Of a DNA stretch of 64,000 bases, positions 1 to 64,000 are shown in pieces (the first letter of the stretch is position 1; each line of letters starts with the position of its first letter). The position numbers and the translations under genes were made by a program. The notes below the pieces were generated by a model. It worked only from the letters and a program-made list of their open reading frames with translations, ran no database searches and was not told where the DNA came from. The stretch covers positions 525-64,524 of the forward strand of contig JAKBEL010000021.1 of the NCBI GenBank assembly GCA_021833825.1. Direction: 5' to 3'. The DNA is from a bacterium (GTDB taxonomy: Bacteria; Babelota; Babeliae; Babelales; Vermiphilaceae).

Positions 1-867
1 GTAACGAGTTAACGGATAGCAATATTTAATAAGTTGGGCTGCCTCATTTTGATCTGGAGGGTAGTTTCCAGTTGCCTCTTTGTTATACATGTCAAAAATA
101 GCAACTTTTTCATTATTGCCTAGAATCCAGGCATTGCCATTTCCTTGGTGAGCATCAAGGTCCACAATTAACACTTTATTTATATTATACTCAGAAAGTG
201 CTTTTAGTGTTGCTAATCCTTCATCAGAGACTGCACAATTGCCCCATTTGCTGTAATCTTCACCCTCTTTGCCGCCAACCTTTGCATGATGGAATCCTCC
301 ACCAAGATTTATTGCCCATCCGAATTTGCCCATATTGCGATTGTTTAATGCGATATCTACAGCATCAAGAGTGCCTTGTGTTGCAAGTAAAATGGGCCGT
401 AATGCAGCTTTTCTAAAGAAATCCATGTTATATGAAAATGGGGGGAAAGATAACGTTGGCAAAAAGCCCATCTCGCAGATATTTGCAATAATTCTTGGAT
501 CTGTGAAAAGCTCATCTATATATTTTTGTGAGTGAATTTTTTGTAGCTCTTCTTGAGATACTTCGCTTGCAGGTTTATGAAACATGCTTTTGGTAATATT
601 TGGATTTTCTTTAAGCATATTTTTGATGTTTTGAGGTCTGCACAGATCAACATACGCACGGGGAGCTATTGTTATAAAAAGTTTTTCCATGTTGATACAA
701 GAGGCAAGCCATCGGCCTGTATTAAATCCGTAGTCACTTGCTTGTAATATAGTCGGAATTAAAGATCCAACTTTATTGAAGTTATAATCTTTGTGATATA
801 CAAACTGTGCGTTGAGTTCTGTTTTGCCAATAAGAATAATGATTAAAAATAATAGTTTTTTTAGCAT
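1..867 (-). CDS. Histone-deacetylase-family protein (arginase/deacetylase superfamily, HDAC11/AcuC-like) with N-terminal signal-type leader; C-terminal end lies outside the window
   Basis: Absent from the ORF track because it is open at the window edge. Hand translation of the minus strand from ATG (865-867) is stop-free to base 1. It reads MLKKLLFLIIILIGKTELNAQ... and contains GGGFHHA and DLDAHQGNG. Confidence 0.8.
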   Translation of the reverse strand, partial: MLKKLLFLIIILIGKTELNAQFVYHKDYNFNKVGSLIPTILQASDYGFNTGRWLASCINMEKLFITIAPRAYVDLCRPQNIKNMLKENPNITKSMFHKPASEVSQEELQKIHSQKYIDELFTDPRIIANICEMGFLPTLSFPPFSYNMDFFRKAALRPILLATQGTLDAVDIALNNRNMGKFGWAINLGGGFHHAKVGGKEGEDYSKWGNCAVSDEGLATLKALSEYNINKVLIVDLDAHQGNGNAWILGNNEKVAIFDMYNKEATGNYPPDQNEAAQLIKYCYPLTRY

Positions 868-893
868 TTTTATCTCTTTCGTTTTAAATATTT

Positions 894-1604
894 TTATATA
901 ATGATTCCATACATATTTTTCAGATCTTGAGCCAGTTTCTTGGCACCCTGTTTTTTATCAAATTGAATAGCAAGCAGTCCAGCTTTACGGGCAGCCTCAA
1001 CATTCTCTTTTTTATCATCAATAAAGAGAATATATTGCCCGTCTGCAGCATTGATCTTGTTTTTGAGCATTTCAAAATAACGTGGATCTGGTTTTTCGAT
1101 CGGATTTTTTACGCTATAATCAACGGTCATGCAATGTTTAATGAAGTTATCATTAAACAGTTCAGGAAATCTCGTTTTTTGGTCTTCAAAGAAAATAGTG
1201 CCGATGTTTGTTGCTGTATAGAACCTGAATCCTTGTGCATGCAGTTTTTTGTAAAGTTCTAATGTTTCAGGAATAATATCTTTCTGTTTTACACATGCAC
1301 GAAGAAATTCTGCAGGTTTTGTTAGCCCTTTGGCCATCCATTTAACATATTTGCGTTCATTATTTATGCGTTTAAAATGTGACCAACCTTTAAAAATAGA
1401 TTTCCAATCAGAATGCCATAGATAAAGGTGTACATTTCGTGGGCGCTGTACCATATTTCTTTTTAAAATTACATCATCAAGGTCGGTTGCAATAAGGGTG
1501 TTTGCAGGTGTTAATTGAATGACTGTGCTTTCACTGCATCCAGTGTTTAAAGCGATAGTCATGGTCAGTAATAGTACTGATAACAGTTTAGATGTCTGTA
1601 ACAT
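894..1604 (-). CDS. HAD-superfamily hydrolase with N-terminal leader (possible lipoprotein, non-canonical ...NTGC)
   Basis: ORF track 236 aa. Hydrophobic leader. HAD motif I-like ATDLDDVIL and motif IV-like LFIDDKKENVEAARKAG. Confidence 0.7.
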   Translation of the reverse strand: MLQTSKLLSVLLLTMTIALNTGCSESTVIQLTPANTLIATDLDDVILKRNMVQRPRNVHLYLWHSDWKSIFKGWSHFKRINNERKYVKWMAKGLTKPAEFLRACVKQKDIIPETLELYKKLHAQGFRFYTATNIGTIFFEDQKTRFPELFNDNFIKHCMTVDYSVKNPIEKPDPRYFEMLKNKINAADGQYILFIDDKKENVEAARKAGLLAIQFDKKQGAKKLAQDLKNMYGIII

Positions 1605-1685
1605 ATAATCTCCATTTTCAGGTTAATTTTTAATCTTATCGTTAATAATACCATTTGCAATGAAAATAGCAACTGGTGGCTAAAA

Positions 1686-1743
1686 AGAGGATTTTGCAGG
1701 TTTGGGCCCGACTTTCATTTCTAGAAGCAGTATTCTGCAGGGT
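1686..1743 (-). repeat. Decayed direct copy of the last ~18 codons of the PASTA gene (compare 3041-3095)
   Basis: Hand alignment: a gattttgcaggtttg core followed by gcccga, tttca, ttcta and aag blocks in the same order. Roughly 80-85% identical by eye. The copy contains in-frame stops. Confidence 0.7.
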
Positions 1744-1784
1744 AACAAAGCTGTTTCTATTATGGGGCAGTAGATGTGAGCGTC

Positions 1785-2948
1785 TTATATCACAGAAAAT
1801 GAGCTCCAGCTCTCAATATCGATACCTTTAGCCCGCATAGGCTCATTGCCGCCATAAACGATAAGGCCTTGTTGCTGCTTTGAAAGCTCTAACCAATAGT
1901 TAACGCTATCCAAGAAGCTTTTGTGAAATGTCATGCTAGCTTTGATTTCGATCGGCAACAGTTGGTTTTCTCGTTCAATAAGACAATCAACCTCATGGCC
2001 ATGACTATCCCTCCAAAAATAAATCGGTGGATTTTTAGCCTTATTATAAAATTGTTTAGCAATGTCGGTTATAATAAGATTTTCAAAAAGAGGGCCGCGC
2101 AAGGAGTGTTGTTGTAACTGATCTGCAGTGTTGATGTGTAATAATGAACAGGCAACTCCAGTATCATAAAAATATAACTTAGCACTTTTAGTAAGTCGTT
2201 TGTTAAAATTAGCATGATGCGGTTGCAAGAGATAGATAATATAACTTGCCTGTAAAATAGAAAGCCACGCATTGGCGGTTGAAACACTAATCCCACAATC
2301 AGATGCTAGTCCTGAAACATTCAATAATTGTCCGATACGTCCAGCGCATAGTCCTAAGAATTTTTTAAAAAGCACTAAATCGGCCACTTTGCTAATTGTT
2401 CGCACATCACGTTCTAAATAGGTTTGTATGTATGATGGATAAACATATTCTGGATCCAATGCAGCATTTGCAAAAATGCCTGGATATCCACCTTTGACAA
2501 TTGCATTCTCACTAAATTTTGCTTGTAAATTCGCATCAGCTATCTCTTTAAGGGATAAAGGCAAGAGGGTCAAAATTCCTACACGTCCTGCTAGTGATTG
2601 TGAAATAGCTTGATTCATAAGAAAGTTATGAGAACCTGTCAAAATAAAAAATCCTGGCCGTTTTTCCCGATCAACAATCACCTGAATATAAGAAAGCATA
2701 TCAGGGGCATTTTGAAACTCATCGATAATGACCCCTTTATGGACCAAGAGTCGTTCTAGAAATCCTCTTGGATCATTTAGCGCTATGCCAAGGATATCTA
2801 AATTTTCAAGGTTGACATAATAATAATCCTGAAATGCTTGTTGTGCTAATGTTGTTTTGCCCGATTGGCGTGGCCCTAGGAGCGCTACTACGGGGAAAAA
2901 TGAAGCGAACTTTTCCAATATAGGGAGCATCTCTCTTGTGATAAACAT
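1785..2948 (-). CDS. AAA+ ATPase with DUF4143-type C-terminal region
   Basis: Walker A GPRQSGKTT and Walker B-like IIDEFQ. Colinear along its whole length with the paralogue at 12533-13702 (more than half of residues identical by eye). Confidence 0.85.
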   Translation of the reverse strand: MFITREMLPILEKFASFFPVVALLGPRQSGKTTLAQQAFQDYYYVNLENLDILGIALNDPRGFLERLLVHKGVIIDEFQNAPDMLSYIQVIVDREKRPGFFILTGSHNFLMNQAISQSLAGRVGILTLLPLSLKEIADANLQAKFSENAIVKGGYPGIFANAALDPEYVYPSYIQTYLERDVRTISKVADLVLFKKFLGLCAGRIGQLLNVSGLASDCGISVSTANAWLSILQASYIIYLLQPHHANFNKRLTKSAKLYFYDTGVACSLLHINTADQLQQHSLRGPLFENLIITDIAKQFYNKAKNPPIYFWRDSHGHEVDCLIERENQLLPIEIKASMTFHKSFLDSVNYWLELSKQQQGLIVYGGNEPMRAKGIDIESWSSFSVI

Positions 2949-3034
2949 AATATATCCTCTGTGTAATTCACATACCCTACCTTATAAATTACACAAATTT
3001 GGGTATAAAGAAAAGAGTTTTTTGTTTAAGTACT

Positions 3035-3868
3035 TTAATGAAGAGATTTTGCAGGTTTGAGCCCGATTTTCAGTTCTACAAGTAGTTTTTCAGGCTCCAT
3101 GAGGTTCAAAACAGTTCCAGCTTTGGGGTGTTGATCAATGATATAATAGGTCTTGGATTGCTCAGGGGCTATATCGGTCTGATAATGGTTAATGCTATAT
3201 TTTGTCAGTATTGTAACAACAGATTCCAATGTTTTGCCCTTAAAATTGGGAAATATGACAAGATTATCTTTTTCTTGAGCAATATAGCAGATCAAAGATC
3301 TGTTCTTAATTGGTTGACCTGCTGATGGCCATTGGCCAAAGCAGTGGCCAACTGGGTAAGAGTAGGAGATGGTATGGAATGTCGGTTTTAGGCCGATAGC
3401 TTGAGTGGTCTTTCTTATCTGGTCTATTGAGAGCCCAATGCATGAAGGGGCAACTTCTGCAGAGGGCTTTTCAGATATGACAATATAGACAGTCTGATTC
3501 TTTTTGATTAATCTGCCAGCTTGTGGCCTTTGATGAAGTACCGTTGCAGACGGCAGCCCAGTATCTTTTTTGATCTGAATAATTTCAGGATGAAGTTGAT
3601 AACTGGAGAGTAGTTTGGTCGCCTCAACTAAATGCATGCCGGTAATATCTGGGGTGATAAAGCAGGGATAGCCAAATAGTATATGTAGTGCAAAATAGGT
3701 AGAGATAAAGAGAACAAAAGGTGTGATCCATAGATGAGGATAGAGTGTTGATAGCTTCACAATTACACCATAATGTTCCAGAAGATATTGAAATTCATGG
3801 ATTGGCTGACAATAAGCCGGATTCTGTTCTACATTATCTGTAGTGGCAACCATTAATCTATGCAGCAT
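3035..3868 (-). CDS. Membrane-anchored protein with three PASTA-like repeats
   Basis: ORF track 277 aa. One TM segment (LWITPFVLFISTYFALHILFG) followed by three ~65-aa repeats (PDITGMHLVEATKLL..., PSCIGLSIDQIRKTT..., PNFKGKTLESVVTIL...). The first ~22 codons overlap the 3' part of rnpB, so the true start is probably internal, e.g. GTG at 3760. Confidence 0.7.
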   Translation of the reverse strand: MLHRLMVATTDNVEQNPAYCQPIHEFQYLLEHYGVIVKLSTLYPHLWITPFVLFISTYFALHILFGYPCFITPDITGMHLVEATKLLSSYQLHPEIIQIKKDTGLPSATVLHQRPQAGRLIKKNQTVYIVISEKPSAEVAPSCIGLSIDQIRKTTQAIGLKPTFHTISYSYPVGHCFGQWPSAGQPIKNRSLICYIAQEKDNLVIFPNFKGKTLESVVTILTKYSINHYQTDIAPEQSKTYYIIDQHPKAGTVLNLMEPEKLLVELKIGLKPAKSLH

Positions 3869-4160
3869 ACCCGCGTGTCAAAACCGGAATAGACAACCGT
3901 TCACGCTATTTGCCTTGCTCCAGATAGGGTTTACCCCGCATGGCTATTGCTAGACATACTCGTGCGCTTTTACCACACGTTTTCACCCTTACCAATGCGC
4001 ATAAAAACATATAAGCATGGCGGTTATTTTCTGTGGCACTTTCCATGGGCTTGCGCCCTCCTTAGTTGATGTTTTGCAACATCTCCGAAGGTATCTTGTT
4101 TATTGGGAGTCCGGACTTTCCTCTTATGACTTTCTCATAAGCGATTGCCTAGTCTGCCAA
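3802..4160 (-). ncRNA. rnpB: RNase P RNA, bacterial type A
   Basis: Minus strand carries AGAGGAAAGTCCGGACTCC (P4 5' strand), CACAGAAAATAACCGCC, GGGTGAAAACGTGTGGTAAAAGCGCACGAG and ACAGAATCCGGCTTATTGTCAGCC (P4 3' strand plus P1). The terminal TTGGCAGAC / GTCAGCCAA segments can pair as P1. Length is about 360 nt. Confidence 0.9.
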
Positions 4161-4596
4161 TTCCATGAATTTTCAAAGATATAATCAATAACACTAATAT
4201 ATTAACACAAAATTGCCACACAGTATAGCTTAGGGGTAGCTGTCCGATATTCAGCAAGCGGTAGGTTATCTCTCTCTCTATTACTAAAAAGAGTGCCAAC
4301 AGGAAAGCTGGAACAAAAAAGCTCTTTGTGAACCATTTTTTTGCCACTATAGTGAGTATGATGATAGGTATCATGCTGATATAGATGATGCCAAAGTGGC
4401 TATAGTGGGTAAATGAATAGAGCCCCAATAGTATGAGAGCTATCAAGAGTTGGCCAGTGATTGCAGGTGCATTATATGATGTTATCAAAAACCAACAGAG
4501 TAGGCCTTTTAGCAAACGGTAATGCAGTAATAGGTTGATGTTGTAATCGAATAGAAAGAGGAAAATAGGAATCAAAGTATAATTGCTCCGCTTCAT
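4135..4596 (-). CDS. Polytopic membrane protein, function unknown
   Basis: ORF track 153 aa with 4-5 hydrophobic segments and no recognisable motif. Its last ~8 codons overlap the predicted rnpB 5' end. Confidence 0.55.
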   Translation of the reverse strand: MKRSNYTLIPIFLFLFDYNINLLLHYRLLKGLLCWFLITSYNAPAITGQLLIALILLGLYSFTHYSHFGIIYISMIPIIILTIVAKKWFTKSFFVPAFLLALFLVIEREITYRLLNIGQLPLSYTVWQFCVNILVLLIISLKIHGIGRLGNRL

Positions 4597-4738
4597 ATGG
4601 TATCTTTCGCAAATCAGTTATTGTGGGGAATAGATGCTATTTTTATTGTATAAAATAATATCTATTTGTTATATTGTTATGGAGTGCTTGGATTATATTA
4701 CTCAAGTACATTAGATCATTTTTAGACCAAGGTATAGT

Positions 4739-6652
4739 ATGACGATAAAATATATTAACATAAAAGCATTGATGATATTGGTCTTTTCTCTATGTGCCCA
4801 TGATATAGTGGCTATGGATTGGCTTTCAAGCATATATCGCTCAGGGCGAAATTTTGTCAGTTTTTTAATGGCGCGCCCATTTACTGTTGAAGAATCTGTG
4901 CGCAATGTTCCCGTGTTGGAAAATCCTGAAGCTGGTCAACCTGGTGCGCAAGTAAATCCTGACCCGACTTATATTGCTGCATTGATGCGTTGGTTTTCAA
5001 GTTGGCGGCAACCGGCTGCGCCACAATCGCCATCATTACCCTCATCATCATCATCTTCTTCTTCTGACAAAGGAAAAATAGAAGATAAAGGTGAGCAGCA
5101 AGATATTCTTATATCAGATCAGCTGGAAGCTATTTTTGCTCGCATACGGAAGCTTCAAGATAATTCTCAATATTTGAGTCAAGAGAATCAGGAGAGGCTG
5201 GCAACGTTGGTATCTTTAGAAAGTTCTGAAGAATCTAAATTATTATTAAATGAGGATAATCTGAAACACTTAGATGAGCTAGAAAAAGAAATGTTTCAAT
5301 ATGTTGGATCCTCTTCTAGTTCAGTGCCATCGCATTCAGAAGTGCACCATGAAAAGATTTTATTGCCATCATCACAATCATTATCATCTCCTTCATCATC
5401 TTCTTCTGGGGAGTTGTCATCTCCTGATCATGATATTGAATCAAAGAAGAGTTTTCTTCAACATTTTGATCGTCCTGCGCGCATTCCTGGCCTTGTTCGT
5501 TTTTTAGCAGGTATTAAAGATAAGCCAGTGTTGTCAGTAGAGGAAGTACAAAAATTGGAACAATTTCATGACCTAGCTAGACAAAAAAACAGTGCTCAAG
5601 CTACATCAAAAGGTGAGCAGGAAAAAATTTATTTACCTAGTCAGGAGGATGTTGGATCCGCCTCTAGTTCAGGGCCATCATATTCAGAAGTGCGGCGTGA
5701 AGAGATTTCATTGCCGCCATCATCGCCATTGGGAAGATCATCGTTACGATTATTATCATCTCTTTCTGATAAAGAAGAAGATAAAGGTGAGCAGGAAGAA
5801 ATTTATACATCTAGTCAGCAGAAGAATTTTTCTGAACGTATAGATAAGCTTAAAAAAAGCTTTCAAAATTTAAGTGAAGAAGATACAGTGAGGGTGCTTT
5901 CTTTGGAAGAGGCTTTACAGCAAAACCCATCCTTATTTGATGAAAATATTTTAGCTGATCTAGAGGCGAAGATGTATCAGGCTAGTGAACAACCATCTAA
6001 AGAATTGCGGCATGAAGAATCGCAAGCATCATCACTGCCATTGCCATCACAATCACCATCATCTTCATTACCCTCTTCTGACGTACAATCTTTTTCACAA
6101 ACATTTGATAAAGTAGGGCAGTATATGCACAGTGGAAATATTCTTGAACCAGAAATGGCAGTATTAACTGAGTTTGAAAATTCTTCTGATCCTCAAGCAT
6201 GGTTAGAGGGTAAAAAAGAGCAGATATTGAAAAGATCGGGTCTTCTTGGTAAGAATCTAAAAGATGAACGTTTTTATGAAAAATTAAATGATATTGCAAT
6301 GCTTCAAGTTTCAGATTTAAAAAAGGATCCTCAAAAAATATATCAAGTTCACACACTGTTGAATGATATTAGCAAACTCTATGCTCAAGAGTTTTTAGGC
6401 TTAAAAAGATTAATTAGAAGTCGAAAAGTGAAAATTGAGAATACTAAAAATATTGCTCATGTGGCGTTGATGAGAAGGAGGGATGAGCTTAAGAAAGAGC
6501 TTGATTCTCTTGATTCATTATTAAATAATGATTGGTCGAATGCTGATGCAATAAATAGTTCTATTGCAGAATTTGATGAAAAATATAATTCTTTAATTTC
6601 TGATATCTCCAAGAGATCTCATACATTGCAAAAAGCCATAACAAAAAGGTGA
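4739..6652 (+). CDS. Secreted Ser-rich modular repeat protein (effector-like), function unknown
   Basis: ORF track 637 aa with a hydrophobic leader. Poly-Ser tracts. KGEQ(Q/E)xI appears three times. A ~100-bp DNA repeat occurs at 5301-5400 and 5649-5748. C-terminal part is helical. Confidence 0.75.
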   Translation: MTIKYINIKALMILVFSLCAHDIVAMDWLSSIYRSGRNFVSFLMARPFTVEESVRNVPVLENPEAGQPGAQVNPDPTYIAALMRWFSSWRQPAAPQSPSLPSSSSSSSSDKGKIEDKGEQQDILISDQLEAIFARIRKLQDNSQYLSQENQERLATLVSLESSEESKLLLNEDNLKHLDELEKEMFQYVGSSSSSVPSHSEVHHEKILLPSSQSLSSPSSSSSGELSSPDHDIESKKSFLQHFDRPARIPGLVRFLAGIKDKPVLSVEEVQKLEQFHDLARQKNSAQATSKGEQEKIYLPSQEDVGSASSSGPSYSEVRREEISLPPSSPLGRSSLRLLSSLSDKEEDKGEQEEIYTSSQQKNFSERIDKLKKSFQNLSEEDTVRVLSLEEALQQNPSLFDENILADLEAKMYQASEQPSKELRHEESQASSLPLPSQSPSSSLPSSDVQSFSQTFDKVGQYMHSGNILEPEMAVLTEFENSSDPQAWLEGKKEQILKRSGLLGKNLKDERFYEKLNDIAMLQVSDLKKDPQKIYQVHTLLNDISKLYAQEFLGLKRLIRSRKVKIENTKNIAHVALMRRRDELKKELDSLDSLLNNDWSNADAINSSIAEFDEKYNSLISDISKRSHTLQKAITKR

Positions 6653-6718
6653 TCAATCTTATTCAATTATTCTCTTTTATAGTATGCTGAGCCCGTATAT
6701 GTAGATGGGTAATCAGGT

Positions 6719-8632
6719 ATGTTAATAAGTAGAGTTTTGATTAAAGATGTTCTGTGTTCACTTTTTATTATGTTGGTATTCTGTATAGCGCTATGCTGTG
6801 GCGCAATCAGCTATATTGCACATAATAAATGCATAGATTTTTCACATCTTGAACAGTATAATCCAGGCAGGGCAACGATCTTGCTTGACCATGAGGGCAG
6901 AGAGTGGGCCCGTTTTGCCCTTGATAGGCGCAAGTGGATATCACTTGAACAGATGCCAAAGCATCTCATTCAGGCCTTTCTGGCTGCAGAAGATTGGGAT
7001 TTTTACAATCATTGTGGGCTTTCGTTTCGTGGCATAGTTCGTTCTCTGTTTGTTAATATATCTCATGGGCGTGTCATGCAGGGTGCAAGCACCATTACTC
7101 AGCAATTAGTTCGCCTTCTCTTTTTTGATCAAAAAAGAACATTCAGGCGTAAGATTAAAGAGCAGTTGATGTCACTTCTTGTTGAGATGCAGTTCAGTAA
7201 AGATCAGATACTTGAGACTTATTTAAATCATGTCTATTTTGGATGTGGCATTTATGGTGTTGAGGCTGCTGCGCAACGCTTTTGGAATAAATCTGTTTGT
7301 GATGTAACGGTTGATGAGGCTGCAGTATTGGCATCAATTATGCGATCTCCAGGTAGTTACACACCATTATTGCATCCACTTGCAACACAGCGGCAACGCA
7401 ATCTAGTATTGTTTAAAATGAGAAAGTTGGGATTTATTTCGCAAGAACAATTTCATGATGCCACATATAAGCCATTAGAGATCGTCAGCTATCATCAGGA
7501 TATCTTTGGTCAACATGCACGAGAATCGATCAGGCAGTTTCTTGAAGAGCTGTTTGGAGATGCTTTATATACTGGGGGATATATTGTCAAAACAACTATT
7601 GATGTCGCATTGCAAAAAAGAGCAGAGTCAAGTTTTTCGCAGCATATACAGACCATGCGCAAAACAATTAATAGCGGTATTGATGGTGCATTATTAACAA
7701 TGGCGGTAAATACAGGAGAGATTCGTGCTCTCATTGGCGGGTATGATTATAAAACATCCAAATTTAATAGAGCGTTACAGGCTTATAGGCAATTGGGCTC
7801 AGTCTTTAAAACGATTATATTTGCATCAGCATTACAACATGGTTTTAGTTTTGCAGATGTTGAGTGTGATGAGCCAATAACGATTGTTGATGCATATGGC
7901 AAAGAGTGGCAACCGAAGAATTATAATAGAATGTTTAATGGTCCGATCACTTTGGCCTATGCACTTTCACATTCAAATAATATTGTGGTTATTAAAACAT
8001 TCTTAAAGCTGGGAGCCGATCCAATTGTAGAGCTTGCAAAAAAATGTGGTCTGCCCGATCCAAAGCATCGTTACCCTTCATTGGCACTCGGCTGTGTTGA
8101 TGTAACATTAGATCAAGCCGTTGGTATGATGAATGTTTTTGCTAATAACGGTGTTTATGTGAAGCCCCATATGATCAGTTGGATTAAAGATCGGTGGGGC
8201 AGTAGAGTCTATAAGCATGTGGTAGTTCAAGAGCAGGTTATTGAGCCACATATCAGTGGGCAGGTTTTGAAGGTGCTTGGCATTGGCCTTGAGCGAGTCC
8301 GTGCAGTGATTGCTCCAAAGAAATGGATCGATAGTGAAGCTGCAAGTAAAACGGGAACAACCAATGATTATCGCACCTGTTGGTTTGTTGGATCAACACC
8401 GGAGTTGACAACGGGAGTCTGTATTGGATGTGATGACAATCGTTCAATGGGTGATGACGTCTATCCATTACATACAGCATTTCCAATATGGATTGGCCTG
8501 CACCGTGAAGTGAAGACTAAAAAAAAGAGATTCAGTTATGATCCATCATTAAAAGAGGTGGTTATTGATGAAAAGAGTGGCAAAAGGGTGAATGATAGAA
8601 ATGGCAAACATGTCATTTCAATATATGTTTAA
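6719..8632 (+). CDS. mrcA: Class A penicillin-binding protein (transglycosylase plus transpeptidase), PBP1A
   Basis: GT51 motifs EDWDFYNHCG and GASTITQQLVR. Transpeptidase motifs SVFK (SxxK), SHSN (SxN) and KTGTT. Confidence 0.9.
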   Translation: MLISRVLIKDVLCSLFIMLVFCIALCCGAISYIAHNKCIDFSHLEQYNPGRATILLDHEGREWARFALDRRKWISLEQMPKHLIQAFLAAEDWDFYNHCGLSFRGIVRSLFVNISHGRVMQGASTITQQLVRLLFFDQKRTFRRKIKEQLMSLLVEMQFSKDQILETYLNHVYFGCGIYGVEAAAQRFWNKSVCDVTVDEAAVLASIMRSPGSYTPLLHPLATQRQRNLVLFKMRKLGFISQEQFHDATYKPLEIVSYHQDIFGQHARESIRQFLEELFGDALYTGGYIVKTTIDVALQKRAESSFSQHIQTMRKTINSGIDGALLTMAVNTGEIRALIGGYDYKTSKFNRALQAYRQLGSVFKTIIFASALQHGFSFADVECDEPITIVDAYGKEWQPKNYNRMFNGPITLAYALSHSNNIVVIKTFLKLGADPIVELAKKCGLPDPKHRYPSLALGCVDVTLDQAVGMMNVFANNGVYVKPHMISWIKDRWGSRVYKHVVVQEQVIEPHISGQVLKVLGIGLERVRAVIAPKKWIDSEAASKTGTTNDYRTCWFVGSTPELTTGVCIGCDDNRSMGDDVYPLHTAFPIWIGLHREVKTKKKRFSYDPSLKEVVIDEKSGKRVNDRNGKHVISIYV

Positions 8633-8674
8633 AATTGTTCTTATGTTCAATATCTTTTTTTTATGTTATTTTTT

Positions 8675-8830
8675 TCACCCTGCCGGGTGGTGGCATTAAG
8701 AGAGTCTCGTCACCCTCTTAATAATCTGGACGCAAACATGCTGTTTGATGGCTCTTCTCACTCGTAACGCAGACCACATGCTCTGCGCCTAAAAGGCTTG
8801 AGCTTCGGGTCTGGGACTCGTTATCAGTCT
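8675..8830 (+). repeat. Dispersed GC-richer intergenic repeat, full-length copy 1
   Basis: Colinear with the reverse complement of 15241-15400 (GTGGCATxAAG..., TAATAATC, CTTCTCACTC, CTCTGCGCC-loop-GGCTTGA). The core forms a small hairpin, GCC-TAAAA-GGC. Confidence 0.7.
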
Positions 8831-8983
8831 TGTTTTTATAATTTTATATACAGAGAATATCACCAATCCGTTCATGGTGAGTAGCCCGGCATTTCTCAAA
8901 GCAATACATGAAGCATTGTTATTGAATTGGTCTGCATCATTATAGAAAATATAGATTAAAGTAGAAAATGACTGGTGTATTCA

Positions 8984-9062
8984 GCCACTTACGTCACCCC
9001 ACACTCTGCGCCCGGAGGGCTTGATCTTAGGGGTATCAAAGATCTCGATCAGAATTTTATTT
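8984..9062 (+). repeat. Dispersed intergenic repeat, partial copy 2 (3' half)
   Basis: CCCCACACTCTGCGCCCGGAGGGCTTGATCTTAGGGGTATCAAAGATCTCGATCAG matches the reverse complement of 15250-15310 almost base for base. Confidence 0.75.
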
Positions 9063-9148
9063 TATAAAATATGTCAGATATAAGGTTGAACCTGATTTTA
9101 TTTTATAAAATATGTCAGATATAAGGTTGAACCTGATTCGCAGTCGTT
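9062..9148. repeat. Tandem duplication of a 41-42 bp AT-rich unit (about 2.1 copies)
   Basis: ga(a)ttttattttataaaatatgtcagatataaggttgaacct is repeated head to tail, differing by one extra A. A third unit starts (gatt) and then breaks off. Confidence 0.9.
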
Positions 9149-9570
9149 TGATCGCAGATCAAAAAGACAAGTGATCACAACGTGTTGCGCTCAGCGGGTT
9201 TTCAACCGGTTAGGGATACAAAAGGTGCCCCTTTTGTGCCGTTTTGGTTGTTAGGGGTTTTGGGCAAGCAAAATCCTTAACAAAGGGGGAATAAAGTAAA
9301 AAATTAGAAAAAGAAATTTAGAAAAATAAAGGATGATAACTTTTTATGTTGCCAGTCCGGCCAGCACAAACAAAAAGAGTCTTCCTTTTCCAACTGTGCA
9401 ATAATTCTACATTTTATTTGTTCAATACATATTATGTTATCATGCTTTAAAAATCGCAACTGAATCGCTTCAATTTTTATATAAAACTATGTTTACAAAT
9501 ATTTTTTTATGGGTTATAACTGTCTGCATTGTATATATAAACTAACAGTTTAACTTCAAGGAGCAGGGCT

Positions 9571-9702
9571 ATGCTTAAGACACTTATGCTTTTCCTCCTT
9601 ATCTGTTTTCTGTATAAAGATGATAATCATGTTGATCATGATCATGTTGATACGCACATACAGGTAAAGGTCGAAGAGAAAAAGAGAATAAATAGAATAT
9701 GA
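9571..9702 (+). CDS. Small hypothetical peptide (43 aa): hydrophobic N-terminus, His/Asp-rich centre
   Basis: Read by hand; below the ORF-track size cutoff. AAGGAG lies 7 nt upstream of the ATG. Sequence is MLKTLMLFLLICFLYKDDNHVDHDHVDTHIQVKVEEKKRINRI. Confidence 0.35.
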   Translation: MLKTLMLFLLICFLYKDDNHVDHDHVDTHIQVKVEEKKRINRI

Positions 9703-9711
9703 TAAACAAAA

Positions 9712-9736
9712 ATGCGCGAGTGAATAACTCGCGCAT
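9712..9736 (-). terminator. Rho-independent terminator of the GH1 gene; the hairpin also faces the small plus-strand ORF
   Basis: Perfect 9-bp stem atgcgcgag / ctcgcgcat with a 7-nt loop. On the minus strand it is followed by TTTTGTTT. Confidence 0.75.
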
Positions 9737-9741
9737 CTTCA

Positions 9742-11304
9742 TTAGTTACTATTTTTCATCAACGAAATGAAATATTCTGTTCCTGGATCAGATTTGATCG
9801 TTCTTGTAAGGGTTGGGTCTTGAAAATCTACATGTACAAGACCATATTTTTTACTGTAACTTCCCCATTCATAATTATCCATTAATGACCAGTAGATATA
9901 TCCTTTGACGTCGTAACCATCAGCGATTGCTTTGTGAATAGCATAAAGATACCGTTTAAAAAAGAGTTCTCGCTTTTTAATATCTTTGCATGCAATACCA
10001 TTTTCAGTCACATAGATAGGCATAGGTTTGCCAGTTAACTCTTCAATCGGCTTGCATAGCTCATTAGTTAATCTGACAATGCCGCGATAGAGTGATTCAG
10101 GATAGATCGTATATGTTGGGTTATCACTTACCGTCTCTTGTGGATGATGTAAGCGGGTCATATTTTTAATGTAGCTGTGTGAATAACAATTAAGTCCAAC
10201 AAAATCAAAGCTATATGGTGCCAACAGGTTAACATGTTCAACATTTGCCATACATGGTGCGATATCAAATGGAATTTTTGCTTTGAATATCCCAGTCTTG
10301 AAAAAGTTTATCATGCAATCATCGGTCATTATTCGTGCAATGTTGCAAGCGAGCTTATCAAGTGGATGCCATGGTCTATAAGGATCAAGATGAATAATAT
10401 TTTTAAGCAATCCGATGGTAAAATGAGGGTCGATTTTTTTAGCTTGTTGATAGACCTGCACGTGAGCTTCTAACATATTTTTAAATACGGTCAATGTTAG
10501 TTGTTTGTTGCCTTTGATGCCAGGGGGAAAATCGCCAACAAGATATTTGTGGAAAGCATATCCACTAGGTGAATTGAAAACGGTCCAGAGGTCAACCTCT
10601 ATTCCTTGATCATGAAATGATTGAAAGACCTTTGTGCAAAAACGAACGAAATATGCAATATTCTCTTCGTGTTCAAAGCCGCCCATGTCAGCAAACCATT
10701 TTGGATCAGCATAGTGATGCAGGCCAATGAGGCTCTTAATATTATGTGCCTTTAATTCTCTGCATACATCGTGGTAGTGAGCAAGCGCTGCTTCATCAAA
10801 TGTGTCAGGAGTCGGTTGAATTTTATCCCACGCGAGTGAGAAACGGTAAATACCAGCACCAATCTCTTTAATCAATCCAATATCCTCTTTATATCTATTC
10901 CAATGATCACACGCTGCACCTGCAGGGTGTTCAACGCGAGGATTGCCTGCGGTATCAAGCTGTTGTTCCCAGTCGTGCCAGTCAGTGTTGGTGCAATCAC
11001 CTTCAATTTGATAAGCTGAAGTGCCAACACCAAACAGAAATGATGGGGGAAACTTGGTAACCGATGTATTGATATTGTCCCAATCCCAATAGATCTCTCT
11101 GTTTGAAAGATCGGTGGCACCATAATCGGTTGCAAGAAGTTGATGTGTTAGTGCACCAGTGGCGACAAGACCAGCTAAACCTAAAGCGGCCGTTTTATGC
11201 CCTTTTATGCAGTTTTGCATATAGGTGAAATATTCCATAGAGTGGGTCGATGGCCAAGAGGCCAAGAGGGAGGCAAGCAGGAGTCGCTTAGAGATAGCCT
11301 TCAT
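9742..11304 (-). CDS. Glycoside hydrolase family 1 (beta-glucosidase-like) with signal-type leader; acid/base Glu replaced by Ser
   Basis: FLFGVGTSAYQIEG, nucleophile motif YVTENG and WSLMDNYEW are present. The position of the canonical T(F/L)NEP motif reads TVFNSP. Confidence 0.85.
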   Translation of the reverse strand: MKAISKRLLLASLLASWPSTHSMEYFTYMQNCIKGHKTAALGLAGLVATGALTHQLLATDYGATDLSNREIYWDWDNINTSVTKFPPSFLFGVGTSAYQIEGDCTNTDWHDWEQQLDTAGNPRVEHPAGAACDHWNRYKEDIGLIKEIGAGIYRFSLAWDKIQPTPDTFDEAALAHYHDVCRELKAHNIKSLIGLHHYADPKWFADMGGFEHEENIAYFVRFCTKVFQSFHDQGIEVDLWTVFNSPSGYAFHKYLVGDFPPGIKGNKQLTLTVFKNMLEAHVQVYQQAKKIDPHFTIGLLKNIIHLDPYRPWHPLDKLACNIARIMTDDCMINFFKTGIFKAKIPFDIAPCMANVEHVNLLAPYSFDFVGLNCYSHSYIKNMTRLHHPQETVSDNPTYTIYPESLYRGIVRLTNELCKPIEELTGKPMPIYVTENGIACKDIKKRELFFKRYLYAIHKAIADGYDVKGYIYWSLMDNYEWGSYSKKYGLVHVDFQDPTLTRTIKSDPGTEYFISLMKNSN

Positions 11305-11668
11305 AGCTTTTTCCTTTAATATTGTTCGTGAACTATATTCTATTATTTAATTTTAATGTAATTTCGTGCAATAGCAATTGCTTGTCCTGATTTAGAAGCG
11401 CTCGGGCAAGCTATACTGCTCTTTACCTGTGATAACCCAGTCCGTCTCAGGTATATGAGTAAGGATACCTTCCAGATCAGAATCAGATGAAATAATGAGG
11501 TGATTAGCCTCTTTAATACGTGGTTTATGTGTATGCTCTTGATAAACCTGGATTGAATCAAGGGAAGAATCGTTTTTGTTGTATATTGGATAGAGCATAT
11601 AGACTGGTGCATACACATATAACGATTAAAAGTCTCATCATTAAATATGGAAATTTCACATTTGTCCC

Positions 11669-11709
11669 TAAATTAATTATATAAAATGCTCTTTTATATA
11701 ATTAATTTA
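11669..11709. repeat. AT-only palindrome (18-bp arms, 5-nt spacer) downstream of the toxin gene
   Basis: taaattaattatataaaa-tgctc-ttttatataattaattta. Confidence 0.8.
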
Positions 11710-11768
11710 ACAGATTGAATAGAAAGTCGCAAAATAATAGGGTGTAATATCTTGCTGATTTGTTGCTT

Positions 11769-12035
11769 TTAAAATAACTCTGAATGAGACCCTGTTCTGA
11801 TCAAAATCAGTTCAGATTCCGAAAGTTGATAGATGAGGAGCCAGTCGGGTTCAATATGGCATTCCCAACAACCAATATAATTACCTTTAAGTTTGTGGTT
11901 TTTGTTTTTTGGTGGCAGAGGACGTTCATGCTGAAGTTCAGTAATAATATAGGCTAATTTTTCGATTTTAAGGCGGCTCTTTTTAATCTTTTTGAAGTCT
12001 TTTTTGAATTGTGATTGCCAGATAAGATCAAGCAT
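11769..12035 (-). CDS. yafQ: Type II toxin, YafQ/RelE-family mRNA interferase
   Basis: 88 aa. HIEPDWLLIYQL...LIRTGSHSELF matches the YafQ C-terminal signature. A 2-nt gap separates it from the upstream antitoxin gene. Confidence 0.85.
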   Translation of the reverse strand: MLDLIWQSQFKKDFKKIKKSRLKIEKLAYIITELQHERPLPPKNKNHKLKGNYIGCWECHIEPDWLLIYQLSESELILIRTGSHSELF

Positions 12036-12037
12036 AG

Positions 12038-12301
12038 TTACTTTGCTAGTTTTTCAAAAAGTTCTTCTACGGTACCAGCTTTTTTCAATCCCTTTTTGAG
12101 CTTCGTGCTTTCAAGAGCTTTTTTTGTTACATCATTAGGAGTATGATTATGAGAACATTCCTGATATTGTTCCAATCCTTGCTCAATCAGTTCGATGAAT
12201 ATTTTACGCATACTTTTACCCTGATAAGCCGCTAGCAATTTAAGTTTTTTATGGTCTATGGTGGGTATATCGACCGTTACTCTAGTGTTTGTTTTACGCA
12301 T
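12038..12301 (-). CDS. RelB/DinJ-type (ribbon-helix-helix) antitoxin
   Basis: The ORF track start at 12355 is probably too long. ATG at 12301 (MRKTNTRVTVDIP...) has AAGGA upstream. C-terminal ...GTVEELFEKLAK resembles the RelB/DinJ toxin-binding tail. Confidence 0.75.
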   Translation of the reverse strand: MRKTNTRVTVDIPTIDHKKLKLLAAYQGKSMRKIFIELIEQGLEQYQECSHNHTPNDVTKKALESTKLKKGLKKAGTVEELFEKLAK

Positions 12302-12411
12302 ATCTATCCTTAATCTGTTTAAAAGAGATATAAAACCATAATACCATAAATACATATATATTTAAATAAGTTTATATGGTTACTGCAAAAATCCTAGAAG
12401 CTATAAAGGTG

Positions 12412-12456
12412 AATTCTATGCAAATCCAACTTTCAAAGTTGGATTTGCATAGAATT
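12412..12456. promoter_or_regulatory. 45-bp perfect palindrome (22-bp arms) in the divergent promoter region; candidate operator
   Basis: aattctatgcaaatccaacttt-c-aaagttggatttgcatagaatt. A third half-site-like caaatccgactt overlaps the -35 candidate at 12470. Confidence 0.55.
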
Positions 12457-12469
12457 ATAAAGTGATCTG

Positions 12470-12497
12470 TTGACAAATCCGACTTGAATTGTAGACT
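12470..12497 (+). promoter_or_regulatory. Candidate sigma-70-type promoter of the DUF4143 ATPase gene
   Basis: TTGACA (12470-12475), a 16-nt spacer, then TAGACT (12492-12497). SD AAAGGAGG lies upstream of the ATG at 12533. Confidence 0.4.
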
Positions 12498-12532
12498 TTA
12501 CTAATAAAGGGGTATAAATCTAAAGGAGGTCT

Positions 12533-13702
12533 ATGTTCATAAAAAGAGCGATTGCACAGGATATTCTTGAAGCGGCAAAGCATTTTTCAGCTTTAGCTGT
12601 TCTGGGGCCACGCCAATCGGGTAAAACAACGTTAGTACGTAATGTTTTTACAAACCATGCATATGTCAATTTAGAGCATCCCAAGACCAGAGATTTTGCG
12701 GTTGCAGATCCGGAAGGGTTTTTTGAACAGTATCAGAATGAATATGGGCTTATTATAGATGAGTTTCAGCATGTGCCTGAACTACTATCCTATATTCAGA
12801 TCTTTATTGATGAACGCAAAAGGCCCGGTTATTTCATTTTAACCGGTTCGCAAAACTTTTTAATGAATGAAAAGATCTCGCAAACATTAGCAGGTCGGAT
12901 CTCTATTCATACCTTATTGCCACTCTCTATTGGCGAGTTAAAAGAGGCAGCATTATTGCCACAATCACCAGAAGAACTTATCTGGAAGGGTTGTTATCCA
13001 TCGGTCTATATCGATAAAGAGCTCTCTCCAGAACGTTGGTATCAGAACTATATTCAAACCTATCTTGAGCGTGATGTTCGGCAATTAAAACAGGTTGAGG
13101 ATTTGCAACTGTTCAGAACTTTCGTGCAACTGTGTGCAGGGCGCGTTGGGCAGCTGTTAAATTTATCTTCACTTGGTAATGATTGTGGTGTTAGTGACAC
13201 CACTGCACGGCGTTGGATAGCGTTATTAGAGGCAAGTTATATTATTGTTCTATTGCAGCCATATCATAAGAATTTTAATAAACGGATCACAAAAAGCCCA
13301 AAGCTCTATTTTGTTGATACCGGTCTTGCATGTTCATTGCTTAATATTCAAGAGAATAGCGTTACTGATCATTATCTACGCGGTGGGCTGTTTGAGAATA
13401 TGATGATTGTTGATTTCTATAAACGAGCCTATAATCAAGGTGGTGTGCCACATTTCTATTTCTGGCGTGATCAAACTCATGAGATCGATCTTATTATTGA
13501 TCGTGGGACCAGTATCTATCCGGCAGAGATTAAATCGAGCAGGACCATCTCACAATCATTTTTCAGTAATGTTCAATATTTGGCGCAACTGGCTGCACTG
13601 AATCCAAAAGATAATGTTATTATTTACACAGGAGATGAGCATCAGAAGCGCACCATGGGGCAAGTGATTGGCTGGCGTGATGTCGATTCGATCGTTATAT
13701 GA
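12533..13702 (+). CDS. AAA+ ATPase with DUF4143-type C-terminal region (paralogue of 1785-2948)
   Basis: Walker A GPRQSGKTT and IIDEFQ. A strong SD precedes the start. Confidence 0.85.
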   Translation: MFIKRAIAQDILEAAKHFSALAVLGPRQSGKTTLVRNVFTNHAYVNLEHPKTRDFAVADPEGFFEQYQNEYGLIIDEFQHVPELLSYIQIFIDERKRPGYFILTGSQNFLMNEKISQTLAGRISIHTLLPLSIGELKEAALLPQSPEELIWKGCYPSVYIDKELSPERWYQNYIQTYLERDVRQLKQVEDLQLFRTFVQLCAGRVGQLLNLSSLGNDCGVSDTTARRWIALLEASYIIVLLQPYHKNFNKRITKSPKLYFVDTGLACSLLNIQENSVTDHYLRGGLFENMMIVDFYKRAYNQGGVPHFYFWRDQTHEIDLIIDRGTSIYPAEIKSSRTISQSFFSNVQYLAQLAALNPKDNVIIYTGDEHQKRTMGQVIGWRDVDSIVI

Positions 13703-13719
13703 TATTGTTGCAATAAAAA

Positions 13720-13745
13720 AGCCCCAGGAATAGTACCCTAGGGCT
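13720..13745 (-). terminator. Candidate terminator hairpin between convergent genes
   Basis: agcccc-agg ... cct-agggct imperfect stem. An A6 run on the plus side gives a T-run after the hairpin on the minus strand. Confidence 0.4.
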
Positions 13746-13774
13746 GTAATCTATGTGATCTAAGAGATGCTCCT

Positions 13775-14197
13775 TTAAGCTGGAGTCTCTTTTTCTTCAA
13801 CAATTTTAAATGGTAATTTTTGTTGACCAGCAAAGAATTTGTAAGCTAAAGGTGATAATACACCGAAGGATAGTAGATGAGATAAATAAGATGGTTGATT
13901 TTTTTCGGAGTTTAAACTGCAAAATCCTATGCAGATAATATTTATTCCCATGCTAACAATATTAAATAGTTGATCCAGGTTCACCTCTAGCTTTTTATTA
14001 TTAAACCAGGGTGTTTCTATAAGTACATCATATTCTGGTGGACGGTTCCAAGCAAACTCTTTAGCTAGGAATTTTCTGGCTCTTGATAATTTGCCTGTTT
14101 CTGGATTGTATTCCATTTTTTCGAAATGATTGCCATTTTGAGCTGTTACTGTTGAATAGATTATGGTAATCAATAAGCTAAAGACTAGCTTTTTCAT
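13775..14197 (-). CDS. Hypothetical leader-bearing membrane protein
   Basis: ORF track 140 aa. Leader MKKLVFSLLITIIYSTVTAQ and two later hydrophobic segments. No motif recognised. Confidence 0.55.
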   Translation of the reverse strand: MKKLVFSLLITIIYSTVTAQNGNHFEKMEYNPETGKLSRARKFLAKEFAWNRPPEYDVLIETPWFNNKKLEVNLDQLFNIVSMGINIICIGFCSLNSEKNQPSYLSHLLSFGVLSPLAYKFFAGQQKLPFKIVEEKETPA

Positions 14198-14372
14198 AAG
14201 AGTCCTGTTTTGTCTAAAGTTTACATTATGATAATAGCAATAATTGTATTGTAAATCTCTTTATTTGTATAGCTTTAATACATATAGCCAAGAGGTTTTG
14301 TAGCGATCATTGTAATTAAGGCCCTCTTGCCATTATAGTAGAAGTAACAGAGTATCAAAAAAAGGAGTGATT

Positions 14373-15239
14373 ATGTTGCAAAAGAGTTTTTTATGTTTTT
14401 TTATGGGGTTCATTACTATGAGCATGGCCCAGGATAATGACTTGTTGATAAGAGTTGCCACTTATAATATTCGTCGTGAAGGTAAAGAGAGATCTCCGGA
14501 GCGGTTGTGGCAGAATCGTAAACAGCAGGTTGTAGATTTGATAGCTCGTGTTAATCCAGATATTATTGGGATGCAGGAGGCAACTGAGTCTCAAATTTTA
14601 GATCTGGGGAGATTGTTGCCACAGTTTCTTTCAATTGGTAAAGGTCGTGGTGCAAGTTGGGGTGGGCTTGGAACCAATGAGTATAATCCAATTTTTTATA
14701 ATAGAGAGAAATTTGAGCTCTTAGATCAAGAGACATTCACTATCAATACCTATGAAAGTTTATTGCCACTCTGGAACATATGGTATTATAAGCAGACCGG
14801 TTGGTTGCCACGTATATGTACGTGGGCTCAGTTTAAGGATCGTGCAACAGGTAAGATTTTTTATGTTTATAATACTCATCTTGATAATGATTACCAAGAG
14901 GCTCGGCAATTGAGTGCCCAGATTATTAAGCAACATATGAATAATAAATCTCCTATTATAATGACAGGTGATTTTAATATGGGTTTTGTTGAGCCTTTAA
15001 CCAATATTTTTGATAATTTTGTCCATGCTCGAGATAATGCAAAAGAGCTTGCTGGCCCGCAAGAGACGCGCACCGGTTGGGCTGACGATGAATTAAAAGA
15101 GATTGATCATATCCTTCTTCAGAAAGGCGTCGCCAGTGTTAACCATTTTGAGGTAATTCAAGAGGAGAGGCCGTATTCAAGTGATCATAGATTTGTCTTT
15201 GCTGACATCTCTTTTTCACCTTTGTCCGTCCTTCAATAA
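14373..15239 (+). CDS. Endonuclease/exonuclease/phosphatase (EEP) family protein with signal-type leader
   Basis: VATYNIR, IIGMQEA, NTHLD, TGDFN and SDHRFV. The ATG at 14373 sits 5 nt after AAGGAG; the ORF-track start at 14367 is GTG. Confidence 0.85.
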   Translation: MLQKSFLCFFMGFITMSMAQDNDLLIRVATYNIRREGKERSPERLWQNRKQQVVDLIARVNPDIIGMQEATESQILDLGRLLPQFLSIGKGRGASWGGLGTNEYNPIFYNREKFELLDQETFTINTYESLLPLWNIWYYKQTGWLPRICTWAQFKDRATGKIFYVYNTHLDNDYQEARQLSAQIIKQHMNNKSPIIMTGDFNMGFVEPLTNIFDNFVHARDNAKELAGPQETRTGWADDELKEIDHILLQKGVASVNHFEVIQEERPYSSDHRFVFADISFSPLSVLQ

Positions 15240-15240
15240 A

Positions 15241-15400
15241 CCCGTCATTTCCTATCGAGCTCTCTGATGCCCTTAAGATCAAGCCCTTTTGGGGCGCAGA
15301 GCGTGGGGTAGAATTGAGCGATATAAGAGATCAAGCTGCAAGCTTGTGTCTCCGATTATAACGGGTTTGACAAGACACCCTTTATGCCACACGCGGTGAG
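15241..15400 (-). repeat. Dispersed GC-richer intergenic repeat, full-length copy 3 (inverted relative to copy 1)
   Basis: Fills the gap between the convergent EEP and murG genes. Its reverse complement is colinear with 8675-8830 and 8984-9062. Confidence 0.75.
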
Positions 15401-15442
15401 TGAGAAAAGAATATGAATAGAAAAAAAGCATATTGATTATAA

Positions 15443-16516
15443 TTAAGAAGCGGATATAGAAATATCATTATGATGATGAATTGAATAGAGATGTAACAAC
15501 TTATTAATAGTATTTGCCAATATCTGATTATTCTGTTCTATCTCCGCATGTCTTAGCAGAGTAAACAGTTCATCATATTCTTTTTGCATAGCCAGAGCAT
15601 TGGCCACTTGATGATTGTTATTTTTTGTCTCTAGTGGAATGGTGATGCAAGGTTTGCCAAAAAAGAGTGCTTCAAATAGTGCTCCGGCTCCCGATCTTGA
15701 GATAATCAGATCAGCTGCAGAATAATGTAATGCAATCTCCATACTGAATTGATATACAATTGCAGGTATGTGATATTCACTATAAAATTGTTGCCAATTG
15801 AAGTTATCTTGGCTGCCGATTTGGTGAATAATCTGTATCTGATTATGTATGTGCGGGTTTATTGTGATCCAATCTTTAATGTACTTGTTGATCTGCAATG
15901 ATCCTTGCGATCCGCCAATGATGAATACGGTTTTGCGGTGATCGTGTAGTTGTAATTGGCGAAGTGCATCTTTTTGAGTGATCTGTTTTGTGTTATCAAA
16001 AAAACGAATGGGATAAGCAGCAATTCGGCATTTCTGTTTGGCCAGATAACGTGCAGTTTGGGCAAAGCATATACGCAGGTCAATTGACCAATGGGTAAGA
16101 AAGCGTGTCGCTCTTCCCGGCTCAACGTTCAGCTCATAAAGCTCTACCGGAATGCCCAATATTCGTGCGCAGATAACAACGGGAATTGCTAAAAAACCAC
16201 CAGTAGATACCACTTTAAGTGGTCTATATCGTAACAAGGTGATGAATGTTTTCAAGATGGTTATGCATCCTTGCGTAAATAGTTTAAATAGCTCAAAGAT
16301 TCCTGTTGCTGATGTAGTTTTTAATGGTAAGCAGACTATCCATGAGATTGCATAACTCTGTTTGCTGATCATTAAGTCTAATGGTTCATCAGTAGTCAAT
16401 AACAATATATCAATGTGGGGATGTTTTTTCTGTTCTTCTTGGGCTAAGGTAAGACAGGGAATAATGTGTCCACCAGATTTGCCAGCAACATAACAGATAA
16501 TCTCTTTTTTTTTCAT
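15443..16516 (-). CDS. murG: Undecaprenyldiphospho-muramoylpentapeptide beta-N-acetylglucosaminyltransferase
   Basis: GKSGGHIIP, GGSQGS and SRSGAGALFEALFFGKPCITIP. The ORF-track start at 16546 is TTG; ATG at 16516 (MKKKEIICYVAG) fits the family N-terminus. Confidence 0.85.
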   Translation of the reverse strand: MKKKEIICYVAGKSGGHIIPCLTLAQEEQKKHPHIDILLLTTDEPLDLMISKQSYAISWIVCLPLKTTSATGIFELFKLFTQGCITILKTFITLLRYRPLKVVSTGGFLAIPVVICARILGIPVELYELNVEPGRATRFLTHWSIDLRICFAQTARYLAKQKCRIAAYPIRFFDNTKQITQKDALRQLQLHDHRKTVFIIGGSQGSLQINKYIKDWITINPHIHNQIQIIHQIGSQDNFNWQQFYSEYHIPAIVYQFSMEIALHYSAADLIISRSGAGALFEALFFGKPCITIPLETKNNNHQVANALAMQKEYDELFTLLRHAEIEQNNQILANTINKLLHLYSIHHHNDISISAS

Positions 16517-16542
16517 TATATTTATTGTACCCATCTTGTTGA

Positions 16543-17544
16543 TCAATGAGCCTGAGTTTTTATAAAGGAGAGTGGCTCATGTTGTATCTTTGCATAGTGA
16601 TTTTGATAATCACTATACCATTTTGTGACTGGATCCAGAAGAGTTGATGTAAGATTTGGATTATCAGTATTCTCTTGTGGCAATTGATATTCAGTAATCA
16701 TTTTTAGGGCCTCTCTATATTTTCGTTCTTTAAAATAGGCCAAGATCTTTTCAAGATATTTTGTGTTAATATTGATCTCTTTTCGATTCATCTTCTGTAA
16801 TTTTTCTTTAAATGCTAAGCGTAAAAGATGCTCTTGAATCTGAGCGGATGGTCTATCTGTCTCTTGAAGATAGTTGGTATACCCTTCAATTGCCTTTGAA
16901 GTTTCACCTGTCTGTTCATTAAGAAGGGCATAAAGGAGCCAGCCCTTATCAAATGATTGATTGAGCGACACTGATTGTGCAAGTTGTTCTATTGCTTCCC
17001 TTTTTTTATCGAGAGAGAGATATGCTTGCGCTGCCAAGAAATGGAATATGAAGTTGTTAGGGTTTCCTTGTGTATGTGCAAGATAGTCTTTAATGGTAGA
17101 AATTGCATTTTCAGGCTCTTTTCTTTTCATGAAAATCTGTGCCGCTTGAAAAGCAATCCGTTGATTATCTTTTGCTTTATGCAATAGGGAGAGAAATTTT
17201 TGATCAGCTGCCGCATGTTGCCCCGCCTCTTGAAGGCTTTGAGCAAAGAGTAGTTGTATTTCAGTATCATTGCAGCAGGTTTTTTCAAGTGATGGTATAA
17301 ATGAGATAATCTTATCAACATTATTGGTTCGTTTAAATAGGTGCAATAGGCCTTTATAGCGATATCCGGGAATATCTTTTTTTGCTAAAGCTTTATTGTA
17401 CCAGTTCATAGCCACTTGTGGCCTATTATTGAATTGATTATAGTCAGCCCAGAATGAATAGTGTAGATCATTAATTGAGAATGGGGTGGTTCGCTGAGTG
17501 ATCCATATGCATGTAAAGATAAGTGCTAAGTGATATATGTTCAT
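16543..17544 (-). CDS. TPR-like repeat protein with N-terminal membrane anchor
   Basis: Helical-repeat pattern (W/Y..A......A...Y repeats). ATG at 17544 overlaps the DciA-like stop by 1 nt (TAATG); the ORF-track start at 17562 is TTG. Confidence 0.6.
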   Translation of the reverse strand: MNIYHLALIFTCIWITQRTTPFSINDLHYSFWADYNQFNNRPQVAMNWYNKALAKKDIPGYRYKGLLHLFKRTNNVDKIISFIPSLEKTCCNDTEIQLLFAQSLQEAGQHAAADQKFLSLLHKAKDNQRIAFQAAQIFMKRKEPENAISTIKDYLAHTQGNPNNFIFHFLAAQAYLSLDKKREAIEQLAQSVSLNQSFDKGWLLYALLNEQTGETSKAIEGYTNYLQETDRPSAQIQEHLLRLAFKEKLQKMNRKEININTKYLEKILAYFKERKYREALKMITEYQLPQENTDNPNLTSTLLDPVTKWYSDYQNHYAKIQHEPLSFIKTQAH

Positions 17545-17975
17545 TAATTCTCCTGTTGGCAACGGCGCAAAAAGGCTGAGATAGCAGCACGAAGTTCAGG
17601 ATCTTCTATGCGATGTAAAGCCTGCTGTTCTTTGCTACTAAGTGGAATCATTCTGCAATTCAGCCGTTTTGTGGGTAGCTCTCTTTTTTCTTTCTGTTTT
17701 GGCATTCCTATCTTTTTAAAGCGTAAAGATTTTATGCGTGGCGCGTCTAGCTTTTTGTTGATTGTCTGTATTAATAGAGGTGAAAGCATATAAAGCTCTT
17801 GCAGCCAACAGGAATCGGCAACGCCGAGTACTAAGTGGTCATCATTGATCTTTTCAAGATGAACCTTGGTCTTTAAATTTCCTAAAATAGTTGGCCAATG
17901 TTGAAGGAGTTGGAGCTTCCAATTATCTTGATGATCAATAGCGTTGCGTATGAGATCTTTAATTGATTTTATCAT
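17544..17975 (-). CDS. DUF721/DciA-like protein (candidate replicative helicase loader)
   Basis: WPTILGNLKTKVHLEKINDDHLVLGVADSCWLQELYMLSPLLIQTINKKLD...IKSLRFK follows the DUF721 consensus pattern. Confidence 0.6.
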   Translation of the reverse strand: MIKSIKDLIRNAIDHQDNWKLQLLQHWPTILGNLKTKVHLEKINDDHLVLGVADSCWLQELYMLSPLLIQTINKKLDAPRIKSLRFKKIGMPKQKEKRELPTKRLNCRMIPLSSKEQQALHRIEDPELRAAISAFLRRCQQEN

Positions 17976-18087
17976 AGTCTTTTCTGCTTAGGGTGATATT
18001 AATTAAATCAATTCTGATCATTGTTATTATTATATTATTACATATTTTTTACATTTTTCTACTTGCAGTGAAAGAGGGTGTACAGAT

Positions 18088-18115
18088 TTGACAAATATAA
18101 CATGAGTCGTATTAT
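18088..18115 (+). promoter_or_regulatory. Candidate sigma-70-type promoter
   Basis: TTGACA (18088-18093), a 16-nt spacer, then TATTAT (18110-18115), about 50 nt upstream of the ATG at 18164. Confidence 0.4.
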
Positions 18116-18163
18116 TATTTTTAAATATACTATTGTTTACATTATTTAATCTTTAGGGGTGCG

Positions 18164-19186
18164 ATGAAAAGACTCTTTTTATTGTTTAGTTTAGTGAGTG
18201 TTATTTATCTCCGTTCGGCTGCCGATGAATCAAATTTAGTGTCTTATAATTGTCAGATAGAATCATTTGATGAATTAAATGATATTTTTGATCAATGTAA
18301 TGTCTCTATTGATAGAAAAGTCTGTGTGGGTATAGATTTCGATGAGACTCTGGTGGCAAAATGTATTGCTTTGCCAGGAGGGAAAAAGGTTTTACGTTTA
18401 ATGAATGGAGAGATTAAAAATCCAGAAGAGGCTGCATATAATGAAGCAAAAAAGCTGAAAGAGCAATTTGGCCTTGCGGAAGATGCTGATTTGGTCAATG
18501 AAGCTCTAGTAAGAGGTGGCTATGGTGATTTGATGATGAATACCATAGCATTGTTTCCAGATAAGATTGAAGAGATTGCCAAAGGTAGTGCTGGTGCAGG
18601 TATATCTCCAGAGCAATATGTGGTTGCGCAATATATTAAAAAGAGTTATAAGCAAGAATTTATAGAATCGGAAGATGTTATAAAGGCTGCAGTCAAATGT
18701 TTACAGATGAAGGGAGCATTTGTAACGATTGCTTCTGCCGGGAGCCCATCTGAGAGTCGCTCAAATATGGCCTGCAATGTTGGGTTTAAGTTTTGGGTTG
18801 CAGGCTCTTCAAAGTTTGCAAATCTGCATGGCACGGCTCAATTTGGCACGATATATAATTTGGCCATTAGAGATGAAAGCAGGGGCGCTATTGATACTAA
18901 AAAGCTAGCTTTGCAAACGCAGCAAGAGATTTATGGTAATGATCCACTTGTTGATCGATTTGAGACTTATGTATTGATTGATAATAATAAAAGAGCGGTA
19001 GCTGGGTTCTTAAGAGATGCTGCAAAATTACTATGGGATAAGCCTACTAAAGTGATAGGAATTCATTATCATTCAGAATACAATCAGATAACGGCTCAAA
19101 AATTGCTTGAAGAGTTTAATGATATAAGTGGAAAAAAGGACTCAGCATCAGGTTGGTGGGGATATTTAACTGGATATAGAAATTAA
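18164..19186 (+). CDS. Leader-bearing hypothetical protein with HAD-type DxDxT motif
   Basis: Leader MKRLFLLFSLVSVIYLRSAADE. VGIDFDETL resembles HAD motif I. The rest is unassigned. Confidence 0.55.
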   Translation: MKRLFLLFSLVSVIYLRSAADESNLVSYNCQIESFDELNDIFDQCNVSIDRKVCVGIDFDETLVAKCIALPGGKKVLRLMNGEIKNPEEAAYNEAKKLKEQFGLAEDADLVNEALVRGGYGDLMMNTIALFPDKIEEIAKGSAGAGISPEQYVVAQYIKKSYKQEFIESEDVIKAAVKCLQMKGAFVTIASAGSPSESRSNMACNVGFKFWVAGSSKFANLHGTAQFGTIYNLAIRDESRGAIDTKKLALQTQQEIYGNDPLVDRFETYVLIDNNKRAVAGFLRDAAKLLWDKPTKVIGIHYHSEYNQITAQKLLEEFNDISGKKDSASGWWGYLTGYRN

Positions 19187-19233
19187 GAATTTTACAAGGG
19201 GCCAAAGTTTAGAAAAAAGACTTAGGCCCTTTT

Positions 19234-19962
19234 TTATGAAAGATATTCTATGGCATGGTACTGTAAAAAGAGATTTTTCCAGAAAATTTTAGAGCTCCCT
19301 GGCATAGGTGGTTGCATTAAAGCTTTCTGAAATAGTTGTGCTCGTCTTAAATCAATCGCCTGTTGTGTTTCTCTGTATTGTTTCATCCAATAGGCCATCA
19401 GTTGATCAATAAGTTCCAATGATTCATGTTCATTAATCTCACTATTGCTGATTTCTGCCAAAAAGGGAGCAGCAAGTTGTGGTTTTTGTGCAGTAAAATA
19501 GGCATATAATGTCTGATATGTAGCAGATTGAAGATCGAATGATGTAAATGAGCGAATTATGCATCGAGAAACGATCGTTGGTAGCAGACTCTCTTTGCGT
19601 TCTGTACATAGAATAAAATGGTATCCTTGTGGTGGCTCTTCAACTGTTTTAAGCAGGCTATTTGCACATTGAGTAGTCAATAGATCTACTCGTTGTAATA
19701 TAAAAAAATAGCTCTGATCATGGTCAAGAAGAAAGGCGATCTGTTCTTGAATAATTTCTAGGGTTTCTAGTGTATAGCCATTAGTTGGACAGATCCATGC
19801 AATGTTATGAAACTGCTTTTCTCTGATCTGCCGACAGGTAACACATGTGGCACAACCATTTTGTGGGCAAAAATGATGTTGTAAGAAGGTAATGATCTCT
19901 GAATGTAGGTGGTCGTGCTTTCCGACCCAGAGTTGAGTCTGTGCTATTGGTTTTGCTATCAT
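19234..19962 (-). CDS. holB: DNA polymerase III delta-prime subunit (short form)
   Basis: Cys cluster CATCVTCRQI and LLKTVEEPPQGYHFILCTE...LPTIVSRC. There is a 4-nt ATGA overlap with tmk. Confidence 0.8.
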   Translation of the reverse strand: MIAKPIAQTQLWVGKHDHLHSEIITFLQHHFCPQNGCATCVTCRQIREKQFHNIAWICPTNGYTLETLEIIQEQIAFLLDHDQSYFFILQRVDLLTTQCANSLLKTVEEPPQGYHFILCTERKESLLPTIVSRCIIRSFTSFDLQSATYQTLYAYFTAQKPQLAAPFLAEISNSEINEHESLELIDQLMAYWMKQYRETQQAIDLRRAQLFQKALMQPPMPGSSKIFWKNLFLQYHAIEYLS

Positions 19963-20588
19963 ATTGTGTCAAGTCGTGGCATTAAAGCTGATAGGGTCTC
20001 TTGTATAACTGATTCTCTGTTCTGGTTACCATTAATAATTATAACATCAGTGCGATTTTTATAAAGATCACAAAAACCATCATTAATTTTGCGCATAAAG
20101 AGTTCCTCCTCTTTTTCAAAAGCGCTGAGATGATTGCTTCGCTTGATGCATCGTTGGCGAGCAATAGTGGGATCGATATGCACAAAAATGGTCAGATTTG
20201 GCATATATTCATTGAGCGCCCATCTATTGACCATCTTTATCATATCAATCTCAAGTCCCCGAGCATACCCTTGATAGGCGATAGAAGAATCTCCCATGCG
20301 ATCTGAAATAACAATGTTGCCTTGTGCAAGTGCGGGTAATATTACCTCTTGTGCATGTTGTGCTCTATCAGCTGCAAACAGAAGATATTCTGCTTTGGGG
20401 CATATTGCAACATGTTGTTCTTGGACAATAGATCGAATCTCCTTTCCTAATGGAGTATCTCCCGGCTCTTTTGTCAGAATAGCGGGGATATTTTTTGCAC
20501 AAAAATGGTCATAAAGTTCTTTGGCTAATGTGCTTTTGCCAGAACCATCGATGCCTTCAATGGCAATAAGAAGACCGTTTTTATTCAT
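19959..20588 (-). CDS. tmk: Thymidylate kinase
   Basis: IAIEGIDGSGKST P-loop and a DR(M/Y) region. The ATG at 20588 is preferred over the GTG at 20624. Confidence 0.85.
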   Translation of the reverse strand: MNKNGLLIAIEGIDGSGKSTLAKELYDHFCAKNIPAILTKEPGDTPLGKEIRSIVQEQHVAICPKAEYLLFAADRAQHAQEVILPALAQGNIVISDRMGDSSIAYQGYARGLEIDMIKMVNRWALNEYMPNLTIFVHIDPTIARQRCIKRSNHLSAFEKEEELFMRKINDGFCDLYKNRTDVIIINGNQNRESVIQETLSALMPRLDTI

Positions 20589-20693
20589 GAGATACCTTGC
20601 AATTAATTGGTTCTTGCATAACACTGCTTAATTATGATGATATGAGATAGTATACTAAAAATATGATTTTTAGCCTCAAAAAGGTGTTATAAA

Positions 20694-22256
20694 ATGAGAT
20701 CACTATTAGAAGAAAAAGATATTGAGTTGCAGCGATTTCAAGATCAGATGAAGAAATTGACAATCAATGGTCAATTGATGAGTTTAGGAAATATTCTCGC
20801 GTATGCAGCCGTTCAGCATGGAAGCGCTATTGCGCTAGAAGCAGAGTCGCACAGTATCAGTTATACGTCCCTTTATCAACGGGCATGTATGTTTTCAGTG
20901 CAGCTTAAAAAGAAGGGCATTAAAGAGGGTGATGCAGTTCTTGTCTGGCTTGAAAATTCCATTGAATTTTATATTGCATATTTTGGTGTTTTGCAGATCG
21001 GTGCAATTGTTGCTCCATTGAATGTCTATTTAACAGAGCATGAATTGACTCATATTGTCCATGATGCAAATGCGCAATTGGTGGTGACATCAAAAGATTT
21101 TTGTCAGCGCTTAAAAGAGGGGCACAATACTCTTCCGATTTTGCTTATCGAAGAGACTATAGATCTTGACGCGCATATTACGCTTGAGCATTGTGAAGTT
21201 GTGCAGAAGGATCCAGATGCTTTGACGTTGTTATTATATACATCTGGCACTACTGGATTGCCTAAAGGGGTTATGATCAGTTCAAGTAATGCACTTCATA
21301 ATGCCTGTCAAGCACTTGCTAGAATACGATTCGCGCAATGTCGTGTATTATGTGTATTGCCACTGTTTCATAGTTTTACGCAAAATGCTTGTGTCTGGAC
21401 CCCCTTGATATATGGTTGTACCGTTATTCTTGTGCGTAAAATAGATCGCCGCCTGATTTTAGAGGGGCTTGCAAAAAAGCCGGATATCTTTTTAGGTGTA
21501 CCAGCTCTTTATGGACTTTTGTGTCTGATGAAAACTGCGCCTATTGAAAATATTCAGTTGTTTGTTTGTGGAGCAGACGCTCTGCCAGACAGAATACGTT
21601 CATCATTTGCTCTGGTCTATAATCGTAAAATTGCCAATGGTTATGGCATGACTGAGAGTTCTCCTTTTATATCGGTTGATCTTGAAGATGTTACTGAACC
21701 GACTAATTGTGTAGGAAGGCCATGTGTTTATCTTGATGTGCAAATAAGAGATGAGCTGGGGAATGTTTTGCCGCAAGGGTCAGTTGGGCAATTGTGGGTT
21801 AAGGGGCCAAATGTTATGCTCGGTTACTATAATGCGCCTGAACAGACAGCTGAGGTTCTTAAGGATGGTTGGTTAAACACGGGTGATTTAGCCTATATCA
21901 ATAGGCATGAAAAGATAGTAATATCTGGTCGGGAAAAAGATATTATTAAAAATAAGGGGCTTATGATCTACCCACAAGAGATAGAGAATGTGATTCTTGG
22001 CCATGCTGACGTCTTGCGCGTTGGTGTTATTGGCAAACCAGATGAGGCTGGAGAGGTTCCTATTGCTATAGTGCAGATTCGTGCAGAGAATGCTGACATT
22101 GAATCGCAACTATTAAAGTTGTGTAAAGAGCGATTAGCTCCTTATAAAGTCCCAAAAGGTTTTATTATTATTCGCCATGATCCACCATTGACGGCCACAG
22201 GTAAGATGAATAAAAAAGCTCTCAAAAAAGAGTATCTGAAAGATGAAAAAATATAA
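20694..22256 (+). CDS. AMP-dependent acyl-CoA synthetase/ligase (long-chain-fatty-acid--CoA ligase-like)
   Basis: LLYTSGTTGLPKGVM, GYGMTE, TGDLAY and a KNKG... region. Confidence 0.85.
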   Translation: MRSLLEEKDIELQRFQDQMKKLTINGQLMSLGNILAYAAVQHGSAIALEAESHSISYTSLYQRACMFSVQLKKKGIKEGDAVLVWLENSIEFYIAYFGVLQIGAIVAPLNVYLTEHELTHIVHDANAQLVVTSKDFCQRLKEGHNTLPILLIEETIDLDAHITLEHCEVVQKDPDALTLLLYTSGTTGLPKGVMISSSNALHNACQALARIRFAQCRVLCVLPLFHSFTQNACVWTPLIYGCTVILVRKIDRRLILEGLAKKPDIFLGVPALYGLLCLMKTAPIENIQLFVCGADALPDRIRSSFALVYNRKIANGYGMTESSPFISVDLEDVTEPTNCVGRPCVYLDVQIRDELGNVLPQGSVGQLWVKGPNVMLGYYNAPEQTAEVLKDGWLNTGDLAYINRHEKIVISGREKDIIKNKGLMIYPQEIENVILGHADVLRVGVIGKPDEAGEVPIAIVQIRAENADIESQLLKLCKERLAPYKVPKGFIIIRHDPPLTATGKMNKKALKKEYLKDEKI

Positions 22257-23334
22257 GCTTGTGCATGTCACTTCAAGTTTATGTATAGGTGGTGCTGAAA
22301 AAGTTCTCTATATGCTCATCAAAGGGTTGCAACAGAAGGGTTATGATCAGGTAGTTGTGTATATCCATGGTGGCCCATATGTTGGTAAGTTACAGGAGCT
22401 TGGTATTAGAACGTATCAACTGCGTGGATTTTTTTCGCGCTATGATCTCATCTTTTTTATTCGTCTTTATCGATTATTAAAAAAAGAGCAACCATCAGTT
22501 ATTCATTCACTTTTATGGGCAGCCAATGTAGTATCACGCCTTTGTGGGTGGGCGGCCCGTATTCCAGTAGTTTCTGTCTATCATAATAATGTTGAGCAGG
22601 ATGGTTATATTCGATCATTATGTGATCAATTGACCATCTCTTTGGCAACCTATAATATTGCGGTCTCTGCTCAGGTAGCAGCGTCAGTTAGAGAAAGAGC
22701 ATGGGTTCCTGGTAGGCGCATATCAGTTATTACCAATGGGATTGATCTTGCATATGATAAGATTGTCTATCGATCAAAAAAAGAGTTGGGCATTCAAGAT
22801 GACTATTTTGTAATAGGTGCTGTTGGTAGATTGGTTCCGGTTAAACGGTTTGATTATTTAATTGATGCTTATGTTGCATGTGCGATTCCATCAAGTTGTT
22901 TGCTAATTATTGGCTCTGGTCCATTAGAAAAAGCATTGCGAAATCAGGTTGTTAGGTTGCATGTGGAGCATAAGGTCTATTTTTTAACCGATTCTGAAGC
23001 ATTAGCCTATTATAGGTTATTTGACTGTTTTGTTCAGCCATCAGAAAAAGAGGGGGTCTCATTGGCTCTTCTTGAGGCGATGAGTTTTTGCAAGGCAGTA
23101 GTGGTTATGGGCAATAATAAAGAACATCCAATTGTTACTCATGGGTATGATGGTTTAGTTGAAGATTCATATAGCAAAGATAAGCTTAAAGATGCTTTGT
23201 GCTATCTTTATAATAATAGAGATAAGCGTGTTGAATTAGGGCTTAGAGCGGGGAGCACAGTTCAGAAAAAGTTTGAATCGACCCGCATGGTTCAAGCGTA
23301 TCAAAATCTATTTGATCAATTGAGCTTTATGTAG
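22243..23334 (+). CDS. Glycosyltransferase, GT4-type (GT-B fold)
   Basis: N-terminal GGAEKV and C-terminal EKEGVSLALLEAMSF (E-x7-E). Confidence 0.8.
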   Translation: MKKYKLVHVTSSLCIGGAEKVLYMLIKGLQQKGYDQVVVYIHGGPYVGKLQELGIRTYQLRGFFSRYDLIFFIRLYRLLKKEQPSVIHSLLWAANVVSRLCGWAARIPVVSVYHNNVEQDGYIRSLCDQLTISLATYNIAVSAQVAASVRERAWVPGRRISVITNGIDLAYDKIVYRSKKELGIQDDYFVIGAVGRLVPVKRFDYLIDAYVACAIPSSCLLIIGSGPLEKALRNQVVRLHVEHKVYFLTDSEALAYYRLFDCFVQPSEKEGVSLALLEAMSFCKAVVVMGNNKEHPIVTHGYDGLVEDSYSKDKLKDALCYLYNNRDKRVELGLRAGSTVQKKFESTRMVQAYQNLFDQLSFM

Positions 23335-23464
23335 ATATTTTTGAGAGAAAAAGAGGGCTGGGGGGCGTTGTGTAGATTTTGTTTAGAAAAATTTGATTTT
23401 TAATAAGATATGGGTTACGATTTAAACATCAAATTATCTTAGATAACCTCCATTTCCCCTATCC

Positions 23465-24547
23465 ATGACGTTCTGTCAGGATGGGGGTAAACTTTTAAGT
23501 GCTTTCATGAAACATACCTGTAATCGTATCTATCCGTATGTGCAAAACGGACGATTTTATAACTATCCCAATGAAATTCCGGAAGGGTTCTTCTTTCGGT
23601 CATTGTATATTTATTTAAAATCACATGTGAACAGGTTGTTTTATCATCCACAGACGCAAGACTGGATTGTGAAGCCGAATGTTCCTCAAAGAAGTATAGT
23701 TCCCATTATCACCTGGATAGGCCATTCTACATTCTTAATACAGGTTGCAGGTTTTAATATTATTACCGACCCTATATTTGGCAATGCGACCACTCTGTTT
23801 CCTCGTATATTAAAGCCGGGGCTTGAATTGGCGCAATTGCCACCGATTGATTATGTTCTTATCTCTCACAATCATCTTGATCATATGGATGCTCCCGCTC
23901 TCTTTGTATTTAAAAATGATCATCCTCAGTGCTCTTATTTAGTCCCTTTGGGTGATAAAAAATGGTTCGATGAGCGTGGGTTTTCAAATGTTCGTGAATA
24001 TACTTGGTGGCAACAGGATAGTTTTTCTCTTGAAAATGAGCATGTCACCTTTACTTTTTTACCCGCCTTTCATTGGTCACAGCGGGGAATGTTTGATAAA
24101 AATAGGTCTTTGTGGGGCAGTTGGATGATTGATGTTGGGGGCAAGCGTATCTATTTTGCGGGCGATACAGCCTATACGCGCCATTTTAAGGTGATAGGGC
24201 AGGAGTTTGATCGTATTGATTGTGCTTTAATGCCTATCGGTCCTTGTGAGCCACATAAATGGATGAAGTTTTCTCATGCCAATGCTAAAGAATCATATCA
24301 AGGATTTCTTGATCTTCGTGCTCATCATTTTATTCCTATGCATTGGGGCACATTCTATTTTGGAACAGACACATTTGAGACGTCTCTTAAAGAGTTAGAA
24401 TCTGTGTGGAATAGTCTCCATCAAGATAGATTGTCTCAAAAGCGATTACATATAATGCATGTTGGCCAAACAATGCCATTGCCGACTAGTCAGCCCCCTG
24501 AATTAGAGAATGATCAATTGGTGGCAGGTTCTGTTGACGCAGCATAA
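23465..24547 (+). CDS. MBL-fold metallo-hydrolase, NAPE-PLD-like
   Basis: TWIGHSTFLIQ, ITDPIF and ISHNHLDHMD. An alternative ATG lies at 23507. Confidence 0.8.
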   Translation: MTFCQDGGKLLSAFMKHTCNRIYPYVQNGRFYNYPNEIPEGFFFRSLYIYLKSHVNRLFYHPQTQDWIVKPNVPQRSIVPIITWIGHSTFLIQVAGFNIITDPIFGNATTLFPRILKPGLELAQLPPIDYVLISHNHLDHMDAPALFVFKNDHPQCSYLVPLGDKKWFDERGFSNVREYTWWQQDSFSLENEHVTFTFLPAFHWSQRGMFDKNRSLWGSWMIDVGGKRIYFAGDTAYTRHFKVIGQEFDRIDCALMPIGPCEPHKWMKFSHANAKESYQGFLDLRAHHFIPMHWGTFYFGTDTFETSLKELESVWNSLHQDRLSQKRLHIMHVGQTMPLPTSQPPELENDQLVAGSVDAA

Positions 24548-24801
24548 TATGTCTCTTGGCCCAAAAAATCTGATGGCACATGTCGAATAAATTCAGATGG
24601 CGAAATTCAAGTTTTGCCCAAATTGGGTGAAGTTTTAGTGTGAGTGTGCCCAATGAGCAGAGGCACTTAAAGGTTGTAGAGTCTTTTTTCTCCGCATAAA
24701 AATTGTTTATATGTGATCAATAAAAAAAAATGGACCATTTTCCTTTCACATGGTATTATGGTTATGTTAATAAATATGTATCATGTTATACAGGATCGAT
24801 T

Positions 24802-25932
24802 ATGAAAAAATATATAGTAGCATTATTGCTTATTCAAGCAGTTCAATTGCTCAACGCAGCAGCTGATGAGGAAGATACTCCTGTTAATCCCCATCAGTTA
24901 TTGGGAGAGGCAGTTGCCCATTCTATTCATTTTTTTGCTCCAGCATCTTATTTGGGTGAACCATATGTAAGAAAATTATTATTAGGTGATCGCTTTCCTG
25001 TCCACAATGCGGTTGAACAAGGATCTCTCTTTAGGCTGGCATATTTTGTGTCCAGAGGGTTTGATTTGGAAGAAAGAGATAATATGGCATGGCGCACTCC
25101 ACTTCATAAGGCCTCTTGGTGGCTATTTGATAGAGATGTTCTGCTTTTTCTATTAAAAAAGGGCGCCGATGTTAACGCTCGTAATTATTTTGGGCACACA
25201 CCCATTTTTGAAGTTATTATGCAAGGCAACCCGGGTGGTGCGCAGTTGCTGTTAGAGCATGGTGCTGATCTTAATGCTCGAGATAATAGTGGCCGCACAC
25301 CATTTTTTCATGCGCGCAATGTGCCTACTTTTAGATGGTTACTAGAAAACGGTGCCGATGTTAATGTTCGAGATGATCATGACTGCACACCACTTTTTGG
25401 AGCTATTGAGCGCCTCAGGGGGCGAGATTGTGTTGAATTTTTACTGCAAAATGGTGCCGGTGTTAATGTTCGGGATACTTCTGGTAATACACCGCTTGGT
25501 TTTGCCATTTCAACGTATGGTAGAGCTCGGCTTGACTCAGAGCCTCTCTATTCTATTGTGCAACTATTAGTAGAAAGCGATGCTGATGTTAACGCTCAAG
25601 ATAATAATGGTTGCACTCCATTGCATAAAGCTGCATCTGTAGGGAATCTGCCTTGTGTAAAGCTCTTGCTAAAACAAAAAAATATTAATATTTATCTGAC
25701 GGATGCAGATCAAAAGAGTCCAGCACATTATGCTTTGAGAGGCATCAGAGATTGGAATAAAGATGATTATCTTCAGATTCTACAAGCATTAGCCCAAGAA
25801 GGCGCACCTCTTTCAGATGCTTCTTATCAGAATGATTTTGATCCACTGATTGAAGATGGAATAATTACGCAAGAAGAGTGGACTGATATTATGAGCTGGG
25901 TAGTTGAAGATGTTAAAATGGCGCAAGATTAA
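24802..25932 (+). CDS. Ankyrin-repeat protein with signal-type leader
   Basis: Repeated G.TPL...A...G....V..LL..GADVNA modules (about 7). Start taken at MKKYIVALLLIQAVQLLNAAADE, which is the same as in the downstream paralogue; the ORF-track start is 24730. Confidence 0.85.
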   Translation: MKKYIVALLLIQAVQLLNAAADEEDTPVNPHQLLGEAVAHSIHFFAPASYLGEPYVRKLLLGDRFPVHNAVEQGSLFRLAYFVSRGFDLEERDNMAWRTPLHKASWWLFDRDVLLFLLKKGADVNARNYFGHTPIFEVIMQGNPGGAQLLLEHGADLNARDNSGRTPFFHARNVPTFRWLLENGADVNVRDDHDCTPLFGAIERLRGRDCVEFLLQNGAGVNVRDTSGNTPLGFAISTYGRARLDSEPLYSIVQLLVESDADVNAQDNNGCTPLHKAASVGNLPCVKLLLKQKNINIYLTDADQKSPAHYALRGIRDWNKDDYLQILQALAQEGAPLSDASYQNDFDPLIEDGIITQEEWTDIMSWVVEDVKMAQD

Positions 25933-26004
25933 GAGAGTTCTTGTAAAACTACCATCTCATTATTCTGTTTAAAAAAAGATACATTTTATTATATAAGGTC
26001 GATT

Positions 26005-26685
26005 ATGAAAAAATATATAGTAGCATTATTGCTCATTCAGACAGTTCAATTGCTCAACGCAGCAGCTGATGATGAGGGTCTTTCTGTAGATATTGCGTGT
26101 TTATCAATAAAAAATGGTGCAGATATTGATGCTCGAGATAATTTTGGCCACACACGACTTTTTAAAGCTGTTTTAGGATATGATGAAGATCTCGTTCAGT
26201 CTTTACTAGCAAATGGCGCCGATGTTAATGCTCGGGACGTATCTGGCAACACTCCGCTTATTGCTGCGATTTCTGCTGTTTATCCGGATCAAAATTATTA
26301 TGGAGTTATTCTGGAATTGTTGATAGCAAAAGGCGCCGATATTAACAGTCAGGATAATTATGGTTACACTCCGCTACATCAAGCACTATCTTTTCGATAT
26401 CTGCCTTGCGTGCTACTTCTTTTAGAACAAGAAAATATTAATATTGATCTTAAAAGTAAATATGACGAGAGACCGATAGATTGCGTTTTGAATAGTTACT
26501 TCTGTTGGAAGAAAGATGATTATCTTCAGATTCTACAAGCATTTGCCCAAAGAGGCGCACCTCTTTCAGATGCTTCTTATCAGAATGATTTTGATCGATT
26601 GATTGAAGATGGAATAATTACGCAAGAAGAGCGGGCTGATATTATGAGCTGGGTAGTTGAAGATGTTAAAATGGCGCAAGATTAA
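26005..26685 (+). CDS. Ankyrin-repeat protein, shorter tandem paralogue
   Basis: The leader and the last ~60 aa (KDDYLQILQA..APLSDASYQNDFD.LIEDGIITQEE..DIMSWVVEDVKMAQD) are nearly identical to 24802-25932. The central ANK repeats differ. Confidence 0.85.
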   Translation: MKKYIVALLLIQTVQLLNAAADDEGLSVDIACLSIKNGADIDARDNFGHTRLFKAVLGYDEDLVQSLLANGADVNARDVSGNTPLIAAISAVYPDQNYYGVILELLIAKGADINSQDNYGYTPLHQALSFRYLPCVLLLLEQENINIDLKSKYDERPIDCVLNSYFCWKKDDYLQILQAFAQRGAPLSDASYQNDFDRLIEDGIITQEERADIMSWVVEDVKMAQD

Positions 26686-26776
26686 GAGAGCTCTTGTAAA
26701 ACTACCATTTATATTCGATACTTCATTAAATGAGTTGGAGATATTGTGGGGGCAACTCAAGAGGGGTGTATTGTTA

Positions 26777-26853
26777 TAAAAACGATTGCCTATCATGCAT
26801 GTTGGTCAAACCATAGCGATGACAGATCTTGAACTTATAGATAAAGCATTCAT
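26777..26853 (+). pseudogene. Decayed copy of the 3' end of the MBL-fold hydrolase gene (compare 24437-24520)
   Basis: Translates as KRLPIMHVGQTIAMTDLELIDKA..., versus KRLHIMHVGQTMPLPTSQPPELENDQL at the real gene end. DNA is about 75-80% identical by eye with one gap. It abuts the IS left inverted repeat. Confidence 0.65.
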
Positions 26854-27774
26854 AGAGCCTATCCCTAAATTCCGATCTTATTAAAATTAATGATTGAAGC
26901 CGCAAATTGGGCCATAGCCAAATAGTTTTTAGCATGCTTTGAAAAATGAATTAAAACATCTCTGAATCGGTTCATCCAGGAATGAACTGGCTCAATAAAC
27001 CAACGAGAGTAGCCTAAAGGATTTTTAGGTAAAGTCTTTGAGTTACGAGGATTAGGAGCAATTTTGGGTATGTAATAGAAATTGAATAATATTGTCTTCA
27101 CATGCTGATTGTCGCATGCGGCATCAAGGTGCATTTCTTTATAGCGTGGCATCTTGAGCGTAGATGGAATAGACTTAATGGTTTCAAAATAACTCATGAT
27201 CAGGCTGATTTGATCCTCCAATAGCAAGTCCCAGAATGACTCCATGTTTTTGTGCTATAACACTTATTTTTGTACCCATTTTTCTTCTATCCACTGGGCT
27301 ATTGCCGCTCTTATCTTTACTTAGAGGGCTTTTTCTATGCCCACAATCAATCGATTGCTTATCCAAGGACAATCCATGTATTTCGTCGTATTGTCTTACT
27401 TGATCATCAAATAAATCCTTGAACACATTCACTTTAACCAGCTTTTGAAAAAATCTATGCACTGCGGATGATGACCCAAAGCATTTTTGGCAAAGCATTC
27501 CAGTGAACAGAGGTCTTAAGAAGATAGTAAATTCCGTGAAGCATTCTTGATAAATCTAATGGTGGACGACCAACTTTTTTTGTAAATTCTTTATGTTTTG
27601 ATATGATCGATAGCAACTGAGTTAGCAAATTTTGTGACATCAAAAAGCGATTATTGATGCATTCTTCGTAACATGCTTTTGTTTTCATGGAAAATCTCCC
27701 TCTTGGATTGTGATTACTTCTTGAGGGAGATTATATTACTTTAAGTTATTTTTGGTAATTTAGGGATAGGCTCT
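26854..27774 (-). mobile_element. IS5-family (IS427/IS1031-like) insertion sequence, about 0.92 kb
   Basis: Perfect 18-bp terminal inverted repeats: agagcctatccctaaatt (26854-26871) and aatttagggataggctct (27757-27774). They enclose transposase fragments. Confidence 0.85.
26865..27688 (-). pseudogene. IS5-family transposase split over three reading frames
   Basis: ORFs 27455-27688 (GRPPLDLSRMLHGIYYLLKTSVHWNALP), 27184-27498 (FGSSSAVHRFFQKLVKVNVF...DRRKMGTK) and 26865-27245 (...YSRWFIEPVHSWMNRFR...) are colinear with one IS5-type protein. The first break lies inside the N-terminal domain. Confidence 0.8.
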
Positions 27775-27902
27775 TATAAAAGAGCCAGGCTGCAATTAGA
27801 AATATCTTTCTGTCGTAGAACAATCTTTTTCTTGGTCATTGAGCTTCTCATGTGTATAGTATAGTACGTCTATATCTGATATTTATCATGAGGAGCTCTG
27901 TT

Positions 27903-29555
27903 ATGATGATGCCATTCTTGTTATTTTTCTCAATACCAGTTCAACTTTTTTCTGCAGCTGAATATTGCTCCCCTCAACAGAGGCGGACTGTAGTATTATC
28001 GGGAGGTTTTGTGCCAGCGGCAAAAGAAGTTGCAATAGATGCTCCTGCTAGGTTTATGTCATATAGATGTGATCAGGAAGAGATTGTTTTTGATACCCAA
28101 TTTCTTGAAACAACATTCCGACATTCTTTATCATTCCAGAATAGATATTCTCGCAATAAAACTTTTGAGAATCTCATTAATGCTTTTTGCCAAGGATTAA
28201 AAAAAGATCAGATACAATTGCTTATTGCTGCGATTGGGAAAAATAATGAGGCGATTCAAGGCAGGATTGATTCTGCTCATATTTTTGCGCAGCAGATACA
28301 AGAGAATGATTTTCCATGGCTTCTTAAAAAGGCTCGCAATTATGGCATTGATTATGTTTACAGCGCGCTTATACATCGTATTGCTAGTGATCCGAATTTT
28401 GCACATACCATTTCAGACAGTTATCAACTTACTGATTCAACCTATTTTGCTATATCATCAAAAATTGACAGAGAAAAACTTCATGAAATAATATCTGGAG
28501 ATTTAAGAGAAGTTGTTCGATTTGATTATCAACCAGGAAAGATAAAGTCCATTTTGTTTGATAAAGATAATCCTTCAAAAATGTTTGTGGCCGGATCTTC
28601 AGGAACTCTCTTATACGATCTAGCAAAAGGTCAAATAGTACAACAATTTTTGCTTAAGAATATTATTAATGATGGTTTTGTTTGTTCTGATAGATCTGGT
28701 AATTACTGTTTTGAGCTGAATGATGGCCAAGTTTTTCTTTGGGAACTTCAATTCAGGCCCGCAAGAAGATCGGAGCTTAATCTTGCAAAGGGGATAATCA
28801 AGATTGGTCTTAATAGTTCTGATACGCAATTTTTTGCGCAATATAGAGATAGAGTGTTGGTTTATGATATTGAGACAGCAGGAGTAAAAGAGGTCTCTTT
28901 TGGTAAAGAGGGTAGCGCTTTACAATCTCATGAAGATAGTATCTCTGTATATTATAAAGATGATGATACTCTATGTATAAAACAGGGGGGCAACTTTTGC
29001 ATATATGATCCGAAAAGTGAGAGTAGCCGTATTGTTGTATTGCCAGAAAATGTTTATAAAGATAATAGTCTTGAAGTTGTATATAATGAGCAAGGAACGC
29101 AGGCCCTATTGAGATGTAATGATGCATTGCATATATATGATTTTGAAAAAGCATTAGAGGTTGACATAAGATTGCCCATTAAACAGTCAGAGCAGCTTCT
29201 TGGTGCCCAGTATTGTGATAATGATAGTAAGTTATTGTTGCGTACAGGATATAGAATATATGTATATGATATTCAGACAAGAAGTTGCACAGCCTCATAC
29301 CCTATATTGCCAGAATATGATAGACTTCTTTATAAATCAAAAAGAGTAATTGCTTTACATAATTCTAGCAGTATGTTTGTTTTATATCCAGATATTATGT
29401 TAAGAGACCTAAATCCTAAACAGATACTCTTTTTATTTAAAGCCTCCTCTTCTTGGCACATCAATAAAAAGTATATGTTGAAAAAAGAGGATCTTGAGAT
29501 CTTTAACTCATTGCCAGAACAGATAAAATCAGATTATCTCTTTTATTCAGAGTAG
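27903..29555 (+). CDS. Leader-bearing hypothetical protein: N-terminal helical region plus beta-propeller-like repeats
   Basis: GAGGAG lies 7-8 nt before the ATG at 27903 (MMMPFLLFFSIPVQLFSAAEY). Blade-like motifs recur: LLYDLAKG, VFLWELQF, VLVYDIETAG, FCIYDPKSES, LHIYDFEKA, IYVYDIQTRS. Confidence 0.6.
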   Translation: MMMPFLLFFSIPVQLFSAAEYCSPQQRRTVVLSGGFVPAAKEVAIDAPARFMSYRCDQEEIVFDTQFLETTFRHSLSFQNRYSRNKTFENLINAFCQGLKKDQIQLLIAAIGKNNEAIQGRIDSAHIFAQQIQENDFPWLLKKARNYGIDYVYSALIHRIASDPNFAHTISDSYQLTDSTYFAISSKIDREKLHEIISGDLREVVRFDYQPGKIKSILFDKDNPSKMFVAGSSGTLLYDLAKGQIVQQFLLKNIINDGFVCSDRSGNYCFELNDGQVFLWELQFRPARRSELNLAKGIIKIGLNSSDTQFFAQYRDRVLVYDIETAGVKEVSFGKEGSALQSHEDSISVYYKDDDTLCIKQGGNFCIYDPKSESSRIVVLPENVYKDNSLEVVYNEQGTQALLRCNDALHIYDFEKALEVDIRLPIKQSEQLLGAQYCDNDSKLLLRTGYRIYVYDIQTRSCTASYPILPEYDRLLYKSKRVIALHNSSSMFVLYPDIMLRDLNPKQILFLFKASSSWHINKKYMLKKEDLEIFNSLPEQIKSDYLFYSE

Positions 29556-29674
29556 ATCTATCCTTAATAATAAGCTTTCCTTTTGCAAAGAGCAAAAAGA
29601 TGCTATTTTATAAATTTTATTGATTATTTAATTCAATTAGTCAATAATAATATATAGGTAACAAAGGGGAGCTT

Positions 29675-30601
29675 ATGTACTATTTTTTGGTTGTGATATT
29701 TTTTTTATTCAATAGTTTAGATGCTTATATCTATCAAGCCATTATTATGAAAAAATGGAATGATCTGCGCAATAGATATCATTATGTTATTGGCTTAGGT
29801 GATTATCATATTAAACATGATAGTGTTATCAAAAAACAGCATAATCAATTAAGGTCATTGCTTACCAATATGGATGCTCAATGCTGTAAGGTTATAACTG
29901 AAGATTTGAGCGTTCCAAATGTTGATGGTAGATGTGGAAGTGGAAAATTTCGTATCAATTCTCGCGGAGGCTTTTTGGGAGGTATTACTGAAAAATGTCG
30001 AAATATGGGGCTTGATGCTGATAATTTTGAGTATCGATATGCACGAGTCTGCTCTATTGGTCCAGTTCTAAAAGATGTCACAAAAGATCCTAAAGCATAT
30101 CCCTCTGTAGTAGGAATATCGGTTGGAGATGTGGTCAAAGAGATTAAAGATGAATCTCAAAAAATTGTAAAGTTTGATGATGGGCGAGTTCTTAATGATT
30201 GGTATCGTGCATCGGTTGAACAGGTTGATAAAAAGATTGTTGCTTATGGTCTGACTGATCATAAGATGAGTATGGCCGATTATTTAGCGAGCAAACAAAA
30301 CAATCCAACGCTATTGGAAAAACTGCTCACCTTTGATCGTGCTCTGCTTGATGCACATATAGTCCACTCGGTTGTCAACACCAATAAAGAGAATATCTGT
30401 TTGCTTGCAGGTGGCTCGCATATTGAACGTGTTTCACAGATGTTGGAAAAAGTTGGCTATAAAAGGGTGTTAGAGTTACCAAAAATCAATGCTCATGCAG
30501 CTCGGATTGAAAGCTCTCTGCAATCTGAAAGTGGGGCAAGCGATAATATGAGTATCCCATATGCTATTGATCTTAGTGGTTTTCAGAATTTGAAGTTATA
30601 A
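29675..30601 (+). CDS. Leader-bearing hypothetical protein, possibly EreA/ChaN/TraB/TIKI-like
   Basis: GGGGAG SD. Motif order VIGLGDYHIKHD ... VITEDL ... LLAGGSHIERV resembles the GxxH...E...GxxH arrangement of that superfamily. Weak, by eye only. Confidence 0.5.
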   Translation: MYYFLVVIFFLFNSLDAYIYQAIIMKKWNDLRNRYHYVIGLGDYHIKHDSVIKKQHNQLRSLLTNMDAQCCKVITEDLSVPNVDGRCGSGKFRINSRGGFLGGITEKCRNMGLDADNFEYRYARVCSIGPVLKDVTKDPKAYPSVVGISVGDVVKEIKDESQKIVKFDDGRVLNDWYRASVEQVDKKIVAYGLTDHKMSMADYLASKQNNPTLLEKLLTFDRALLDAHIVHSVVNTNKENICLLAGGSHIERVSQMLEKVGYKRVLELPKINAHAARIESSLQSESGASDNMSIPYAIDLSGFQNLKL

Positions 30602-31670
30602 TAACAGGATTAAGTATATGATATGCTTTGTTTCCGTGGGGGAAAGATGAAGCTTGAGCAGCGCCTCTACGTGGTTCATTAGGTGTAGAGATTGTCAATG
30701 AGGCATTGCTCGATGAGGATGAAGAATTAAGTGTTTTTTGCAATGATGATGCTTGAAATATTGCATTCCCAGTGAATGGCGATGCGTTAGGCTTTGTTTG
30801 CTCTATCCTGGGAGAGTTCCGTATTTCTTTTATTATTTTGTTAGCAGCTTCTGTTGCAGATGTTTCAATTTTTACGTTCAATGCAGCGACATTTTGCGTG
30901 ATCTCAGTAATGCGTTCATTCTGTTGCTCCTGCATCTGATGTATTGTATCGAGTAAATTTTTAAGCTTTTCTTGGTGCTCAGCGCTTGCTTTTTTTTGGT
31001 ATTCCTTAAGACCCTCTGCAATAACAGTCAAATTCACCCCTTGTTTATCTATCATTTCCTGTATTTGTTTAGTTAGATTTAAATTTTGTGTAGTTTTCTC
31101 TTCTAAAGATGCAATCTGAGATGACTGTTGATTTTGCGTTAGAGAAATTTGTTTTGTTTGGGCTATCGATTGTTGATGATTTTCTTCAACCGTTTTTTTT
31201 AATGACTTAAGTTTTTCAGCCTGTTCCTCATTATACTGTATCTGTTGTTTGTTTTGCTCTATCACCATGTTTTTTAGAGCATTTATTTCACTTTTATACC
31301 AAAGCCGAGTCATTCCAGCGACAAATATTGTATAACCGGTTCTTTTGCTAAAAAGAAAATGTGCAATGCCTGAAACAGCTACTGTTGTGACGACGTCATG
31401 TTTGTTATCTTTTACCCAATTACAACTAGAGTTAATTATTTGTTGGTAATATTCTGGGGTTAAAAAATGTGGTACGGTTTGTGCTATGCTAGCAAAAATA
31501 TTAGTGGCAAACTTTAGATTAACATTTTGTGTATCATCAGAACATGATATATTAAAATGCGCGCATACCAAAAATATTAAAAAAAATAGCATCACTTTTT
31601 TTTCTTTTAAAAGAGTGTTTAATAAGAAATTACATTGTAAAATGTTACTATAACATATTAAATAAATCAA
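30573..31670 (-). CDS. Membrane-hairpin plus Gln-rich coiled-coil protein (family member 1)
   Basis: Leader (start may be the Met at 31592). Small-residue hairpin VVTTVAVSGIAHFLF-SKRTGY-TIFVAGMTRLWY, then a ~170-aa heptad-like Q/E/K-rich region and a Ser-rich tail. Confidence 0.65.
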   Translation of the reverse strand: MIYLICYSNILQCNFLLNTLLKEKKVMLFFLIFLVCAHFNISCSDDTQNVNLKFATNIFASIAQTVPHFLTPEYYQQIINSSCNWVKDNKHDVVTTVAVSGIAHFLFSKRTGYTIFVAGMTRLWYKSEINALKNMVIEQNKQQIQYNEEQAEKLKSLKKTVEENHQQSIAQTKQISLTQNQQSSQIASLEEKTTQNLNLTKQIQEMIDKQGVNLTVIAEGLKEYQKKASAEHQEKLKNLLDTIHQMQEQQNERITEITQNVAALNVKIETSATEAANKIIKEIRNSPRIEQTKPNASPFTGNAIFQASSLQKTLNSSSSSSNASLTISTPNEPRRGAAQASSFPHGNKAYHILNPVIITSNSENH

Positions 31671-31727
31671 CTTTGCATTAAAATAGACTTTTTTTGTTAT
31701 TTGAAAAAGTCTATATGAAAACGGCTC

Positions 31728-32510
31728 TTAAAGGCTCTCGTTAAGCGCTCTATTTTTGAATTGATCCTTGTCGTTGCGCTTTTCATTGAGAGGATTTTTT
31801 GATAGCTCTTTTAATATGTCTGCAGTAAATTTTGAATAAGCTTTTTCTGTAGTAGTCAATAACTTTGTGGTTGCATCTTTTAAATCTTCTGTTTGATGAG
31901 CTGATTCTGACATTATCTCTTGTAGATTAACAACCTCTTTTACGATATGTGCAGATCGTTCTGTGGCATCTGTAATCTCTTTTTTTATCTCTACAAGTAT
32001 TTCAGTCTGCTCCGATATGCTCTTGGCAATTGAGTTGAGCGAGCCATTTTGTTCTTGAATGTCTTTGCTTATTTGGTCAAGTGATGCATTTTGGTTTTCT
32101 AGGGTAGTTGAAATTTTTTGGAACTCAGCTTTGTGCGATTTATTATACTCTTCAACTATATTGAGTAGGCTTTGAGCTGCCCCATCAACGTTTGCTTGAC
32201 TATCTTCTAGATCTTTAAAACTTTGATTCAATTCTTTATCTAATTTTGAATCTTGCATGCATTTATATAATATAAAGCATCCACTTAGTCCACATGCACC
32301 TATAAGATATTTTTTATCCCATTTACATGCAGAGGCTGCAGCTCCAAGCCCTATCATTGATCCTGCAATAATAGGTGTTTGATGCTCCACTAGCCATTCG
32401 GACCAATCCATTTTTTCTTCTTGAAAGATATCAGAGTTCAATTCTTCCATTGCAGTAAGGTGTGTTGACATATTGAATAAAACAAGAGAAAGCATTAGAT
32501 GTTTGTCCAT
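31728..32510 (-). CDS. Membrane-hairpin plus coiled-coil protein (family member 2)
   Basis: Leader. Hairpin PIIAGSMIGLGAAASAC-KWDKKY-LIGACGLSGCFILY, followed by a long helical or coiled-coil region. Confidence 0.65.
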   Translation of the reverse strand: MDKHLMLSLVLFNMSTHLTAMEELNSDIFQEEKMDWSEWLVEHQTPIIAGSMIGLGAAASACKWDKKYLIGACGLSGCFILYKCMQDSKLDKELNQSFKDLEDSQANVDGAAQSLLNIVEEYNKSHKAEFQKISTTLENQNASLDQISKDIQEQNGSLNSIAKSISEQTEILVEIKKEITDATERSAHIVKEVVNLQEIMSESAHQTEDLKDATTKLLTTTEKAYSKFTADILKELSKNPLNEKRNDKDQFKNRALNESL

Positions 32511-32669
32511 GATATTATTTTCGTTATGATAAGGTTATACTATATCGACTATTATTATTTATATTATTTATATAATGCAGAATAATATTACTATATAAAA
32601 TCTTTTGCCGCAATTCTTTTGTGCAATTTTGTATTTTTCAAAAAAGAAAAAATTGCGATATGGAATTTG

Positions 32670-33920
32670 TTATGCATCTGCGCAGGGCCGGTAATGGGTT
32701 ATTATTTTTTCAAGTACAAGTGCGCTGGCAGGTGCGATAGCAAGTAGTGCTAATGGTATCAATTTTTTAATCTGGTTGTGTAATCGATCTGGTGCTTTAA
32801 AATGTTTAATTTCTGGTATTGCATCAAATGAATCTATGGTATTCTCTTGCCCATGATCAAGTGCAAATCTCTTTAATATCGTTTGATGTTCCTGTTCTAA
32901 TTCTTGGGCAAATAGCTGTTGTTGTTGTAATAGCTTTTCACGCTTACGCTTTAGCTTTGCTTCCGCTTTTGCTCTTTCATGCTCTATCTCATTTTCACAT
33001 TTCATCTCTAGCTGTGCAAATTTCTCTTGAATGAGTGGTTCGTACTCAGCTGGAGGTGCAAGCTCTATTGTAACAGGTTCATCTGTTATGAATGGTTCTG
33101 ATTCAAGATTGACCTGTATTTCTTGTGCGTGCGCAATTGCTTGTAACATCTTTTGAATATTGGTTTGTGTATGATGAGCGCTTGCAATAATTGAGCTCTC
33201 TATTTTGGGTAATTGGTTGCCTAGAGCCGTTATATTGCTCTGCATGAGATGTGATTGAGTCTGAGCAAATTGCCCAACGCCAATAATTTCTTGATGCAGT
33301 TTAATAAAGTTTTCGGTTGACAGGCTGCTCGTTTGGGTTATCTGTGCAAGAATTTCTTGTTTGTGTTCTGCAAGAGCAAGGTGCAATCGAGCACTCTCTT
33401 TAGATATGTGGGCGCGTATTTTGATCTCATGTGCAAAAAGCGCATAGCGCAGATTTTTATCAAGAAGGGTCATCTTTTTTTGTATGTCCTGTTGGTTCTG
33501 TTGTGCTTGGCTATAGAGTATGCGAAATTTTTTATCGATTCTTCGTTCAGCGGCATCTTGATGATCAAGTAACGTATTAGTGCTATCAACAATCAGTCTT
33601 TTTGTCTCTAGGTCAGATGCATACCAATATAATGTGCATCCGCATAATCCAATTGCTAAGGCATTAGTTGGAGAGATGCCCTTTTGATGTAGTTTATAAC
33701 ATGCAAAGCTTGCAGCCAATGATGTTGCGCATCCGGTTGCCAAAAGAGGCTTCCAATGATTGTAGGTCCATTGGCCAATATTTTTCCACCAGATTATTCT
33801 GTGCATGTTGTATTCAAGGCGATCTGTCCATTGATCAATTGGATGGTCATTTTCTCCCGGCTGTATAGCAGATGGTAGAAGAATGCATAATATGGTGAGG
33901 TATAACCTTGATATATACAA
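32670..33920 (-). CDS. Membrane-hairpin plus coiled-coil protein (family member 3) with extra C-terminal TM
   Basis: TTG start 8 nt after AAGGGGG. Hairpin PLLATGCATSLAASFACY-KLHQKGISPTN-ALAIGLCGCTLYWYA, a long coiled-coil, then C-terminal LIPLALLAIAPASALVL. Confidence 0.65.
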   Translation of the reverse strand: MYISRLYLTILCILLPSAIQPGENDHPIDQWTDRLEYNMHRIIWWKNIGQWTYNHWKPLLATGCATSLAASFACYKLHQKGISPTNALAIGLCGCTLYWYASDLETKRLIVDSTNTLLDHQDAAERRIDKKFRILYSQAQQNQQDIQKKMTLLDKNLRYALFAHEIKIRAHISKESARLHLALAEHKQEILAQITQTSSLSTENFIKLHQEIIGVGQFAQTQSHLMQSNITALGNQLPKIESSIIASAHHTQTNIQKMLQAIAHAQEIQVNLESEPFITDEPVTIELAPPAEYEPLIQEKFAQLEMKCENEIEHERAKAEAKLKRKREKLLQQQQLFAQELEQEHQTILKRFALDHGQENTIDSFDAIPEIKHFKAPDRLHNQIKKLIPLALLAIAPASALVLEKIITHYRPCADA

Positions 33921-34003
33921 ATAGGGCCCCCTTTTGATCTATCTGTTCTCATATCGATATATCTATTTTAATAGGTTATCATATGTGATGGTTGTACATG
34001 CAA

Positions 34004-34984
34004 TTATCTTATAGTTAATGATTCTGAATTTTCAGTTTTTACGAGCTTTAAAGAATCTTCTTGTTGATCTGATGCATAATAATTTCTCGTTAAATATGCT
34101 CTGCCTGAATCTCCAAAGATCATGATGCCGATATCTTTTGAGCAGAAATGGTTTTGGGCATAATGCATCGCTGCAAAGCAGACTGCGCCACTGCTTGGCC
34201 CAACAAGAAGCCCATGTTGATGTGAGAGTGTGGCAAGTATGCTTAAAGCCTGTTGATCGCTGACTAATATTGCCTCATCTATAATGGCCTCATCATACAC
34301 GGGGGAGATGAAATCAACTCCCATGCCCTCAATGTGGTATGGTTTTGGATGTCCGTTAGTTGCTCGATATGAATTGATAGAATCAATTGCTATGATACGA
34401 ATATTAGGATTCTGTTCTTTTAAAAATCTGCCAGCTCCAGATATAGTCCCTCCGGTTCCAGCTGCTGCAAAAAGATGTGTTATATGCCCTTCGGTCTGCT
34501 GCCAAATCTCTGGGCCAAGAAGCTTGTAATGGGCCTGTGCATTGAGTATGTTATAATATTGATTGGGCATGAATGAGTTGGGGGTCTGCTGGTGTAATTT
34601 TATTGCATGTGCATGATAACTCTCAGGATGATCAAGAGAGTCGGTTGTTGGAAATATATGGACCTGCGCGCCGTAAGCACGAAGTGTTTGCAACTTTTCT
34701 TGACTGATCTTTTCAGAGACACAGATGATAACAGTATATCCTTTTGCTGCACCAATCATTGCCATAGCAATTCCTTGATTGCCAGATGAGGCATCAATAA
34801 TGGTGCCACCAGGTTTTAATTGGCCATGTTTTTCAGCATATTCAATCATATAGAGTGCTGATCTATCTTTTACGCTGCCGCCTGGATTGAGGTATTCCAA
34901 TTTTGCATAGAGTTTACCAGAAGTGATGGGAACTCCTATAATAGGTGTGTTGCCAATCGCATGATATATCGCTCTATGTATCAT
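34004..34984 (-). CDS. cysK: Cysteine synthase (O-acetylserine sulfhydrylase) family PLP enzyme
   Basis: NPGGSVKDRSA (PLP Lys), SSGNQGIAMAM and GTGGTISG. CysK, CysM and a CBS-like enzyme cannot be separated by eye. Confidence 0.8.
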   Translation of the reverse strand: MIHRAIYHAIGNTPIIGVPITSGKLYAKLEYLNPGGSVKDRSALYMIEYAEKHGQLKPGGTIIDASSGNQGIAMAMIGAAKGYTVIICVSEKISQEKLQTLRAYGAQVHIFPTTDSLDHPESYHAHAIKLHQQTPNSFMPNQYYNILNAQAHYKLLGPEIWQQTEGHITHLFAAAGTGGTISGAGRFLKEQNPNIRIIAIDSINSYRATNGHPKPYHIEGMGVDFISPVYDEAIIDEAILVSDQQALSILATLSHQHGLLVGPSSGAVCFAAMHYAQNHFCSKDIGIMIFGDSGRAYLTRNYYASDQQEDSLKLVKTENSESLTIR

Positions 34985-34999
34985 AAGAATCCTCTAATC

Positions 35000-36148
35000 T
35001 TAGCAATGTGCCTGTCTCTGCAATTCATGATACAGTTCAAGATGCTGATTGATCATCGCTTCAGGTTTAAAATCATCGAGATTCTCTTTATACGCACTCA
35101 ATGGTTGATGAAGATTTTCCTGTTTGCTTATTTCTAGCATATATTTTCCCAGGCTCGTCCAATCATATTGTTCGCATAAGAGACCATTTTTCCCATGCAT
35201 AATGACATCATGAATGCCGCCAGTATTATAACTTATTACAGGTAGCTTTAACAATCGTGCTTCTATAATTGCGCAAGGAAGCCCTTCCCATAGGGAGCTT
35301 AACACAAATGCATGCCAATTGAGCATGAAGGGTGCAACAGTGTGTTGCCATCCATGCAATCTGATAACATCTTGTAAATGATGTTGGGCAATCCATGTTT
35401 CGATCTCATTGCGCAATATACCATCACCAATGATCTCTAGACGGGCAAGAGGATTTTGAGTATAGACGTGAGCAAAAGCTTGCAAAAGATCAAAGATGTT
35501 TTTCTGTCTTTTAAAGCAGGCGATGGTTCCAAAGATGAACGGTCGATCTTGTGGAAATTCGGGTAGAGTTTTTGTTTGTGATTCAAATTGTGACCAATCA
35601 ATAGCAGCGCGTATAATAGTGTGATGAGATTTAAATTTTCCAAATAGGCGAATGCCGGTCTTTACATCTTCAATTGATACGCAAATAAAGTGATCGGTAA
35701 TAAGACTTGTGACCCATTCTAAGCATATAATGGGAATGCGAATAAAAAATGGTTGATGATTATGAAATCCATAGCCATGAATAGTGTGAACTCTATATTT
35801 TACTTTGGCAAAAAATGCGGCCCATCTGCCAATCAGTCCAGCTTTTGTGCTGTGGGTGTGCACAATAATATTTGGATGTTTTTTTCGTAATCTGCGTAAT
35901 TCTTGTATTAAACGAAAAAAGGAGAATAATTCTTTGAGTATGCCATTGACTTCACGTGTCAATTGGTCAAGGAGTATTACGTTGTTATTATTTTTGATAT
36001 TTTCTGCTAATATGCCATCTTTTCCAGATATGAGAAGGGTGTTAATATCCCTTTTTTTTAGATCGTTAAGTAAAGTAAGGCATACTTTTTGGGCGCCGCC
36101 CAGTTCAAGCTTGGTTATAATATAAACAACATCTATAGGGTGCTTCAT
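35000..36148 (-). CDS. Glycosyltransferase, GT4-type
   Basis: LGGAQKV near the N-terminus and SLWEGLPCAIIEA...GGIHDVI near the C-terminus. Confidence 0.8.
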   Translation of the reverse strand: MKHPIDVVYIITKLELGGAQKVCLTLLNDLKKRDINTLLISGKDGILAENIKNNNNVILLDQLTREVNGILKELFSFFRLIQELRRLRKKHPNIIVHTHSTKAGLIGRWAAFFAKVKYRVHTIHGYGFHNHQPFFIRIPIICLEWVTSLITDHFICVSIEDVKTGIRLFGKFKSHHTIIRAAIDWSQFESQTKTLPEFPQDRPFIFGTIACFKRQKNIFDLLQAFAHVYTQNPLARLEIIGDGILRNEIETWIAQHHLQDVIRLHGWQHTVAPFMLNWHAFVLSSLWEGLPCAIIEARLLKLPVISYNTGGIHDVIMHGKNGLLCEQYDWTSLGKYMLEISKQENLHQPLSAYKENLDDFKPEAMINQHLELYHELQRQAHC

Positions 36149-36171
36149 AAACTAATCTCTTATAATCTTTG

Positions 36172-37131
36172 TTACGTAAGTAATATTAAAAAAAATGCTA
36201 TTAAAAATGAGTAGATTGCGCAGGTATCAATAAGGCCTTGTGCAAACATGCTGACTTTGGAAATATTAGAATAATATTTTGGTTGTAGAGCAATTTGATG
36301 TACGGCAGCAGCAGCTGTTTTTCCCGATGCTATTCCTGGCCCAAGTGTTCCGATTCCCATGCAGAATGCTGCTGCAATCCATGTAAGGCTTGCAAATAGC
36401 GTTGGGGTTGTTCCATAGAATATAAACATTAATGAGATGGTCAATGCAAAGATGATTGGCGTTTCGATGATTGCTTGGCTGATAAAGGTGAAGGACATGA
36501 GTTGAGGATAGGCCTTACGATTAATGCCAAGGCCACGGCATGCATTTTTTGCAAATAGAGCAAGCCCTATTGCGGGACCGATACTTCCAAGCCCTATACA
36601 CAATCCTGCTGCAATAAGCATAAAGCTTTGAGCGAGCGTCTGTGCATGTATAGCTTGTGATCTAATAAGTAGTGCAATAATAAAACCAAAAATAATTGGC
36701 GTCTGAATAATTGATTGTGTGATTAACATAAAGCGTAAAATTTTGTCAGCAAAGAAAGGTTGTCGCGCGATGGACATACATGCCTCTTGTGCTGGAAGTG
36801 ATGATGCAAGCCCAATGATAAATCCAGAGAGGCATATTGATAGAGCGATGCCAACTTCAGCGATGTTTGCGGGTACAGATTGTGTTATATCATGGCTGCC
36901 AAGCAAGAGGAAAAATGCTATGGTAACTCCCATGATTGCAGATGTTTCAATTAATGCTGTTCCTAAAATAGCAACTCGTGCAATGTCATTCTTAGCGCTC
37001 GGTTGTTTGTCTATTGCTTTTAAAGCCGCGCGGCTTGTGAGGCCTTCTCCGATTCCTACACTTACTGAGTTAATTCCGACCGTAAGTGCGATAGTGCAAA
37101 AATGCAAAAGACTTGCGATATATTCGATCAT
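36172..37131 (-). CDS. atpE: ATP synthase c-type (proteolipid) subunit made of four fused hairpins (8 TM)
   Basis: Four consecutive G-rich helix / polar loop / helix units. The loops are DKQPS, ARQPF, NRKAYPQ and ALQPK. The helix-2 key residue reads E (LIETSAIMG), Q (IIQTPIIFG), E (IIETPIIFA) and D (LIDTCAIYS). Confidence 0.75.
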   Translation of the reverse strand: MIEYIASLLHFCTIALTVGINSVSVGIGEGLTSRAALKAIDKQPSAKNDIARVAILGTALIETSAIMGVTIAFFLLLGSHDITQSVPANIAEVGIALSICLSGFIIGLASSLPAQEACMSIARQPFFADKILRFMLITQSIIQTPIIFGFIIALLIRSQAIHAQTLAQSFMLIAAGLCIGLGSIGPAIGLALFAKNACRGLGINRKAYPQLMSFTFISQAIIETPIIFALTISLMFIFYGTTPTLFASLTWIAAAFCMGIGTLGPGIASGKTAAAAVHQIALQPKYYSNISKVSMFAQGLIDTCAIYSFLIAFFLILLT

Positions 37132-37886
37132 GATTTGCCTATAGGTTTTTCTGTCTGTTCAGTTGATAGAGCAATTGATAAATAGGTTATGGTTAACATA
37201 GCAAATACAAATGCTTGAATAGCGCCTTCAAAGAGGCCAAAAAAGAGAAGAATAATGAGGTTGATGCCGCTCAGTAGCCCAATAGTTTGGAATAATGTTG
37301 AACCGTGAAGGGTGCTGAAATAGATAGTGGCTATAGTAGATCCTCCAAAAATATTTCCATAGAGCCTGAAGGCCATAGAGATAATAGATGCAAATTTACC
37401 AACTATATTGAGTGGCAACATGATAAAAATAGGATCAAAATATTCTTTGATATATGCTCTAAGTCCGTGGGTTATAATGGTGTAATATTGCACATAAAAA
37501 AAAGATATAAGGCTTAATGCTAGGGTTGTATTGAGATTTTTGGTCGGCTCTTCTGATCCAGGAATTAAGGAGATGCTATTGCATAAGATGATATATATAA
37601 ATAGGCTTGCGATAAATGAAAAATGATTAAATGAAAAAATTCCCAAAGATTGTATTGTTATATCGTAAAATGCTTTTATGAATGCCATAAGTGTATGAAA
37701 TAATAGTATGTGTTTTTGTCGACGAAAGAATATGTATCGGCAAAAACAACCAAATAGTCCAATTATGAGTATAACGAACCAAGTGTTTATGACCGTTGTG
37801 CGATCAATATTAAAAAAAGAATGAACAAACCCAAAATCAGCTAAGGGTTGCCATTGAGATTCTGATAAAAAATCAAAGCCTTCCAT
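37128..37886 (-). CDS. atpB: F-type ATP synthase a subunit
   Basis: SMAFRLYGNIFGG (conserved Arg) and EGAIQAFVFAMLTITYL. There is a 4-nt ATGA overlap with the c-type gene. Confidence 0.8.
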   Translation of the reverse strand: MEGFDFLSESQWQPLADFGFVHSFFNIDRTTVINTWFVILIIGLFGCFCRYIFFRRQKHILLFHTLMAFIKAFYDITIQSLGIFSFNHFSFIASLFIYIILCNSISLIPGSEEPTKNLNTTLALSLISFFYVQYYTIITHGLRAYIKEYFDPIFIMLPLNIVGKFASIISMAFRLYGNIFGGSTIATIYFSTLHGSTLFQTIGLLSGINLIILLFFGLFEGAIQAFVFAMLTITYLSIALSTEQTEKPIGKS

Positions 37887-38154
37887 GCGGGGTGGCCTTT
37901 TTTCTTAAAATGCTAGACCAAAAACCTGTAACAAAACACATTAATGTTAGTATAAAGTGTATTCGTGTTGTTATCAATAAATAATAGCAGATAAGTCCAA
38001 AAAGAACTATACGTGTGATGACTGGTATAATAAAGGTGATCAGAATGGATGCTTGTTGAGCAAAAAGGACTCTTTTCCGTTGATATACGAAAAAGAGTCC
38101 ATATAAGTAACCACCACATAACCCAACAATGCTAGATATAATATTATCAAACAT
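37873..38154 (-). CDS. Small 3-TM membrane protein, AtpI/AtpZ/AtpR-like by position
   Basis: 93 aa. It overlaps the a-subunit start by 14 nt and the FolC-like stop by 1 nt. Assignment rests on size, topology and position only. Confidence 0.5.
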   Translation of the reverse strand: MFDNIISSIVGLCGGYLYGLFFVYQRKRVLFAQQASILITFIIPVITRIVLFGLICYYLLITTRIHFILTLMCFVTGFWSSILRKKATPHGRL

Positions 38155-39563
38155 TATAGTTTTTTATTACCCTTATATTGAGAATATTGAGCGAGTAATG
38201 ATGTTGAACCAGCAACAACAATAAGGCCATGCCGTTCATCAACAGAACTTAAAGCTGCCTCAAAAGCCTCTTTAAAGTTTTTGGCTGAACGAGCTTTTAT
38301 TTTCATGCTCTTGATATCATTGGTCACTTTTTCTACATCAGATAAAGTTTTATCCATATCTCCAGGAATTGGATTTACAGGACATACAACAATGTTGCCA
38401 GATGTCTTTTTAAAGAAATAGCGCAATAATTTAAGAAATTCATCTTTCTCTAAGTCTGCATTATTTGAGCCTATGATTAAGCAGAGGCCCTTCAATGGTC
38501 TTTGATAATGGAGCAAGCGAATACCAAGAAGTAGGTTTTTAAAAGCATCTAAGTTATTAGCATTGTCAAGCAAGATTGTTGGCTTCTCTTTTTCAAGTAA
38601 TTGAAATCTGCAAGGCAAGTTGTTAACTGTTGTGCCCCAAAATTGCTCTACGGTCTCTTTTGGATTGAGTTCAGCTTGGCGTTTGGCTTCTAATGTTGGC
38701 CGGCCTCGCTGACCCTTCTGTTTTGCAAGTAATGAATTGTGCAGAACTTTTTCTTGGGGAACAAATGAATTTATATATATTTCGCCAATTCGTTCAGCAA
38801 GGGCTGCGCATCTACCATGTAGTTGTTCAAATGGATAACTTAATGTGGCAAGTTTTCGAATAGGCATTGCCCAGACGCCGCCCTTATTTTCGGTAAGCTC
38901 GAGCATATCTTGAAGATTTAATTTGCTCTGATCTGCAGAGACAACGTATGTGCCAGGTTGAACGATTTCAAGCATGCTCTCAAGAATCTGCTTATTTTCT
39001 TCAGCTTCAGGTTTTTCAGATCCAGATATGCGTGTTATCGCTACCAATTTTGGAGCGCAAATTTGTGATGAGTAAAGAGGATCATTCTCATTGATTTCAC
39101 AAATAAGAACATCGACTTTATTCTGATGGCTATATACAAGTGACATCATGGTCAAAAGTTCAAGAGTATCGGCATTAATACCGGAAGTTTCAGCTGTACT
39201 GATAACCTCATTTGCAAGATCGGTGAAAGCTTTATTTGATATAGTTTCATTGTTTATGCATATGCGCTCATTATAGCTTAGTATATGGGGTGCATAAAAA
39301 AGACCAACTTTGAGCCCTTCATTTGCTAGTAATTGTGCAGTGAAGTTCATGGTTAAACTTTTGCCATTATTACCAGAAACAAATATGGTATTGATTTTTT
39401 TAGATATCGATCCGAATGCTAGGTCAAGCTCTTTAATGCAAGAGACATGATTGCTATCAGGTTGAGACCAGTTCCGATCTAAAAATTCTACCAGTTCATT
39501 GTAGCTTCGCTGTTTTGCAACAGGTATAGCACCTTTTTGCGGTTGCTTATTTATTGTTTTCAT
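38154..39563 (-). CDS. folC: Mur-ligase-family protein, FolC-like (folylpolyglutamate/dihydrofolate synthase-like)
   Basis: VSGNNGKSLT...GLFYAPHILSYNERI resembles the FolC P-loop region (canonical GTNGKGS...SPHL...ER). ATG at 39563 follows GGAGA; the ORF-track start is 39638. Confidence 0.6.
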   Translation of the reverse strand: MKTINKQPQKGAIPVAKQRSYNELVEFLDRNWSQPDSNHVSCIKELDLAFGSISKKINTIFVSGNNGKSLTMNFTAQLLANEGLKVGLFYAPHILSYNERICINNETISNKAFTDLANEVISTAETSGINADTLELLTMMSLVYSHQNKVDVLICEINENDPLYSSQICAPKLVAITRISGSEKPEAEENKQILESMLEIVQPGTYVVSADQSKLNLQDMLELTENKGGVWAMPIRKLATLSYPFEQLHGRCAALAERIGEIYINSFVPQEKVLHNSLLAKQKGQRGRPTLEAKRQAELNPKETVEQFWGTTVNNLPCRFQLLEKEKPTILLDNANNLDAFKNLLLGIRLLHYQRPLKGLCLIIGSNNADLEKDEFLKLLRYFFKKTSGNIVVCPVNPIPGDMDKTLSDVEKVTNDIKSMKIKARSAKNFKEAFEAALSSVDERHGLIVVAGSTSLLAQYSQYKGNKKL

Positions 39564-39888
39564 GACATCTCCAATAAATGTTCGATTAGATATTTTATAG
39601 CCACTATTTTCTATTTGAAAAGTTAAATCTGCGCGCATCCTTTTTTACCAGATTGATAACTTCTGTTATACTTTAACTATACGCAAAATAACAAAAATGT
39701 CAAACAATCAATTATTGCTGATCCGTTGGACCTTTTTTTTCAAAAGAAAAATGGTATGTGGGATTGATGCGCTTCTTGGTAAGGGTTGTTGTGGACCTCT
39801 CTTTTTAAAGTCTTTTTGACACGATGTATCGGATTGGTTTATTCTTAAAAAAGTTAATATTAACTCAATAGATAAGGTTTTTAAAGAT

Positions 39889-40509
39889 ATGTTTAAGATA
39901 TTGAGATGGGATAGTAGTAAAGATATAGCGGAGCTTGCGGCATTTCTAATAGAAAATAAGCTGTTTATTGGATCAACAGATACGGTTTTGGGTCTTATGT
40001 GTAAAGTTAGTGCTTCATCAAAATCTTTGATTGACAATGTGAAAATAAGATCGGGAAAGCCTTACGTAATATTGGTCGATTCTATGCAGAAGGTTTCAAA
40101 AATTTGTGTTATAAATTCTAAGTTAAGATCTTTTTTGGCAGCCTGTTGGCCGGGGCCAGTTACGGTTATTTTGCCAGTTAATAAAGATGTTCCTGATTGG
40201 ATGAAGGAGATAGGAACAGTTGCAATTCGAATTCCCGACCATAAAGGGCTGCGGCATATCTTGTCAGATTTGCCTTTTGGTCTTTATTCTACCAGTGCAA
40301 ATATATCTGGCGAACCTGTGCCAAGATGTTTTGATGAGGTTGCTCAGCAGATAAAAGATGCTTGTGTATGCTATATTGATGATGAATCGGGTTGTAAGGA
40401 TATGCCTTCAACTATTATAGACTGCTCTCAAGATAGCTTTCAAGTTGTGCGACCGGGGGCTTATCCCATTGAGAGGCTGCAAGAATTATATGATAGGGCT
40501 TCAGATTGA
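39889..40509 (+). CDS. tsaC: L-threonylcarbamoyladenylate synthase (YrdC/TsaC family)
   Basis: STDTVLGL, KPYVILV, WPGPVTVIL, VAIRIPDH, STSANISGEP and PSTIIDCS. Confidence 0.85.
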   Translation: MFKILRWDSSKDIAELAAFLIENKLFIGSTDTVLGLMCKVSASSKSLIDNVKIRSGKPYVILVDSMQKVSKICVINSKLRSFLAACWPGPVTVILPVNKDVPDWMKEIGTVAIRIPDHKGLRHILSDLPFGLYSTSANISGEPVPRCFDEVAQQIKDACVCYIDDESGCKDMPSTIIDCSQDSFQVVRPGAYPIERLQELYDRASD

Positions 40510-40561
40510 CATGGCATAATAAAACCGGTTACGATCAATAAAAAAGGGGGAGTAAGAGTCT

Positions 40562-41002
40562 ATGAAAAGGGGATTTACACTTATAGAGCTTATGATTGTT
40601 GTTGCTATTATAGCCTTTCTTGCTATGGTTTCCATTCCAAGTTTTAAACGATTTTTAGCAAAAGCAAAGCGAACAGAGGCTTATATGAATCTGAATGCAT
40701 TAGCAACGGCAGAAAAGATTTATTGGGCTGAGCATGGAACATATATTTCTGATTTGAAAGCTATAGGCTGGAAGCCTGAAGGGCAAGTTCAATATACATA
40801 TGGATTTCCGGGTTCTGAAGGTACAAATTATATTACAGGATCACTTGGAGCGCCGGCTTCTCATCTTGGTGTTGGCAATGCTGGTAAAGATGCATTTTTG
40901 ATTGTTGCGGCAGGGGATATTGATGGTGATGGTCAAGCTGATATTATCACGATTAATCAAGATATGAAAATTGAGATAGTAAAAGACGATTTAGAAGAAT
41001 AG
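40562..41002 (+). CDS. Type IV pilin / pseudopilin with prepilin N-terminal methylation motif
   Basis: MKRGFTLIELMIVVAIIAFLA. Confidence 0.85.
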   Translation: MKRGFTLIELMIVVAIIAFLAMVSIPSFKRFLAKAKRTEAYMNLNALATAEKIYWAEHGTYISDLKAIGWKPEGQVQYTYGFPGSEGTNYITGSLGAPASHLGVGNAGKDAFLIVAAGDIDGDGQADIITINQDMKIEIVKDDLEE

Positions 41003-41004
41003 AG

Positions 41005-41757
41005 CTATAGGCCTGTAAGCCATGTGTGAATACTCTTTTGAAAAAAGATGTAGATTATCGCGCCGTATGATAGAAATGGTGCAAATGGGAGGCGACATTC
41101 TTTTGATTGCTTATATAAAAGTAGATATATAATTCCAATTATGCTTCCAATCCATGATGCAATAAAGAGCGTGTATATAGCGCCTTCAATTCCTGTAAAT
41201 GCACCAATCAGGGCCATGAGATCAAAGTCTCCTTCTCCCATCCCATCTCTTTTTGTTGTGAAGTGATAAAGGTATGCAATGCTCCATAATAGTCCATAGC
41301 CAAGAGCTGTTCCGAGTATACTTTGAAAGAAGGTAATTGGTAAAAGCTTATTATAACTCAATATCCAAGCTACGGGGATTGGATAAAAGCAGATTGTTGA
41401 AGCGATAAGCATATGTTCAAGATCTGTTCTTATGCTGACAATAAGAGCTGAAAATAGTATGAGATATCCAAAAAAGTAACTATGGGGAACATAATAATAG
41501 AGAGCAAGTATAGTCAAGGCTGTCAGTTCAATAAATGGGTAAAGTAATGAGATTGTGGTTGAGCATCTTCGGCACCTTCCCCGTAATATGATCCAAGATA
41601 ATAGAGGAATGTTGTCATACCATGCTATAATCTCTTTGCAACAGATGCAATGAGATCTGGGAGTTATAATACTCAATCCAACTATTAGTCTATGTGCGAC
41701 TACATTTAAGAATGATCCCCAAACAAGAGATAGGCAGAAGATTAAAAATGGCACCAT
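41005..41757 (-). CDS. pilD: Prepilin peptidase (A24 family)
   Basis: Cys pairs CICC...CRRC, GMGEGDFDLMALIGAFTG, polytopic. Confidence 0.85.
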   Translation of the reverse strand: MVPFLIFCLSLVWGSFLNVVAHRLIVGLSIITPRSHCICCKEIIAWYDNIPLLSWIILRGRCRRCSTTISLLYPFIELTALTILALYYYVPHSYFFGYLILFSALIVSIRTDLEHMLIASTICFYPIPVAWILSYNKLLPITFFQSILGTALGYGLLWSIAYLYHFTTKRDGMGEGDFDLMALIGAFTGIEGAIYTLFIASWIGSIIGIIYLLLYKQSKECRLPFAPFLSYGAIIYIFFQKSIHTWLTGL

Positions 41758-41764
41758 ATTAAGA

Positions 41765-42151
41765 TTAATCTACAGGATCAGCATCAAGATGATCTTCCTC
41801 TTTTAGCTGCTCCAGAAGTTCTTCTAATTTTAAATGTTTTTCATATGGATCATCATATTTGAATATGAGCTGTGGAGTGTAACGAGCATTAATAGATTGG
41901 GCCAATGCTTTTCTCATAGAAGGTTTATAGAGAATAAGATAGGGCATCACTTCTTGAAAATGGGCCTCTCCTAAAGTTGTATAAAAAAAGAGGGTACAGC
42001 AGCTTTTATCTTTTGATAATTTAACACGATTGATAGCGATATCTTTTATTCTATCGTCATCATTGGTAATACGCAAAAAATAGATTGATAGTTCGCGTAA
42101 AAGCAAAGATTCTTTTTGTGCTCGTTTGATATCAGCTACTGTTTTTGCCAT
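41765..42151 (-). CDS. rbfA: Ribosome-binding factor A
   Basis: KRAQKESLLLRELS...INRVKLSKDKS...RYTPQLIFKYDD parallels the E. coli RbfA layout. Confidence 0.75.
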   Translation of the reverse strand: MAKTVADIKRAQKESLLLRELSIYFLRITNDDDRIKDIAINRVKLSKDKSCCTLFFYTTLGEAHFQEVMPYLILYKPSMRKALAQSINARYTPQLIFKYDDPYEKHLKLEELLEQLKEEDHLDADPVD

Positions 42152-42183
42152 GTATACTCGTTTTGAATGTAAAAAGAATTGTC

Positions 42184-42399
42184 TTATTTGATAAGTTTTT
42201 GTGAAACCATGCGCATAAGGTTCTGCTTAATAGCGCGAACAAGTCTTTTGCGACGTTTTTGGGTTTCAGGTTCAAAATAGACAAGGCGCTTCATATCACG
42301 GACTATGCCTTCACGCTCAATCTTTTTCTTTAGCTGTCTGAGGGCTCTATCCACGTTGCTGGTAACTTGAACTTCAATGTTCGGTTTTTTTCTTGACAT
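42184..42399 (-). CDS. rpsU: 30S ribosomal protein S21
   Basis: 71 aa, basic. VDRALRQLKKKIEREGIVRDMKR..YFEPETQKRRKR. Confidence 0.85.
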   Translation of the reverse strand: MSRKKPNIEVQVTSNVDRALRQLKKKIEREGIVRDMKRLVYFEPETQKRRKRLVRAIKQNLMRMVSQKLIK

Positions 42400-42554
42400 A
42401 TGCCTTTAAACCTGTGCCTTTCTACAAAAAAGTAATTATACATTGTGACAATATTTCTATTTTATTCGATTTCTGGATTATTGTCCATATATTTAAAAAC
42501 AGAGATATGCATTTGAATCGAGAGCAATTGGCACCCCTCTGGTTATAGCTCTTT

Positions 42555-43940
42555 TTAATAGAATACGTTCAGAGAGAACATAATCGTTGTGCTTCTGAAG
42601 GCAAATTCTACCATCATTGGGGTCTGCCACAAAAATCCAATAGAAAGATGTGAAGAGATATCATAGTCGAGCCCGACATTACCCATTTGGGCTCTAAAGC
42701 TCGATATTTTCTCTAAAGCTTGAGGTTGGAATGCTGGATCGCAGACCTTTAGGTGTATCGAGTCTTTTTGGTGTTGAACAATTACATATTGGAAATAGAA
42801 GGAGAGATGCTCTAGAAAATGATATGCTCCAAGCTTAGCGGCAAAGTGCCAGTTCCAGCCTGGCGAGCGCCTTATATCTGTTACAAATGGAAATAGGGTC
42901 TGTTGGCAAATATGATTAGGAACTCTAAAGCAGTTGAAATCTCGAGGAAAGAAGTAGGTTCCACCAATTTCGCAACCTATATCTATTGTCTCCACAAAGT
43001 CAAGATTGACTCCGGCAGATGCTCCTATTGAATGATGATCATTATTGCCATGCGAGAGCCCAAATATTTGACTTGGATTTGGCTCTTTGCCTATGGCAAC
43101 AGTTCCGCTGAGCATTAAGAATGGCATAACATAAAGATTTGGCCAGTCATTGCGAATCATGTTTCCTTCATAGGCGTGTCGCCAGAAGAGGTTAAATCGC
43201 AAGTCTTCCATTGTTGTTGAATGATAGTTGTTAAGGTTTATGCATGTCTGGTCACCAATGATTTTTAGTTTATCCATTAAATATTTATCGACATTATCTG
43301 GTGTTAATGCTGGATCGCATGGGTTAATTAAATTTTCAGCCGAATATCCAGAAAAACCGGTCAAGTTGGTGATGCATGATGGTGTATTGGTGATATCAGA
43401 GACCCCGCCCTGAATTTCAAGCCCAACGTTGCTTAAGATGTGAAGATTGATGTCCCAGCGAAAACCTCTTTTGCGATATTTTGAGTCGACTGAAAAAAAA
43501 CCGAATCGTTGGCATGGATCTGTTGGTTGATCGCAAATTGGTGGTGTAATTGTTGGAAATAGAGCCTGCTGAGCTTCTAAAAGGACTGGCGGTAACATGT
43601 TGCATGCTGGTGTCTGTCCGTAAAGAAGTGCAATCATATTCCAGCGGCCATTAATATCTCCAAGGGGAATAAGCTCTTTGAAGTTGTCTCGTGAGCTGTC
43701 AGAATTTTGTCCAAATGGAGAGAATGATATATAGAATTTCTGTGGAACATATCGTTGGCGCTCGATGCCATCTTTATCTATAAATCGTTCTCTTTTGTAT
43801 AAAAAGGTATAAGGATCGAGTGTTGTAAAGACGGGAAATGGATCATTCCTTGAATAAGAAGTAGGTACAGCAAATAAATCTATACTTAATATACTCATTA
43901 AAAAGCCTAACAATGAGAGGCTGAATCTTTGTGCTAACAT
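42555..43940 (-). CDS. Cys-rich putative outer-membrane beta-barrel protein (porin/MOMP-like candidate)
   Basis: Signal-type leader. Alternating hydrophobic pattern with a terminal aromatic residue (...FSLNVFY). Many Cys. Local motif similarity to 60705-62642 (GNNDHHSIGASAG versus GDNGHFATKLGAEG). Confidence 0.55.
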   Translation of the reverse strand: MLAQRFSLSLLGFLMSILSIDLFAVPTSYSRNDPFPVFTTLDPYTFLYKRERFIDKDGIERQRYVPQKFYISFSPFGQNSDSSRDNFKELIPLGDINGRWNMIALLYGQTPACNMLPPVLLEAQQALFPTITPPICDQPTDPCQRFGFFSVDSKYRKRGFRWDINLHILSNVGLEIQGGVSDITNTPSCITNLTGFSGYSAENLINPCDPALTPDNVDKYLMDKLKIIGDQTCINLNNYHSTTMEDLRFNLFWRHAYEGNMIRNDWPNLYVMPFLMLSGTVAIGKEPNPSQIFGLSHGNNDHHSIGASAGVNLDFVETIDIGCEIGGTYFFPRDFNCFRVPNHICQQTLFPFVTDIRRSPGWNWHFAAKLGAYHFLEHLSFYFQYVIVQHQKDSIHLKVCDPAFQPQALEKISSFRAQMGNVGLDYDISSHLSIGFLWQTPMMVEFAFRSTTIMFSLNVFY

Positions 43941-44011
43941 TACTGTCCTTTCTTGGATTTTACTACTTTTAACTATATAGCATCATTCCTGCTAATAGGT
44001 CAATTGAATAA

Positions 44012-45208
44012 TTATATAAGTTCGCAAATAATTCCTTCAAATGCAAATACGAAGATTGCAGTTGCCGTAATAATGCCAAAAATAGTCTGTATATTTTGTT
44101 GGTTTTTCCATTCTTCTTTTAGGGTCAATAGTGTAATTATAGACATAACAAAAGCAAATACGATAAACAGAGCTGTTAAATAAAAAAATAGATCTATATT
44201 TTCCAAGAGGATATAACTTAGTAAAATAGGAAATCCGATGAATAATACCATGTTTTGATTGTTTATGTAACCGCCTGAAATCAATTTTTTAGCAGTTATG
44301 CTATGCATTTTTGAAATAATGTCTGTAAATAGATTGCTTGATGACCATATCATTGAGTGGATTGTTCCTACAATTGCTGAAAGTATTGAAAAGTCTATAA
44401 GTGTGATAATCCAACGATGTTCTGGGAACAGTTTAATAAGTACTTCAGAAATGCGCATAGAAGAATTAATAAAATATTCACTTGGTGTTGAGATTATTAT
44501 CGAGCCGATAAATAATGTATAAATAATTCCCACTAATAGAATGGAATAGGCTAATGCTCGAGGAACATTTTTGGCGGGATTTTCAACAATATTAAATAAT
44601 GATGTTGCGCATTCAAATCCAAAAAAACTGAAAATAACAATGCGCGTTGCCTTCATTACGCTTGTAAATCCATAAGGTGCAAAGGGTAATATGTTCGCTA
44701 AGCTCGCTTTTGATAGACACATAATTGTTGTTGCTAAAAGAGGAAACACAGTGCAGACAATTAAGATATGCTGACCTGCTTGAGACATGCGCACGCCAAA
44801 CATATTAATAAGAATGAGAGAGACAAGTGTTATAATTCCCAATGTATAGGGGGCGATAAATGGAATAAATGTGTGCAGATAAATACCGGCTAATTTGCAT
44901 AGAAGTCCCATTGCAATAAGAAGTCCAATTAAATAAGAAGTGACGGCAAACATTCCTCCTGTATGGCCGCTCCATTGTTTTGCGTAAGTGTAGAAAGATC
45001 CCTCTTCTGGAAATAGATATGCAAGTCGAGCTATTGATGTTCCCATAAACCAGATTGAGAGAATCACAAATACTAAAGCCAATATTCCTGCTGGCCCAAC
45101 ATGTGCAGCTAATGTTGCTGGAATTGAGAAGATGCCTGCGCCAATCATAGCATTCATACCGACTATGGTGGCCGTTGATACTCCTATTTTTCGAATCGTC
45201 TCTGCCAT
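44012..45208 (-). CDS. APC-superfamily amino-acid permease
   Basis: About 12 TM segments. N-terminal GVSTATIVGMNAMIGAGIFSIPA. Confidence 0.8.
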   Translation of the reverse strand: MAETIRKIGVSTATIVGMNAMIGAGIFSIPATLAAHVGPAGILALVFVILSIWFMGTSIARLAYLFPEEGSFYTYAKQWSGHTGGMFAVTSYLIGLLIAMGLLCKLAGIYLHTFIPFIAPYTLGIITLVSLILINMFGVRMSQAGQHILIVCTVFPLLATTIMCLSKASLANILPFAPYGFTSVMKATRIVIFSFFGFECATSLFNIVENPAKNVPRALAYSILLVGIIYTLFIGSIIISTPSEYFINSSMRISEVLIKLFPEHRWIITLIDFSILSAIVGTIHSMIWSSSNLFTDIISKMHSITAKKLISGGYINNQNMVLFIGFPILLSYILLENIDLFFYLTALFIVFAFVMSIITLLTLKEEWKNQQNIQTIFGIITATAIFVFAFEGIICELI

Positions 45209-45293
45209 AATGACCTTTATGTATTATACTGTTTTTGCTGTATACTTAATTAATAATCATCTTAGTATATATCGCAAATTTCGATTGTAGAAA

Positions 45294-45590
45294 ATGATTA
45301 TGCAATATTTTATAAATAATGATGAAAGTTATCATATGAAATTTGGTTCCTATTATCAAGCACAAGTTGATCCGTCCTACGGTTGGTTTTTTGTAGGAGC
45401 TTTGCGCAGCTTTGAGCATTTGGCTTTTGATCGAACTTTAGATGTTTCAACAAGTACGTTTGAATTTTTTGTTCCTCAGTATAATGAGGCGTTCTTTCTT
45501 GATCTGATGAACTATTTTATAAAAGAGGACATTGTCTCTGATCTTAAAAAACTTCCTAATAGACTCATAAATGATGATGAAGAAGTTTGA
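45294..45590 (+). CDS. Hypothetical 98-aa protein
   Basis: ORF track only. No motif that I can name. Confidence 0.45.
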   Translation: MIMQYFINNDESYHMKFGSYYQAQVDPSYGWFFVGALRSFEHLAFDRTLDVSTSTFEFFVPQYNEAFFLDLMNYFIKEDIVSDLKKLPNRLINDDEEV

Positions 45591-45656
45591 TTCTTTTTTC
45601 TGTTATTACTACACTTCTTCATATTTGTTTATCTAAGTTTATTGCGGAGAATTGTT

Positions 45657-46604
45657 ATGAATATCTTTTGTAAAGGCTCTGTTTTATTGAGTCTTTTGAT
45701 AAGTATAAGTGCGCCTGTAAAGGCTGGAGATAGTTCTTCTTGGCCGTATTATGTTGGTGTAGGAGTTGCTGGGATTGCTGTAGGGGTAGGCGGAACTCTT
45801 CTTGTAACTGATCAGGTAAATCGATCTATTGATCATGCAATTGAAAAATTAACAGTTGATGCAGAAGCTGGTCTGACAAGAGTTGTTGATCATGCAACTG
45901 AAAAATTGACAACTGAAGCAGAAGAACAAGCAGAACATCTTGTTACATTTTTCCTTGGAGAGAAAAAGGGAGATGAAAATATGAATAGTGTTGATTGCAG
46001 TAATGTTGTGGCAGCAGAAAGAGGTGGGTTGGTTTCACCGCTTGAAAAGGTTGCAGAGATAGCAAAAAATACTATTGAATCATCGGGGCATCAGGTTGCT
46101 ATTGATTTTACAACTATGATGGAAGAATCTGGTCAAAAGATTGTATCAGATTTTTCGCAGGTTGTAGAGGCGTCAAGCCCTAAAGTAGCCGTTGATTTTT
46201 CTAAAGCTATGGAAGAAGTGGGCCAAAATGTAACAGCAGATTTGGCCAAAAATATTGTGCAGTCAGGTAATCAACTAACCGTTGGTTTGGCTCAAAATGT
46301 TGCAAGGATGATGCTCTCCTATACATTAGGTCTTTTTGGTGCATTTTTTGCCTATAAGCAGATTGTCGATTATTTTGCATCTCAAGAAAAAATTGATCAT
46401 CTTGATATAGTTGCTCAAGAACAGGTGATGCCCCTGTTGCCACAAGGTAAGCTTCTTCAGGCTTTAGAAAGGCGGGAGGCGGCTCTCATTAATGCAGAGC
46501 GGAAACATCTAAAGCAAAAGCAGAGCAGAGCATTTTATCTAGCAGGATGTGGGTCGCTCACCTTTGCCGTAGCTTGCGGCCTCTGTTCTTATTGGATTCA
46601 GTAA
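45657..46604 (+). CDS. Leader-bearing protein with glycine-zipper TM, internal helical repeats and C-terminal TMs
   Basis: ATG at 45657 (MNIFCKGSVLLSLLISISAPVKA). YYVGVGVAGIAVGVGGTLLV. Repeats IDHAIEKLTVDAE / VDHATEKLTTEAE and VAIDFTTMMEESGQ / VAVDFSKAMEEVGQ. Confidence 0.6.
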   Translation: MNIFCKGSVLLSLLISISAPVKAGDSSSWPYYVGVGVAGIAVGVGGTLLVTDQVNRSIDHAIEKLTVDAEAGLTRVVDHATEKLTTEAEEQAEHLVTFFLGEKKGDENMNSVDCSNVVAAERGGLVSPLEKVAEIAKNTIESSGHQVAIDFTTMMEESGQKIVSDFSQVVEASSPKVAVDFSKAMEEVGQNVTADLAKNIVQSGNQLTVGLAQNVARMMLSYTLGLFGAFFAYKQIVDYFASQEKIDHLDIVAQEQVMPLLPQGKLLQALERREAALINAERKHLKQKQSRAFYLAGCGSLTFAVACGLCSYWIQ

Positions 46605-48034
46605 TTAAAATTGATAAGAGTGCGCAGTCGTCTTTTGCTCTCATCGATGCCCAATATTTCAATGAGATCGTTAATTGATGGACCCTCTATTGTGCCTATT
46701 AACCCTATTCGAATAAAACCGAATAGATCTTTTATTTTAATCTCATGCTCTTTTGTCAATCTTTTTGCAGAGTCAATAAAAGATTGGCTATCTGTTGTTT
46801 TATCAAGAAGTTTAGATAGAATCACATTCAGTTTTGCTGTATTGTCAAAATGGCTGAATAGCTCTTTGTTAAGGGTCGGTTGTTCAAAGTAAAAACGGAT
46901 TGCGGAAACAGTATCTTTAAGTGTAGAGAGATCAGTTTTTAAAAGTTGCAAGATTTGGCTCAGTCTCTCTTGAGAAATATTGTTAATTTGAGGATAGGCT
47001 TCTATTAAATAGGGTATAGATCGTTTGAGCAATTCATCTGCAGGAATGCGGGCGATCCATTTGTTGTTCATCCAGCGCATTTTTTCCGGATCAAATTTCA
47101 CTTGACCTGTAGTGCTGATGTGGTCAAAGTTGAGGGCCTTAATAAGTTCATCGAACGACATCACTTCTTCTTTAAATGAACCTCCGCCGATGATACTCAG
47201 GTAATTGAGTAATGCTTCTGGTAAAAAGCCTGCTATTTTTAAATCTCGTAATGAGAATCCAAAGTCACGTTTTGATAATTTTTTGCCCTCAACATTACAG
47301 ATCATTGGAAGGTGCCAAAAGGTTGGCAAAGGCTCCTTAAATGCTTCAAATAGAGCAGCTTGGCATGCTGTATTGGTCAGATGATCTTCGCCTCTTATTA
47401 CATGTGTGATTTTCATAAGCATGTCATCTACAAAATTGGCAAAAATAAAGGTAAAGCTTCCATCGCCGCGTGTGAGAGGAAAGTCAGAGAAATTTTTTAA
47501 TTCAAAGGTTATTGTGCCATGCGATAGATCATTGATAGTCACGCTTTTTTCTTGATCAAGTTTATAACGCCAAATAAAGGTTGTTTTTTTATTAAGAAGT
47601 TCTTCGATCTCTTCTGGGTTGAGCATAAGGCAACTGCGATCATAACGTGGAGGTTTTTTGAGGGCTATTTGACGAGCGCGACGTTTTTCAAGTTCTTCAG
47701 AGGTGCAAAAGCATCGATAAAGAAGATTGTTTGCAAGAAGTTTATTAAGAGCATCTTGATATAGATTGGTTCGTTGTGATTGAAAGTAGGGAGTATAAGG
47801 GCCGCCTACTTCAGGTCCTTCATCATAAAATAGACCAAGCCAGTGAAGGTCTTCAATAATCTCTTTTGCTTGAGGGTCAAAGTTTCTTGCTGAATCGGTA
47901 TCTTCAATACGTAAGACAAAGGTGCCATTCTTCTGCTTAGAGAATAGCCTGTTCATAAGTGCAGTGCGAATGTTTCCAAGATGCATCATGCCTGTAGGAG
48001 ATGGGGCAAAGCGCAGGCGAATTATCTGTTTCAT
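46598..48034 (-). CDS. gltX: Glutamate--tRNA ligase
   Basis: RFAPSPTGMMHLGNIRTAL (HIGH) and KLSKRD (KMSKS). Confidence 0.9.
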   Translation of the reverse strand: MKQIIRLRFAPSPTGMMHLGNIRTALMNRLFSKQKNGTFVLRIEDTDSARNFDPQAKEIIEDLHWLGLFYDEGPEVGGPYTPYFQSQRTNLYQDALNKLLANNLLYRCFCTSEELEKRRARQIALKKPPRYDRSCLMLNPEEIEELLNKKTTFIWRYKLDQEKSVTINDLSHGTITFELKNFSDFPLTRGDGSFTFIFANFVDDMLMKITHVIRGEDHLTNTACQAALFEAFKEPLPTFWHLPMICNVEGKKLSKRDFGFSLRDLKIAGFLPEALLNYLSIIGGGSFKEEVMSFDELIKALNFDHISTTGQVKFDPEKMRWMNNKWIARIPADELLKRSIPYLIEAYPQINNISQERLSQILQLLKTDLSTLKDTVSAIRFYFEQPTLNKELFSHFDNTAKLNVILSKLLDKTTDSQSFIDSAKRLTKEHEIKIKDLFGFIRIGLIGTIEGPSINDLIEILGIDESKRRLRTLINFNY

Positions 48035-48205
48035 CTATATTTACCTTGTATAAAGATTCTATATCAATTTCTATTTTAAAAAGAGCTTCCTTGGAATTTT
48101 TGTACAAATAAAGAAACAAGCTATATATTGTGGGCTCTTCTTGTTTTGTAATTATTTTCACAGTATATATTATAACAAAAGGATCTATAAAAAAGGAGTA
48201 GGGTG

Positions 48206-48484
48206 ATGTACAAATGTTTAAAAATTACCTTTAGTGCTGATTTGCCTGAAGGGTTTATGCAGAAAGCTATTCAAAAAAATGCTCGAAAATTGGATATTGA
48301 GGGCGTGGCTCAGTTGATGATGAGTAATCTAGTCAGGATCATAGTCTGTGGAGCTATGGATCAGGTTGATGCTTTTCTTGACCTGCTTTATAAAGAGGTC
48401 AATGCTGTCAATATGAATGAGTTTCAAGTAGAGCCTTTTTTAAAAGACAGAGATTATAGGGGCGTCTTTCGTGTTGTTGAGTAA
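48206..48484 (+). CDS. Small protein with acylphosphatase-like layout but no canonical VxGxVQGVxFR motif
   Basis: AAGGAG lies 7 nt before the ATG at 48206. The beta-alpha-beta-beta-alpha-beta-like pattern and the ...GVFRVVE end are a weak assignment. Confidence 0.4.
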   Translation: MYKCLKITFSADLPEGFMQKAIQKNARKLDIEGVAQLMMSNLVRIIVCGAMDQVDAFLDLLYKEVNAVNMNEFQVEPFLKDRDYRGVFRVVE

Positions 48485-48562
48485 TTAGCGGGGCTTGTTG
48501 ATTAATTCACTAGCCTAATAAATTCGGGCCTTAAATGATTTTATGCTTTATGGTAAACTGAT

Positions 48563-51541
48563 TTGATGTGTCATAGTTTGCCGAATATATTCAAGAGTCA
48601 TAAGGCTTTCAGTGTGCTTATAACGTTAGTGAATCGCTGTTACCCCATTTTATCTATTTTTTTCTTTTTTTATATAGGCGCATCGCAACATCATGAATCT
48701 ATTGTTATAACAATAACTGCAGATCAAGATGATCGAGAGCTGTATGGGGCAAAGTTAAAAAAACTTTTGCCAGAGAGCTTTATGATTAAAGAGATTGGAT
48801 TTGATGCTGATGTCTATCTGCAGCGGGATGAATTTGATTATCTGGTTGGTATGAGAGAGCGCGATACAGTGACCAGTCAGACATTGACTCAGTCTGTCTA
48901 TTATTTAATGAAAAAGCAGAAGTTCGATGCCATAACGATTACTGTTGATTGTTATGCAGATGGTGCAAGGATTCATTTTCAATTAAGTTCTTTCTGGACG
49001 TTTAAAAAAGTAAAATTTAAGGGTATTTTTGTCGGCAAGGAGTATTATCGGCAATATTATATTATGGAATGTGGAGATCGATTTGATCTTCAGAAGCATG
49101 AGGATTCCATTAAAAAGATAACAGAATCATTTAAGCAGGATGGTTATTTTGCCGCTCATGTTAAAGCTGATCTTATATATGATAATAAGACAAAATCTGT
49201 AACTGTATGTTTGTATATTTCAAAGGGGCCTCGATTTGCTATAGGTTCTGTTCAGATGGCAATTGAATCAGATTTATTGTGTGATGGAGAGAGGGATGCT
49301 CTGTATGAATCTATTCAGGTAGTCTTTATTCAACCGTTCTTGCGCAATTGGTATAATCGAGATCTTATCAATAACCAGACAATTTTATTAAGAGATTTTT
49401 TGGCCAAGAGGTCCTATTTGCATGTTGATGTTGATTTGCAAGAGCATGTTCATTATATGTCAAAGCGAATAGATCTCGATTTTATTATTCATCTTTCTTA
49501 TAAAAAGGGATTTGAATTTGTTGGTAATCATTTTTATTCTAATTCTGAGTTACTCGATTTTATGCTAGCATTTGGACGTTCGACATCTCTTTTGCCGGCA
49601 TCGATATTATCTGAAGAGATTATAAAAAAATATCATGATAAGGGCTTTTGGGCAGTTTCCGTTGATGCCCAAGAATGTGAGGATGGATGTCGCTTTATTA
49701 TTAATGAGGGCGCTCGTTCTCGTATTGTAGATATTGAGTTGCGGAATCTTTTTTATTTTAATAAGCAACAGTTGATTAAAAAGTTTTTTATGCCCATTTT
49801 GCGCAAAAAGTATTATGATGCTCATCTTATTGATAAAGCAATAGATAAAGCCTTGGCCTATTTTTTAACATTTGGTTTTTGGCAATGTGCTCTACTTCAT
49901 AAAAAGATAGAATTAATTGATAAGACAGATAATGCTTACACATTAATTATAACTTTTGAAGAGGGAATTCAGAGCTTTTTAAATAGCGTAAATATTGAAG
50001 GGTTTAATGATCTTCTTTCTCAGGGACCATTTAGAGAGTTTCATGAGCAACAGAAAAAGATTCCCTTTGATGTTGCTTTTATTGAAGAGCAGCGCCAGTG
50101 GTTACAGCAATATTTTCAAAAGGAGGGCTACTACCAGCCGCAGGTGCGCCCTCTCTTTGATAAGCATGAGGGTGATATTGATGTGACTTGGCAGGTCGAT
50201 GTGAATGGCCCTCAGGTGCAGTTTGGCAAAACAGTTCTGCTTGGAGCAACCAAGTTTCCATTTAAATCTATTCAAAGAGAGCTTGACTATAAAATAGGTG
50301 ATCCATGGCATAATAATGCGTTGCGCCATTCTATAAGTCGTCTTCAAAAGCTTGAAATATTCGAGTCGGTTCATCTTTTTCCTGATAAAAAAATCGATTC
50401 GGGCCATGAACATGTTATGTTGCTCAAGCTTCAAGAGGATGATCCATTTGAGTTGAAAATGAGAATTGGTGCTGGCCTACAGCATGTAACAAAAAGTTTA
50501 ACAACAGGTGGTCCAACTTATCGATTAGGTGGAAGTTTTATTTGGAAGAATCCAGCAAATTGTGGGGATCAGTTTCGTTTTGATGCTGATTTCACCAGAG
50601 CAATTAGGCTTGTTAATGCGCAATATCGCCTTCCATGGATTTTTAATGTGCCTGTTAATGCAATGTTGCAGGGATATACGAATAGATTTGAGTATCCTGG
50701 ATTTATAGGTAGTCAAAAGAATCTATATACGGTCATTCAACAGGGTTTTTTAGTAAATTTAACAGGTGTTTATAATGTTATTGATGCTGCATTGAGTACT
50801 GGGGTTGAAGTTGTTGATACCTATATAGATGAATCAAAAGAGGATGGTTGCTTTGCAAAAGAGGTCGCTCGTGCGATCAATTTCAGGCCTGAATTGCTTG
50901 ATAAAAATATTCCCTTTTTTCTTATTCAACCTACATGCATTCTCTTCTATTTAGATAACACGGTCAATCCAACTAGAGGATCATTCTCTGTGCTCTCTAT
51001 TAAAGGAATGTTTCCTATGGCCAAGTTAGCTCCAAGTAATTTTTTTATTCGTATATTGGCTGAGCAATCATTTTTTATTCCATGTTTACCTCTGGTATTT
51101 GCATTGAGAATTCGATTTGGTCATATTTTCCATCCCAAATTTAGTACCATTATTCCTATAGAGCGTTTTTATTTGGGTGGAGCAAACTCTATTCGTAGCT
51201 ATGAGACTGATCAGTGTCCGCCCTTGGGGACTGTTTGTGATAATGGAAAAGAGTTGTTTGTTCCTCAGGGTGGCAGATCACTTGCCAACCTCAATCTTGA
51301 GATGAGGTTTCCTCTGTATAATCAATTTGGTGGAGTTGTGTTTACAGATGTGGGTGTGCTGAGCAACAATCGGTTGGCAGAAATTCGCGCACAAGATTGT
51401 CTTTCAGGTATAGGATTTGGGTTGCGCTATAATACTGCTATTGGACCTTTAAGGTTTGATGTTGCATGGAGAGGTCGTAAGCATGATGGAGTTGGCAGAC
51501 CTTATGCATGGTTCTTATCTTTTGGTAATGCATTCATATAG
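48563..51541 (+). CDS. bamA: Omp85-family outer-membrane assembly factor (BamA/TamA-like) with POTRA repeats
   Basis: 992 aa. Repeated POTRA-like modules and the C-terminal barrel motif ERFYLGGANSIRSY. The start is uncertain (TTG 48563 or ATG 48566). Confidence 0.8.
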   Translation: MMCHSLPNIFKSHKAFSVLITLVNRCYPILSIFFFFYIGASQHHESIVITITADQDDRELYGAKLKKLLPESFMIKEIGFDADVYLQRDEFDYLVGMRERDTVTSQTLTQSVYYLMKKQKFDAITITVDCYADGARIHFQLSSFWTFKKVKFKGIFVGKEYYRQYYIMECGDRFDLQKHEDSIKKITESFKQDGYFAAHVKADLIYDNKTKSVTVCLYISKGPRFAIGSVQMAIESDLLCDGERDALYESIQVVFIQPFLRNWYNRDLINNQTILLRDFLAKRSYLHVDVDLQEHVHYMSKRIDLDFIIHLSYKKGFEFVGNHFYSNSELLDFMLAFGRSTSLLPASILSEEIIKKYHDKGFWAVSVDAQECEDGCRFIINEGARSRIVDIELRNLFYFNKQQLIKKFFMPILRKKYYDAHLIDKAIDKALAYFLTFGFWQCALLHKKIELIDKTDNAYTLIITFEEGIQSFLNSVNIEGFNDLLSQGPFREFHEQQKKIPFDVAFIEEQRQWLQQYFQKEGYYQPQVRPLFDKHEGDIDVTWQVDVNGPQVQFGKTVLLGATKFPFKSIQRELDYKIGDPWHNNALRHSISRLQKLEIFESVHLFPDKKIDSGHEHVMLLKLQEDDPFELKMRIGAGLQHVTKSLTTGGPTYRLGGSFIWKNPANCGDQFRFDADFTRAIRLVNAQYRLPWIFNVPVNAMLQGYTNRFEYPGFIGSQKNLYTVIQQGFLVNLTGVYNVIDAALSTGVEVVDTYIDESKEDGCFAKEVARAINFRPELLDKNIPFFLIQPTCILFYLDNTVNPTRGSFSVLSIKGMFPMAKLAPSNFFIRILAEQSFFIPCLPLVFALRIRFGHIFHPKFSTIIPIERFYLGGANSIRSYETDQCPPLGTVCDNGKELFVPQGGRSLANLNLEMRFPLYNQFGGVVFTDVGVLSNNRLAEIRAQDCLSGIGFGLRYNTAIGPLRFDVAWRGRKHDGVGRPYAWFLSFGNAFI

Positions 51542-51651
51542 ATGGGCCAGTAACTTTTGATAGCCTTGAACTATAATACTTTTTGCTAAAAGAATAATAA
51601 TGCTATACATTAATAGACGGATAATATGAAAAATTTATAGAAGGGTTATAC

Positions 51652-52329
51652 ATGGCTCATCACAACAATAACCATGCGCATGAACATACTCATGAGCATA
51701 GCCTTACACAAGAGTTAATCTGCCATTTTCCTTACGCAGTATTTTCTGTTGCGTTTGCTCTTATTTTGGTCAGTTTTATAACCAAGCCTGGTCTTGAATC
51801 GGTTGGGCTTCTTCAGATGCAGTCACATATTCTGTTTCATAGTTTCCATTTTATGCATATAGTCTTTGCATCAGCGGGATCTATGATAACCTTTTTGCGT
51901 TATTCAAAAAATCTATTCATGGGTGTTCTTATTAGTATTTTATCTCCGGCTGTATTTTGTATTCTTTCTGACGTTATTTTGCCCTATATTGGTGGGCGGA
52001 TGTTAGGTGTTGATATGCATTGGCATATCTGTTTTATTACTGAACTTCACAATGTATTGCCATTTCTATTTACAGGAATTTTAACTGGTATAGCATTGAG
52101 TTATCATGGTTCAGAACAACAGGGTTTTTACAGTGTTTTTTCCCATTTTTTTCATATCTTTGTAAGTTCTATTGCGTCAACACTCTATCTTGTTTCACAC
52201 GGATTTACTACATGGTATGATTCAATAGGGTATGTTTTTGTATTTTTAATTATTGCTGTTGTTATTCCATGTACCTGTTCAGATGTGCTTGTTCCTGCAT
52301 TGATAGCAAAAGCACATGCCAAACAATGA
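51652..52329 (+). CDS. Polytopic membrane protein with His-rich N-terminus (possible metal transporter)
   Basis: MAHHNNNHAHEHTHEHS followed by about 6 TM segments containing conserved-looking His and Cys. Confidence 0.5.
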   Translation: MAHHNNNHAHEHTHEHSLTQELICHFPYAVFSVAFALILVSFITKPGLESVGLLQMQSHILFHSFHFMHIVFASAGSMITFLRYSKNLFMGVLISILSPAVFCILSDVILPYIGGRMLGVDMHWHICFITELHNVLPFLFTGILTGIALSYHGSEQQGFYSVFSHFFHIFVSSIASTLYLVSHGFTTWYDSIGYVFVFLIIAVVIPCTCSDVLVPALIAKAHAKQ

Positions 52330-52341
52330 GGGTTGTTATAG

Positions 52342-53433
52342 ATGCGAAGCATTCAATTAAAAGATATAACTAAATCATATAATGGTGAACTGATTCTTGA
52401 GAAGTTAAACTTAACAATACCAAGTGGTCAGTTTTTTGCTCTTTTGGGCCCTAGTGGCAGCGGCAAAACAACATTATTAAGGCTTATTGCAGGGTTTGAA
52501 GAGCCAGATTCAGGGCAGATCTTCTTAAAAGATAAAGATATCACTCACACACCTGTCAATGAGCGAACTATTAATACTGTTTTTCAACATTATGCTCTTT
52601 TTCCACATTTGAATGTATTTGATAATGTTGCATACGGGTTACGTATTAAAAAATTTTCTGAAGAGGTAATTGCTCAAAAGGTCAATAGGGTATTACATGC
52701 TATGCATCTTGAGAAACAGATATATAAGTCGATCAATCAACTCTCTGGTGGCCAAAAACAGCGTGTAGCTTTGGCGCGCGCAGTGGTCAATGAACCGGAT
52801 GTTCTTCTTTTTGACGAACCTTTGGCAGCATTAGATGCCAAGCTGAGAGAGCGCATGCTTGTTGAATTGATTGAATTGCAAAGCACCTTAAAAACAACCT
52901 TTGTATATGTAACTCATGATCAGACTGAAGCCTTAACCGTTGCAGATACTATGGCGATTATGAATCAAGATGGTGAGATTGAGCAGGTTGGAACGCCGCG
53001 AGAAATTTATGAATTTCCAGCCTCATCATTCGTTGCTCGATTTGTTGGTACCACGAATATTTTTTCAGGAAGGGTGATCATTGAGGCGGATAAAGGGTAT
53101 TTTGATATTCCGCATTTAGGTAGATTTGCTCTGCTGATTCCTCAGGATAAGCTCACATTATACAATGAAAATAAAATGCTTATGAGCTTGCGACCTGAAA
53201 AAATTATGATAAGTAAAAAGCCTCTTGAAGGTTTTTCAAATCATATAGAGGGCGTTGTGAATTCTATTATCTATTATGGTCGTTCAACACAGTATAATAT
53301 TCTTCTTGCAAACGAGATGATTATGCATGTGTTTGAACAGAATGATGAGCATTTTGCAACAGAAGAGATCAGTTATGATGATAAAGTATATTTATATTGG
53401 CAAAAAGAGAATGTGGTTTTATTACTAAAATGA
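52342..53433 (+). CDS. potA: Spermidine/putrescine ABC transporter ATP-binding protein
   Basis: GPSGSGKTT, LSGGQKQRVALARA and LLFDEP, plus a C-terminal TOBE-like extension. Confidence 0.85.
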   Translation: MRSIQLKDITKSYNGELILEKLNLTIPSGQFFALLGPSGSGKTTLLRLIAGFEEPDSGQIFLKDKDITHTPVNERTINTVFQHYALFPHLNVFDNVAYGLRIKKFSEEVIAQKVNRVLHAMHLEKQIYKSINQLSGGQKQRVALARAVVNEPDVLLFDEPLAALDAKLRERMLVELIELQSTLKTTFVYVTHDQTEALTVADTMAIMNQDGEIEQVGTPREIYEFPASSFVARFVGTTNIFSGRVIIEADKGYFDIPHLGRFALLIPQDKLTLYNENKMLMSLRPEKIMISKKPLEGFSNHIEGVVNSIIYYGRSTQYNILLANEMIMHVFEQNDEHFATEEISYDDKVYLYWQKENVVLLLK

Positions 53434-54299
53434 GACAAGAGATTAAAGAGATTATTTCTCAAGAACAACCCTTTTTTTTAGCGATACCGGCGCTCGTGTG
53501 GCAATTACTCTTTTTCTATATGCCATTGCTGTTTGTTGTATTTATTAGTTTCAAACGAGCCGGTAGTGGTATTTTTTCTGGGTTTTCATTGGAGAATTAT
53601 GCAGCATGCTTGACCTGGAGTTTTGTTCATATTATTTTTCGTTCTCTATTTTTCTCATTTTGCGCAGCGACGTTCTGCCTGTTGATTGGGTATCCTGTTG
53701 CTTACTATCTAGCCCGTAAGGCGACAACATGGAAAAATACATTACTTTTTTTTTTAGTGCTTCCCTTTTGGACCAATATGTTGGTTCAAGTCTATGCTTG
53801 GTTTGCTATTCTTGAACGTAAAGGGTTACTCAATTCGTTACTTATTGATCTCGGTCTTATTAATGAGCCTCTCTCTTTAATGAATACGCCATTTGCCATC
53901 TATCTGGTTATGATCTATTATTACATACCTTTTATGGTGATCCCTATTTATGTGATTCTTGAAAAGCTTGAAGATGATTATATTGAAGCTTCATTTGATT
54001 TAGGTGCTACCACATTACAGACTTTTGTGAAGGTAACATTACCTTTATCAATGTCTGGTATTGTTACAGGATTCTTTTTAGTCTTTGTTCCAGCTTTTGG
54101 AGAGTTTGTTATTCCAGGTTTAATGGGTGGAAATAAATTCATGTATGTTGGAACTTTGATCAGTTACTATTATCTTAATGTACGAGATGAATCTTTGGGT
54201 GCTGCATGCACTGTAATGAGTCTGATTGTGCTTGCGGTTGCATCGATTGTTCTTTATCGATTCTTTTCTATCTTTATGCGTCGTGAAGGAAAATCATGA
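53430..54299 (+). CDS. potB: Spermidine/putrescine ABC transporter permease
   Basis: The ATG at 53430 overlaps the potA stop (ATGA). EAA-loop-like EASFDLGAT. Confidence 0.8.
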   Translation: MRQEIKEIISQEQPFFLAIPALVWQLLFFYMPLLFVVFISFKRAGSGIFSGFSLENYAACLTWSFVHIIFRSLFFSFCAATFCLLIGYPVAYYLARKATTWKNTLLFFLVLPFWTNMLVQVYAWFAILERKGLLNSLLIDLGLINEPLSLMNTPFAIYLVMIYYYIPFMVIPIYVILEKLEDDYIEASFDLGATTLQTFVKVTLPLSMSGIVTGFFLVFVPAFGEFVIPGLMGGNKFMYVGTLISYYYLNVRDESLGAACTVMSLIVLAVASIVLYRFFSIFMRREGKS

Positions 54300-55081
54300 G
54301 TATTAAACGTTCAAGAGCATATTGGGTTTTACCATGTACGGTTTTTGGGGTTTATCTTTTTTTATATATACCGATTATCATACTCATTCTTCTTTCATTT
54401 AATAAATCTCCATTTTTTACTCAGTGGCAAGGTTTTTCATTAGATTGGTATTATCAACTGTTTCAGTCAGTTGAGGTATGGGATGCTTTGCAAAATTCTA
54501 TAATTGTTGCATTGTCAGCAATGTTTTTAAGTTTGACGTTAGGAATATTGCTTGTTTTTTATGCTAAGCGAACTCTATTAAAGCCAATATCACTTCTCTT
54601 TTATGGTACATTGGCGGCACCAGAAATTGTACTCGCAGTAGGGCTTTTAAGTATTTTTGTATATTTTTCTATTTCGCTCGGCCTGTTGAGTGTTATTGCA
54701 GGCCATACATTAATTGGACTTGGATATGTGGTTCCAATGATTTATACTCGCATTCAAGAGATGGATGCTGCGCTTATTGAAGCATCCATGGATTTGGGAG
54801 CTAGTTACGCACGAACCCTCTATGCAGTTGTTTTGCCATTTTTAAAACCAACATTAATAGGTGCGGGATTATTGGTATTTATTATATCATTTGATGATTT
54901 TATTGTTGCTTTTTTCTGTGCTGGAGCCACTGCGCAGACGTTGCCGCTCTATATATTTTCCGTACTGCGTTCAGGCGCAACGCCAATGATCAATGCTCTT
55001 TCGACTATACTTTTGTGTATTAGTGGTCTTTTTGTGCTGCTCTTTTCATTGTTTACGCTCCGAAAGGTTGGTTTTCAATGA
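54296..55081 (+). CDS. potC: Spermidine/putrescine ABC transporter permease
   Basis: ATGA overlap with potB. EASMDLGAS. Confidence 0.8.
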   Translation: MSIKRSRAYWVLPCTVFGVYLFLYIPIIILILLSFNKSPFFTQWQGFSLDWYYQLFQSVEVWDALQNSIIVALSAMFLSLTLGILLVFYAKRTLLKPISLLFYGTLAAPEIVLAVGLLSIFVYFSISLGLLSVIAGHTLIGLGYVVPMIYTRIQEMDAALIEASMDLGASYARTLYAVVLPFLKPTLIGAGLLVFIISFDDFIVAFFCAGATAQTLPLYIFSVLRSGATPMINALSTILLCISGLFVLLFSLFTLRKVGFQ

Positions 55082-56139
55082 GATATGAAATGGTTTTGAG
55101 AGGAGTTATCAGAACATCTATTGTCCTTTTTTGGATTATAGTTATTTTCTTTATTTATCAATTATCAAATTATAGATTTCCATTTGCAGAGCAGAAAACA
55201 TTATCTGTTGCCGTATGGCCTTTAATGTTAGATGCTCAAAAACTTGTAGAATTTGAGCAAGAGACTGGCATTAAGTTAAAGATCACTTATTTTGAATCAA
55301 GTGAAGAGTTGTTGAGCAAAGTTCAGGCAACCAAAGGTGTTGGCTATGATATTATTTTTCCATCAGATTATACAGTTGGCTCTTTTATTAGACAGGGTCT
55401 TTTGCAGAGGCTTGATAGAAGCAGATTAAATTTTTGGAATGATCTTGATAAGCGATTATTGAATGCTTATTTTGATCCTCAAAATGAATATACAATTCCA
55501 TTTTATTGGGCAGCATATGGAATAGGTATTAATAAGAAGTTATTTGGAGAGAATCCCCCTAATACATGGGGGTTGCTTTTTGATCAATCTTATAATCCTC
55601 AGCAGATCATTATGACCAATAGTCCTCGTGAGGCTATTTCTATTACTGCGCTTTATCTATTTGGCTCCCTTGATGCACTAAAAAGTTCTGAAAATCAAAA
55701 GCGCATAAGAGATGTATTAGTGACCCAAAAATCTTGGGTTGATCTCTACACAGAGGAGCGACTTGATGAGTTGTTGGCATCGGAAAATAATAATTTAGTT
55801 TTTGGATTGAGTGCCGATATAACTCGTGCAATGAGAAGAAATAAGGATATCATTTTCATGATTCCCAAAGAGGGAAGTTTTATTGTTATTGACAGTATTG
55901 CTATTCCAGCTAAAAGTAAGAATATAGAACTTGCATATGAGTTTATTAACTATATCTATCGGCCAGATATTGTAGATCATCATATTAGACTATATAATAT
56001 GTGTTCACCTATCATCTCTAATCGCGAAAAGTCTGGATATGCTCCAGACAATAATGCTTTTACAAAACTTCATTTCTTAGTGGATAGCATATCTGAATCA
56101 GGATTAAATAATCTTTGGATAGATTTACTTGCAAATTAA
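55078..56139 (+). CDS. potD: Spermidine/putrescine ABC transporter substrate-binding protein
   Basis: ATGA overlap with potC. FEQETGIKLKITYFESSEELLSKV...GYDIIFPSDY is PotD-like. Confidence 0.8.
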   Translation: MRYEMVLRGVIRTSIVLFWIIVIFFIYQLSNYRFPFAEQKTLSVAVWPLMLDAQKLVEFEQETGIKLKITYFESSEELLSKVQATKGVGYDIIFPSDYTVGSFIRQGLLQRLDRSRLNFWNDLDKRLLNAYFDPQNEYTIPFYWAAYGIGINKKLFGENPPNTWGLLFDQSYNPQQIIMTNSPREAISITALYLFGSLDALKSSENQKRIRDVLVTQKSWVDLYTEERLDELLASENNNLVFGLSADITRAMRRNKDIIFMIPKEGSFIVIDSIAIPAKSKNIELAYEFINYIYRPDIVDHHIRLYNMCSPIISNREKSGYAPDNNAFTKLHFLVDSISESGLNNLWIDLLAN

Positions 56140-56292
56140 TCTACATGTAATGGCTCTGGTTATAAAGTATTTTTATGCTTTTTTGTTACAAAAAAAATTG
56201 TTGACAATGTAATTTAAAAGTTATAAGACTAGGTTAACTGTATTGAAAAGAGAGAAGTATCTATAACTAATGTTGAAGAAGGGAAAGAGTGT

Positions 56293-59200
56293 ATGAGCGA
56301 TAGATTTTTTATACATAAATGGAAATTTACCATCTGGTTTTTGTTATGTGCGGTACCTTCTTTAGTGAACGCCATACCGACTATAACATGGACTAATTTA
56401 AATACACCATCAAATATTTCTGGTGGATTTGTAGCGAGCGTGCTTCTTGATGCAACCGGAAGTGGGGGCGTTATTGAGCTTCAACCAAACTCACCTACTG
56501 TCTTTCCTGGCACAGTTGGAACCAATGTCATCTCTAGTTATAATGTAGGGCCTGCTATGATAGGCGTCAGTTTAGCCGGTGATACCATTATTAGAGGTAA
56601 TGCTGCAGGTAATTCTAGACTCTATGTTTATGCACAGCTTGGAGCAGAAGTTGTTTTTGATTTAAGCACATATAGTTTGACCTTTGAAGGTTCTGCAAAT
56701 GGGGATGATCTTCTTATTGCAATACAGGGTCAAGGAAAGGTTGTATTTGTCTTAGGGGACGGGAAAAAACTTATATTGACTAATAATAGTGTAGCGGGCG
56801 GTGGTCGTGTACAGATGTATAGACAGTTAGATGATAATATGACTGCAAGACCAGGAGCTCAACTCATATTTGTAGGCAATACAGGTTCAGTGAATCCAGA
56901 AGTTGTTATTGAAGAAGGCTCGATTGTAAGTTATTTAGGTTATACTGCTCAACCAAATGCACCGACCTCTGAAAATGGTATTATTCTTTTTGATACAACA
57001 AACAATAGTGGTTCCAATGAGATGATTTTGACTATAGGGCAATTGGGTGCTGTTATTGTCAGAGGGCGTCTTGTAAGTAATGTTACACCTCCTGAAGATT
57101 ATAATTATACGCTTGCCGATATTGATCCTAGTATGCCAGCTGGATTTAATGCAATTTTTAATGTTATAAATATGAATGGGTCATCTGCTAGTGGCGGCTT
57201 GTTAGTGCAGAACTATAATAATACATTAGGAGAGCTCATTTGGGATCCATGGTGCAATTTAGATGTTCGTAGCAATCCTCCATTTGGTAATTTCAATGGA
57301 GTTCAATGGGGCTTTGTATTAGGTTCTTATGCAACTTTAAATGTTAATGGTTATGCGTACCTTGATTATGTCTCATTGACCGGTACACAGTGCCCAGTTG
57401 TATCCTCTCTTGTAAATGCTTCATCGCTCATTAAGTCACGTAATCCATCAGCACTCTTTACCGATGGTCAACCAGATCCATTATTTATACCGCCCCAGAT
57501 TACTATTGGCCAAGTTGGTCAACCTGCAGGAATCTTCTTCCGTTCAGGAGTTGATAATAATGGAACCATTCGTTCTTTATCTGATCCAAATCCATTTACT
57601 ATTGATCCTGCAAATCGTACGCCGGGTGAAGGATTTGTTGTTTTTGATATAGAAGGTCCGCTGAATATAACCGGTTTTAATACGGCTTTACAAGAGTTTT
57701 CGGGCATAGAGTTACTCTCTCTTGAAGTTGATCCGACAGGAGGATCACTATTTGTTGGAGATGGACAGACTATATTTCCATTAAGAACTTTTGCAACTCA
57801 ATCAGTAACAGATCAATGCACAGGGCAAGTTACAGAGACCTATTTATCATATAATAATGCATGCTTCTTGAATAATGGTCGTGTCAATTTGCAATCAGTT
57901 TCAATTATTCATACAGATCAGAATCATCATGTTTTTGAAGATAATGATGTTGCCTCAGAGCCAGCATATATTGGTGGCGAGACGTGGCTCTTCAAATCTT
58001 GTGTAGGATGCATCGCAAAACCAAAATGGGCTTTTTATAATTCACGTTTTGATGTGCAGACGAGCGTTGCATTAACAGGAGTTGATCTCTTGGTGCCTAA
58101 TGGATCTGATTATGCAACACCATGTGGTGCAAATCTCTCACAGTTTGCATTCTATCAAAATGGTAAAGCGATTGATCATGGCAATGGTCGTAATATGATT
58201 TTAGGTACCTATATTGGTTCAACGGCATGTGATGGTTGTACAGTGCTCGATAAAGATGCTCAATTAGATGTTATGCAGGATCAAGATTGTGACAGTCCTA
58301 GCCCTCAAGAGCTTCAATTGGTTAATGGGGTCAATGATAATACTATTGTTCAAGGCATAACGGGTGATATTAGTAATCAGTATTCGATACAGACGATTTA
58401 TTTAGGTAACAATAGTAACATTTCAGTTGGAACACAGGGCAGTCTTGGCACCACTATGAGTGTTACAGTGCCAGTTCAATCGACCTTCCCATTGACTACG
58501 TTGCCAATATTAACCATTGATGGAAATTTCTTCTCATTTGAAACGCGCGGTGGAGAAAACGGTCTACCAGATACAAGCAATGTGACAGGTCAAGGTGGTA
58601 TCTTTGTTGATACAAATGGTACATTCCAAATAGGGAGTCAAGTTTGTGGCTATCGTACTAATATTGGTGCCATGGTAACAAAGAGTAGTAATGGTGTAAT
58701 TAATCTACCTTCAAATCGTGTGTTTTTTGATCCTACTATCGGTATTGCAACTTGGAACTTAGATTTAAGTGATTCAAATCAGTGGGTTATTGTGCCAAAT
58801 GGTGTTGAATATGAAGAGTATAATCTCAATTGGATGTTTACCATTAAGGATTATAATCAGTTCATGCCATATTATTTAACAGATTGTTACAATCCATGTG
58901 TATGTCCACCTGTTATAGATATGAACGTAACAGCGATTCCAGAAGTTCAAGGGACTGTGCAACAGTTTAATATTCAAGGTTCACGCATTGGTGATCCAGC
59001 TCATCTAAAAGTGAACGGTGGAACAATAGAAGAGCTTGTGATGCTTGTTGGTTTTAATTCAGCAGAGGCTCCAGTTGCGGTATTAGTACTTGAGAATAAT
59101 GCTGAAGTTGGACTTGGTTCAACACATCGTAATGTTGATTCATTGCATGCATCAGTGCAGCTGGGTGTGAATGGTATCAATCTTATTATGGATGGTGGAG

Positions 59201-60612
59201 ATGCAACAGTAGTTCTTAATGAAGATGTTATTATTAATAATATCTGTTCAATTTTACCTGGTCCAAATATCTCTTCAACATCAAAACTAAAATTCACCTC
59301 CGATTGTTGTAAAACATTGCGTGTTACTAAAGATGGTATACTTGACTTGAGTGGTTTTGATGAAGGTCAAGTTATCGAATTTGCAGGTAATGTGCACGTG
59401 GTTTTTGAGCCGGGATCAACAGTAATCTATAATCCTATCTCTCAAGGAACGGGGCCAACATTACGTTTTGCAGATCAGGCTACATGTCTATTTGAACCAG
59501 TACATAATCTTGATGGTATTTTTGGAACCGATTTGACAGGAACAGATACTGTTCGCGTTGTATTTACTGGAGTAGGAGTATTAGAGTTTGCAGATTGTGC
59601 TCGAGCAGATCTGCCGCGCGATGCATTTGTTGGTATTGAGTCTTTAGCATCTTGTGATATAAGCGGTGCAGTTGTGCGACTTCATATAACTGATAGCGCA
59701 GAATTCTATATTGGTGATACTGATTGTAGAACGCCCGGTGGTGTGTTACAAGTTGGCAATACTATTCCGTTCACTATGAATGTTGATCCAGTAATTACTT
59801 TTAGTCTTATCTTAGATGGTCCTCAAGCTAAATTTGAAATTGGGCCACAAGGGTTCTTAGGTCTTGGTATGGGGATTGTCAATAAGCCTGCACTGGGGCA
59901 TGACAATTGGCTTGTAACTCAAGCATATAATTTAAATACAGTCAGTTTAGATTTGCCTAATGGCATTTTCCGTCATGCTCAACTCTATGCTGGAAATGAT
60001 GATCGCTCAGCATTGATAGCATTAGGTGATTCTATTTTGGGTGGAACAAATCCATTTGAATTCTATAGTGACCCACTGCCAGGTACAGCGCCTGATAAAT
60101 ATTCAGCATCATTGCTTTCAAATACTAATCTGTTGGGTGGTGGTAACATAATTGCAGCAGCGCCATCAACAACAGAGGTGTTCGCTCCAGTTGTTGATGA
60201 TGTGAATGGTGCTATAAATTCAGGTCAATATTTTGCAGGGATTTTGGCATCAACACCGATATTACAAGAGCCACAATTTTCAGGCAATGCAGCAGTGAGC
60301 GCTCAAGAGGCTCAATTGTTATTAAGGGCACAAGATATATTATTATTAGCTCCAACAACTAATCGTGCGGTTGCAGCACCAAGTGACCTGCTCAATCAAG
60401 TGCGTGTTGGTTATATTGATTCTGCTAATATTCCTGGATCTGAAGGTTTAATTGGAAGAATAGAAGTTATTAATATTCTTGGAAAGACTCCGCAGACTGT
60501 TGTTCAGCAACATACATTGCAGATTGGCGTTGCACAAGTAACCCCAACTCCATTGAGTGCTGGAAATAATCCTCCACGTCCAATTTTATCAGTAAATGAA
60601 TTAGGTAATTAA
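56293..60612 (+). CDS. Giant (1439 aa) secreted G/N/T/V-rich, Cys-containing protein, beta-helix/adhesin-like
   Basis: Leader ...LCAVPSLVNA. Recurrent short strand-turn patterns (GAEVVFDLSTYSLTFEG, GKVVFVLGDGKKLILTN, GAQLIFVGNTG). Close Cys pairs SCVGC, ACDGC, DCYNPCVCPP and SDCC. No C-terminal barrel signature. Confidence 0.7.
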   Translation: MSDRFFIHKWKFTIWFLLCAVPSLVNAIPTITWTNLNTPSNISGGFVASVLLDATGSGGVIELQPNSPTVFPGTVGTNVISSYNVGPAMIGVSLAGDTIIRGNAAGNSRLYVYAQLGAEVVFDLSTYSLTFEGSANGDDLLIAIQGQGKVVFVLGDGKKLILTNNSVAGGGRVQMYRQLDDNMTARPGAQLIFVGNTGSVNPEVVIEEGSIVSYLGYTAQPNAPTSENGIILFDTTNNSGSNEMILTIGQLGAVIVRGRLVSNVTPPEDYNYTLADIDPSMPAGFNAIFNVINMNGSSASGGLLVQNYNNTLGELIWDPWCNLDVRSNPPFGNFNGVQWGFVLGSYATLNVNGYAYLDYVSLTGTQCPVVSSLVNASSLIKSRNPSALFTDGQPDPLFIPPQITIGQVGQPAGIFFRSGVDNNGTIRSLSDPNPFTIDPANRTPGEGFVVFDIEGPLNITGFNTALQEFSGIELLSLEVDPTGGSLFVGDGQTIFPLRTFATQSVTDQCTGQVTETYLSYNNACFLNNGRVNLQSVSIIHTDQNHHVFEDNDVASEPAYIGGETWLFKSCVGCIAKPKWAFYNSRFDVQTSVALTGVDLLVPNGSDYATPCGANLSQFAFYQNGKAIDHGNGRNMILGTYIGSTACDGCTVLDKDAQLDVMQDQDCDSPSPQELQLVNGVNDNTIVQGITGDISNQYSIQTIYLGNNSNISVGTQGSLGTTMSVTVPVQSTFPLTTLPILTIDGNFFSFETRGGENGLPDTSNVTGQGGIFVDTNGTFQIGSQVCGYRTNIGAMVTKSSNGVINLPSNRVFFDPTIGIATWNLDLSDSNQWVIVPNGVEYEEYNLNWMFTIKDYNQFMPYYLTDCYNPCVCPPVIDMNVTAIPEVQGTVQQFNIQGSRIGDPAHLKVNGGTIEELVMLVGFNSAEAPVAVLVLENNAEVGLGSTHRNVDSLHASVQLGVNGINLIMDGGDATVVLNEDVIINNICSILPGPNISSTSKLKFTSDCCKTLRVTKDGILDLSGFDEGQVIEFAGNVHVVFEPGSTVIYNPISQGTGPTLRFADQATCLFEPVHNLDGIFGTDLTGTDTVRVVFTGVGVLEFADCARADLPRDAFVGIESLASCDISGAVVRLHITDSAEFYIGDTDCRTPGGVLQVGNTIPFTMNVDPVITFSLILDGPQAKFEIGPQGFLGLGMGIVNKPALGHDNWLVTQAYNLNTVSLDLPNGIFRHAQLYAGNDDRSALIALGDSILGGTNPFEFYSDPLPGTAPDKYSASLLSNTNLLGGGNIIAAAPSTTEVFAPVVDDVNGAINSGQYFAGILASTPILQEPQFSGNAAVSAQEAQLLLRAQDILLLAPTTNRAVAAPSDLLNQVRVGYIDSANIPGSEGLIGRIEVINILGKTPQTVVQQHTLQIGVAQVTPTPLSAGNNPPRPILSVNELGN

Positions 60613-60626
60613 CGATAAAGAGTATG

Positions 60627-60660
60627 CGAGTAAGAGTCTTAGAAAATAGATTCTTACTCG
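60627..60660 (+). terminator. Strong hairpin between the giant gene and the barrel gene (attenuator/terminator candidate, no U-tract)
   Basis: A 13-bp stem (one G-T pair): cgagtaagagtct / agattcttactcg, with an 8-nt loop. Confidence 0.4.
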
Positions 60661-60704
60661 TAAATGTATAGAAGCATATGAAGATATAATCAAAAAGGAG
60701 AGCA

Positions 60705-62642
60705 ATGAAAAAAGAACTCTTAATGGCAGTTGGCCTGCTGAGTTTGTCGGGGATTTCCCTTTATGCAACAACAAGTTATTTCAGAACACCGCTAAGTTTT
60801 ATTGAGAGTCGTTGGGGATATGTGCATTATCCATTTCCATGGCTTGATGATTGTGCAGATTGGGAAATTGATGCAATGGGCGTTGCGTATGAACGCACAG
60901 CGTGTAAAGCTTATGGCAAAAATCCAGCATGTATTACTAATGATGATGAGTGTAATAATTCATGTGATAGTAACAATAAGGTAACAAGAAATACTGTTCC
61001 GCTTTCACAATTGTGGTTTGGTAAAGAATCATTCTTAGCTTCAGAAATTTTTGCAGGGGGGGCAGTTGCAGGTCCATCGGCAAATCCATTTCTTAATTTT
61101 GTGAGAATTACTCCTAATTTTGACTATAATGAGAGCGGTGCAGCACTTGCATTTAATGCAGTACGTAAAAATTTAGGATGTGATAAATCATGGTTTGTTG
61201 GTGGTCGTGTTGCAATGCCAATTGCTACGGTTGATGTAAGGCAGCGCCATTCAGGGCCAATTGCTGTTGCAACTGAAGAGCTTGCTAGCGTTATTTTGAC
61301 CATTGGCCAACAATATAATGCAAATGGGCCAACAGTTCCCGGTTCGACCGATTCGCGCCAGGTCAAAGCGTATCGTCTAGATTTTTTAACTGGCCTTCAG
61401 ATGCCTGATGGGACACCGATGGTCAAATATGGTACCGTGGGATTAGATGCAACATCAGATACTTTTATTGCTGGTCAGGATATTACAACTAATAATGATC
61501 AACATACTTCTGGTGCAAGTCCGAAGCGTGCACCAATATATGTCTATAAGCAGAGTGATGGAGTTTTTCCGTTGGCAAAGCAAGGGCTTACAGAGAATGA
61601 TGCAAAATTTCCTTTGACTATTGGTGGGCAGCGCGCTTACCCTATGGTTGACTTGGAGGCAGATGCCATTTTAGATGCTGCAGGAGGGGCAGTATTAACA
61701 GATGGGCAAGTTGCCGCATTTGGAGGGTATAACAGTGCTCCATCATCAACAAATTTACAGGCAAATTATGCAGGTGGTCTTGGTGCTGATGTTAATGCTC
61801 AAAAGCAACTGTTTGTCTTTCCTGTAGCAGCATCATCTGGTGGTATGACATGGGAACCGATTGGTCTGTTGGTAGAAAATACCATAGAATATGTTTTAGA
61901 TGCTTTACAAAATGCGAATGCTTCTGAATCTGAGTCAGTTCTTACCTTCTTTGATATTCATGGTATCGATTTTGGCAATTCTGATTGTTCAACCGGTGCT
62001 GGTGATACATTGTTCGAATTTTATGGTGGCAAAATGCATGATTGTTGGTTTGTTGATGGTCTTGTGGGATTACGTTTGCCAACAGGTTCTGATGCGGATA
62101 ATCCAAGGCGCATTTATCAGCAGACAACTGGTGATAATGGCCATTTTGCAACTAAACTTGGAGCAGAAGGTGGTTATGTGCCATGCCATTGGTTTGGTAT
62201 GAAATTTGATTTCTTTTGGTCACATTACTTCTCTCATACTGAAAAACGTGCAGTACCATTTAAAGGGTCAACGATTCGCAACATTGGTCCATGTATTGAT
62301 GCTAAAGTGCATTGGGATGATTTCCAGGCGCATGCTGATTTTACATTCTTTAGTCCACGATGCCCCGATTTAGGTTGGGATTTTGGTTATGAATTTTTTG
62401 CAAAGACTGACGATAAAGTCTGTCTTTGTGCAACACAGGCAATTGATTTTAATGGCAATACGCAATTTGTAGATGCATCTATTTTGAGTGAAAACACCAA
62501 TACTCAATCACATAAGCTTCGTGCTGAAATTTTCAATAGATGGGGATGCTTCGAACTATTCTTTGGCGGATCATATATTATTGCTGGTCGTCAGGTTATG
62601 AAGGAGGCTGAGTGTCATTTGGGTATGAAGGCTTATTTTTAA
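60705..62642 (+). CDS. Cys-rich putative outer-membrane beta-barrel protein (larger relative of 42555-43940)
   Basis: AAGGAG SD and a leader. Cys-dense N-terminal region (DDCADW...ACKAYGKNPACITNDDECNNSCD). Terminal ...GMKAYF. Confidence 0.6.
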   Translation: MKKELLMAVGLLSLSGISLYATTSYFRTPLSFIESRWGYVHYPFPWLDDCADWEIDAMGVAYERTACKAYGKNPACITNDDECNNSCDSNNKVTRNTVPLSQLWFGKESFLASEIFAGGAVAGPSANPFLNFVRITPNFDYNESGAALAFNAVRKNLGCDKSWFVGGRVAMPIATVDVRQRHSGPIAVATEELASVILTIGQQYNANGPTVPGSTDSRQVKAYRLDFLTGLQMPDGTPMVKYGTVGLDATSDTFIAGQDITTNNDQHTSGASPKRAPIYVYKQSDGVFPLAKQGLTENDAKFPLTIGGQRAYPMVDLEADAILDAAGGAVLTDGQVAAFGGYNSAPSSTNLQANYAGGLGADVNAQKQLFVFPVAASSGGMTWEPIGLLVENTIEYVLDALQNANASESESVLTFFDIHGIDFGNSDCSTGAGDTLFEFYGGKMHDCWFVDGLVGLRLPTGSDADNPRRIYQQTTGDNGHFATKLGAEGGYVPCHWFGMKFDFFWSHYFSHTEKRAVPFKGSTIRNIGPCIDAKVHWDDFQAHADFTFFSPRCPDLGWDFGYEFFAKTDDKVCLCATQAIDFNGNTQFVDASILSENTNTQSHKLRAEIFNRWGCFELFFGGSYIIAGRQVMKEAECHLGMKAYF

Positions 62643-62661
62643 TTTATAAAGAAAGAAGAAC

Positions 62662-64000
62662 ATGAAAAAAAGGAATGAGTATCAAATTCTGCTTTACTCC
62701 AAGATGTTAAGTGTATTCTTGTTGGCATTAGCTCCATTGCCTTTAGATGCTTTTAGCCGTGCAAGTAGAGCTCCTATATCAAAGAGTATGTCTAGAATTG
62801 GTCGTGAAGCAGTAGGGGCAGATTTTAGCCGTATAGGGCTTGATAAAAATCGAGCGCCTAGACCAGATGCCTTATCATATCAAGGTTCAACTCCTCAAAT
62901 TGCATCGCCATTTAATGCGGCCTGTTGTGAAGAGCTGAAGTTGGCGATCTGTAATTTGAAGCAATTTATTATTGACAATGGCGGTTGCTCTTCTGCTTGT
63001 GAAAATCTTCAAAAAGATCTTCAGACACTGATAGATTTGGCAAATTCGAATTTGCTATGTTGTAATGTAAATACAGCTCAGGGTGCAGAAGCCAATAACA
63101 AACTGAATTATATCACCTCAGTTGTTGACCAAACAGAATCATTATTGATCGAAATAGATCAGACAGACCAGATGATATTATCAAAGGTCTGTAAAATTGA
63201 TACACAAGTTGATGTTATTATTGCAGCTTTGGGGTCTATAAGTAATTTAGATCTTTTTATTAGTGAATTGGACATTCTAGTAAGTACCATTGAAAAGCTT
63301 GATGTTGGTATAGTCTCATCGCTTATTGTTACGATACAGGGTCTTAATAGTGTAATAGATAATATATCATCAAAAATAGACGTAGATATTAATCTTGATG
63401 AAATGATATTATCAAAAGTCTGTAAAATCGATACGCAATTGGATACAGTAGAATCTCTTGTAGAGCTTGTGGTTGGTCAAGATTGCAGTAGTGCAACAGC
63501 TATTATTTTAAGTGGATTAGATAGTCTGGGTACTCATATAGAGCAGTTGACGAGTATTGTTGAAAGCATTGATGTGACATTGATCTCTGTTGAATCGACC
63601 GTTAATGTGATCGATACAAGAACAAGTAGTATCTACAACGTTGATCAGACCATTTTGTCATTGGTTGAGGATATTGACCCTAGAGTGATATCAATACAAT
63701 CATCAATTGACAACACAGTTAACTGTTGCAGCGCGGTCAATGTGATTGATACAAGAACAGCATCAATCTATAACGTTGATCAGACCATTTTGTCATTGGT
63801 TGAGGATATTGACCCACGAGTGATATCAATACAATCGTCGATTGATAATACAGTTAACTGCTGCAGCGCGGTCAACGTGATTGATACAAGAACAAGTAGT
63901 ATCTATAATGTAGATCAGACTATCTTGTCATTGGTTGAAGACATTGACCCTAGAGTAATATCGATTCAATCATCGATTGACAATTCAGTTAACTGCTGTA
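62662..64000 (+). CDS. Leader-bearing Cys-pair coiled-coil repeat protein (partial; continues past the window end)
   Basis: Not in the ORF track because it is open-ended. Hand translation from ATG 62662 is stop-free: MKKRNEYQILLYSKMLSVFLLALAPLPLDAFS... CC pairs occur at AACCEE, LLCCNV and VNCCSAV. It lies 19 nt after the barrel gene. Confidence 0.75.
   Translation, partial: MKKRNEYQILLYSKMLSVFLLALAPLPLDAFSRASRAPISKSMSRIGREAVGADFSRIGLDKNRAPRPDALSYQGSTPQIASPFNAACCEELKLAICNLKQFIIDNGGCSSACENLQKDLQTLIDLANSNLLCCNVNTAQGAEANNKLNYITSVVDQTESLLIEIDQTDQMILSKVCKIDTQVDVIIAALGSISNLDLFISELDILVSTIEKLDVGIVSSLIVTIQGLNSVIDNISSKIDVDINLDEMILSKVCKIDTQLDTVESLVELVVGQDCSSATAIILSGLDSLGTHIEQLTSIVESIDVTLISVESTVNVIDTRTSSIYNVDQTILSLVEDIDPRVISIQSSIDNTVNCCSAVNVIDTRTASIYNVDQTILSLVEDIDPRVISIQSSIDNTVNCCSAVNVIDTRTSSIYNVDQTILSLVEDIDPRVISIQSSIDNSVNCC
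63604..64000 (+). repeat. In-frame 135-bp (45-aa) tandem repeat, at least 2.9 copies, truncated by the window end
   Basis: Units start at 63604, 63739 and 63874 and encode NVIDTRT(S/A)SIYNVDQTILSLVEDIDPRVISIQSSIDN(T/S)VNCCSAV. Confidence 0.9.

Follow-up and report, generated by a model that had tools for sequence, protein, structure and literature searches.

The bacterial phylum Dependentiae (TM6) encodes an F-type rotor protein in which four c subunits are fused in one chain. This four-hairpin protein (c4) is phylum-wide and apparently undescribed. It came to light in a 64,000-nt stretch of DNA (the window) from a Dependentiae MAG, where its gene lies beside that of an F-type a subunit. We propose, with a probability of about 0.7, that the locus supplies a complete F1Fo ATPase with its membrane core, that the ring is built from c4 with hairpin 2 inactive, and that the enzyme is an ATP-driven pump. 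The evidence comes from the anatomy of the genes, the predicted fold, sequence conservation, the pattern of site loss across genomes, and gamma and F1 genes located elsewhere, the last of these read from other Dependentiae genomes.

The genes for a 93-aa protein, the a subunit and c4 lie on the minus strand (Table 1). A preliminary description of this DNA had called them translationally coupled, and the sequence itself agrees. The FolC stop and the start of the 93-aa gene share 1 nt (TAATG), the 93-aa and a genes overlap by 14 nt (ATG at 37884-37886, TGA at 37873-37875), and the a stop and c4 start share 4 nt (ATGA). The FolC-like protein matches TIGR01499 (folC) with E = 2.9e-37, below the cut-off, and its gene is a kept neighbour, likewise present in L001, L004 and Babela. 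The promoter in Table 1 is a consensus match only, and the total count of sigma-70-like sites in the region is no higher than in shuffled controls. Downstream of c4, the glycosyltransferase and cysK noted earlier were recognized by Pfam as a GT4 enzyme and a CysK-like PALP enzyme. The two genes keep the same order in another genome (c4 identity 59%), and they are conserved downstream neighbours standing where a canonical operon has its b, delta and F1 genes. The ORFs scanned in the 64-kb window and in a further 10 kb of contig beyond it included none for b, delta, alpha, gamma, beta or epsilon, in line with the earlier statement that none follows c4.

Table 1. Positions of the genes, hairpins and promoter match in the window.
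Feature	Position	Strand	Details
Best sigma-70-like promoter match	39676-39703	-	TTGACA-16-TATAGT, 11/12; 38 nt 5' of FolC start
FolC-like gene	38154-39638	-	Mur-ligase type; first in apparent transcription unit; outside the machine
93-aa protein gene	37873-38154	-	3 TM helices
a subunit gene	37128-37886	-	252 aa, F-type
c4 gene	36172-37131	-	319-aa fused rotor subunit; four F-type c hairpins, 8 TM helices
Hairpin 1	36886-37110	-	Residues ~8-82; carboxylate E62 (codon 36946-36948); QP loop
Hairpin 2	36646-36876	-	Residues ~86-162; Q143 (codon 36703-36705), neutralised site; F-type ARQPF polar loop
Hairpin 3	36409-36636	-	Residues ~166-241; carboxylate E223 (codon 36463-36465); motif IIETPIIF
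Hairpin 4	36175-36399	-	Residues ~245-319; carboxylate D302 (codon 36226-36228); Y307 at +5
GT4 glycosyltransferase gene	35000-36148	-	Pfam
CysK-like PALP enzyme gene	34004-34984	-	Pfam

Several comparisons identify the 319-aa protein as four fused c subunits of F type. Pfam finds four separate ATP-synt_C (PF00137) stretches in it (E = 4.8e-34; 116.8 bits, cut-off 24), and the F-type c equivalog NF009998 gives 122.8 bits (cut-off 116). The best NCBIfam matches of this protein and its 252-aa neighbour are the F-type c and a families. The four hairpins are homologous to one another (hhalign probability 97-99.5%). In the AF2 model (pLDDT 93.6, pTM 0.89), eight long helices make up four hairpins. 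In the PDB, c4 is best matched by Acetobacterium woodii c1 and by E. hirae K, either of which spans half of c4, and every best hit of a PDB sequence search was an F-type c. The preliminary description had read the protein in the same way. Pfam, NCBIfam, hhalign and AF2 all bear it out: the profile searches it suggested matched ATP-synt_C in the 319-aa protein and ATP-synt_A in the 252-aa protein, and the structure prediction it called for gave the four hairpins. The c4 protein is a member of the F-type c family with one degenerate repeat, hairpin 2.

Two other memberships were considered and rejected. V-type K models of NCBIfam scored 17-52 bits against cut-offs of 61-211 and the partner a subunit is F-type; the likeness of c4 to V/A-type proteolipids is functional only. 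For the N-ATPases, c scored 95 against 130.85 (TIGR03322) and a scored 103.2 against 302.1 (TIGR03306), and the atpDCQRBEFAG layout is absent. A two-step duplication history, in which hairpins 1 and 3 and hairpins 2 and 4 would pair, is likewise unsupported: the most similar pair is 3 and 4, followed by 1 and 4.

The 252-aa protein was previously described as an F-type a subunit with the stator Arg. It matches ATP-synt_A (PF00119) with E = 2.8e-35 (122.6 bits against a cut-off of 33.9) and shares 38% identity with the a subunit that partners a fused c in Desulfobacterota. Residues R174 (codon 37365-37367), N178, Q224 and Y235 correspond in the alignment to R210, N214, Q252 and Y263 of E. coli. 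Judged by sequence, the a subunit is of canonical F type and retains both the stator Arg and the channel residues.

The label "AtpI-like" was given to the 93-aa protein in the preliminary description. A small ORF, mostly with three predicted TM helices, abuts the a gene in 72/75 loci, and G15 and R48 are invariant in its family. Twelve of 35 family members match ATP-synt_I (PF03899) below threshold (best E = 0.0012) and two match AtpR, while every other family recurs in at most four of the 35. However, the window protein has no significant hit of its own in Pfam or NCBIfam, and comparisons of the family with E. coli AtpI, with Desulfobacterota AtpZ (hhalign) and with the PDB were all negative. 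We keep the label because of the position and the sub-threshold ATP-synt_I hits, and regard the protein as a probable AtpI-type assembly factor. Ring assembly in A. woodii needs AtpI, according to a study cited in PMC9171764.

The mid-helix-2 carboxylate is present in hairpins 1, 3 and 4 and missing from hairpin 2, so it does not occur in every hairpin. The E-Q-E-D pattern given in the preliminary description is correct for E62, Q143, E223 and D302. Across 74 Dependentiae genomes, E62 is present in all 74 and E223 in 72; position 302 carries D (48 genomes), E (25) or G (1). At position 143, 57 genomes have Q, 10 have E, 6 have M and one has V. Hairpin 2 is therefore neutral in about 64-65/74 genomes, and the substitutes are always uncharged (Q, M, V). 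The patterns in these genomes are EQED (36), EQEE (18), EMED (6), EEEE (5), EEED (5), EQGE (2), EQEG (1) and EVED (1). The cytoplasmic R-Q-P polar loop that docks gamma/epsilon is present in c4, fully in hairpin 2 (R123 in 73/74, Q124 in 70/74, P125 in 74/74) and as QP in hairpin 1 (Q43 in 70/74, P44 in 65/74); the loops of hairpins 3 and 4 are different. Hairpin 4, in which Y307 is kept in 72/74 genomes, is the one most like single-hairpin c subunits. Mean column identity of the family is 69% in a 34-sequence set, and its sequences point to strong purifying selection.

A c4 tree, for which only a midpoint root is available, contains one four-carboxylate clade and one clade with hairpin 2 neutralised. 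All four carboxylates are kept in nine deep-branching genomes. The two clades indicate that fusion came first and site loss later, as far as the sequences tell. A reversal from Q to E at position 143 was seen once (L039), showing that the position can flip.

Loss of the carboxylate in hairpin 2 could also be neutral or regulatory, with this hairpin aiding neighbouring Na+ sites or marking the assembly register. In Na+ rings, as in the site geometry of I. tartaricus, the residue at +1 serves the adjoining site, and the T at +1 is retained in hairpin 2 in 58/74 genomes, as in active hairpins. Helix 1 of hairpin 1 also has a second acidic or amide residue (E29 in the window; of the 74 genomes, 37 have Q and 25 have E here) at the two-carboxylate/Gln ligand position of Na+ rings. 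However, M and V, which are incapable of ion binding, are among the substitutes at position 143, other hairpins have additional losses (EQGE, EQEG), and the same Q site in A. woodii c1 lacks an ion site (PMC9171764). We consider such a role very unlikely.

To see how widely the fusion occurs, we surveyed related genomes, a step that the preliminary description had also proposed. The a-c4 pair was present in 75/75 Dependentiae genomes, with the a gene immediately upstream of c4 in 75/75 loci. Database searches returned 1,052 homologues of 312-331 aa in Dependentiae. The arrangement had been put forward as undescribed. No paper describing a four-hairpin F-type c was found in the literature searched, although databases hold more than 1,000 c4 clusters under the plain label "ATP synthase F0 subunit C" and a homologous fused-c family exists in Desulfobacterota. 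IMG/VR, scanned with E. coli AtpD and the c4 alignment, gave enterobacterial-type hits only, and c4 was absent from it.

No F1 or stator genes were found within 10 kb of a-c4 in these 75 genomes. Similarly, tblastn with E. coli AtpA, AtpD, AtpG, AtpC, AtpH and AtpF against 78 loci (flanks of up to 10 kb) and the window yielded atpB only. Gamma was traced elsewhere by sequence; the Dependentiae F1 seed sequence was taken from the supplementary gene table of the Babela paper. Gamma and c4 share one 1.73-Mb chromosome (OY969428.1), about 1 Mb apart, and in Babela massiliensis gamma is about 193 kb from c4. Dependentiae-type gamma has 665 homologues. In 5/5 genomes gamma is monocistronic and sits in a conserved slot among unrelated genes, and therefore the Dependentiae atp operon is scattered rather than split in two. 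The presence of alpha, beta, delta, epsilon and b is taken from one published COG table, which lists AtpA, AtpD, AtpG, AtpC, AtpH and AtpB for Babela and TM6SC1 and AtpF additionally for Babela. The best reading of these data is that a-c4 is part of a complete ATP synthase encoded by genes dispersed round the genome.

The preliminary description had offered two readings, a split ATP synthase with a re-geared rotor and an ion-conducting module that lacks F1. The first is supported, except that "split" is better replaced by scattered. In the second, an energy parasite would use a-c4 with no F1 attached, either to conduct ions passively or under gating, or as another rotary device. The missing F1 and stator neighbours in 75/75 genomes and the unrelated enzymes that share the operon would fit such a module. 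It conflicts with the gamma gene on the c4 chromosome and its conservation across the phylum, with the full set of F1 COGs listed for Babela and TM6SC1, and with the almost invariant RQP loop that contacts gamma/epsilon. Moreover, an uncoupled Fo would waste membrane potential paid for by imported ATP. We therefore take this reading as largely refuted and give it next to no credence.

In the re-geared rotor that we prefer, the three genes would supply the membrane core, consisting of a probable AtpI-type ring-assembly factor, the a stator and the rotor, with the rest encoded elsewhere. The ring would comprise a few copies of c4, its composition and size being deduced, and each hairpin would fill one ring position like a normal c. 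Hairpins 1, 3 and 4 would bind ions through their E, E and D/E carboxylates, while the neutral Gln of hairpin 2 (Q143), presumably inert, would pass the stator Arg without an ion. The gamma/epsilon foot would then dock on the ring, because only in that case are the near-invariant polar loop of hairpin 2 and Q43 expected. With n copies, a ring would have 4n hairpins and carry 3n ions per turn, which amounts to n ions per ATP (2, 3 or 4 for 8, 12 or 16 hairpins) versus 1.33n; the four sites differ chemically, and their equivalence is an assumption of this count. Fusion would fix both the place and the proportion of the inactive hairpin.

Dependentiae have ATP/ADP translocases and no electron transport chain, and their ATP synthase has been assumed to run in reverse (PMC4776705, PMC6561590). 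Because these bacteria import ATP through translocases and are without a respiratory chain, the enzyme is most likely an ATP-driven ion pump; direction and coupling ion are both deduced. Fewer ions per ATP would allow a steeper ion-motive force, the same logic as in V-ATPases. The underlying principle, that hairpin multiplication alters the ion-to-ATP ratio whether or not carboxylates are lost, has been described (PMC9171764).

The closest solved relative of c4 is the F-type c1 subunit of the A. woodii F1Fo enzyme (PDB 4BEM chain J), which has an "F/V-hybrid" rotor. It is c4's best structural match (RMSD 1.8 A, TM 0.77 on target) and best sequence match (E = 2.9e-12), and its c hairpins are likewise covalently fused, with Glu in hairpin 1 and Gln in hairpin 2 at the aligned site (AVAETSGIF and AVAQTTGIY versus ALIETSAIMG and SIIQTPIIFG in c4). 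That c1 is a proven rotor component supports our reading of c4. A. woodii c1 has two hairpins and c4 four. In addition, c1 is present as one copy among nine single-hairpin c2/c3 subunits encoded adjacent to it in a complete operon. Unlike c1, c4 keeps three of four sites, is not accompanied by a neighbouring gene for a single-hairpin c, and stands apart from all F1 genes.

Desulfobacterota encode "ATP synthase F0 subunit C" proteins of 4, 5 and 6 hairpins (such as P0417, P0371 and P0395) that are homologous to c4, and no publication on them was found in the literature searched. They align collinearly with c4 from end to end (32% identity over 308 aa, E = 8e-40) and match its hairpin signatures (ETS / QTP / xTP / AIY), and the two groups probably descend from one ancestral fusion, judging from these alignments. 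Orthology hairpin by hairpin is partly supported, with hairpin 3 ambiguous. In contrast to c4, the Desulfobacterota proteins have Glu in the first hairpin only (E-Q-Q-Q...) and are always followed by an 82-83-aa c and a full b-b'-delta-alpha-gamma-beta-epsilon set. With a normal c and a full operon alongside and a single Glu, they are therefore spacer subunits of a hybrid ring.

By analogy with A. woodii and Desulfobacterota, c4 could be a minority spacer beside a single-hairpin c encoded elsewhere. Besides these relatives, a COG0636 count of 2 for Babela would agree with such a hybrid, and, with atp genes scattered, an absent neighbour proves little. On the other hand, the COG0636 column is unreliable, scoring 0 in many genomes with an F-ATPase. 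No single-hairpin c was found near gamma in 4 loci, nor at up to 10 kb from a-c4 in 75 genomes, and a search of all stop-to-stop ORFs with hairpin HMMs, covering about 1.6 Mb of Dependentiae sequence that flanks c4 and gamma, found no second c gene. Dependentiae c4 also retains 3-4 of 4 carboxylates, where spacer proteins retain 1 of 4-6, and it is translationally coupled to a. We regard a hybrid ring as unlikely. That the whole rotor consists of c4 alone is a tentative proposal, the simplest version being a trimer with 12 hairpins and 9 sites.

If this is true, a c4 trimer gives exactly 3 ions per ATP, with a three-fold ring symmetry that equals that of F1, and no earlier example of an F-type rotor built as a homo-oligomer of multi-hairpin subunits would precede it; no paper describing such a rotor was found in the literature searched. 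The four-carboxylate clade, the main E-Q-E-D/E clade and the E-Q-G-E and E-Q-E-G lineages would form a natural gear-ratio series along which the synthase of an ATP-importing parasite became a pump. Together with the Desulfobacterota proteins of 4, 5 and 6 hairpins and a 13-hairpin single-chain ring from a bacterium that reads UGA as Gly, fusion would have been explored in F-type enzymes as widely as in V/A-type ones.

How many ion sites the rotor ring carries determines the ion-to-ATP ratio of a rotary ATPase. Textbook F-type enzymes vary this ratio only through the number of identical single-hairpin subunits, and hairpin fusion with site loss is seen as the innovation by which V-type pumps arose from synthases. 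Here, an F-type enzyme would do likewise throughout a phylum of ATP-importing parasites, with living intermediates from four down to two sites per four hairpins, and the "synthase to pump" gearing hypothesis becomes testable in culturable bacteria (Babela, Chromulinavorax, Vermiphilus). Annotation is affected as well. Thousands of 320-490-aa proteins are labelled just "subunit c", metabolic reconstructions of Dependentiae and Desulfobacterota that assume a standard synthase overlook a change in bioenergetic stoichiometry, and operon-based searches wrongly call the enzyme incomplete where its genes are scattered, as in Dependentiae.

Split atp operons are familiar from alpha-proteobacteria and cyanobacteria, which have atpIBE(F) apart from atpHAGDC. 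As in Dependentiae, the Fo genes for a and c are then separate from F1. Dependentiae differ from these in that the genes are atomised, with gamma monocistronic and a-c4 lodged between folC and a glycosyltransferase. The re-gearing principle itself is shared with V/A-type proteolipids, which include eukaryotic V-ATPase c, E. hirae NtpK and archaeal c subunits of 2, 3 and 13 hairpins. Their fold matches half of c4, but they belong to a different sequence family and pair with V/A-type a/I subunits, whereas c4 pairs with an F-type a. The four-hairpin form is missing from the known V/A-type versions listed in PMC9171764.

The preliminary description reported a minus-strand Fo-type module of overlapping genes, and this observation from the sequence is confirmed. 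ORF calling recovered the FolC-like gene and the genes for the 93-, 252- and 319-aa proteins exactly as described, and direct reading of the junctions reproduced the overlaps: 1 nt at TAATG, then 14 nt, then 4 nt at ATGA. The 319-aa protein, here c4, contains four separate ATP-synt_C stretches (Pfam, E 4.8e-34) and the 252-aa protein a single ATP-synt_A domain (Pfam, E 2.8e-35). F-type c and a are their top NCBIfam models; V-type K and N-ATPase identities were rejected, with NCBIfam scores far under the model cut-offs. An AlphaFold2 model of c4, built from 34 homologues (pLDDT 93.6, pTM 0.89), has eight long helices that form four hairpins, and these are homologous to one another (hhalign probability 97-99.5%). 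The helix-2 ion positions are E62, Q143, E223 and D302, the E-Q-E-D order originally read. The a subunit has the stator Arg (R174, equivalent to E. coli R210) and also keeps N178, Q224 and Y235. As claimed, no stator or F1 gene adjoins the module: further atp genes were absent from the ORFs scanned across the window and from the next 10 kb of the contig.

Coordinates of the features described, in the window and in loci from other genomes (L0xx)
Feature	Location	Strand	Basis or detail
FolC-like Mur-ligase gene	38154-39638	-	ORF call
93-aa hydrophobic protein gene	37873-38154	-	ORF call
a subunit gene, 252 aa	37128-37886	-	ORF call + ATP-synt_A
c4 gene, 319 aa	36172-37131	-	ORF call + four ATP-synt_C stretches
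Hairpin, then T-run	38067-38100	-	14-bp stem (6 GC pairs)
RNase P RNA, bacterial class A	3798-4160	-	212 bits
PASTA-domain gene	3035-3868		ORF call
AAA_14 + DUF4143 ATPase gene, 387 aa	1785-2948	-	
AAA_14 + DUF4143 ATPase gene, 389 aa	12533-13702	+	
Two ankyrin-repeat genes, 400 and 226 aa	24730-26685	+	
Pfam-negative long ORFs, 416, 461, 1439, 645 aa	32670-33920 (-), 42555-43940 (-), 56293-62642 (+)		
gamma gene	L086, L088, L092, L093: 10001-108xx; Babela: Babela_gene_468		
P0371/P0417/P0395-family loci examined	L090:10001-11221; L094:8001-8972		
968-aa ORF	L091:10001-12907	+	genetic code 25
F-type a subunit gene	L091:12967-13863		

A terminator-like hairpin lies within the 5' portion of the 93-aa gene, shortly after the FolC stop codon. 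It might divide folC from the atp genes, as an attenuator or a processing site, or be a chance occurrence; terminator-like sites numbered 7, against 4.2 +/- 2.1 in shuffles. Elsewhere in the window, the PASTA-domain ORF probably starts further downstream than called, because the call overlaps the 3' end of the RNase P RNA by about 70 nt. Two paralogous AAA_14 + DUF4143 ATPase genes sit on opposite strands about 10 kb apart, and two ankyrin-repeat genes lie side by side. Ankyrin-repeat proteins are typical of Dependentiae host-interaction repertoires. A spermidine/putrescine-type ABC transporter is followed by a cluster of genes for large unannotated proteins of 1439, 645 and then 1026 aa. No significant Pfam domain was found in the 416-, 461- and 645-aa ORFs by scanning or in the 1439-aa ORF by precomputed annotation.

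A c4 identical to that of the window is encoded on contig DAHZAV010000005.1 of the MAG GCA_027404905.1; bases 478-64477 of this contig correspond to the window. The arrangement is widespread in Dependentiae. A search of a 5.8-billion-protein collection returned 1,052 c4 homologues, of which the best 120 are 292-331 aa long and 56-96% identical. Where named, these 120 are labelled [quoted passage not shown]; homologues are abundant in databases, annotated as plain subunit C. Among genomes sampled at one per GTDB species, 73 loci were identified; labels that name a lineage are mostly Dependentiae/Babeliales or TM6, many others are generic, and a few look wrong. The a gene is directly upstream of a 314-327-aa c4 gene in 75/75 non-redundant loci. 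The order pilin, Sua5, FolC, small protein, a, c4, GT4 glycosyltransferase, CysK, whose last two genes had been noted downstream of c4, recurs in the cultured Babela massiliensis and in a genome with a c4 of only 59% identity. In 72/75 loci a small ORF abuts the a gene, and most of these ORFs have three predicted TM helices. Among Pfam families, only ATP-synt_I recurs in the 93-aa family (12/35 members, all sub-threshold). Given this modest evidence, together with the conserved position and size and the invariant G15 and R48, an AtpI-type role in ring assembly is probable for the 93-aa protein.

We asked where the F1 genes reside. E. coli AtpA, AtpD and AtpG probes gave no match within 10 kb of c4 in any locus, and the a-c4 module is isolated from F1 genes phylum-wide. 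For alpha, beta, delta, epsilon and b, the evidence is the published COG table for Babela and TM6SC1, another Dependentiae genome: AtpA, AtpD, AtpG, AtpC, AtpH and AtpB occur once each in both, and AtpF is present in Babela. In the Babela gene table, atpG is located at 491 kb, ~193 kb from c4, and stands by itself, with a PIN/YacP-type gene on one side and a CAAX protease gene on the other. With Babela gamma as a Dependentiae-specific seed, we recovered 665 homologues. On the Dependentiae chromosome OY969428.1 (1,733,188 bp), gamma lies at about 1.70 Mb and c4 at about 0.646 Mb. Gamma is monocistronic in Babela and four further genomes, in the same slot beside divergently oriented TsaE and YacP (NYN) genes. 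A MurA-like EPSP_synthase-family gene is near gamma in four MAG contexts, and ankyrin gene arrays also flank atpG in L086. Because gamma is monocistronic in a conserved slot distant from c4, the Dependentiae atp genes are scattered, not divided between two split operons, and this scattering is old and conserved. Of the two earlier suggestions, a re-geared rotor of a split ATP synthase is supported, with scattered genes in place of two operons. The other suggestion, an F1-less ion-conducting Fo, is largely refuted and retains very little probability, as F1 genes are listed for Babela and TM6SC1, and gamma occurs together with c4 on OY969428.1.

We then counted ion-site patterns over 74 species-level c4 sequences. 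In the order of hairpins 1 to 4, these were EQED in 36 genomes, EQEE in 18, EMED in 6, EEEE and EEED in 5 each, EQGE in 2, and EQEG and EVED in 1 each. Hairpin 1 thus has E in 74/74 and hairpin 3 in 72/74, while hairpin 2 has Q (57), M (6), V (1) or E (10), its replacements always uncharged, and hairpin 4 has D (48), E (25) or G (1). A midpoint-rooted neighbour-joining tree separates nine divergent genomes that keep all four carboxylates from 65 in which hairpin 2 is neutralised. The M and V forms make up a single subclade nested within the latter clade, in which two lineages show further site loss and one member (L039) appears to have reverted to E at hairpin 2. With this midpoint root, the tree is read most simply as fusion first and a one-time loss of the hairpin-2 site afterwards. 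The M and V replacements, and the further losses in other hairpins, make it unlikely that Q143 serves some role other than gearing. The hairpin-2 polar loop is near-invariant (R123 73/74, Q124 70/74, P125 74/74), as would be expected of a ring that receives the gamma/epsilon foot of F1; Q43-P44 is largely retained in hairpin 1. All four hairpins have Thr at +1, and hairpin 4 has Tyr at +5. In hairpin 1, helix 1 carries a second E/Q, at what we take to be the position of the Gln or second-carboxylate ligand in the Na+ rings of Ilyobacter and Fusobacterium; hairpins 2-4 lack a helix-1 ligand.

In rotary ATPases, a full turn corresponds to three ATP and takes every hairpin that bears a carboxylate past the stator Arg once, with one ion. 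A ring of n c4 copies would have 4n hairpins and move 3n ions per turn, or n ions per ATP. Rings of 8, 12 or 16 hairpins would then move 2, 3 or 4 ions per ATP, compared with 2.67, 4 and 5.33 if all four sites were active. Covalent fusion would let the inactive hairpin be set at a fixed ratio and position. Hairpin duplication with site loss lowers the ion/ATP ratio and raises the gradient that a pump can reach (PMC9171764). Dependentiae lack a respiratory chain and import ATP (PMC4776705, PMC6561590), so a lower-ratio pump would be physiologically sensible. The size of the ring, the ion it couples, the direction in which the enzyme runs and an inert Q143 are inferences in this scheme.

When 1.84 billion cluster representatives were scanned in full, 451 relatives emerged, three of them unusual: two five-hairpin proteins (E-Q-Q-Q-Q) and one 968-aa protein. 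One five-hairpin protein, P0371, belongs to a family of 2,410 members in length classes of about 324, 404 and 486 aa (4, 5 and 6 hairpins). Its named members come from Desulfobacterales/Thermodesulfobacteriota ("Deltaproteobacteria") MAGs, all labelled plain subunit c, and the examples examined have Glu only in the first hairpin (E-Q-Q-Q...). Both loci examined, including that of a four-hairpin member, have the complete, canonical operon atpZ-orf-a-cN-c-b-b'-delta-alpha-gamma-beta-epsilon, in which the fused gene (c5 for P0371) adjoins a normal c of 82-83 aa (83 aa for P0371). The four-hairpin member aligns collinearly with c4 (32% identity over 308 aa, E 8e-40); alignments in a shifted register are all far poorer. 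The partner a subunits are 38% identical. These alignments suggest that the Dependentiae and Desulfobacterota proteins likely share an ancestral fusion. Consistent with this, the best outside matches of Babela AtpE and AtpB are both Deltaproteobacteria.

The pairing of every examined Desulfobacterota fusion with a single-hairpin c raises the possibility that c4 also forms a hybrid ring with a single-hairpin c encoded elsewhere, and Babela has a COG0636 count of 2. That column is unreliable, however, and no other c-like ORF turned up in the roughly 1.6 Mb of Dependentiae sequence surrounding c4 and gamma, leaving a hybrid ring a doubtful but real possibility. The Dependentiae F-type rotor is probably made only of fused subunits.

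The literature searched gave no account of a four-hairpin F-type c, the Dependentiae fusion or the Desulfobacterota family, in keeping with the initial view that the arrangement is undescribed. We do not claim categorical newness, because the principle is established and every database already lists these proteins, under a plain name. For rotary-ATPase specialists, the interest is that a culturable parasite lineage offers an F-type rotor, probably of fused subunits only, in a naturally occurring range of gear ratios; the atomised atp gene set is a further point of interest.

A 2022 paper describes archaeal enzymes with 1, 2, 3 and 13 hairpins and, among F-type enzymes, the Acetobacterium woodii hybrid (PMC9171764). 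The double-hairpin c1 of A. woodii is both the best sequence match to c4 (E 2.9e-12) and its top structural match in the PDB (4BEM chain J; Foldseek, E 2e-5, RMSD 1.8 A), followed by the Enterococcus hirae V-type K subunit. Both cover half of c4, and the Foldseek search of the PDB returned no four-hairpin structure. Hairpin for hairpin, c1 aligns with hairpins 1 and 2 of c4, with E and then Q at the same positions. Judged from their site patterns and operons, the Desulfobacterota 4-, 5- and 6-hairpin proteins look like spacers of A. woodii-type hybrid rings, longer than c1. In the 968-aa protein, a single chain holds 13 c-type hairpins that all bear the site E-S/V-x-A-I-Y; the gene after it encodes an F-type a subunit. 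Reading the 968-aa ORF requires genetic code 25, since table 11 leaves 91 in-frame UGA; the GC content of the locus is 28.6%. It looks like a whole rotor ring in one polypeptide from a UGA=Gly bacterium (Gracilibacteria/Absconditabacteria-like), and recalls the archaeal 13-hairpin c of Methanopyrus. Dependentiae c4 differs from the Desulfobacterota proteins in having three or four active hairpins and no single-hairpin c alongside.

Follow-up and report, generated by a model that had tools for sequence, protein, structure and literature searches.

In type Va autotransporters the passenger and the C-terminal Autotransporter beta-domain (PF03797) are parts of one polypeptide, and members of the chlamydial Pmp family carry repeated GGA[ILV] and FxxN tetrapeptides (PF02415). 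In two-partner secretion (type Vb) the exoprotein TpsA bears an N-terminal TPS domain (PF05860) and its partner TpsB consists of POTRA domains and a 16-stranded Omp85 barrel. Trimeric autotransporters (type Vc) end in a YadA-like four-strand anchor (PF03895). FapF, a plugged barrel of 12 strands, lets unfolded polypeptide through, and transporters of this type are encoded within the fap amyloid operon. Generally, BAM-dependent outer-membrane proteins have a signal peptide, an even-stranded closed antiparallel barrel with short periplasmic turns and long outer loops, and a C-terminal aromatic beta-signal. In the chlamydial outer membrane complex (COMC) conserved cysteines form intermolecular disulfides that make the complex insoluble in detergent.

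Members of the Dependentiae (TM6) live as obligate parasites of protists and are widespread. They are diderm, with an LPS synthesis that is degenerate or absent (PMC4776705, PMC6561590). The four known outer-membrane tethers, Lpp, Pal, OmpA, and OmpM, were not found in the phylum (bioRxiv 10.1101/2021.05.31.446380). For Babela, a type II system was reported as the only recognisable secretion system (PMC4378268). The DNA analysed here, a stretch of 64,000 nucleotides referred to as the window, is from the lineage Candidatus Dependentiae and not from Chlamydiae. It contains the following features:

56293–60612, + strand: g1, a 1439-aa secreted giant protein, predicted to be of the beta-helix class, with a Sec leader and without a barrel of its own (ORF and AF2 model)
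60625–60662, + strand: stem-loop between g1 and g2, 15-bp stem, no U-tract (folding energy and shuffles)
60705–62642, + strand: g2, a 645-aa predicted outer-membrane beta-barrel of 12–14 strands (AF2 and Foldseek)
62662–64000 (window end), + strand: start part of g3, a secreted helical repeat protein with its real end at window-equivalent position 65742
62842–63048, + strand: N-terminal module of g3, 'RAPRPDALSYxGSxPxIxSPF...CxCxLK' (tblastn)
63607–64000, + strand: start of the g3 tandem array of 135-nt (45-aa) units, which continues to window-equivalent position 65423 (TRF)
6719–8632: PBP1A gene
15443–16546: MurG gene
48563–51541: BamA/Omp85 gene, 5 kb upstream of g1-g2

The three ORFs are present in the same direction as described in the initial annotation, g3 starting 19 nt past the g2 stop, and each begins with a leader peptide (basic n-region, hydrophobic core, and A-x-A-type site, as judged by inspection); PBP1A and MurG, which had also been noted for this genome, were both located. 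None of the three proteins has a family or sequence match in Pfam, NCBIfam, or the PDB sequences, and wherever the sources name them the label is "hypothetical protein". The cluster is considered undescribed and a good candidate for the surface architecture of Dependentiae.

The leader of g1 is predicted to be cleaved at about the junction between VNA and IP. The protein is rich in Gly (10.6%), Val (8.8%), Asn (8.1%), and Thr (7.6%), and its residues 240–1439 are modelled by AF2 as all-beta with short strands (pLDDT 89.2, pTM 0.77), the last 200 residues forming a small alpha/beta region and no barrel. Right-handed parallel beta-helices are stacks of coils of three short strands, recognisably like the solved beta-helices. 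When the model of residues 240–1439 was compared by Foldseek with PDB and viral structures, beta-helices dominated the top-ranked matches (SepA, EtpA, Hap, EspC, Ag43, Hbp, pertactin, and tailspikes), all of them weak (E ≥ 7e-3; TM 0.11–0.18, i.e., roughly 0.1–0.2). A Pfam match was not obtained at E ≤ 1, Beta_helix included, nor was a Pfam domain found in any of 62 g1 homologues. The leader is cleavable in all g1 orthologues, which lack barrels and anchors throughout. We predict from the model that g1 is a large, all-beta protein of the beta-helix class without a barrel within residues 240–1439, in agreement with what had been proposed from its composition and periodicity.

The AF2 model of g2 (pLDDT 82.5, pTM 0.78) has 12–14 long strands. 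Among 105 PDB fold matches at E ≤ 1e-3, the best 50 are almost all barrels, those listed including FapF (E 2.8e-9, TM normalized to the target 0.64), the COG4313 channel 4rl8 (TM 0.73), the EspP barrel, and FadL. Together with the C-terminal sequence ...GMKAYF and the BamA gene in the window, the model makes us confident that g2, as had been suspected from its terminal KAYF, is an outer-membrane beta-barrel. Its family is large (436 clusters at 50% identity), and neither g2 nor 43 members of its family had a match in Pfam or NCBIfam. The barrel carries two insertions, a Cys-rich one after strand 1 (about residues 67–135) and a conserved one of roughly 200–245 aa, which ends at residue 426 and starts at residue 225 if 14 strands are counted and at residue 181 if 12 are counted. 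About 300 aa of conserved insertions lie on the predicted outer face. It should be noted that the DSSP string is the only source for the topology of the barrel and for the assignment of cysteines to periplasmic turns. The conserved mature N-terminus (TSYFRTPLSF) and the conserved long loops, among them those with QxxGNNGH and FxGATVKNIGP, suggest that g2 is not a plain porin.

With type Va autotransporters the pair shares the Sec leader, the great size and beta-helix class of the passenger, and a barrel of about 12 strands with an aromatic end, for which dependence on BamA is plausible; the fold matches also point in this direction, to the EspP barrel for g2 and to SepA, Hap, EspC, Ag43, and pertactin for g1. 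Unlike in type Va, passenger and barrel are encoded by separate genes, PF03797 is missing, as are the Pmp signals, and the barrel has its large conserved insertions on the predicted outer face. Assignment of g1 to type Va was rejected because it has no Pfam match, its C-terminus is not a barrel, and the barrel is a separate gene. It was also rejected as a chlamydial Pmp: GGA[ILV] does not occur in it, FxxN is found 7 times where about 5.5 are expected, and again Pfam gave no match. The gene arrangement is that of type Vb, in which a beta-helical exoprotein with a leader and its dedicated outer-membrane barrel are encoded side by side, and among the fold matches of g1, weak as they are, a TPS adhesin (EtpA) ranks second. 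Unlike TpsB, however, g2 is a differently built barrel with 12–14-stranded fold matches, and Pfam and NCBIfam matches to two-partner components were not obtained, so this class was rejected too. The closest structural neighbours of g2 among the matches listed are FapF, the exporter of functional amyloid in Pseudomonas, and the COG4313 channel. Sequence identity to them is 6–12%, with no sequence-family match, and g2, which has two large insertions, is about twice as long. Amyloid genes of the fap type are missing from the surroundings of g2, its neighbours being g1, g3, potABCD, and metG.

The conserved core of the cluster is g1 plus g2. In 20/20 informative Dependentiae loci a g1 orthologue lies directly upstream of g2; the linkage holds from 54% down to about 25% identity, and the pair is single-copy in most loci. 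g3 is limited to one clade and absent from the deep lineages. The synteny considered in the initial annotation is borne out in relatives. This does not mean that g1 and g2 must act together. Adjacency to potABCD and metG is nearly as conserved as that of g1 to g2, and synteny in such small genomes therefore need not indicate a common function. In a distance-matrix analysis of co-evolution the partial r of 0.51 for g1-g2 is not separated from that of 0.46 for the control pair g1-potD. The hairpin that had been placed at 60627–60660 proved to be real and extends from 60625 to 60662, with a 15-bp stem, an 8-nt loop, and a ΔG of −22.8 kcal/mol (z = −5.2; 0/200 shuffled sequences folded as well). 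It has no U-tract and was not called by the terminator pattern scan. In 17/20 Dependentiae loci a stem-loop of 10–15 bp, unrelated in sequence, is found in the same place after g1. Its role is likely to be that of an intra-operon attenuator or of a 3′ stabiliser of the g1 message.

The third gene, cut off by the window end, is completed in contig DAHZAV010000005.1 (GCA_027404905.1; L023:16370-19450), where it encodes 1026 aa. The 45-aa tandem repeat seen at its start is borne out and is much longer than the few units visible there: TRF gives a period of 135 with 13.5 copies and 84% matches, and there are 13 exact 45-aa units, each with a CC end, NCC recurring 13 times at 45-aa spacing. The adjacent Cys pairs, 15 in all, are regularly spaced. 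The units differ at 16.7% of nucleotides versus 6.1% of residues, with 15.3 synonymous versus 2.7 nonsynonymous codon differences per pair of units; the repeats are under strong purifying selection. Hendecad coiled coils show a hydrophobic periodicity near 11/3 = 3.67 over long stretches poor in Pro and Gly. In the g3 family the periodicity is about 3.65 (11/3), with a Fourier peak at 3.45–3.75 in 11/15 members, most members have less than 5% Pro and less than 6% Gly, and CC pairs are spaced by 11 residues in L006 versus 45 (4 × 11 + 1) in g3. The protein, which had been described as coiled-coil-like, thus has the features of a hendecad coiled-coil fibre, its helical structure being read from periodicity only. 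In Pfam nothing was found for g3 above cut-off, only sub-threshold coiled-coil noise, and its C-terminus is amphipathic (...VIAWLKTLLADLHGL), for which reasons type Vc was rejected; YadA-type anchors and known head domains are missing from the family.

Orthologues of g3, of 188 to 1026 aa, are encoded at the corresponding position in about 11 loci. The N-terminal module recurs in the orthologues of L001, L002, L006, and L013 (tblastn) and is also present (L023:22881-23009; 53% identity) in a protein with a Pfam Beta_helix match, whose gene is the second one past metG in the genome of the full-length g3. An array of four genes in L025 has N-termini of this stalk type, and at least two of its genes contain the module. 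For one protein of this array, P0246, a beta-helix C-terminal part was judged by eye, there being no Pfam match. The RAPRP module thus also belongs to other secreted proteins of the lineage. Elsewhere, the g3-type repeat forms the stalk before a C-terminal beta domain of about 400 aa. In their 11/3 periodicity, their variable stalk length, and the position of repeat and N-terminal module before beta domains, these proteins resemble the hendecad and pentadecad stalks of tetrabrachion, YadA-type adhesins, and viral fibres; the regular Cys-Cys pairs of g3 are a difference. Because of the length range and the modules shared with beta-domain proteins, a surface fibre fits g3 better than a periplasmic analogue of OmcA/OmcB, which disfavours the periplasmic option left open in the initial annotation.

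The best reading, a tentative one, is that of a split, type V-like and Dependentiae-specific pair of a barrel and a surface beta-helix protein, to which a disulfide-linked fibre has been added. g1 and g2 would be exported by Sec, and BamA would put g2 into the outer membrane as a 12–14-stranded barrel whose predicted outer face bears a large conserved domain. g1, which is roughly 150 kDa and has no anchor, would be passed across the outer membrane by g2, or be held at the surface by it, or both, and would form the main surface or host-contact structure of these LPS-poor intracellular parasites. The stem-loop after g1 would raise the ratio of g1 to g2 message. In the clade of this genome g3 would have been added as a helical fibre with an 11-residue period and greatly varying length, consisting of an N-terminal RAPRP anchor module, the stalk, and a WLKT..ELRGL tail; the same clade would have gained conserved cysteines in g2, including those at predicted periplasmic turns, and in g3, and its assembly is probably locked by disulfide bonds. 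For the part assigned to g2 it is relevant that its best fold matches among those listed are 12-stranded protein-conducting or channel barrels (FapF, COG4313, EspP beta-domain). The reading is further favoured by the all-beta model of g1, the g1-g2 linkage, the positional conservation of the hairpin, the conserved N-terminus and loops of g2, the nearby BamA gene, the fibre features of g3, and the clade-specific cysteines. The weak fold matches of g1, the result for g1-potD, and the adjacency to potABCD and metG speak against it. To our knowledge there is no split secretion system that uses a 12–14-stranded barrel, and the mechanism would therefore be without precedent. A bolder form, in which g1-g2 is a core surface machine defining the phylum, with a new route of export or anchoring, g1 is the outer coat of an LPS-poor membrane lacking tethers, and in one clade this coat is locked by the disulfide-linked hendecad fibre via a new RAPRP anchoring module common to a family of beta-helix-domain and stalk proteins, is doubtful.

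The locus had been called Cys-rich, which is true of g2 (2.33% Cys) and g3 (3.80%) and not of g1 (1.53%), the background of the window being 1.55%. A number of 15 cysteines, as in g2, is unusual for a barrel protein; five (50, 67, 76, 83, 87) are within the first 90 residues, and five others, all conserved (C159, C447, C494, C553, C615), are at short inter-strand turns predicted to be periplasmic. BamA (16 Cys) and another putative outer-membrane protein (10 Cys) of the same genome are also Cys-bearing. In the clade of the window 13/15 of the g2 positions are kept in at least 24/28 sequences, so that the conservation asked of these cysteines holds among close relatives and fails in the deep Dependentiae lineages, which have 0–2 Cys in g2. 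Where g3 is present, g2 has 9–21 Cys, and where it is absent, 0–14 (MWU p = 0.004, without correction for phylogeny). One may thus think that the main job of g1–g3 is to form a rigid disulfide-bonded protein shell which replaces or supplements envelope stabilisers, with g2 in the role of MOMP, g3 in that of OmcA/OmcB, and g1 in that of Pmp. The conserved g2 cysteines, the five at predicted periplasmic turns, the 15 CC pairs of g3, the tracking of g2 Cys content with g3, the cysteines of the other outer-membrane proteins, and the missing tethers are all consistent with this. We nevertheless consider it unlikely. The deep lineages keep g1-g2 with few or no cysteines in g2 and without g3, so that neither the ancestral nor the defining function can be cross-linking; the number of cysteines in g1 homologues varies from 6 to 57; and a periplasm of fixed width would hardly accommodate a protein that ranges from 188 to 1026 aa. 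Homology to MOMP (PF01308), OmcA, or OmcB was rejected, with no Pfam or NCBIfam match for g2, g3, or the 43 members of the g2 family. The resemblance to the chlamydial complex proposed in the initial annotation holds in outline for its cast (a Cys-bearing barrel, a Cys-rich secreted partner, a beta-helix protein, and an obligate intracellular life), but the components are not homologous, the Cys positions are kept in one clade only, g1 is not Cys-enriched, and g3 seems to be an extended fibre whose length varies. A disulfide envelope of the chlamydial kind would be no more than an overlay specific to one lineage.

About equally improbable is that the genes are uncoupled neighbours, g2 being a FadL/COG4313/Tsx-type channel that imports hydrophobic or bulky nutrients from the host, g1 an independent secreted beta-helix enzyme or effector (e.g., a polysaccharide lyase or hydrolase) exported by a type II system like the one reported for Babela, and g3 one among many surface fibres. 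COG4313 and FadL are indeed among the best structural matches of g2, its conserved mature N-terminus could serve as a hatch or plug, and the potABCD uptake genes adjoin the cluster in about 11 loci. A conserved polar patch of main-clade g1 (KxRNPSA, RSG, HTDxNH..YIGGE) would suit an enzyme, but HTDxNH is lost in deep lineages, conservation is even along the 1400 residues without focus on a single site, and neither Pfam nor the PDB sequence searches gave an enzyme family. Furthermore, strict adjacency of g1 and g2 throughout the phylum, with a stem-loop between them, exceeds the norm for unrelated genes. Very unlikely, finally, is that g1 remains in the periplasm as a rod about 30 nm long and bridges from the inner membrane or peptidoglycan to the side of g2 that faces the periplasm, thus supplying the outer-membrane tether otherwise missing in Dependentiae. 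By estimate, about 60 beta-helix coils would match the width of the periplasm, and a mostly single-copy, syntenic, phylum-wide pair is what one expects of a core envelope component; against it, the leaders of g1 orthologues are all cleavable and none is anchoring, Pfam detected no peptidoglycan-binding domain in g1, an AsmA/TamB-like fold is not among its structural matches listed, and it is the predicted outer face of g2, rather than the periplasmic one, that bears its large conserved domains.

The locus gives concrete candidates for how the outer membrane of Dependentiae is built, held, and brought into contact with hosts: g1 and g2, which travel together in every sampled lineage of the phylum and are outside all described families, and, as a further candidate, a modular fibre family with a common N-terminal module. 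If, as in the split-pair reading, g2 exports or anchors g1, secretion of type V would be extended to a split, non-Omp85 format, and if the cysteines are cross-linked, one clade would have reached a chlamydia-like envelope independently. In the few strains that are in culture, the products of g1–g3 suggest themselves as targets for antibodies, surface proteomics, and cryo-tomography.

The initial annotation had placed three consecutive plus-strand genes at the end of the window, and the three open reading frames, here g1, g2 and g3, are found in the window sequence at the positions claimed. On inspection, the N-termini of all three look like leaders, with a basic n-region followed by a hydrophobic core and a cleavage site of the small-x-small type. 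g3, which runs past the window end, could be completed from contig DAHZAV010000005.1 of GCA_027404905.1, which contains an exact match to the window, and encodes 1026 aa.

Features of the locus and of its surroundings
56293-60612, plus strand: g1, 1439 aa
60613-60704: spacer between g1 and g2, 92 nt
60625-60662: stem-loop with a 15-bp stem and an 8-nt loop (dG -22.8 kcal/mol, z -5.2)
60705-62642, plus strand: g2, 645 aa, C-terminus ...GMKAYF
From 62662 past the window end, plus strand: g3, starting 19 nt after the g2 stop
63607-64000, continuing to L023:19131 (L023 being contig DAHZAV010000005.1): array of 45-aa units of g3
48563-51541, plus strand: BamA/Omp85 homologue, 992 aa, POTRA repeats, 16 Cys, 5 kb upstream of the locus
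51652-52329, plus strand: multi-pass membrane protein, 225 aa, His-rich N-terminus (MAHHNNNHAHEHTHEH), between bamA and potA
42555-43940, minus strand: candidate Cys-bearing outer-membrane barrel, 461 aa, leader, ends ...FSLNVFY, 10 Cys
4739-6652, plus strand: leader-bearing protein, 637 aa, no Pfam match, immediately upstream of PBP1A
6719-8632: PBP1A, 637 aa, equal in length to the leader-bearing protein upstream
1785-2948, minus strand, and 12533-13702, plus strand: two paralogous AAA_14/DUF4143 ATPase genes, ~10 kb apart

Upstream, the locus is preceded by the BamA/Omp85 homologue, which is of unusual length, by the His-rich membrane protein, which found no match in a Pfam search and may be a metal transporter, and by potABCD; on the downstream side, metG is followed by two Pfam Beta_helix proteins. 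Genes resembling the AAA_14/DUF4143 ATPases also adjoin the locus in three other genomes (L014, L018, L019). PBP1A and MurG are both encoded within the window, as annotated initially, and no paralogues of the locus genes were found there.

A pattern scan with the g2 family over one genome per GTDB species yielded 22 loci, 17 of them labelled Candidatus Dependentiae, Babeliales or TM6, four "uncultured Pseudomonadota" and one "bacterium", and the local gene order is common to most of the latter five. These labels, the gene order, the GC content of the window genome (~37 %) and the presence of an ankyrin-repeat protein in it together identify the organism as a member of the Dependentiae, a phylum of obligate intracellular protist parasites, and not as a chlamydia. 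The four loci labelled Pseudomonadota (L004, L011, L012, L018) hold a Dependentiae-type g1-g2 pair, with potD upstream in L011 and L012 and metG downstream in L004 and L011; their labels are probably wrong. The synteny that the initial annotation proposed to check is strict for the first two genes: in each of the 20 loci of sufficient length, the gene directly upstream of g2 is a g1 orthologue, and over these loci g2 identity ranges from 54 % down to ~25 %. Further out, potD is found upstream in ~11 loci and metG downstream in many. Tandem duplicates also occur, of g1 in L004:1415-9886 and of g2 in L015:10001-14016.

The stem-loop in the g1-g2 spacer is not followed by a U-tract, and none of 200 shuffled sequences folds equally well. 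Scans of the spacer called neither a canonical intrinsic terminator nor a sigma-70 promoter; a TATAAT within it was rejected as a promoter by eye, being too near the g2 start to leave space for a ribosome-binding site. A stem-loop of 10-15 bp stands directly 3' of the g1 stop in 17 of 20 Dependentiae loci, with sequences that are unrelated between loci; among L001-L022 the spacer stem-loops have z values of -3 to -6.6 and most lack a U-tract. A stem-loop conserved in position and free in sequence is likely to be functional. Either attenuation of read-through or stabilisation of the g1 message is the role we infer for it; its conservation suggests a phylum-wide uncoupling of g1 and g2 expression.

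At least 62 homologues of g1 were found, and its orthologues in the 20 loci are 1362-2014 aa long, every one with a cleavable leader. g1 has no match at E<=1 in Pfam or NCBIfam, and the search against PDB sequences was empty. An AlphaFold2 model of residues 240-1439, built with 47 homologues (pLDDT 89.2, pTM 0.77), is made up nearly throughout of short beta strands, with a C-terminus that does not form a barrel. Its fold matches in the PDB and viral libraries are weak (best E 7e-3, TM 0.11-0.18), none in the viral library being significant. Parallel beta-helices dominate the top-ranked ones, among them the autotransporter passengers SepA, Hap, EspC, Ag43, Hbp, IgA1 protease and pertactin, the TPS adhesin EtpA, Fap2 and phage tailspikes. 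Membership of the predicted g1 fold in the beta-helix class, without a close relative, therefore has some support. g1 is not a Pmp, since GGA[ILV] motifs are absent and FxxN occurs at chance level. Nor was an enzyme reading adopted, because an HTDxNH patch considered as a catalytic site is not retained in deep lineages.

g2 belongs to a family of 436 clusters at 50 % identity with E<=1e-3, 322 of which have E<=1e-30. It has no match at E<=1 in Pfam or NCBIfam, its profile found nothing among PDB sequences, and 43 diverse relatives matched no relevant Pfam family. The AlphaFold2 model, built on 28 homologues (pLDDT 82.5, pTM 0.78), has 12-14 long antiparallel strands. Foldseek found 105 PDB matches at E<=1e-3, and the best 50 of the 105 are almost all outer-membrane barrels. 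Those ranking best are FapF (E 2.8e-9, TM(target) 0.64), the COG4313 channel 4rl8 (TM 0.73), the barrel of the autotransporter EspP, and FadL and OmpF. In outer-membrane proteins the C-terminal strand usually ends in the periplasm, and this rule was applied to the DSSP string of the model. The Cys-rich stretch (~67-135) would then lie on the predicted outer face, as would a conserved insertion that ends at residue 426 and is roughly 200-245 aa long, and the short periplasmic turns would carry C159, C447, C494, C553 and C615. The family conserves the mature N-terminus TSYFRTPLSF and several long loops (QxxGNNGH, FxGATVKNIGP), which is untypical of a plain porin. Where sources name the locus proteins, they have "hypothetical protein", and full-text searches of the Dependentiae literature found no description of g1, g2 or g3.

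g3 runs from its leader through a RAPRPDALSY...CxCxLK module (RAPRP module) and a non-repeat helical region into the array, and ends in the tail ...VIAWLKTLLADLHGL. The array has 13 exact 45-aa units, each ending N-C-C, which differ at 16.7 % of nucleotides versus 6.1 % of residues, or, per pair, by 15.3 synonymous versus 2.7 nonsynonymous codon differences. By this measure the array is an old one maintained by strong purifying selection, and recent slippage did not produce it. The near-constancy of the units suggests a strict structural register, e.g., a periodic partner or a disulfide-locked multi-chain packing. In 11 of 15 family members the hydrophobicity Fourier peak lies at 3.45-3.75 residues, commonly at 3.65 (11/3); most members are poor in Pro and Gly, and CC pairs are spaced 11 residues apart in L006 and 45 (4x11+1) in the window g3. 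A hendecad-type alpha-helical fibre would fit g3. Against Pfam, g3 and its orthologues gave only summed sub-threshold matches to coiled-coil families, and g3 against NCBIfam only sub-threshold noise.

A g3-type protein (leader, Cys-rich, RAPRP module, ...WLKT[IL]xxELRGL tail) follows g2 in ~11 loci belonging to one large clade, and is absent from the deep Dependentiae lineages. The orthologues vary in length from 188 to 1026 aa, and their repeats are unrelated between loci; L012:11883-17886 holds three g3-like genes in succession. Both repeat and module are reused elsewhere. The 45-aa repeat (VNVIDTRTSSIYNVDQTIL...NCC) forms the N-terminal stalk of ~770-930-aa proteins (P0243-P0260), in which it is followed by a beta-rich C-terminal domain of ~400 aa ending WEERF, without a match in Pfam or PDB and possibly a receptor-binding head. 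Several of these proteins are paralogue pairs on single contigs. In the same genome, the RAPRP module stands at the head of a Pfam Beta_helix protein encoded by the second gene after metG (L023:22809-24320, ~5 kb past the window end). On another metagenome contig (L025:159-8018), at least two genes of an array of four carry it as well; the array genes share this stalk type of N-terminus, and the product of one of them, P0246, appears by eye to have a beta-helix C-terminal part. The architecture of the family is therefore a leader, a shared N-terminal module, a helical stalk of variable length and a variable distal domain. Surface fibres are built to this pattern, and the N-terminal module would be the likely attachment end; the RAPRP module appears to serve attachment or targeting throughout a family of surface proteins that is so far undescribed.

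The cysteines, whose conservation the initial annotation had made a touchstone, are constant close to the window genome: of the 15 Cys in g2, 13 are each retained by at least 24 of the 28 sequences from its clade (>=46 % identity). In the middle clade (30-37 % identity) g2 carries 9-21 Cys, not all of them at the same positions, and in most deep lineages 0-2. g2 proteins accompanied by g3 have 9-21 Cys versus 0-14 for those without it (MWU p = 0.004, uncorrected for phylogeny). Given this clade-limited pattern and the near lack of Cys in deep g2, Cys-richness is an addition, at the level of a clade, to a g1-g2 pair that is older and was Cys-free. g1 itself is not Cys-rich (1.53 % Cys versus a genome background of 1.55 %); its homologues have 6 to 57 Cys. 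Other Cys-bearing envelope candidates in the same genome are BamA (16 Cys) and the putative outer-membrane protein of 461 aa (10 Cys), which has no Pfam match.

We tentatively favour, with somewhat less than even confidence, a phylum-specific outer-membrane pair of g1 and g2 that acts like a type V system split over two genes, with the hairpin setting the stoichiometry and with fibre and Cys added in one clade. BamA would insert g2 as a 12-14-stranded barrel; Sec would export g1, the separately encoded giant beta-helix; and g2, through a putative contact with g1, would export and/or anchor it at the surface, its presumed location. The hairpin would have the presumptive function of setting the g1:g2 ratio, and one clade would have gained the conserved g2 Cys and, in g3, a fibre capable of disulfide bonding; disulfide bonds may form there. 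That the locus serves mainly as a chlamydia-like cross-linked shell is unlikely, as deep lineages are Cys-free and g3 is so variable in length.

Improbable, too, are uncoupled neighbours, with g1 acting as a secreted enzyme and g2 as an uptake channel of the FadL/COG4313 type; the fold neighbours of g2 and the potABCD context speak for them, whereas the strict adjacency of g1 and g2, the conservation of the hairpin between them and the absence from g1 of a catalytic motif common to the phylum speak against. A mirror-tree comparison of g1 and g2 (r = 0.97) is uninformative between the favoured and the alternative readings because its partial correlation of 0.51 is no better than that of the g1-potD control (0.46). 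A periplasm-spanning tether would suit a phylum in which known outer-membrane tethers were not found (10.1101/2021.05.31.446380), but the g1 leader is cleavable, no peptidoglycan-binding domain was detected and the large conserved g2 domains are predicted to face outward, so that we consider it very unlikely.

The locus resembles several known systems, each in a different respect: its logic recalls type Va and Vb secretion, the g2 barrel fold FapF/COG4313, its set of players the chlamydial outer membrane complex, to which it had initially been likened, and g3 the hendecad stalk fibres. Judged by defining sequence and architecture, it fits none of these families in full. The locus encodes a predicted outer-membrane barrel and a putative beta-helical surface protein, from undescribed families that on present evidence are confined to Dependentiae. 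It matters because published analyses of this phylum report LPS synthesis that is degenerate or missing (PMC4776705, PMC6561590), none of the known outer-membrane tethers (10.1101/2021.05.31.446380) and, in Babela, type II as the only recognisable secretion system (PMC4378268). g1, g2 and g3 are the first concrete candidates for the surface architecture of Dependentiae.
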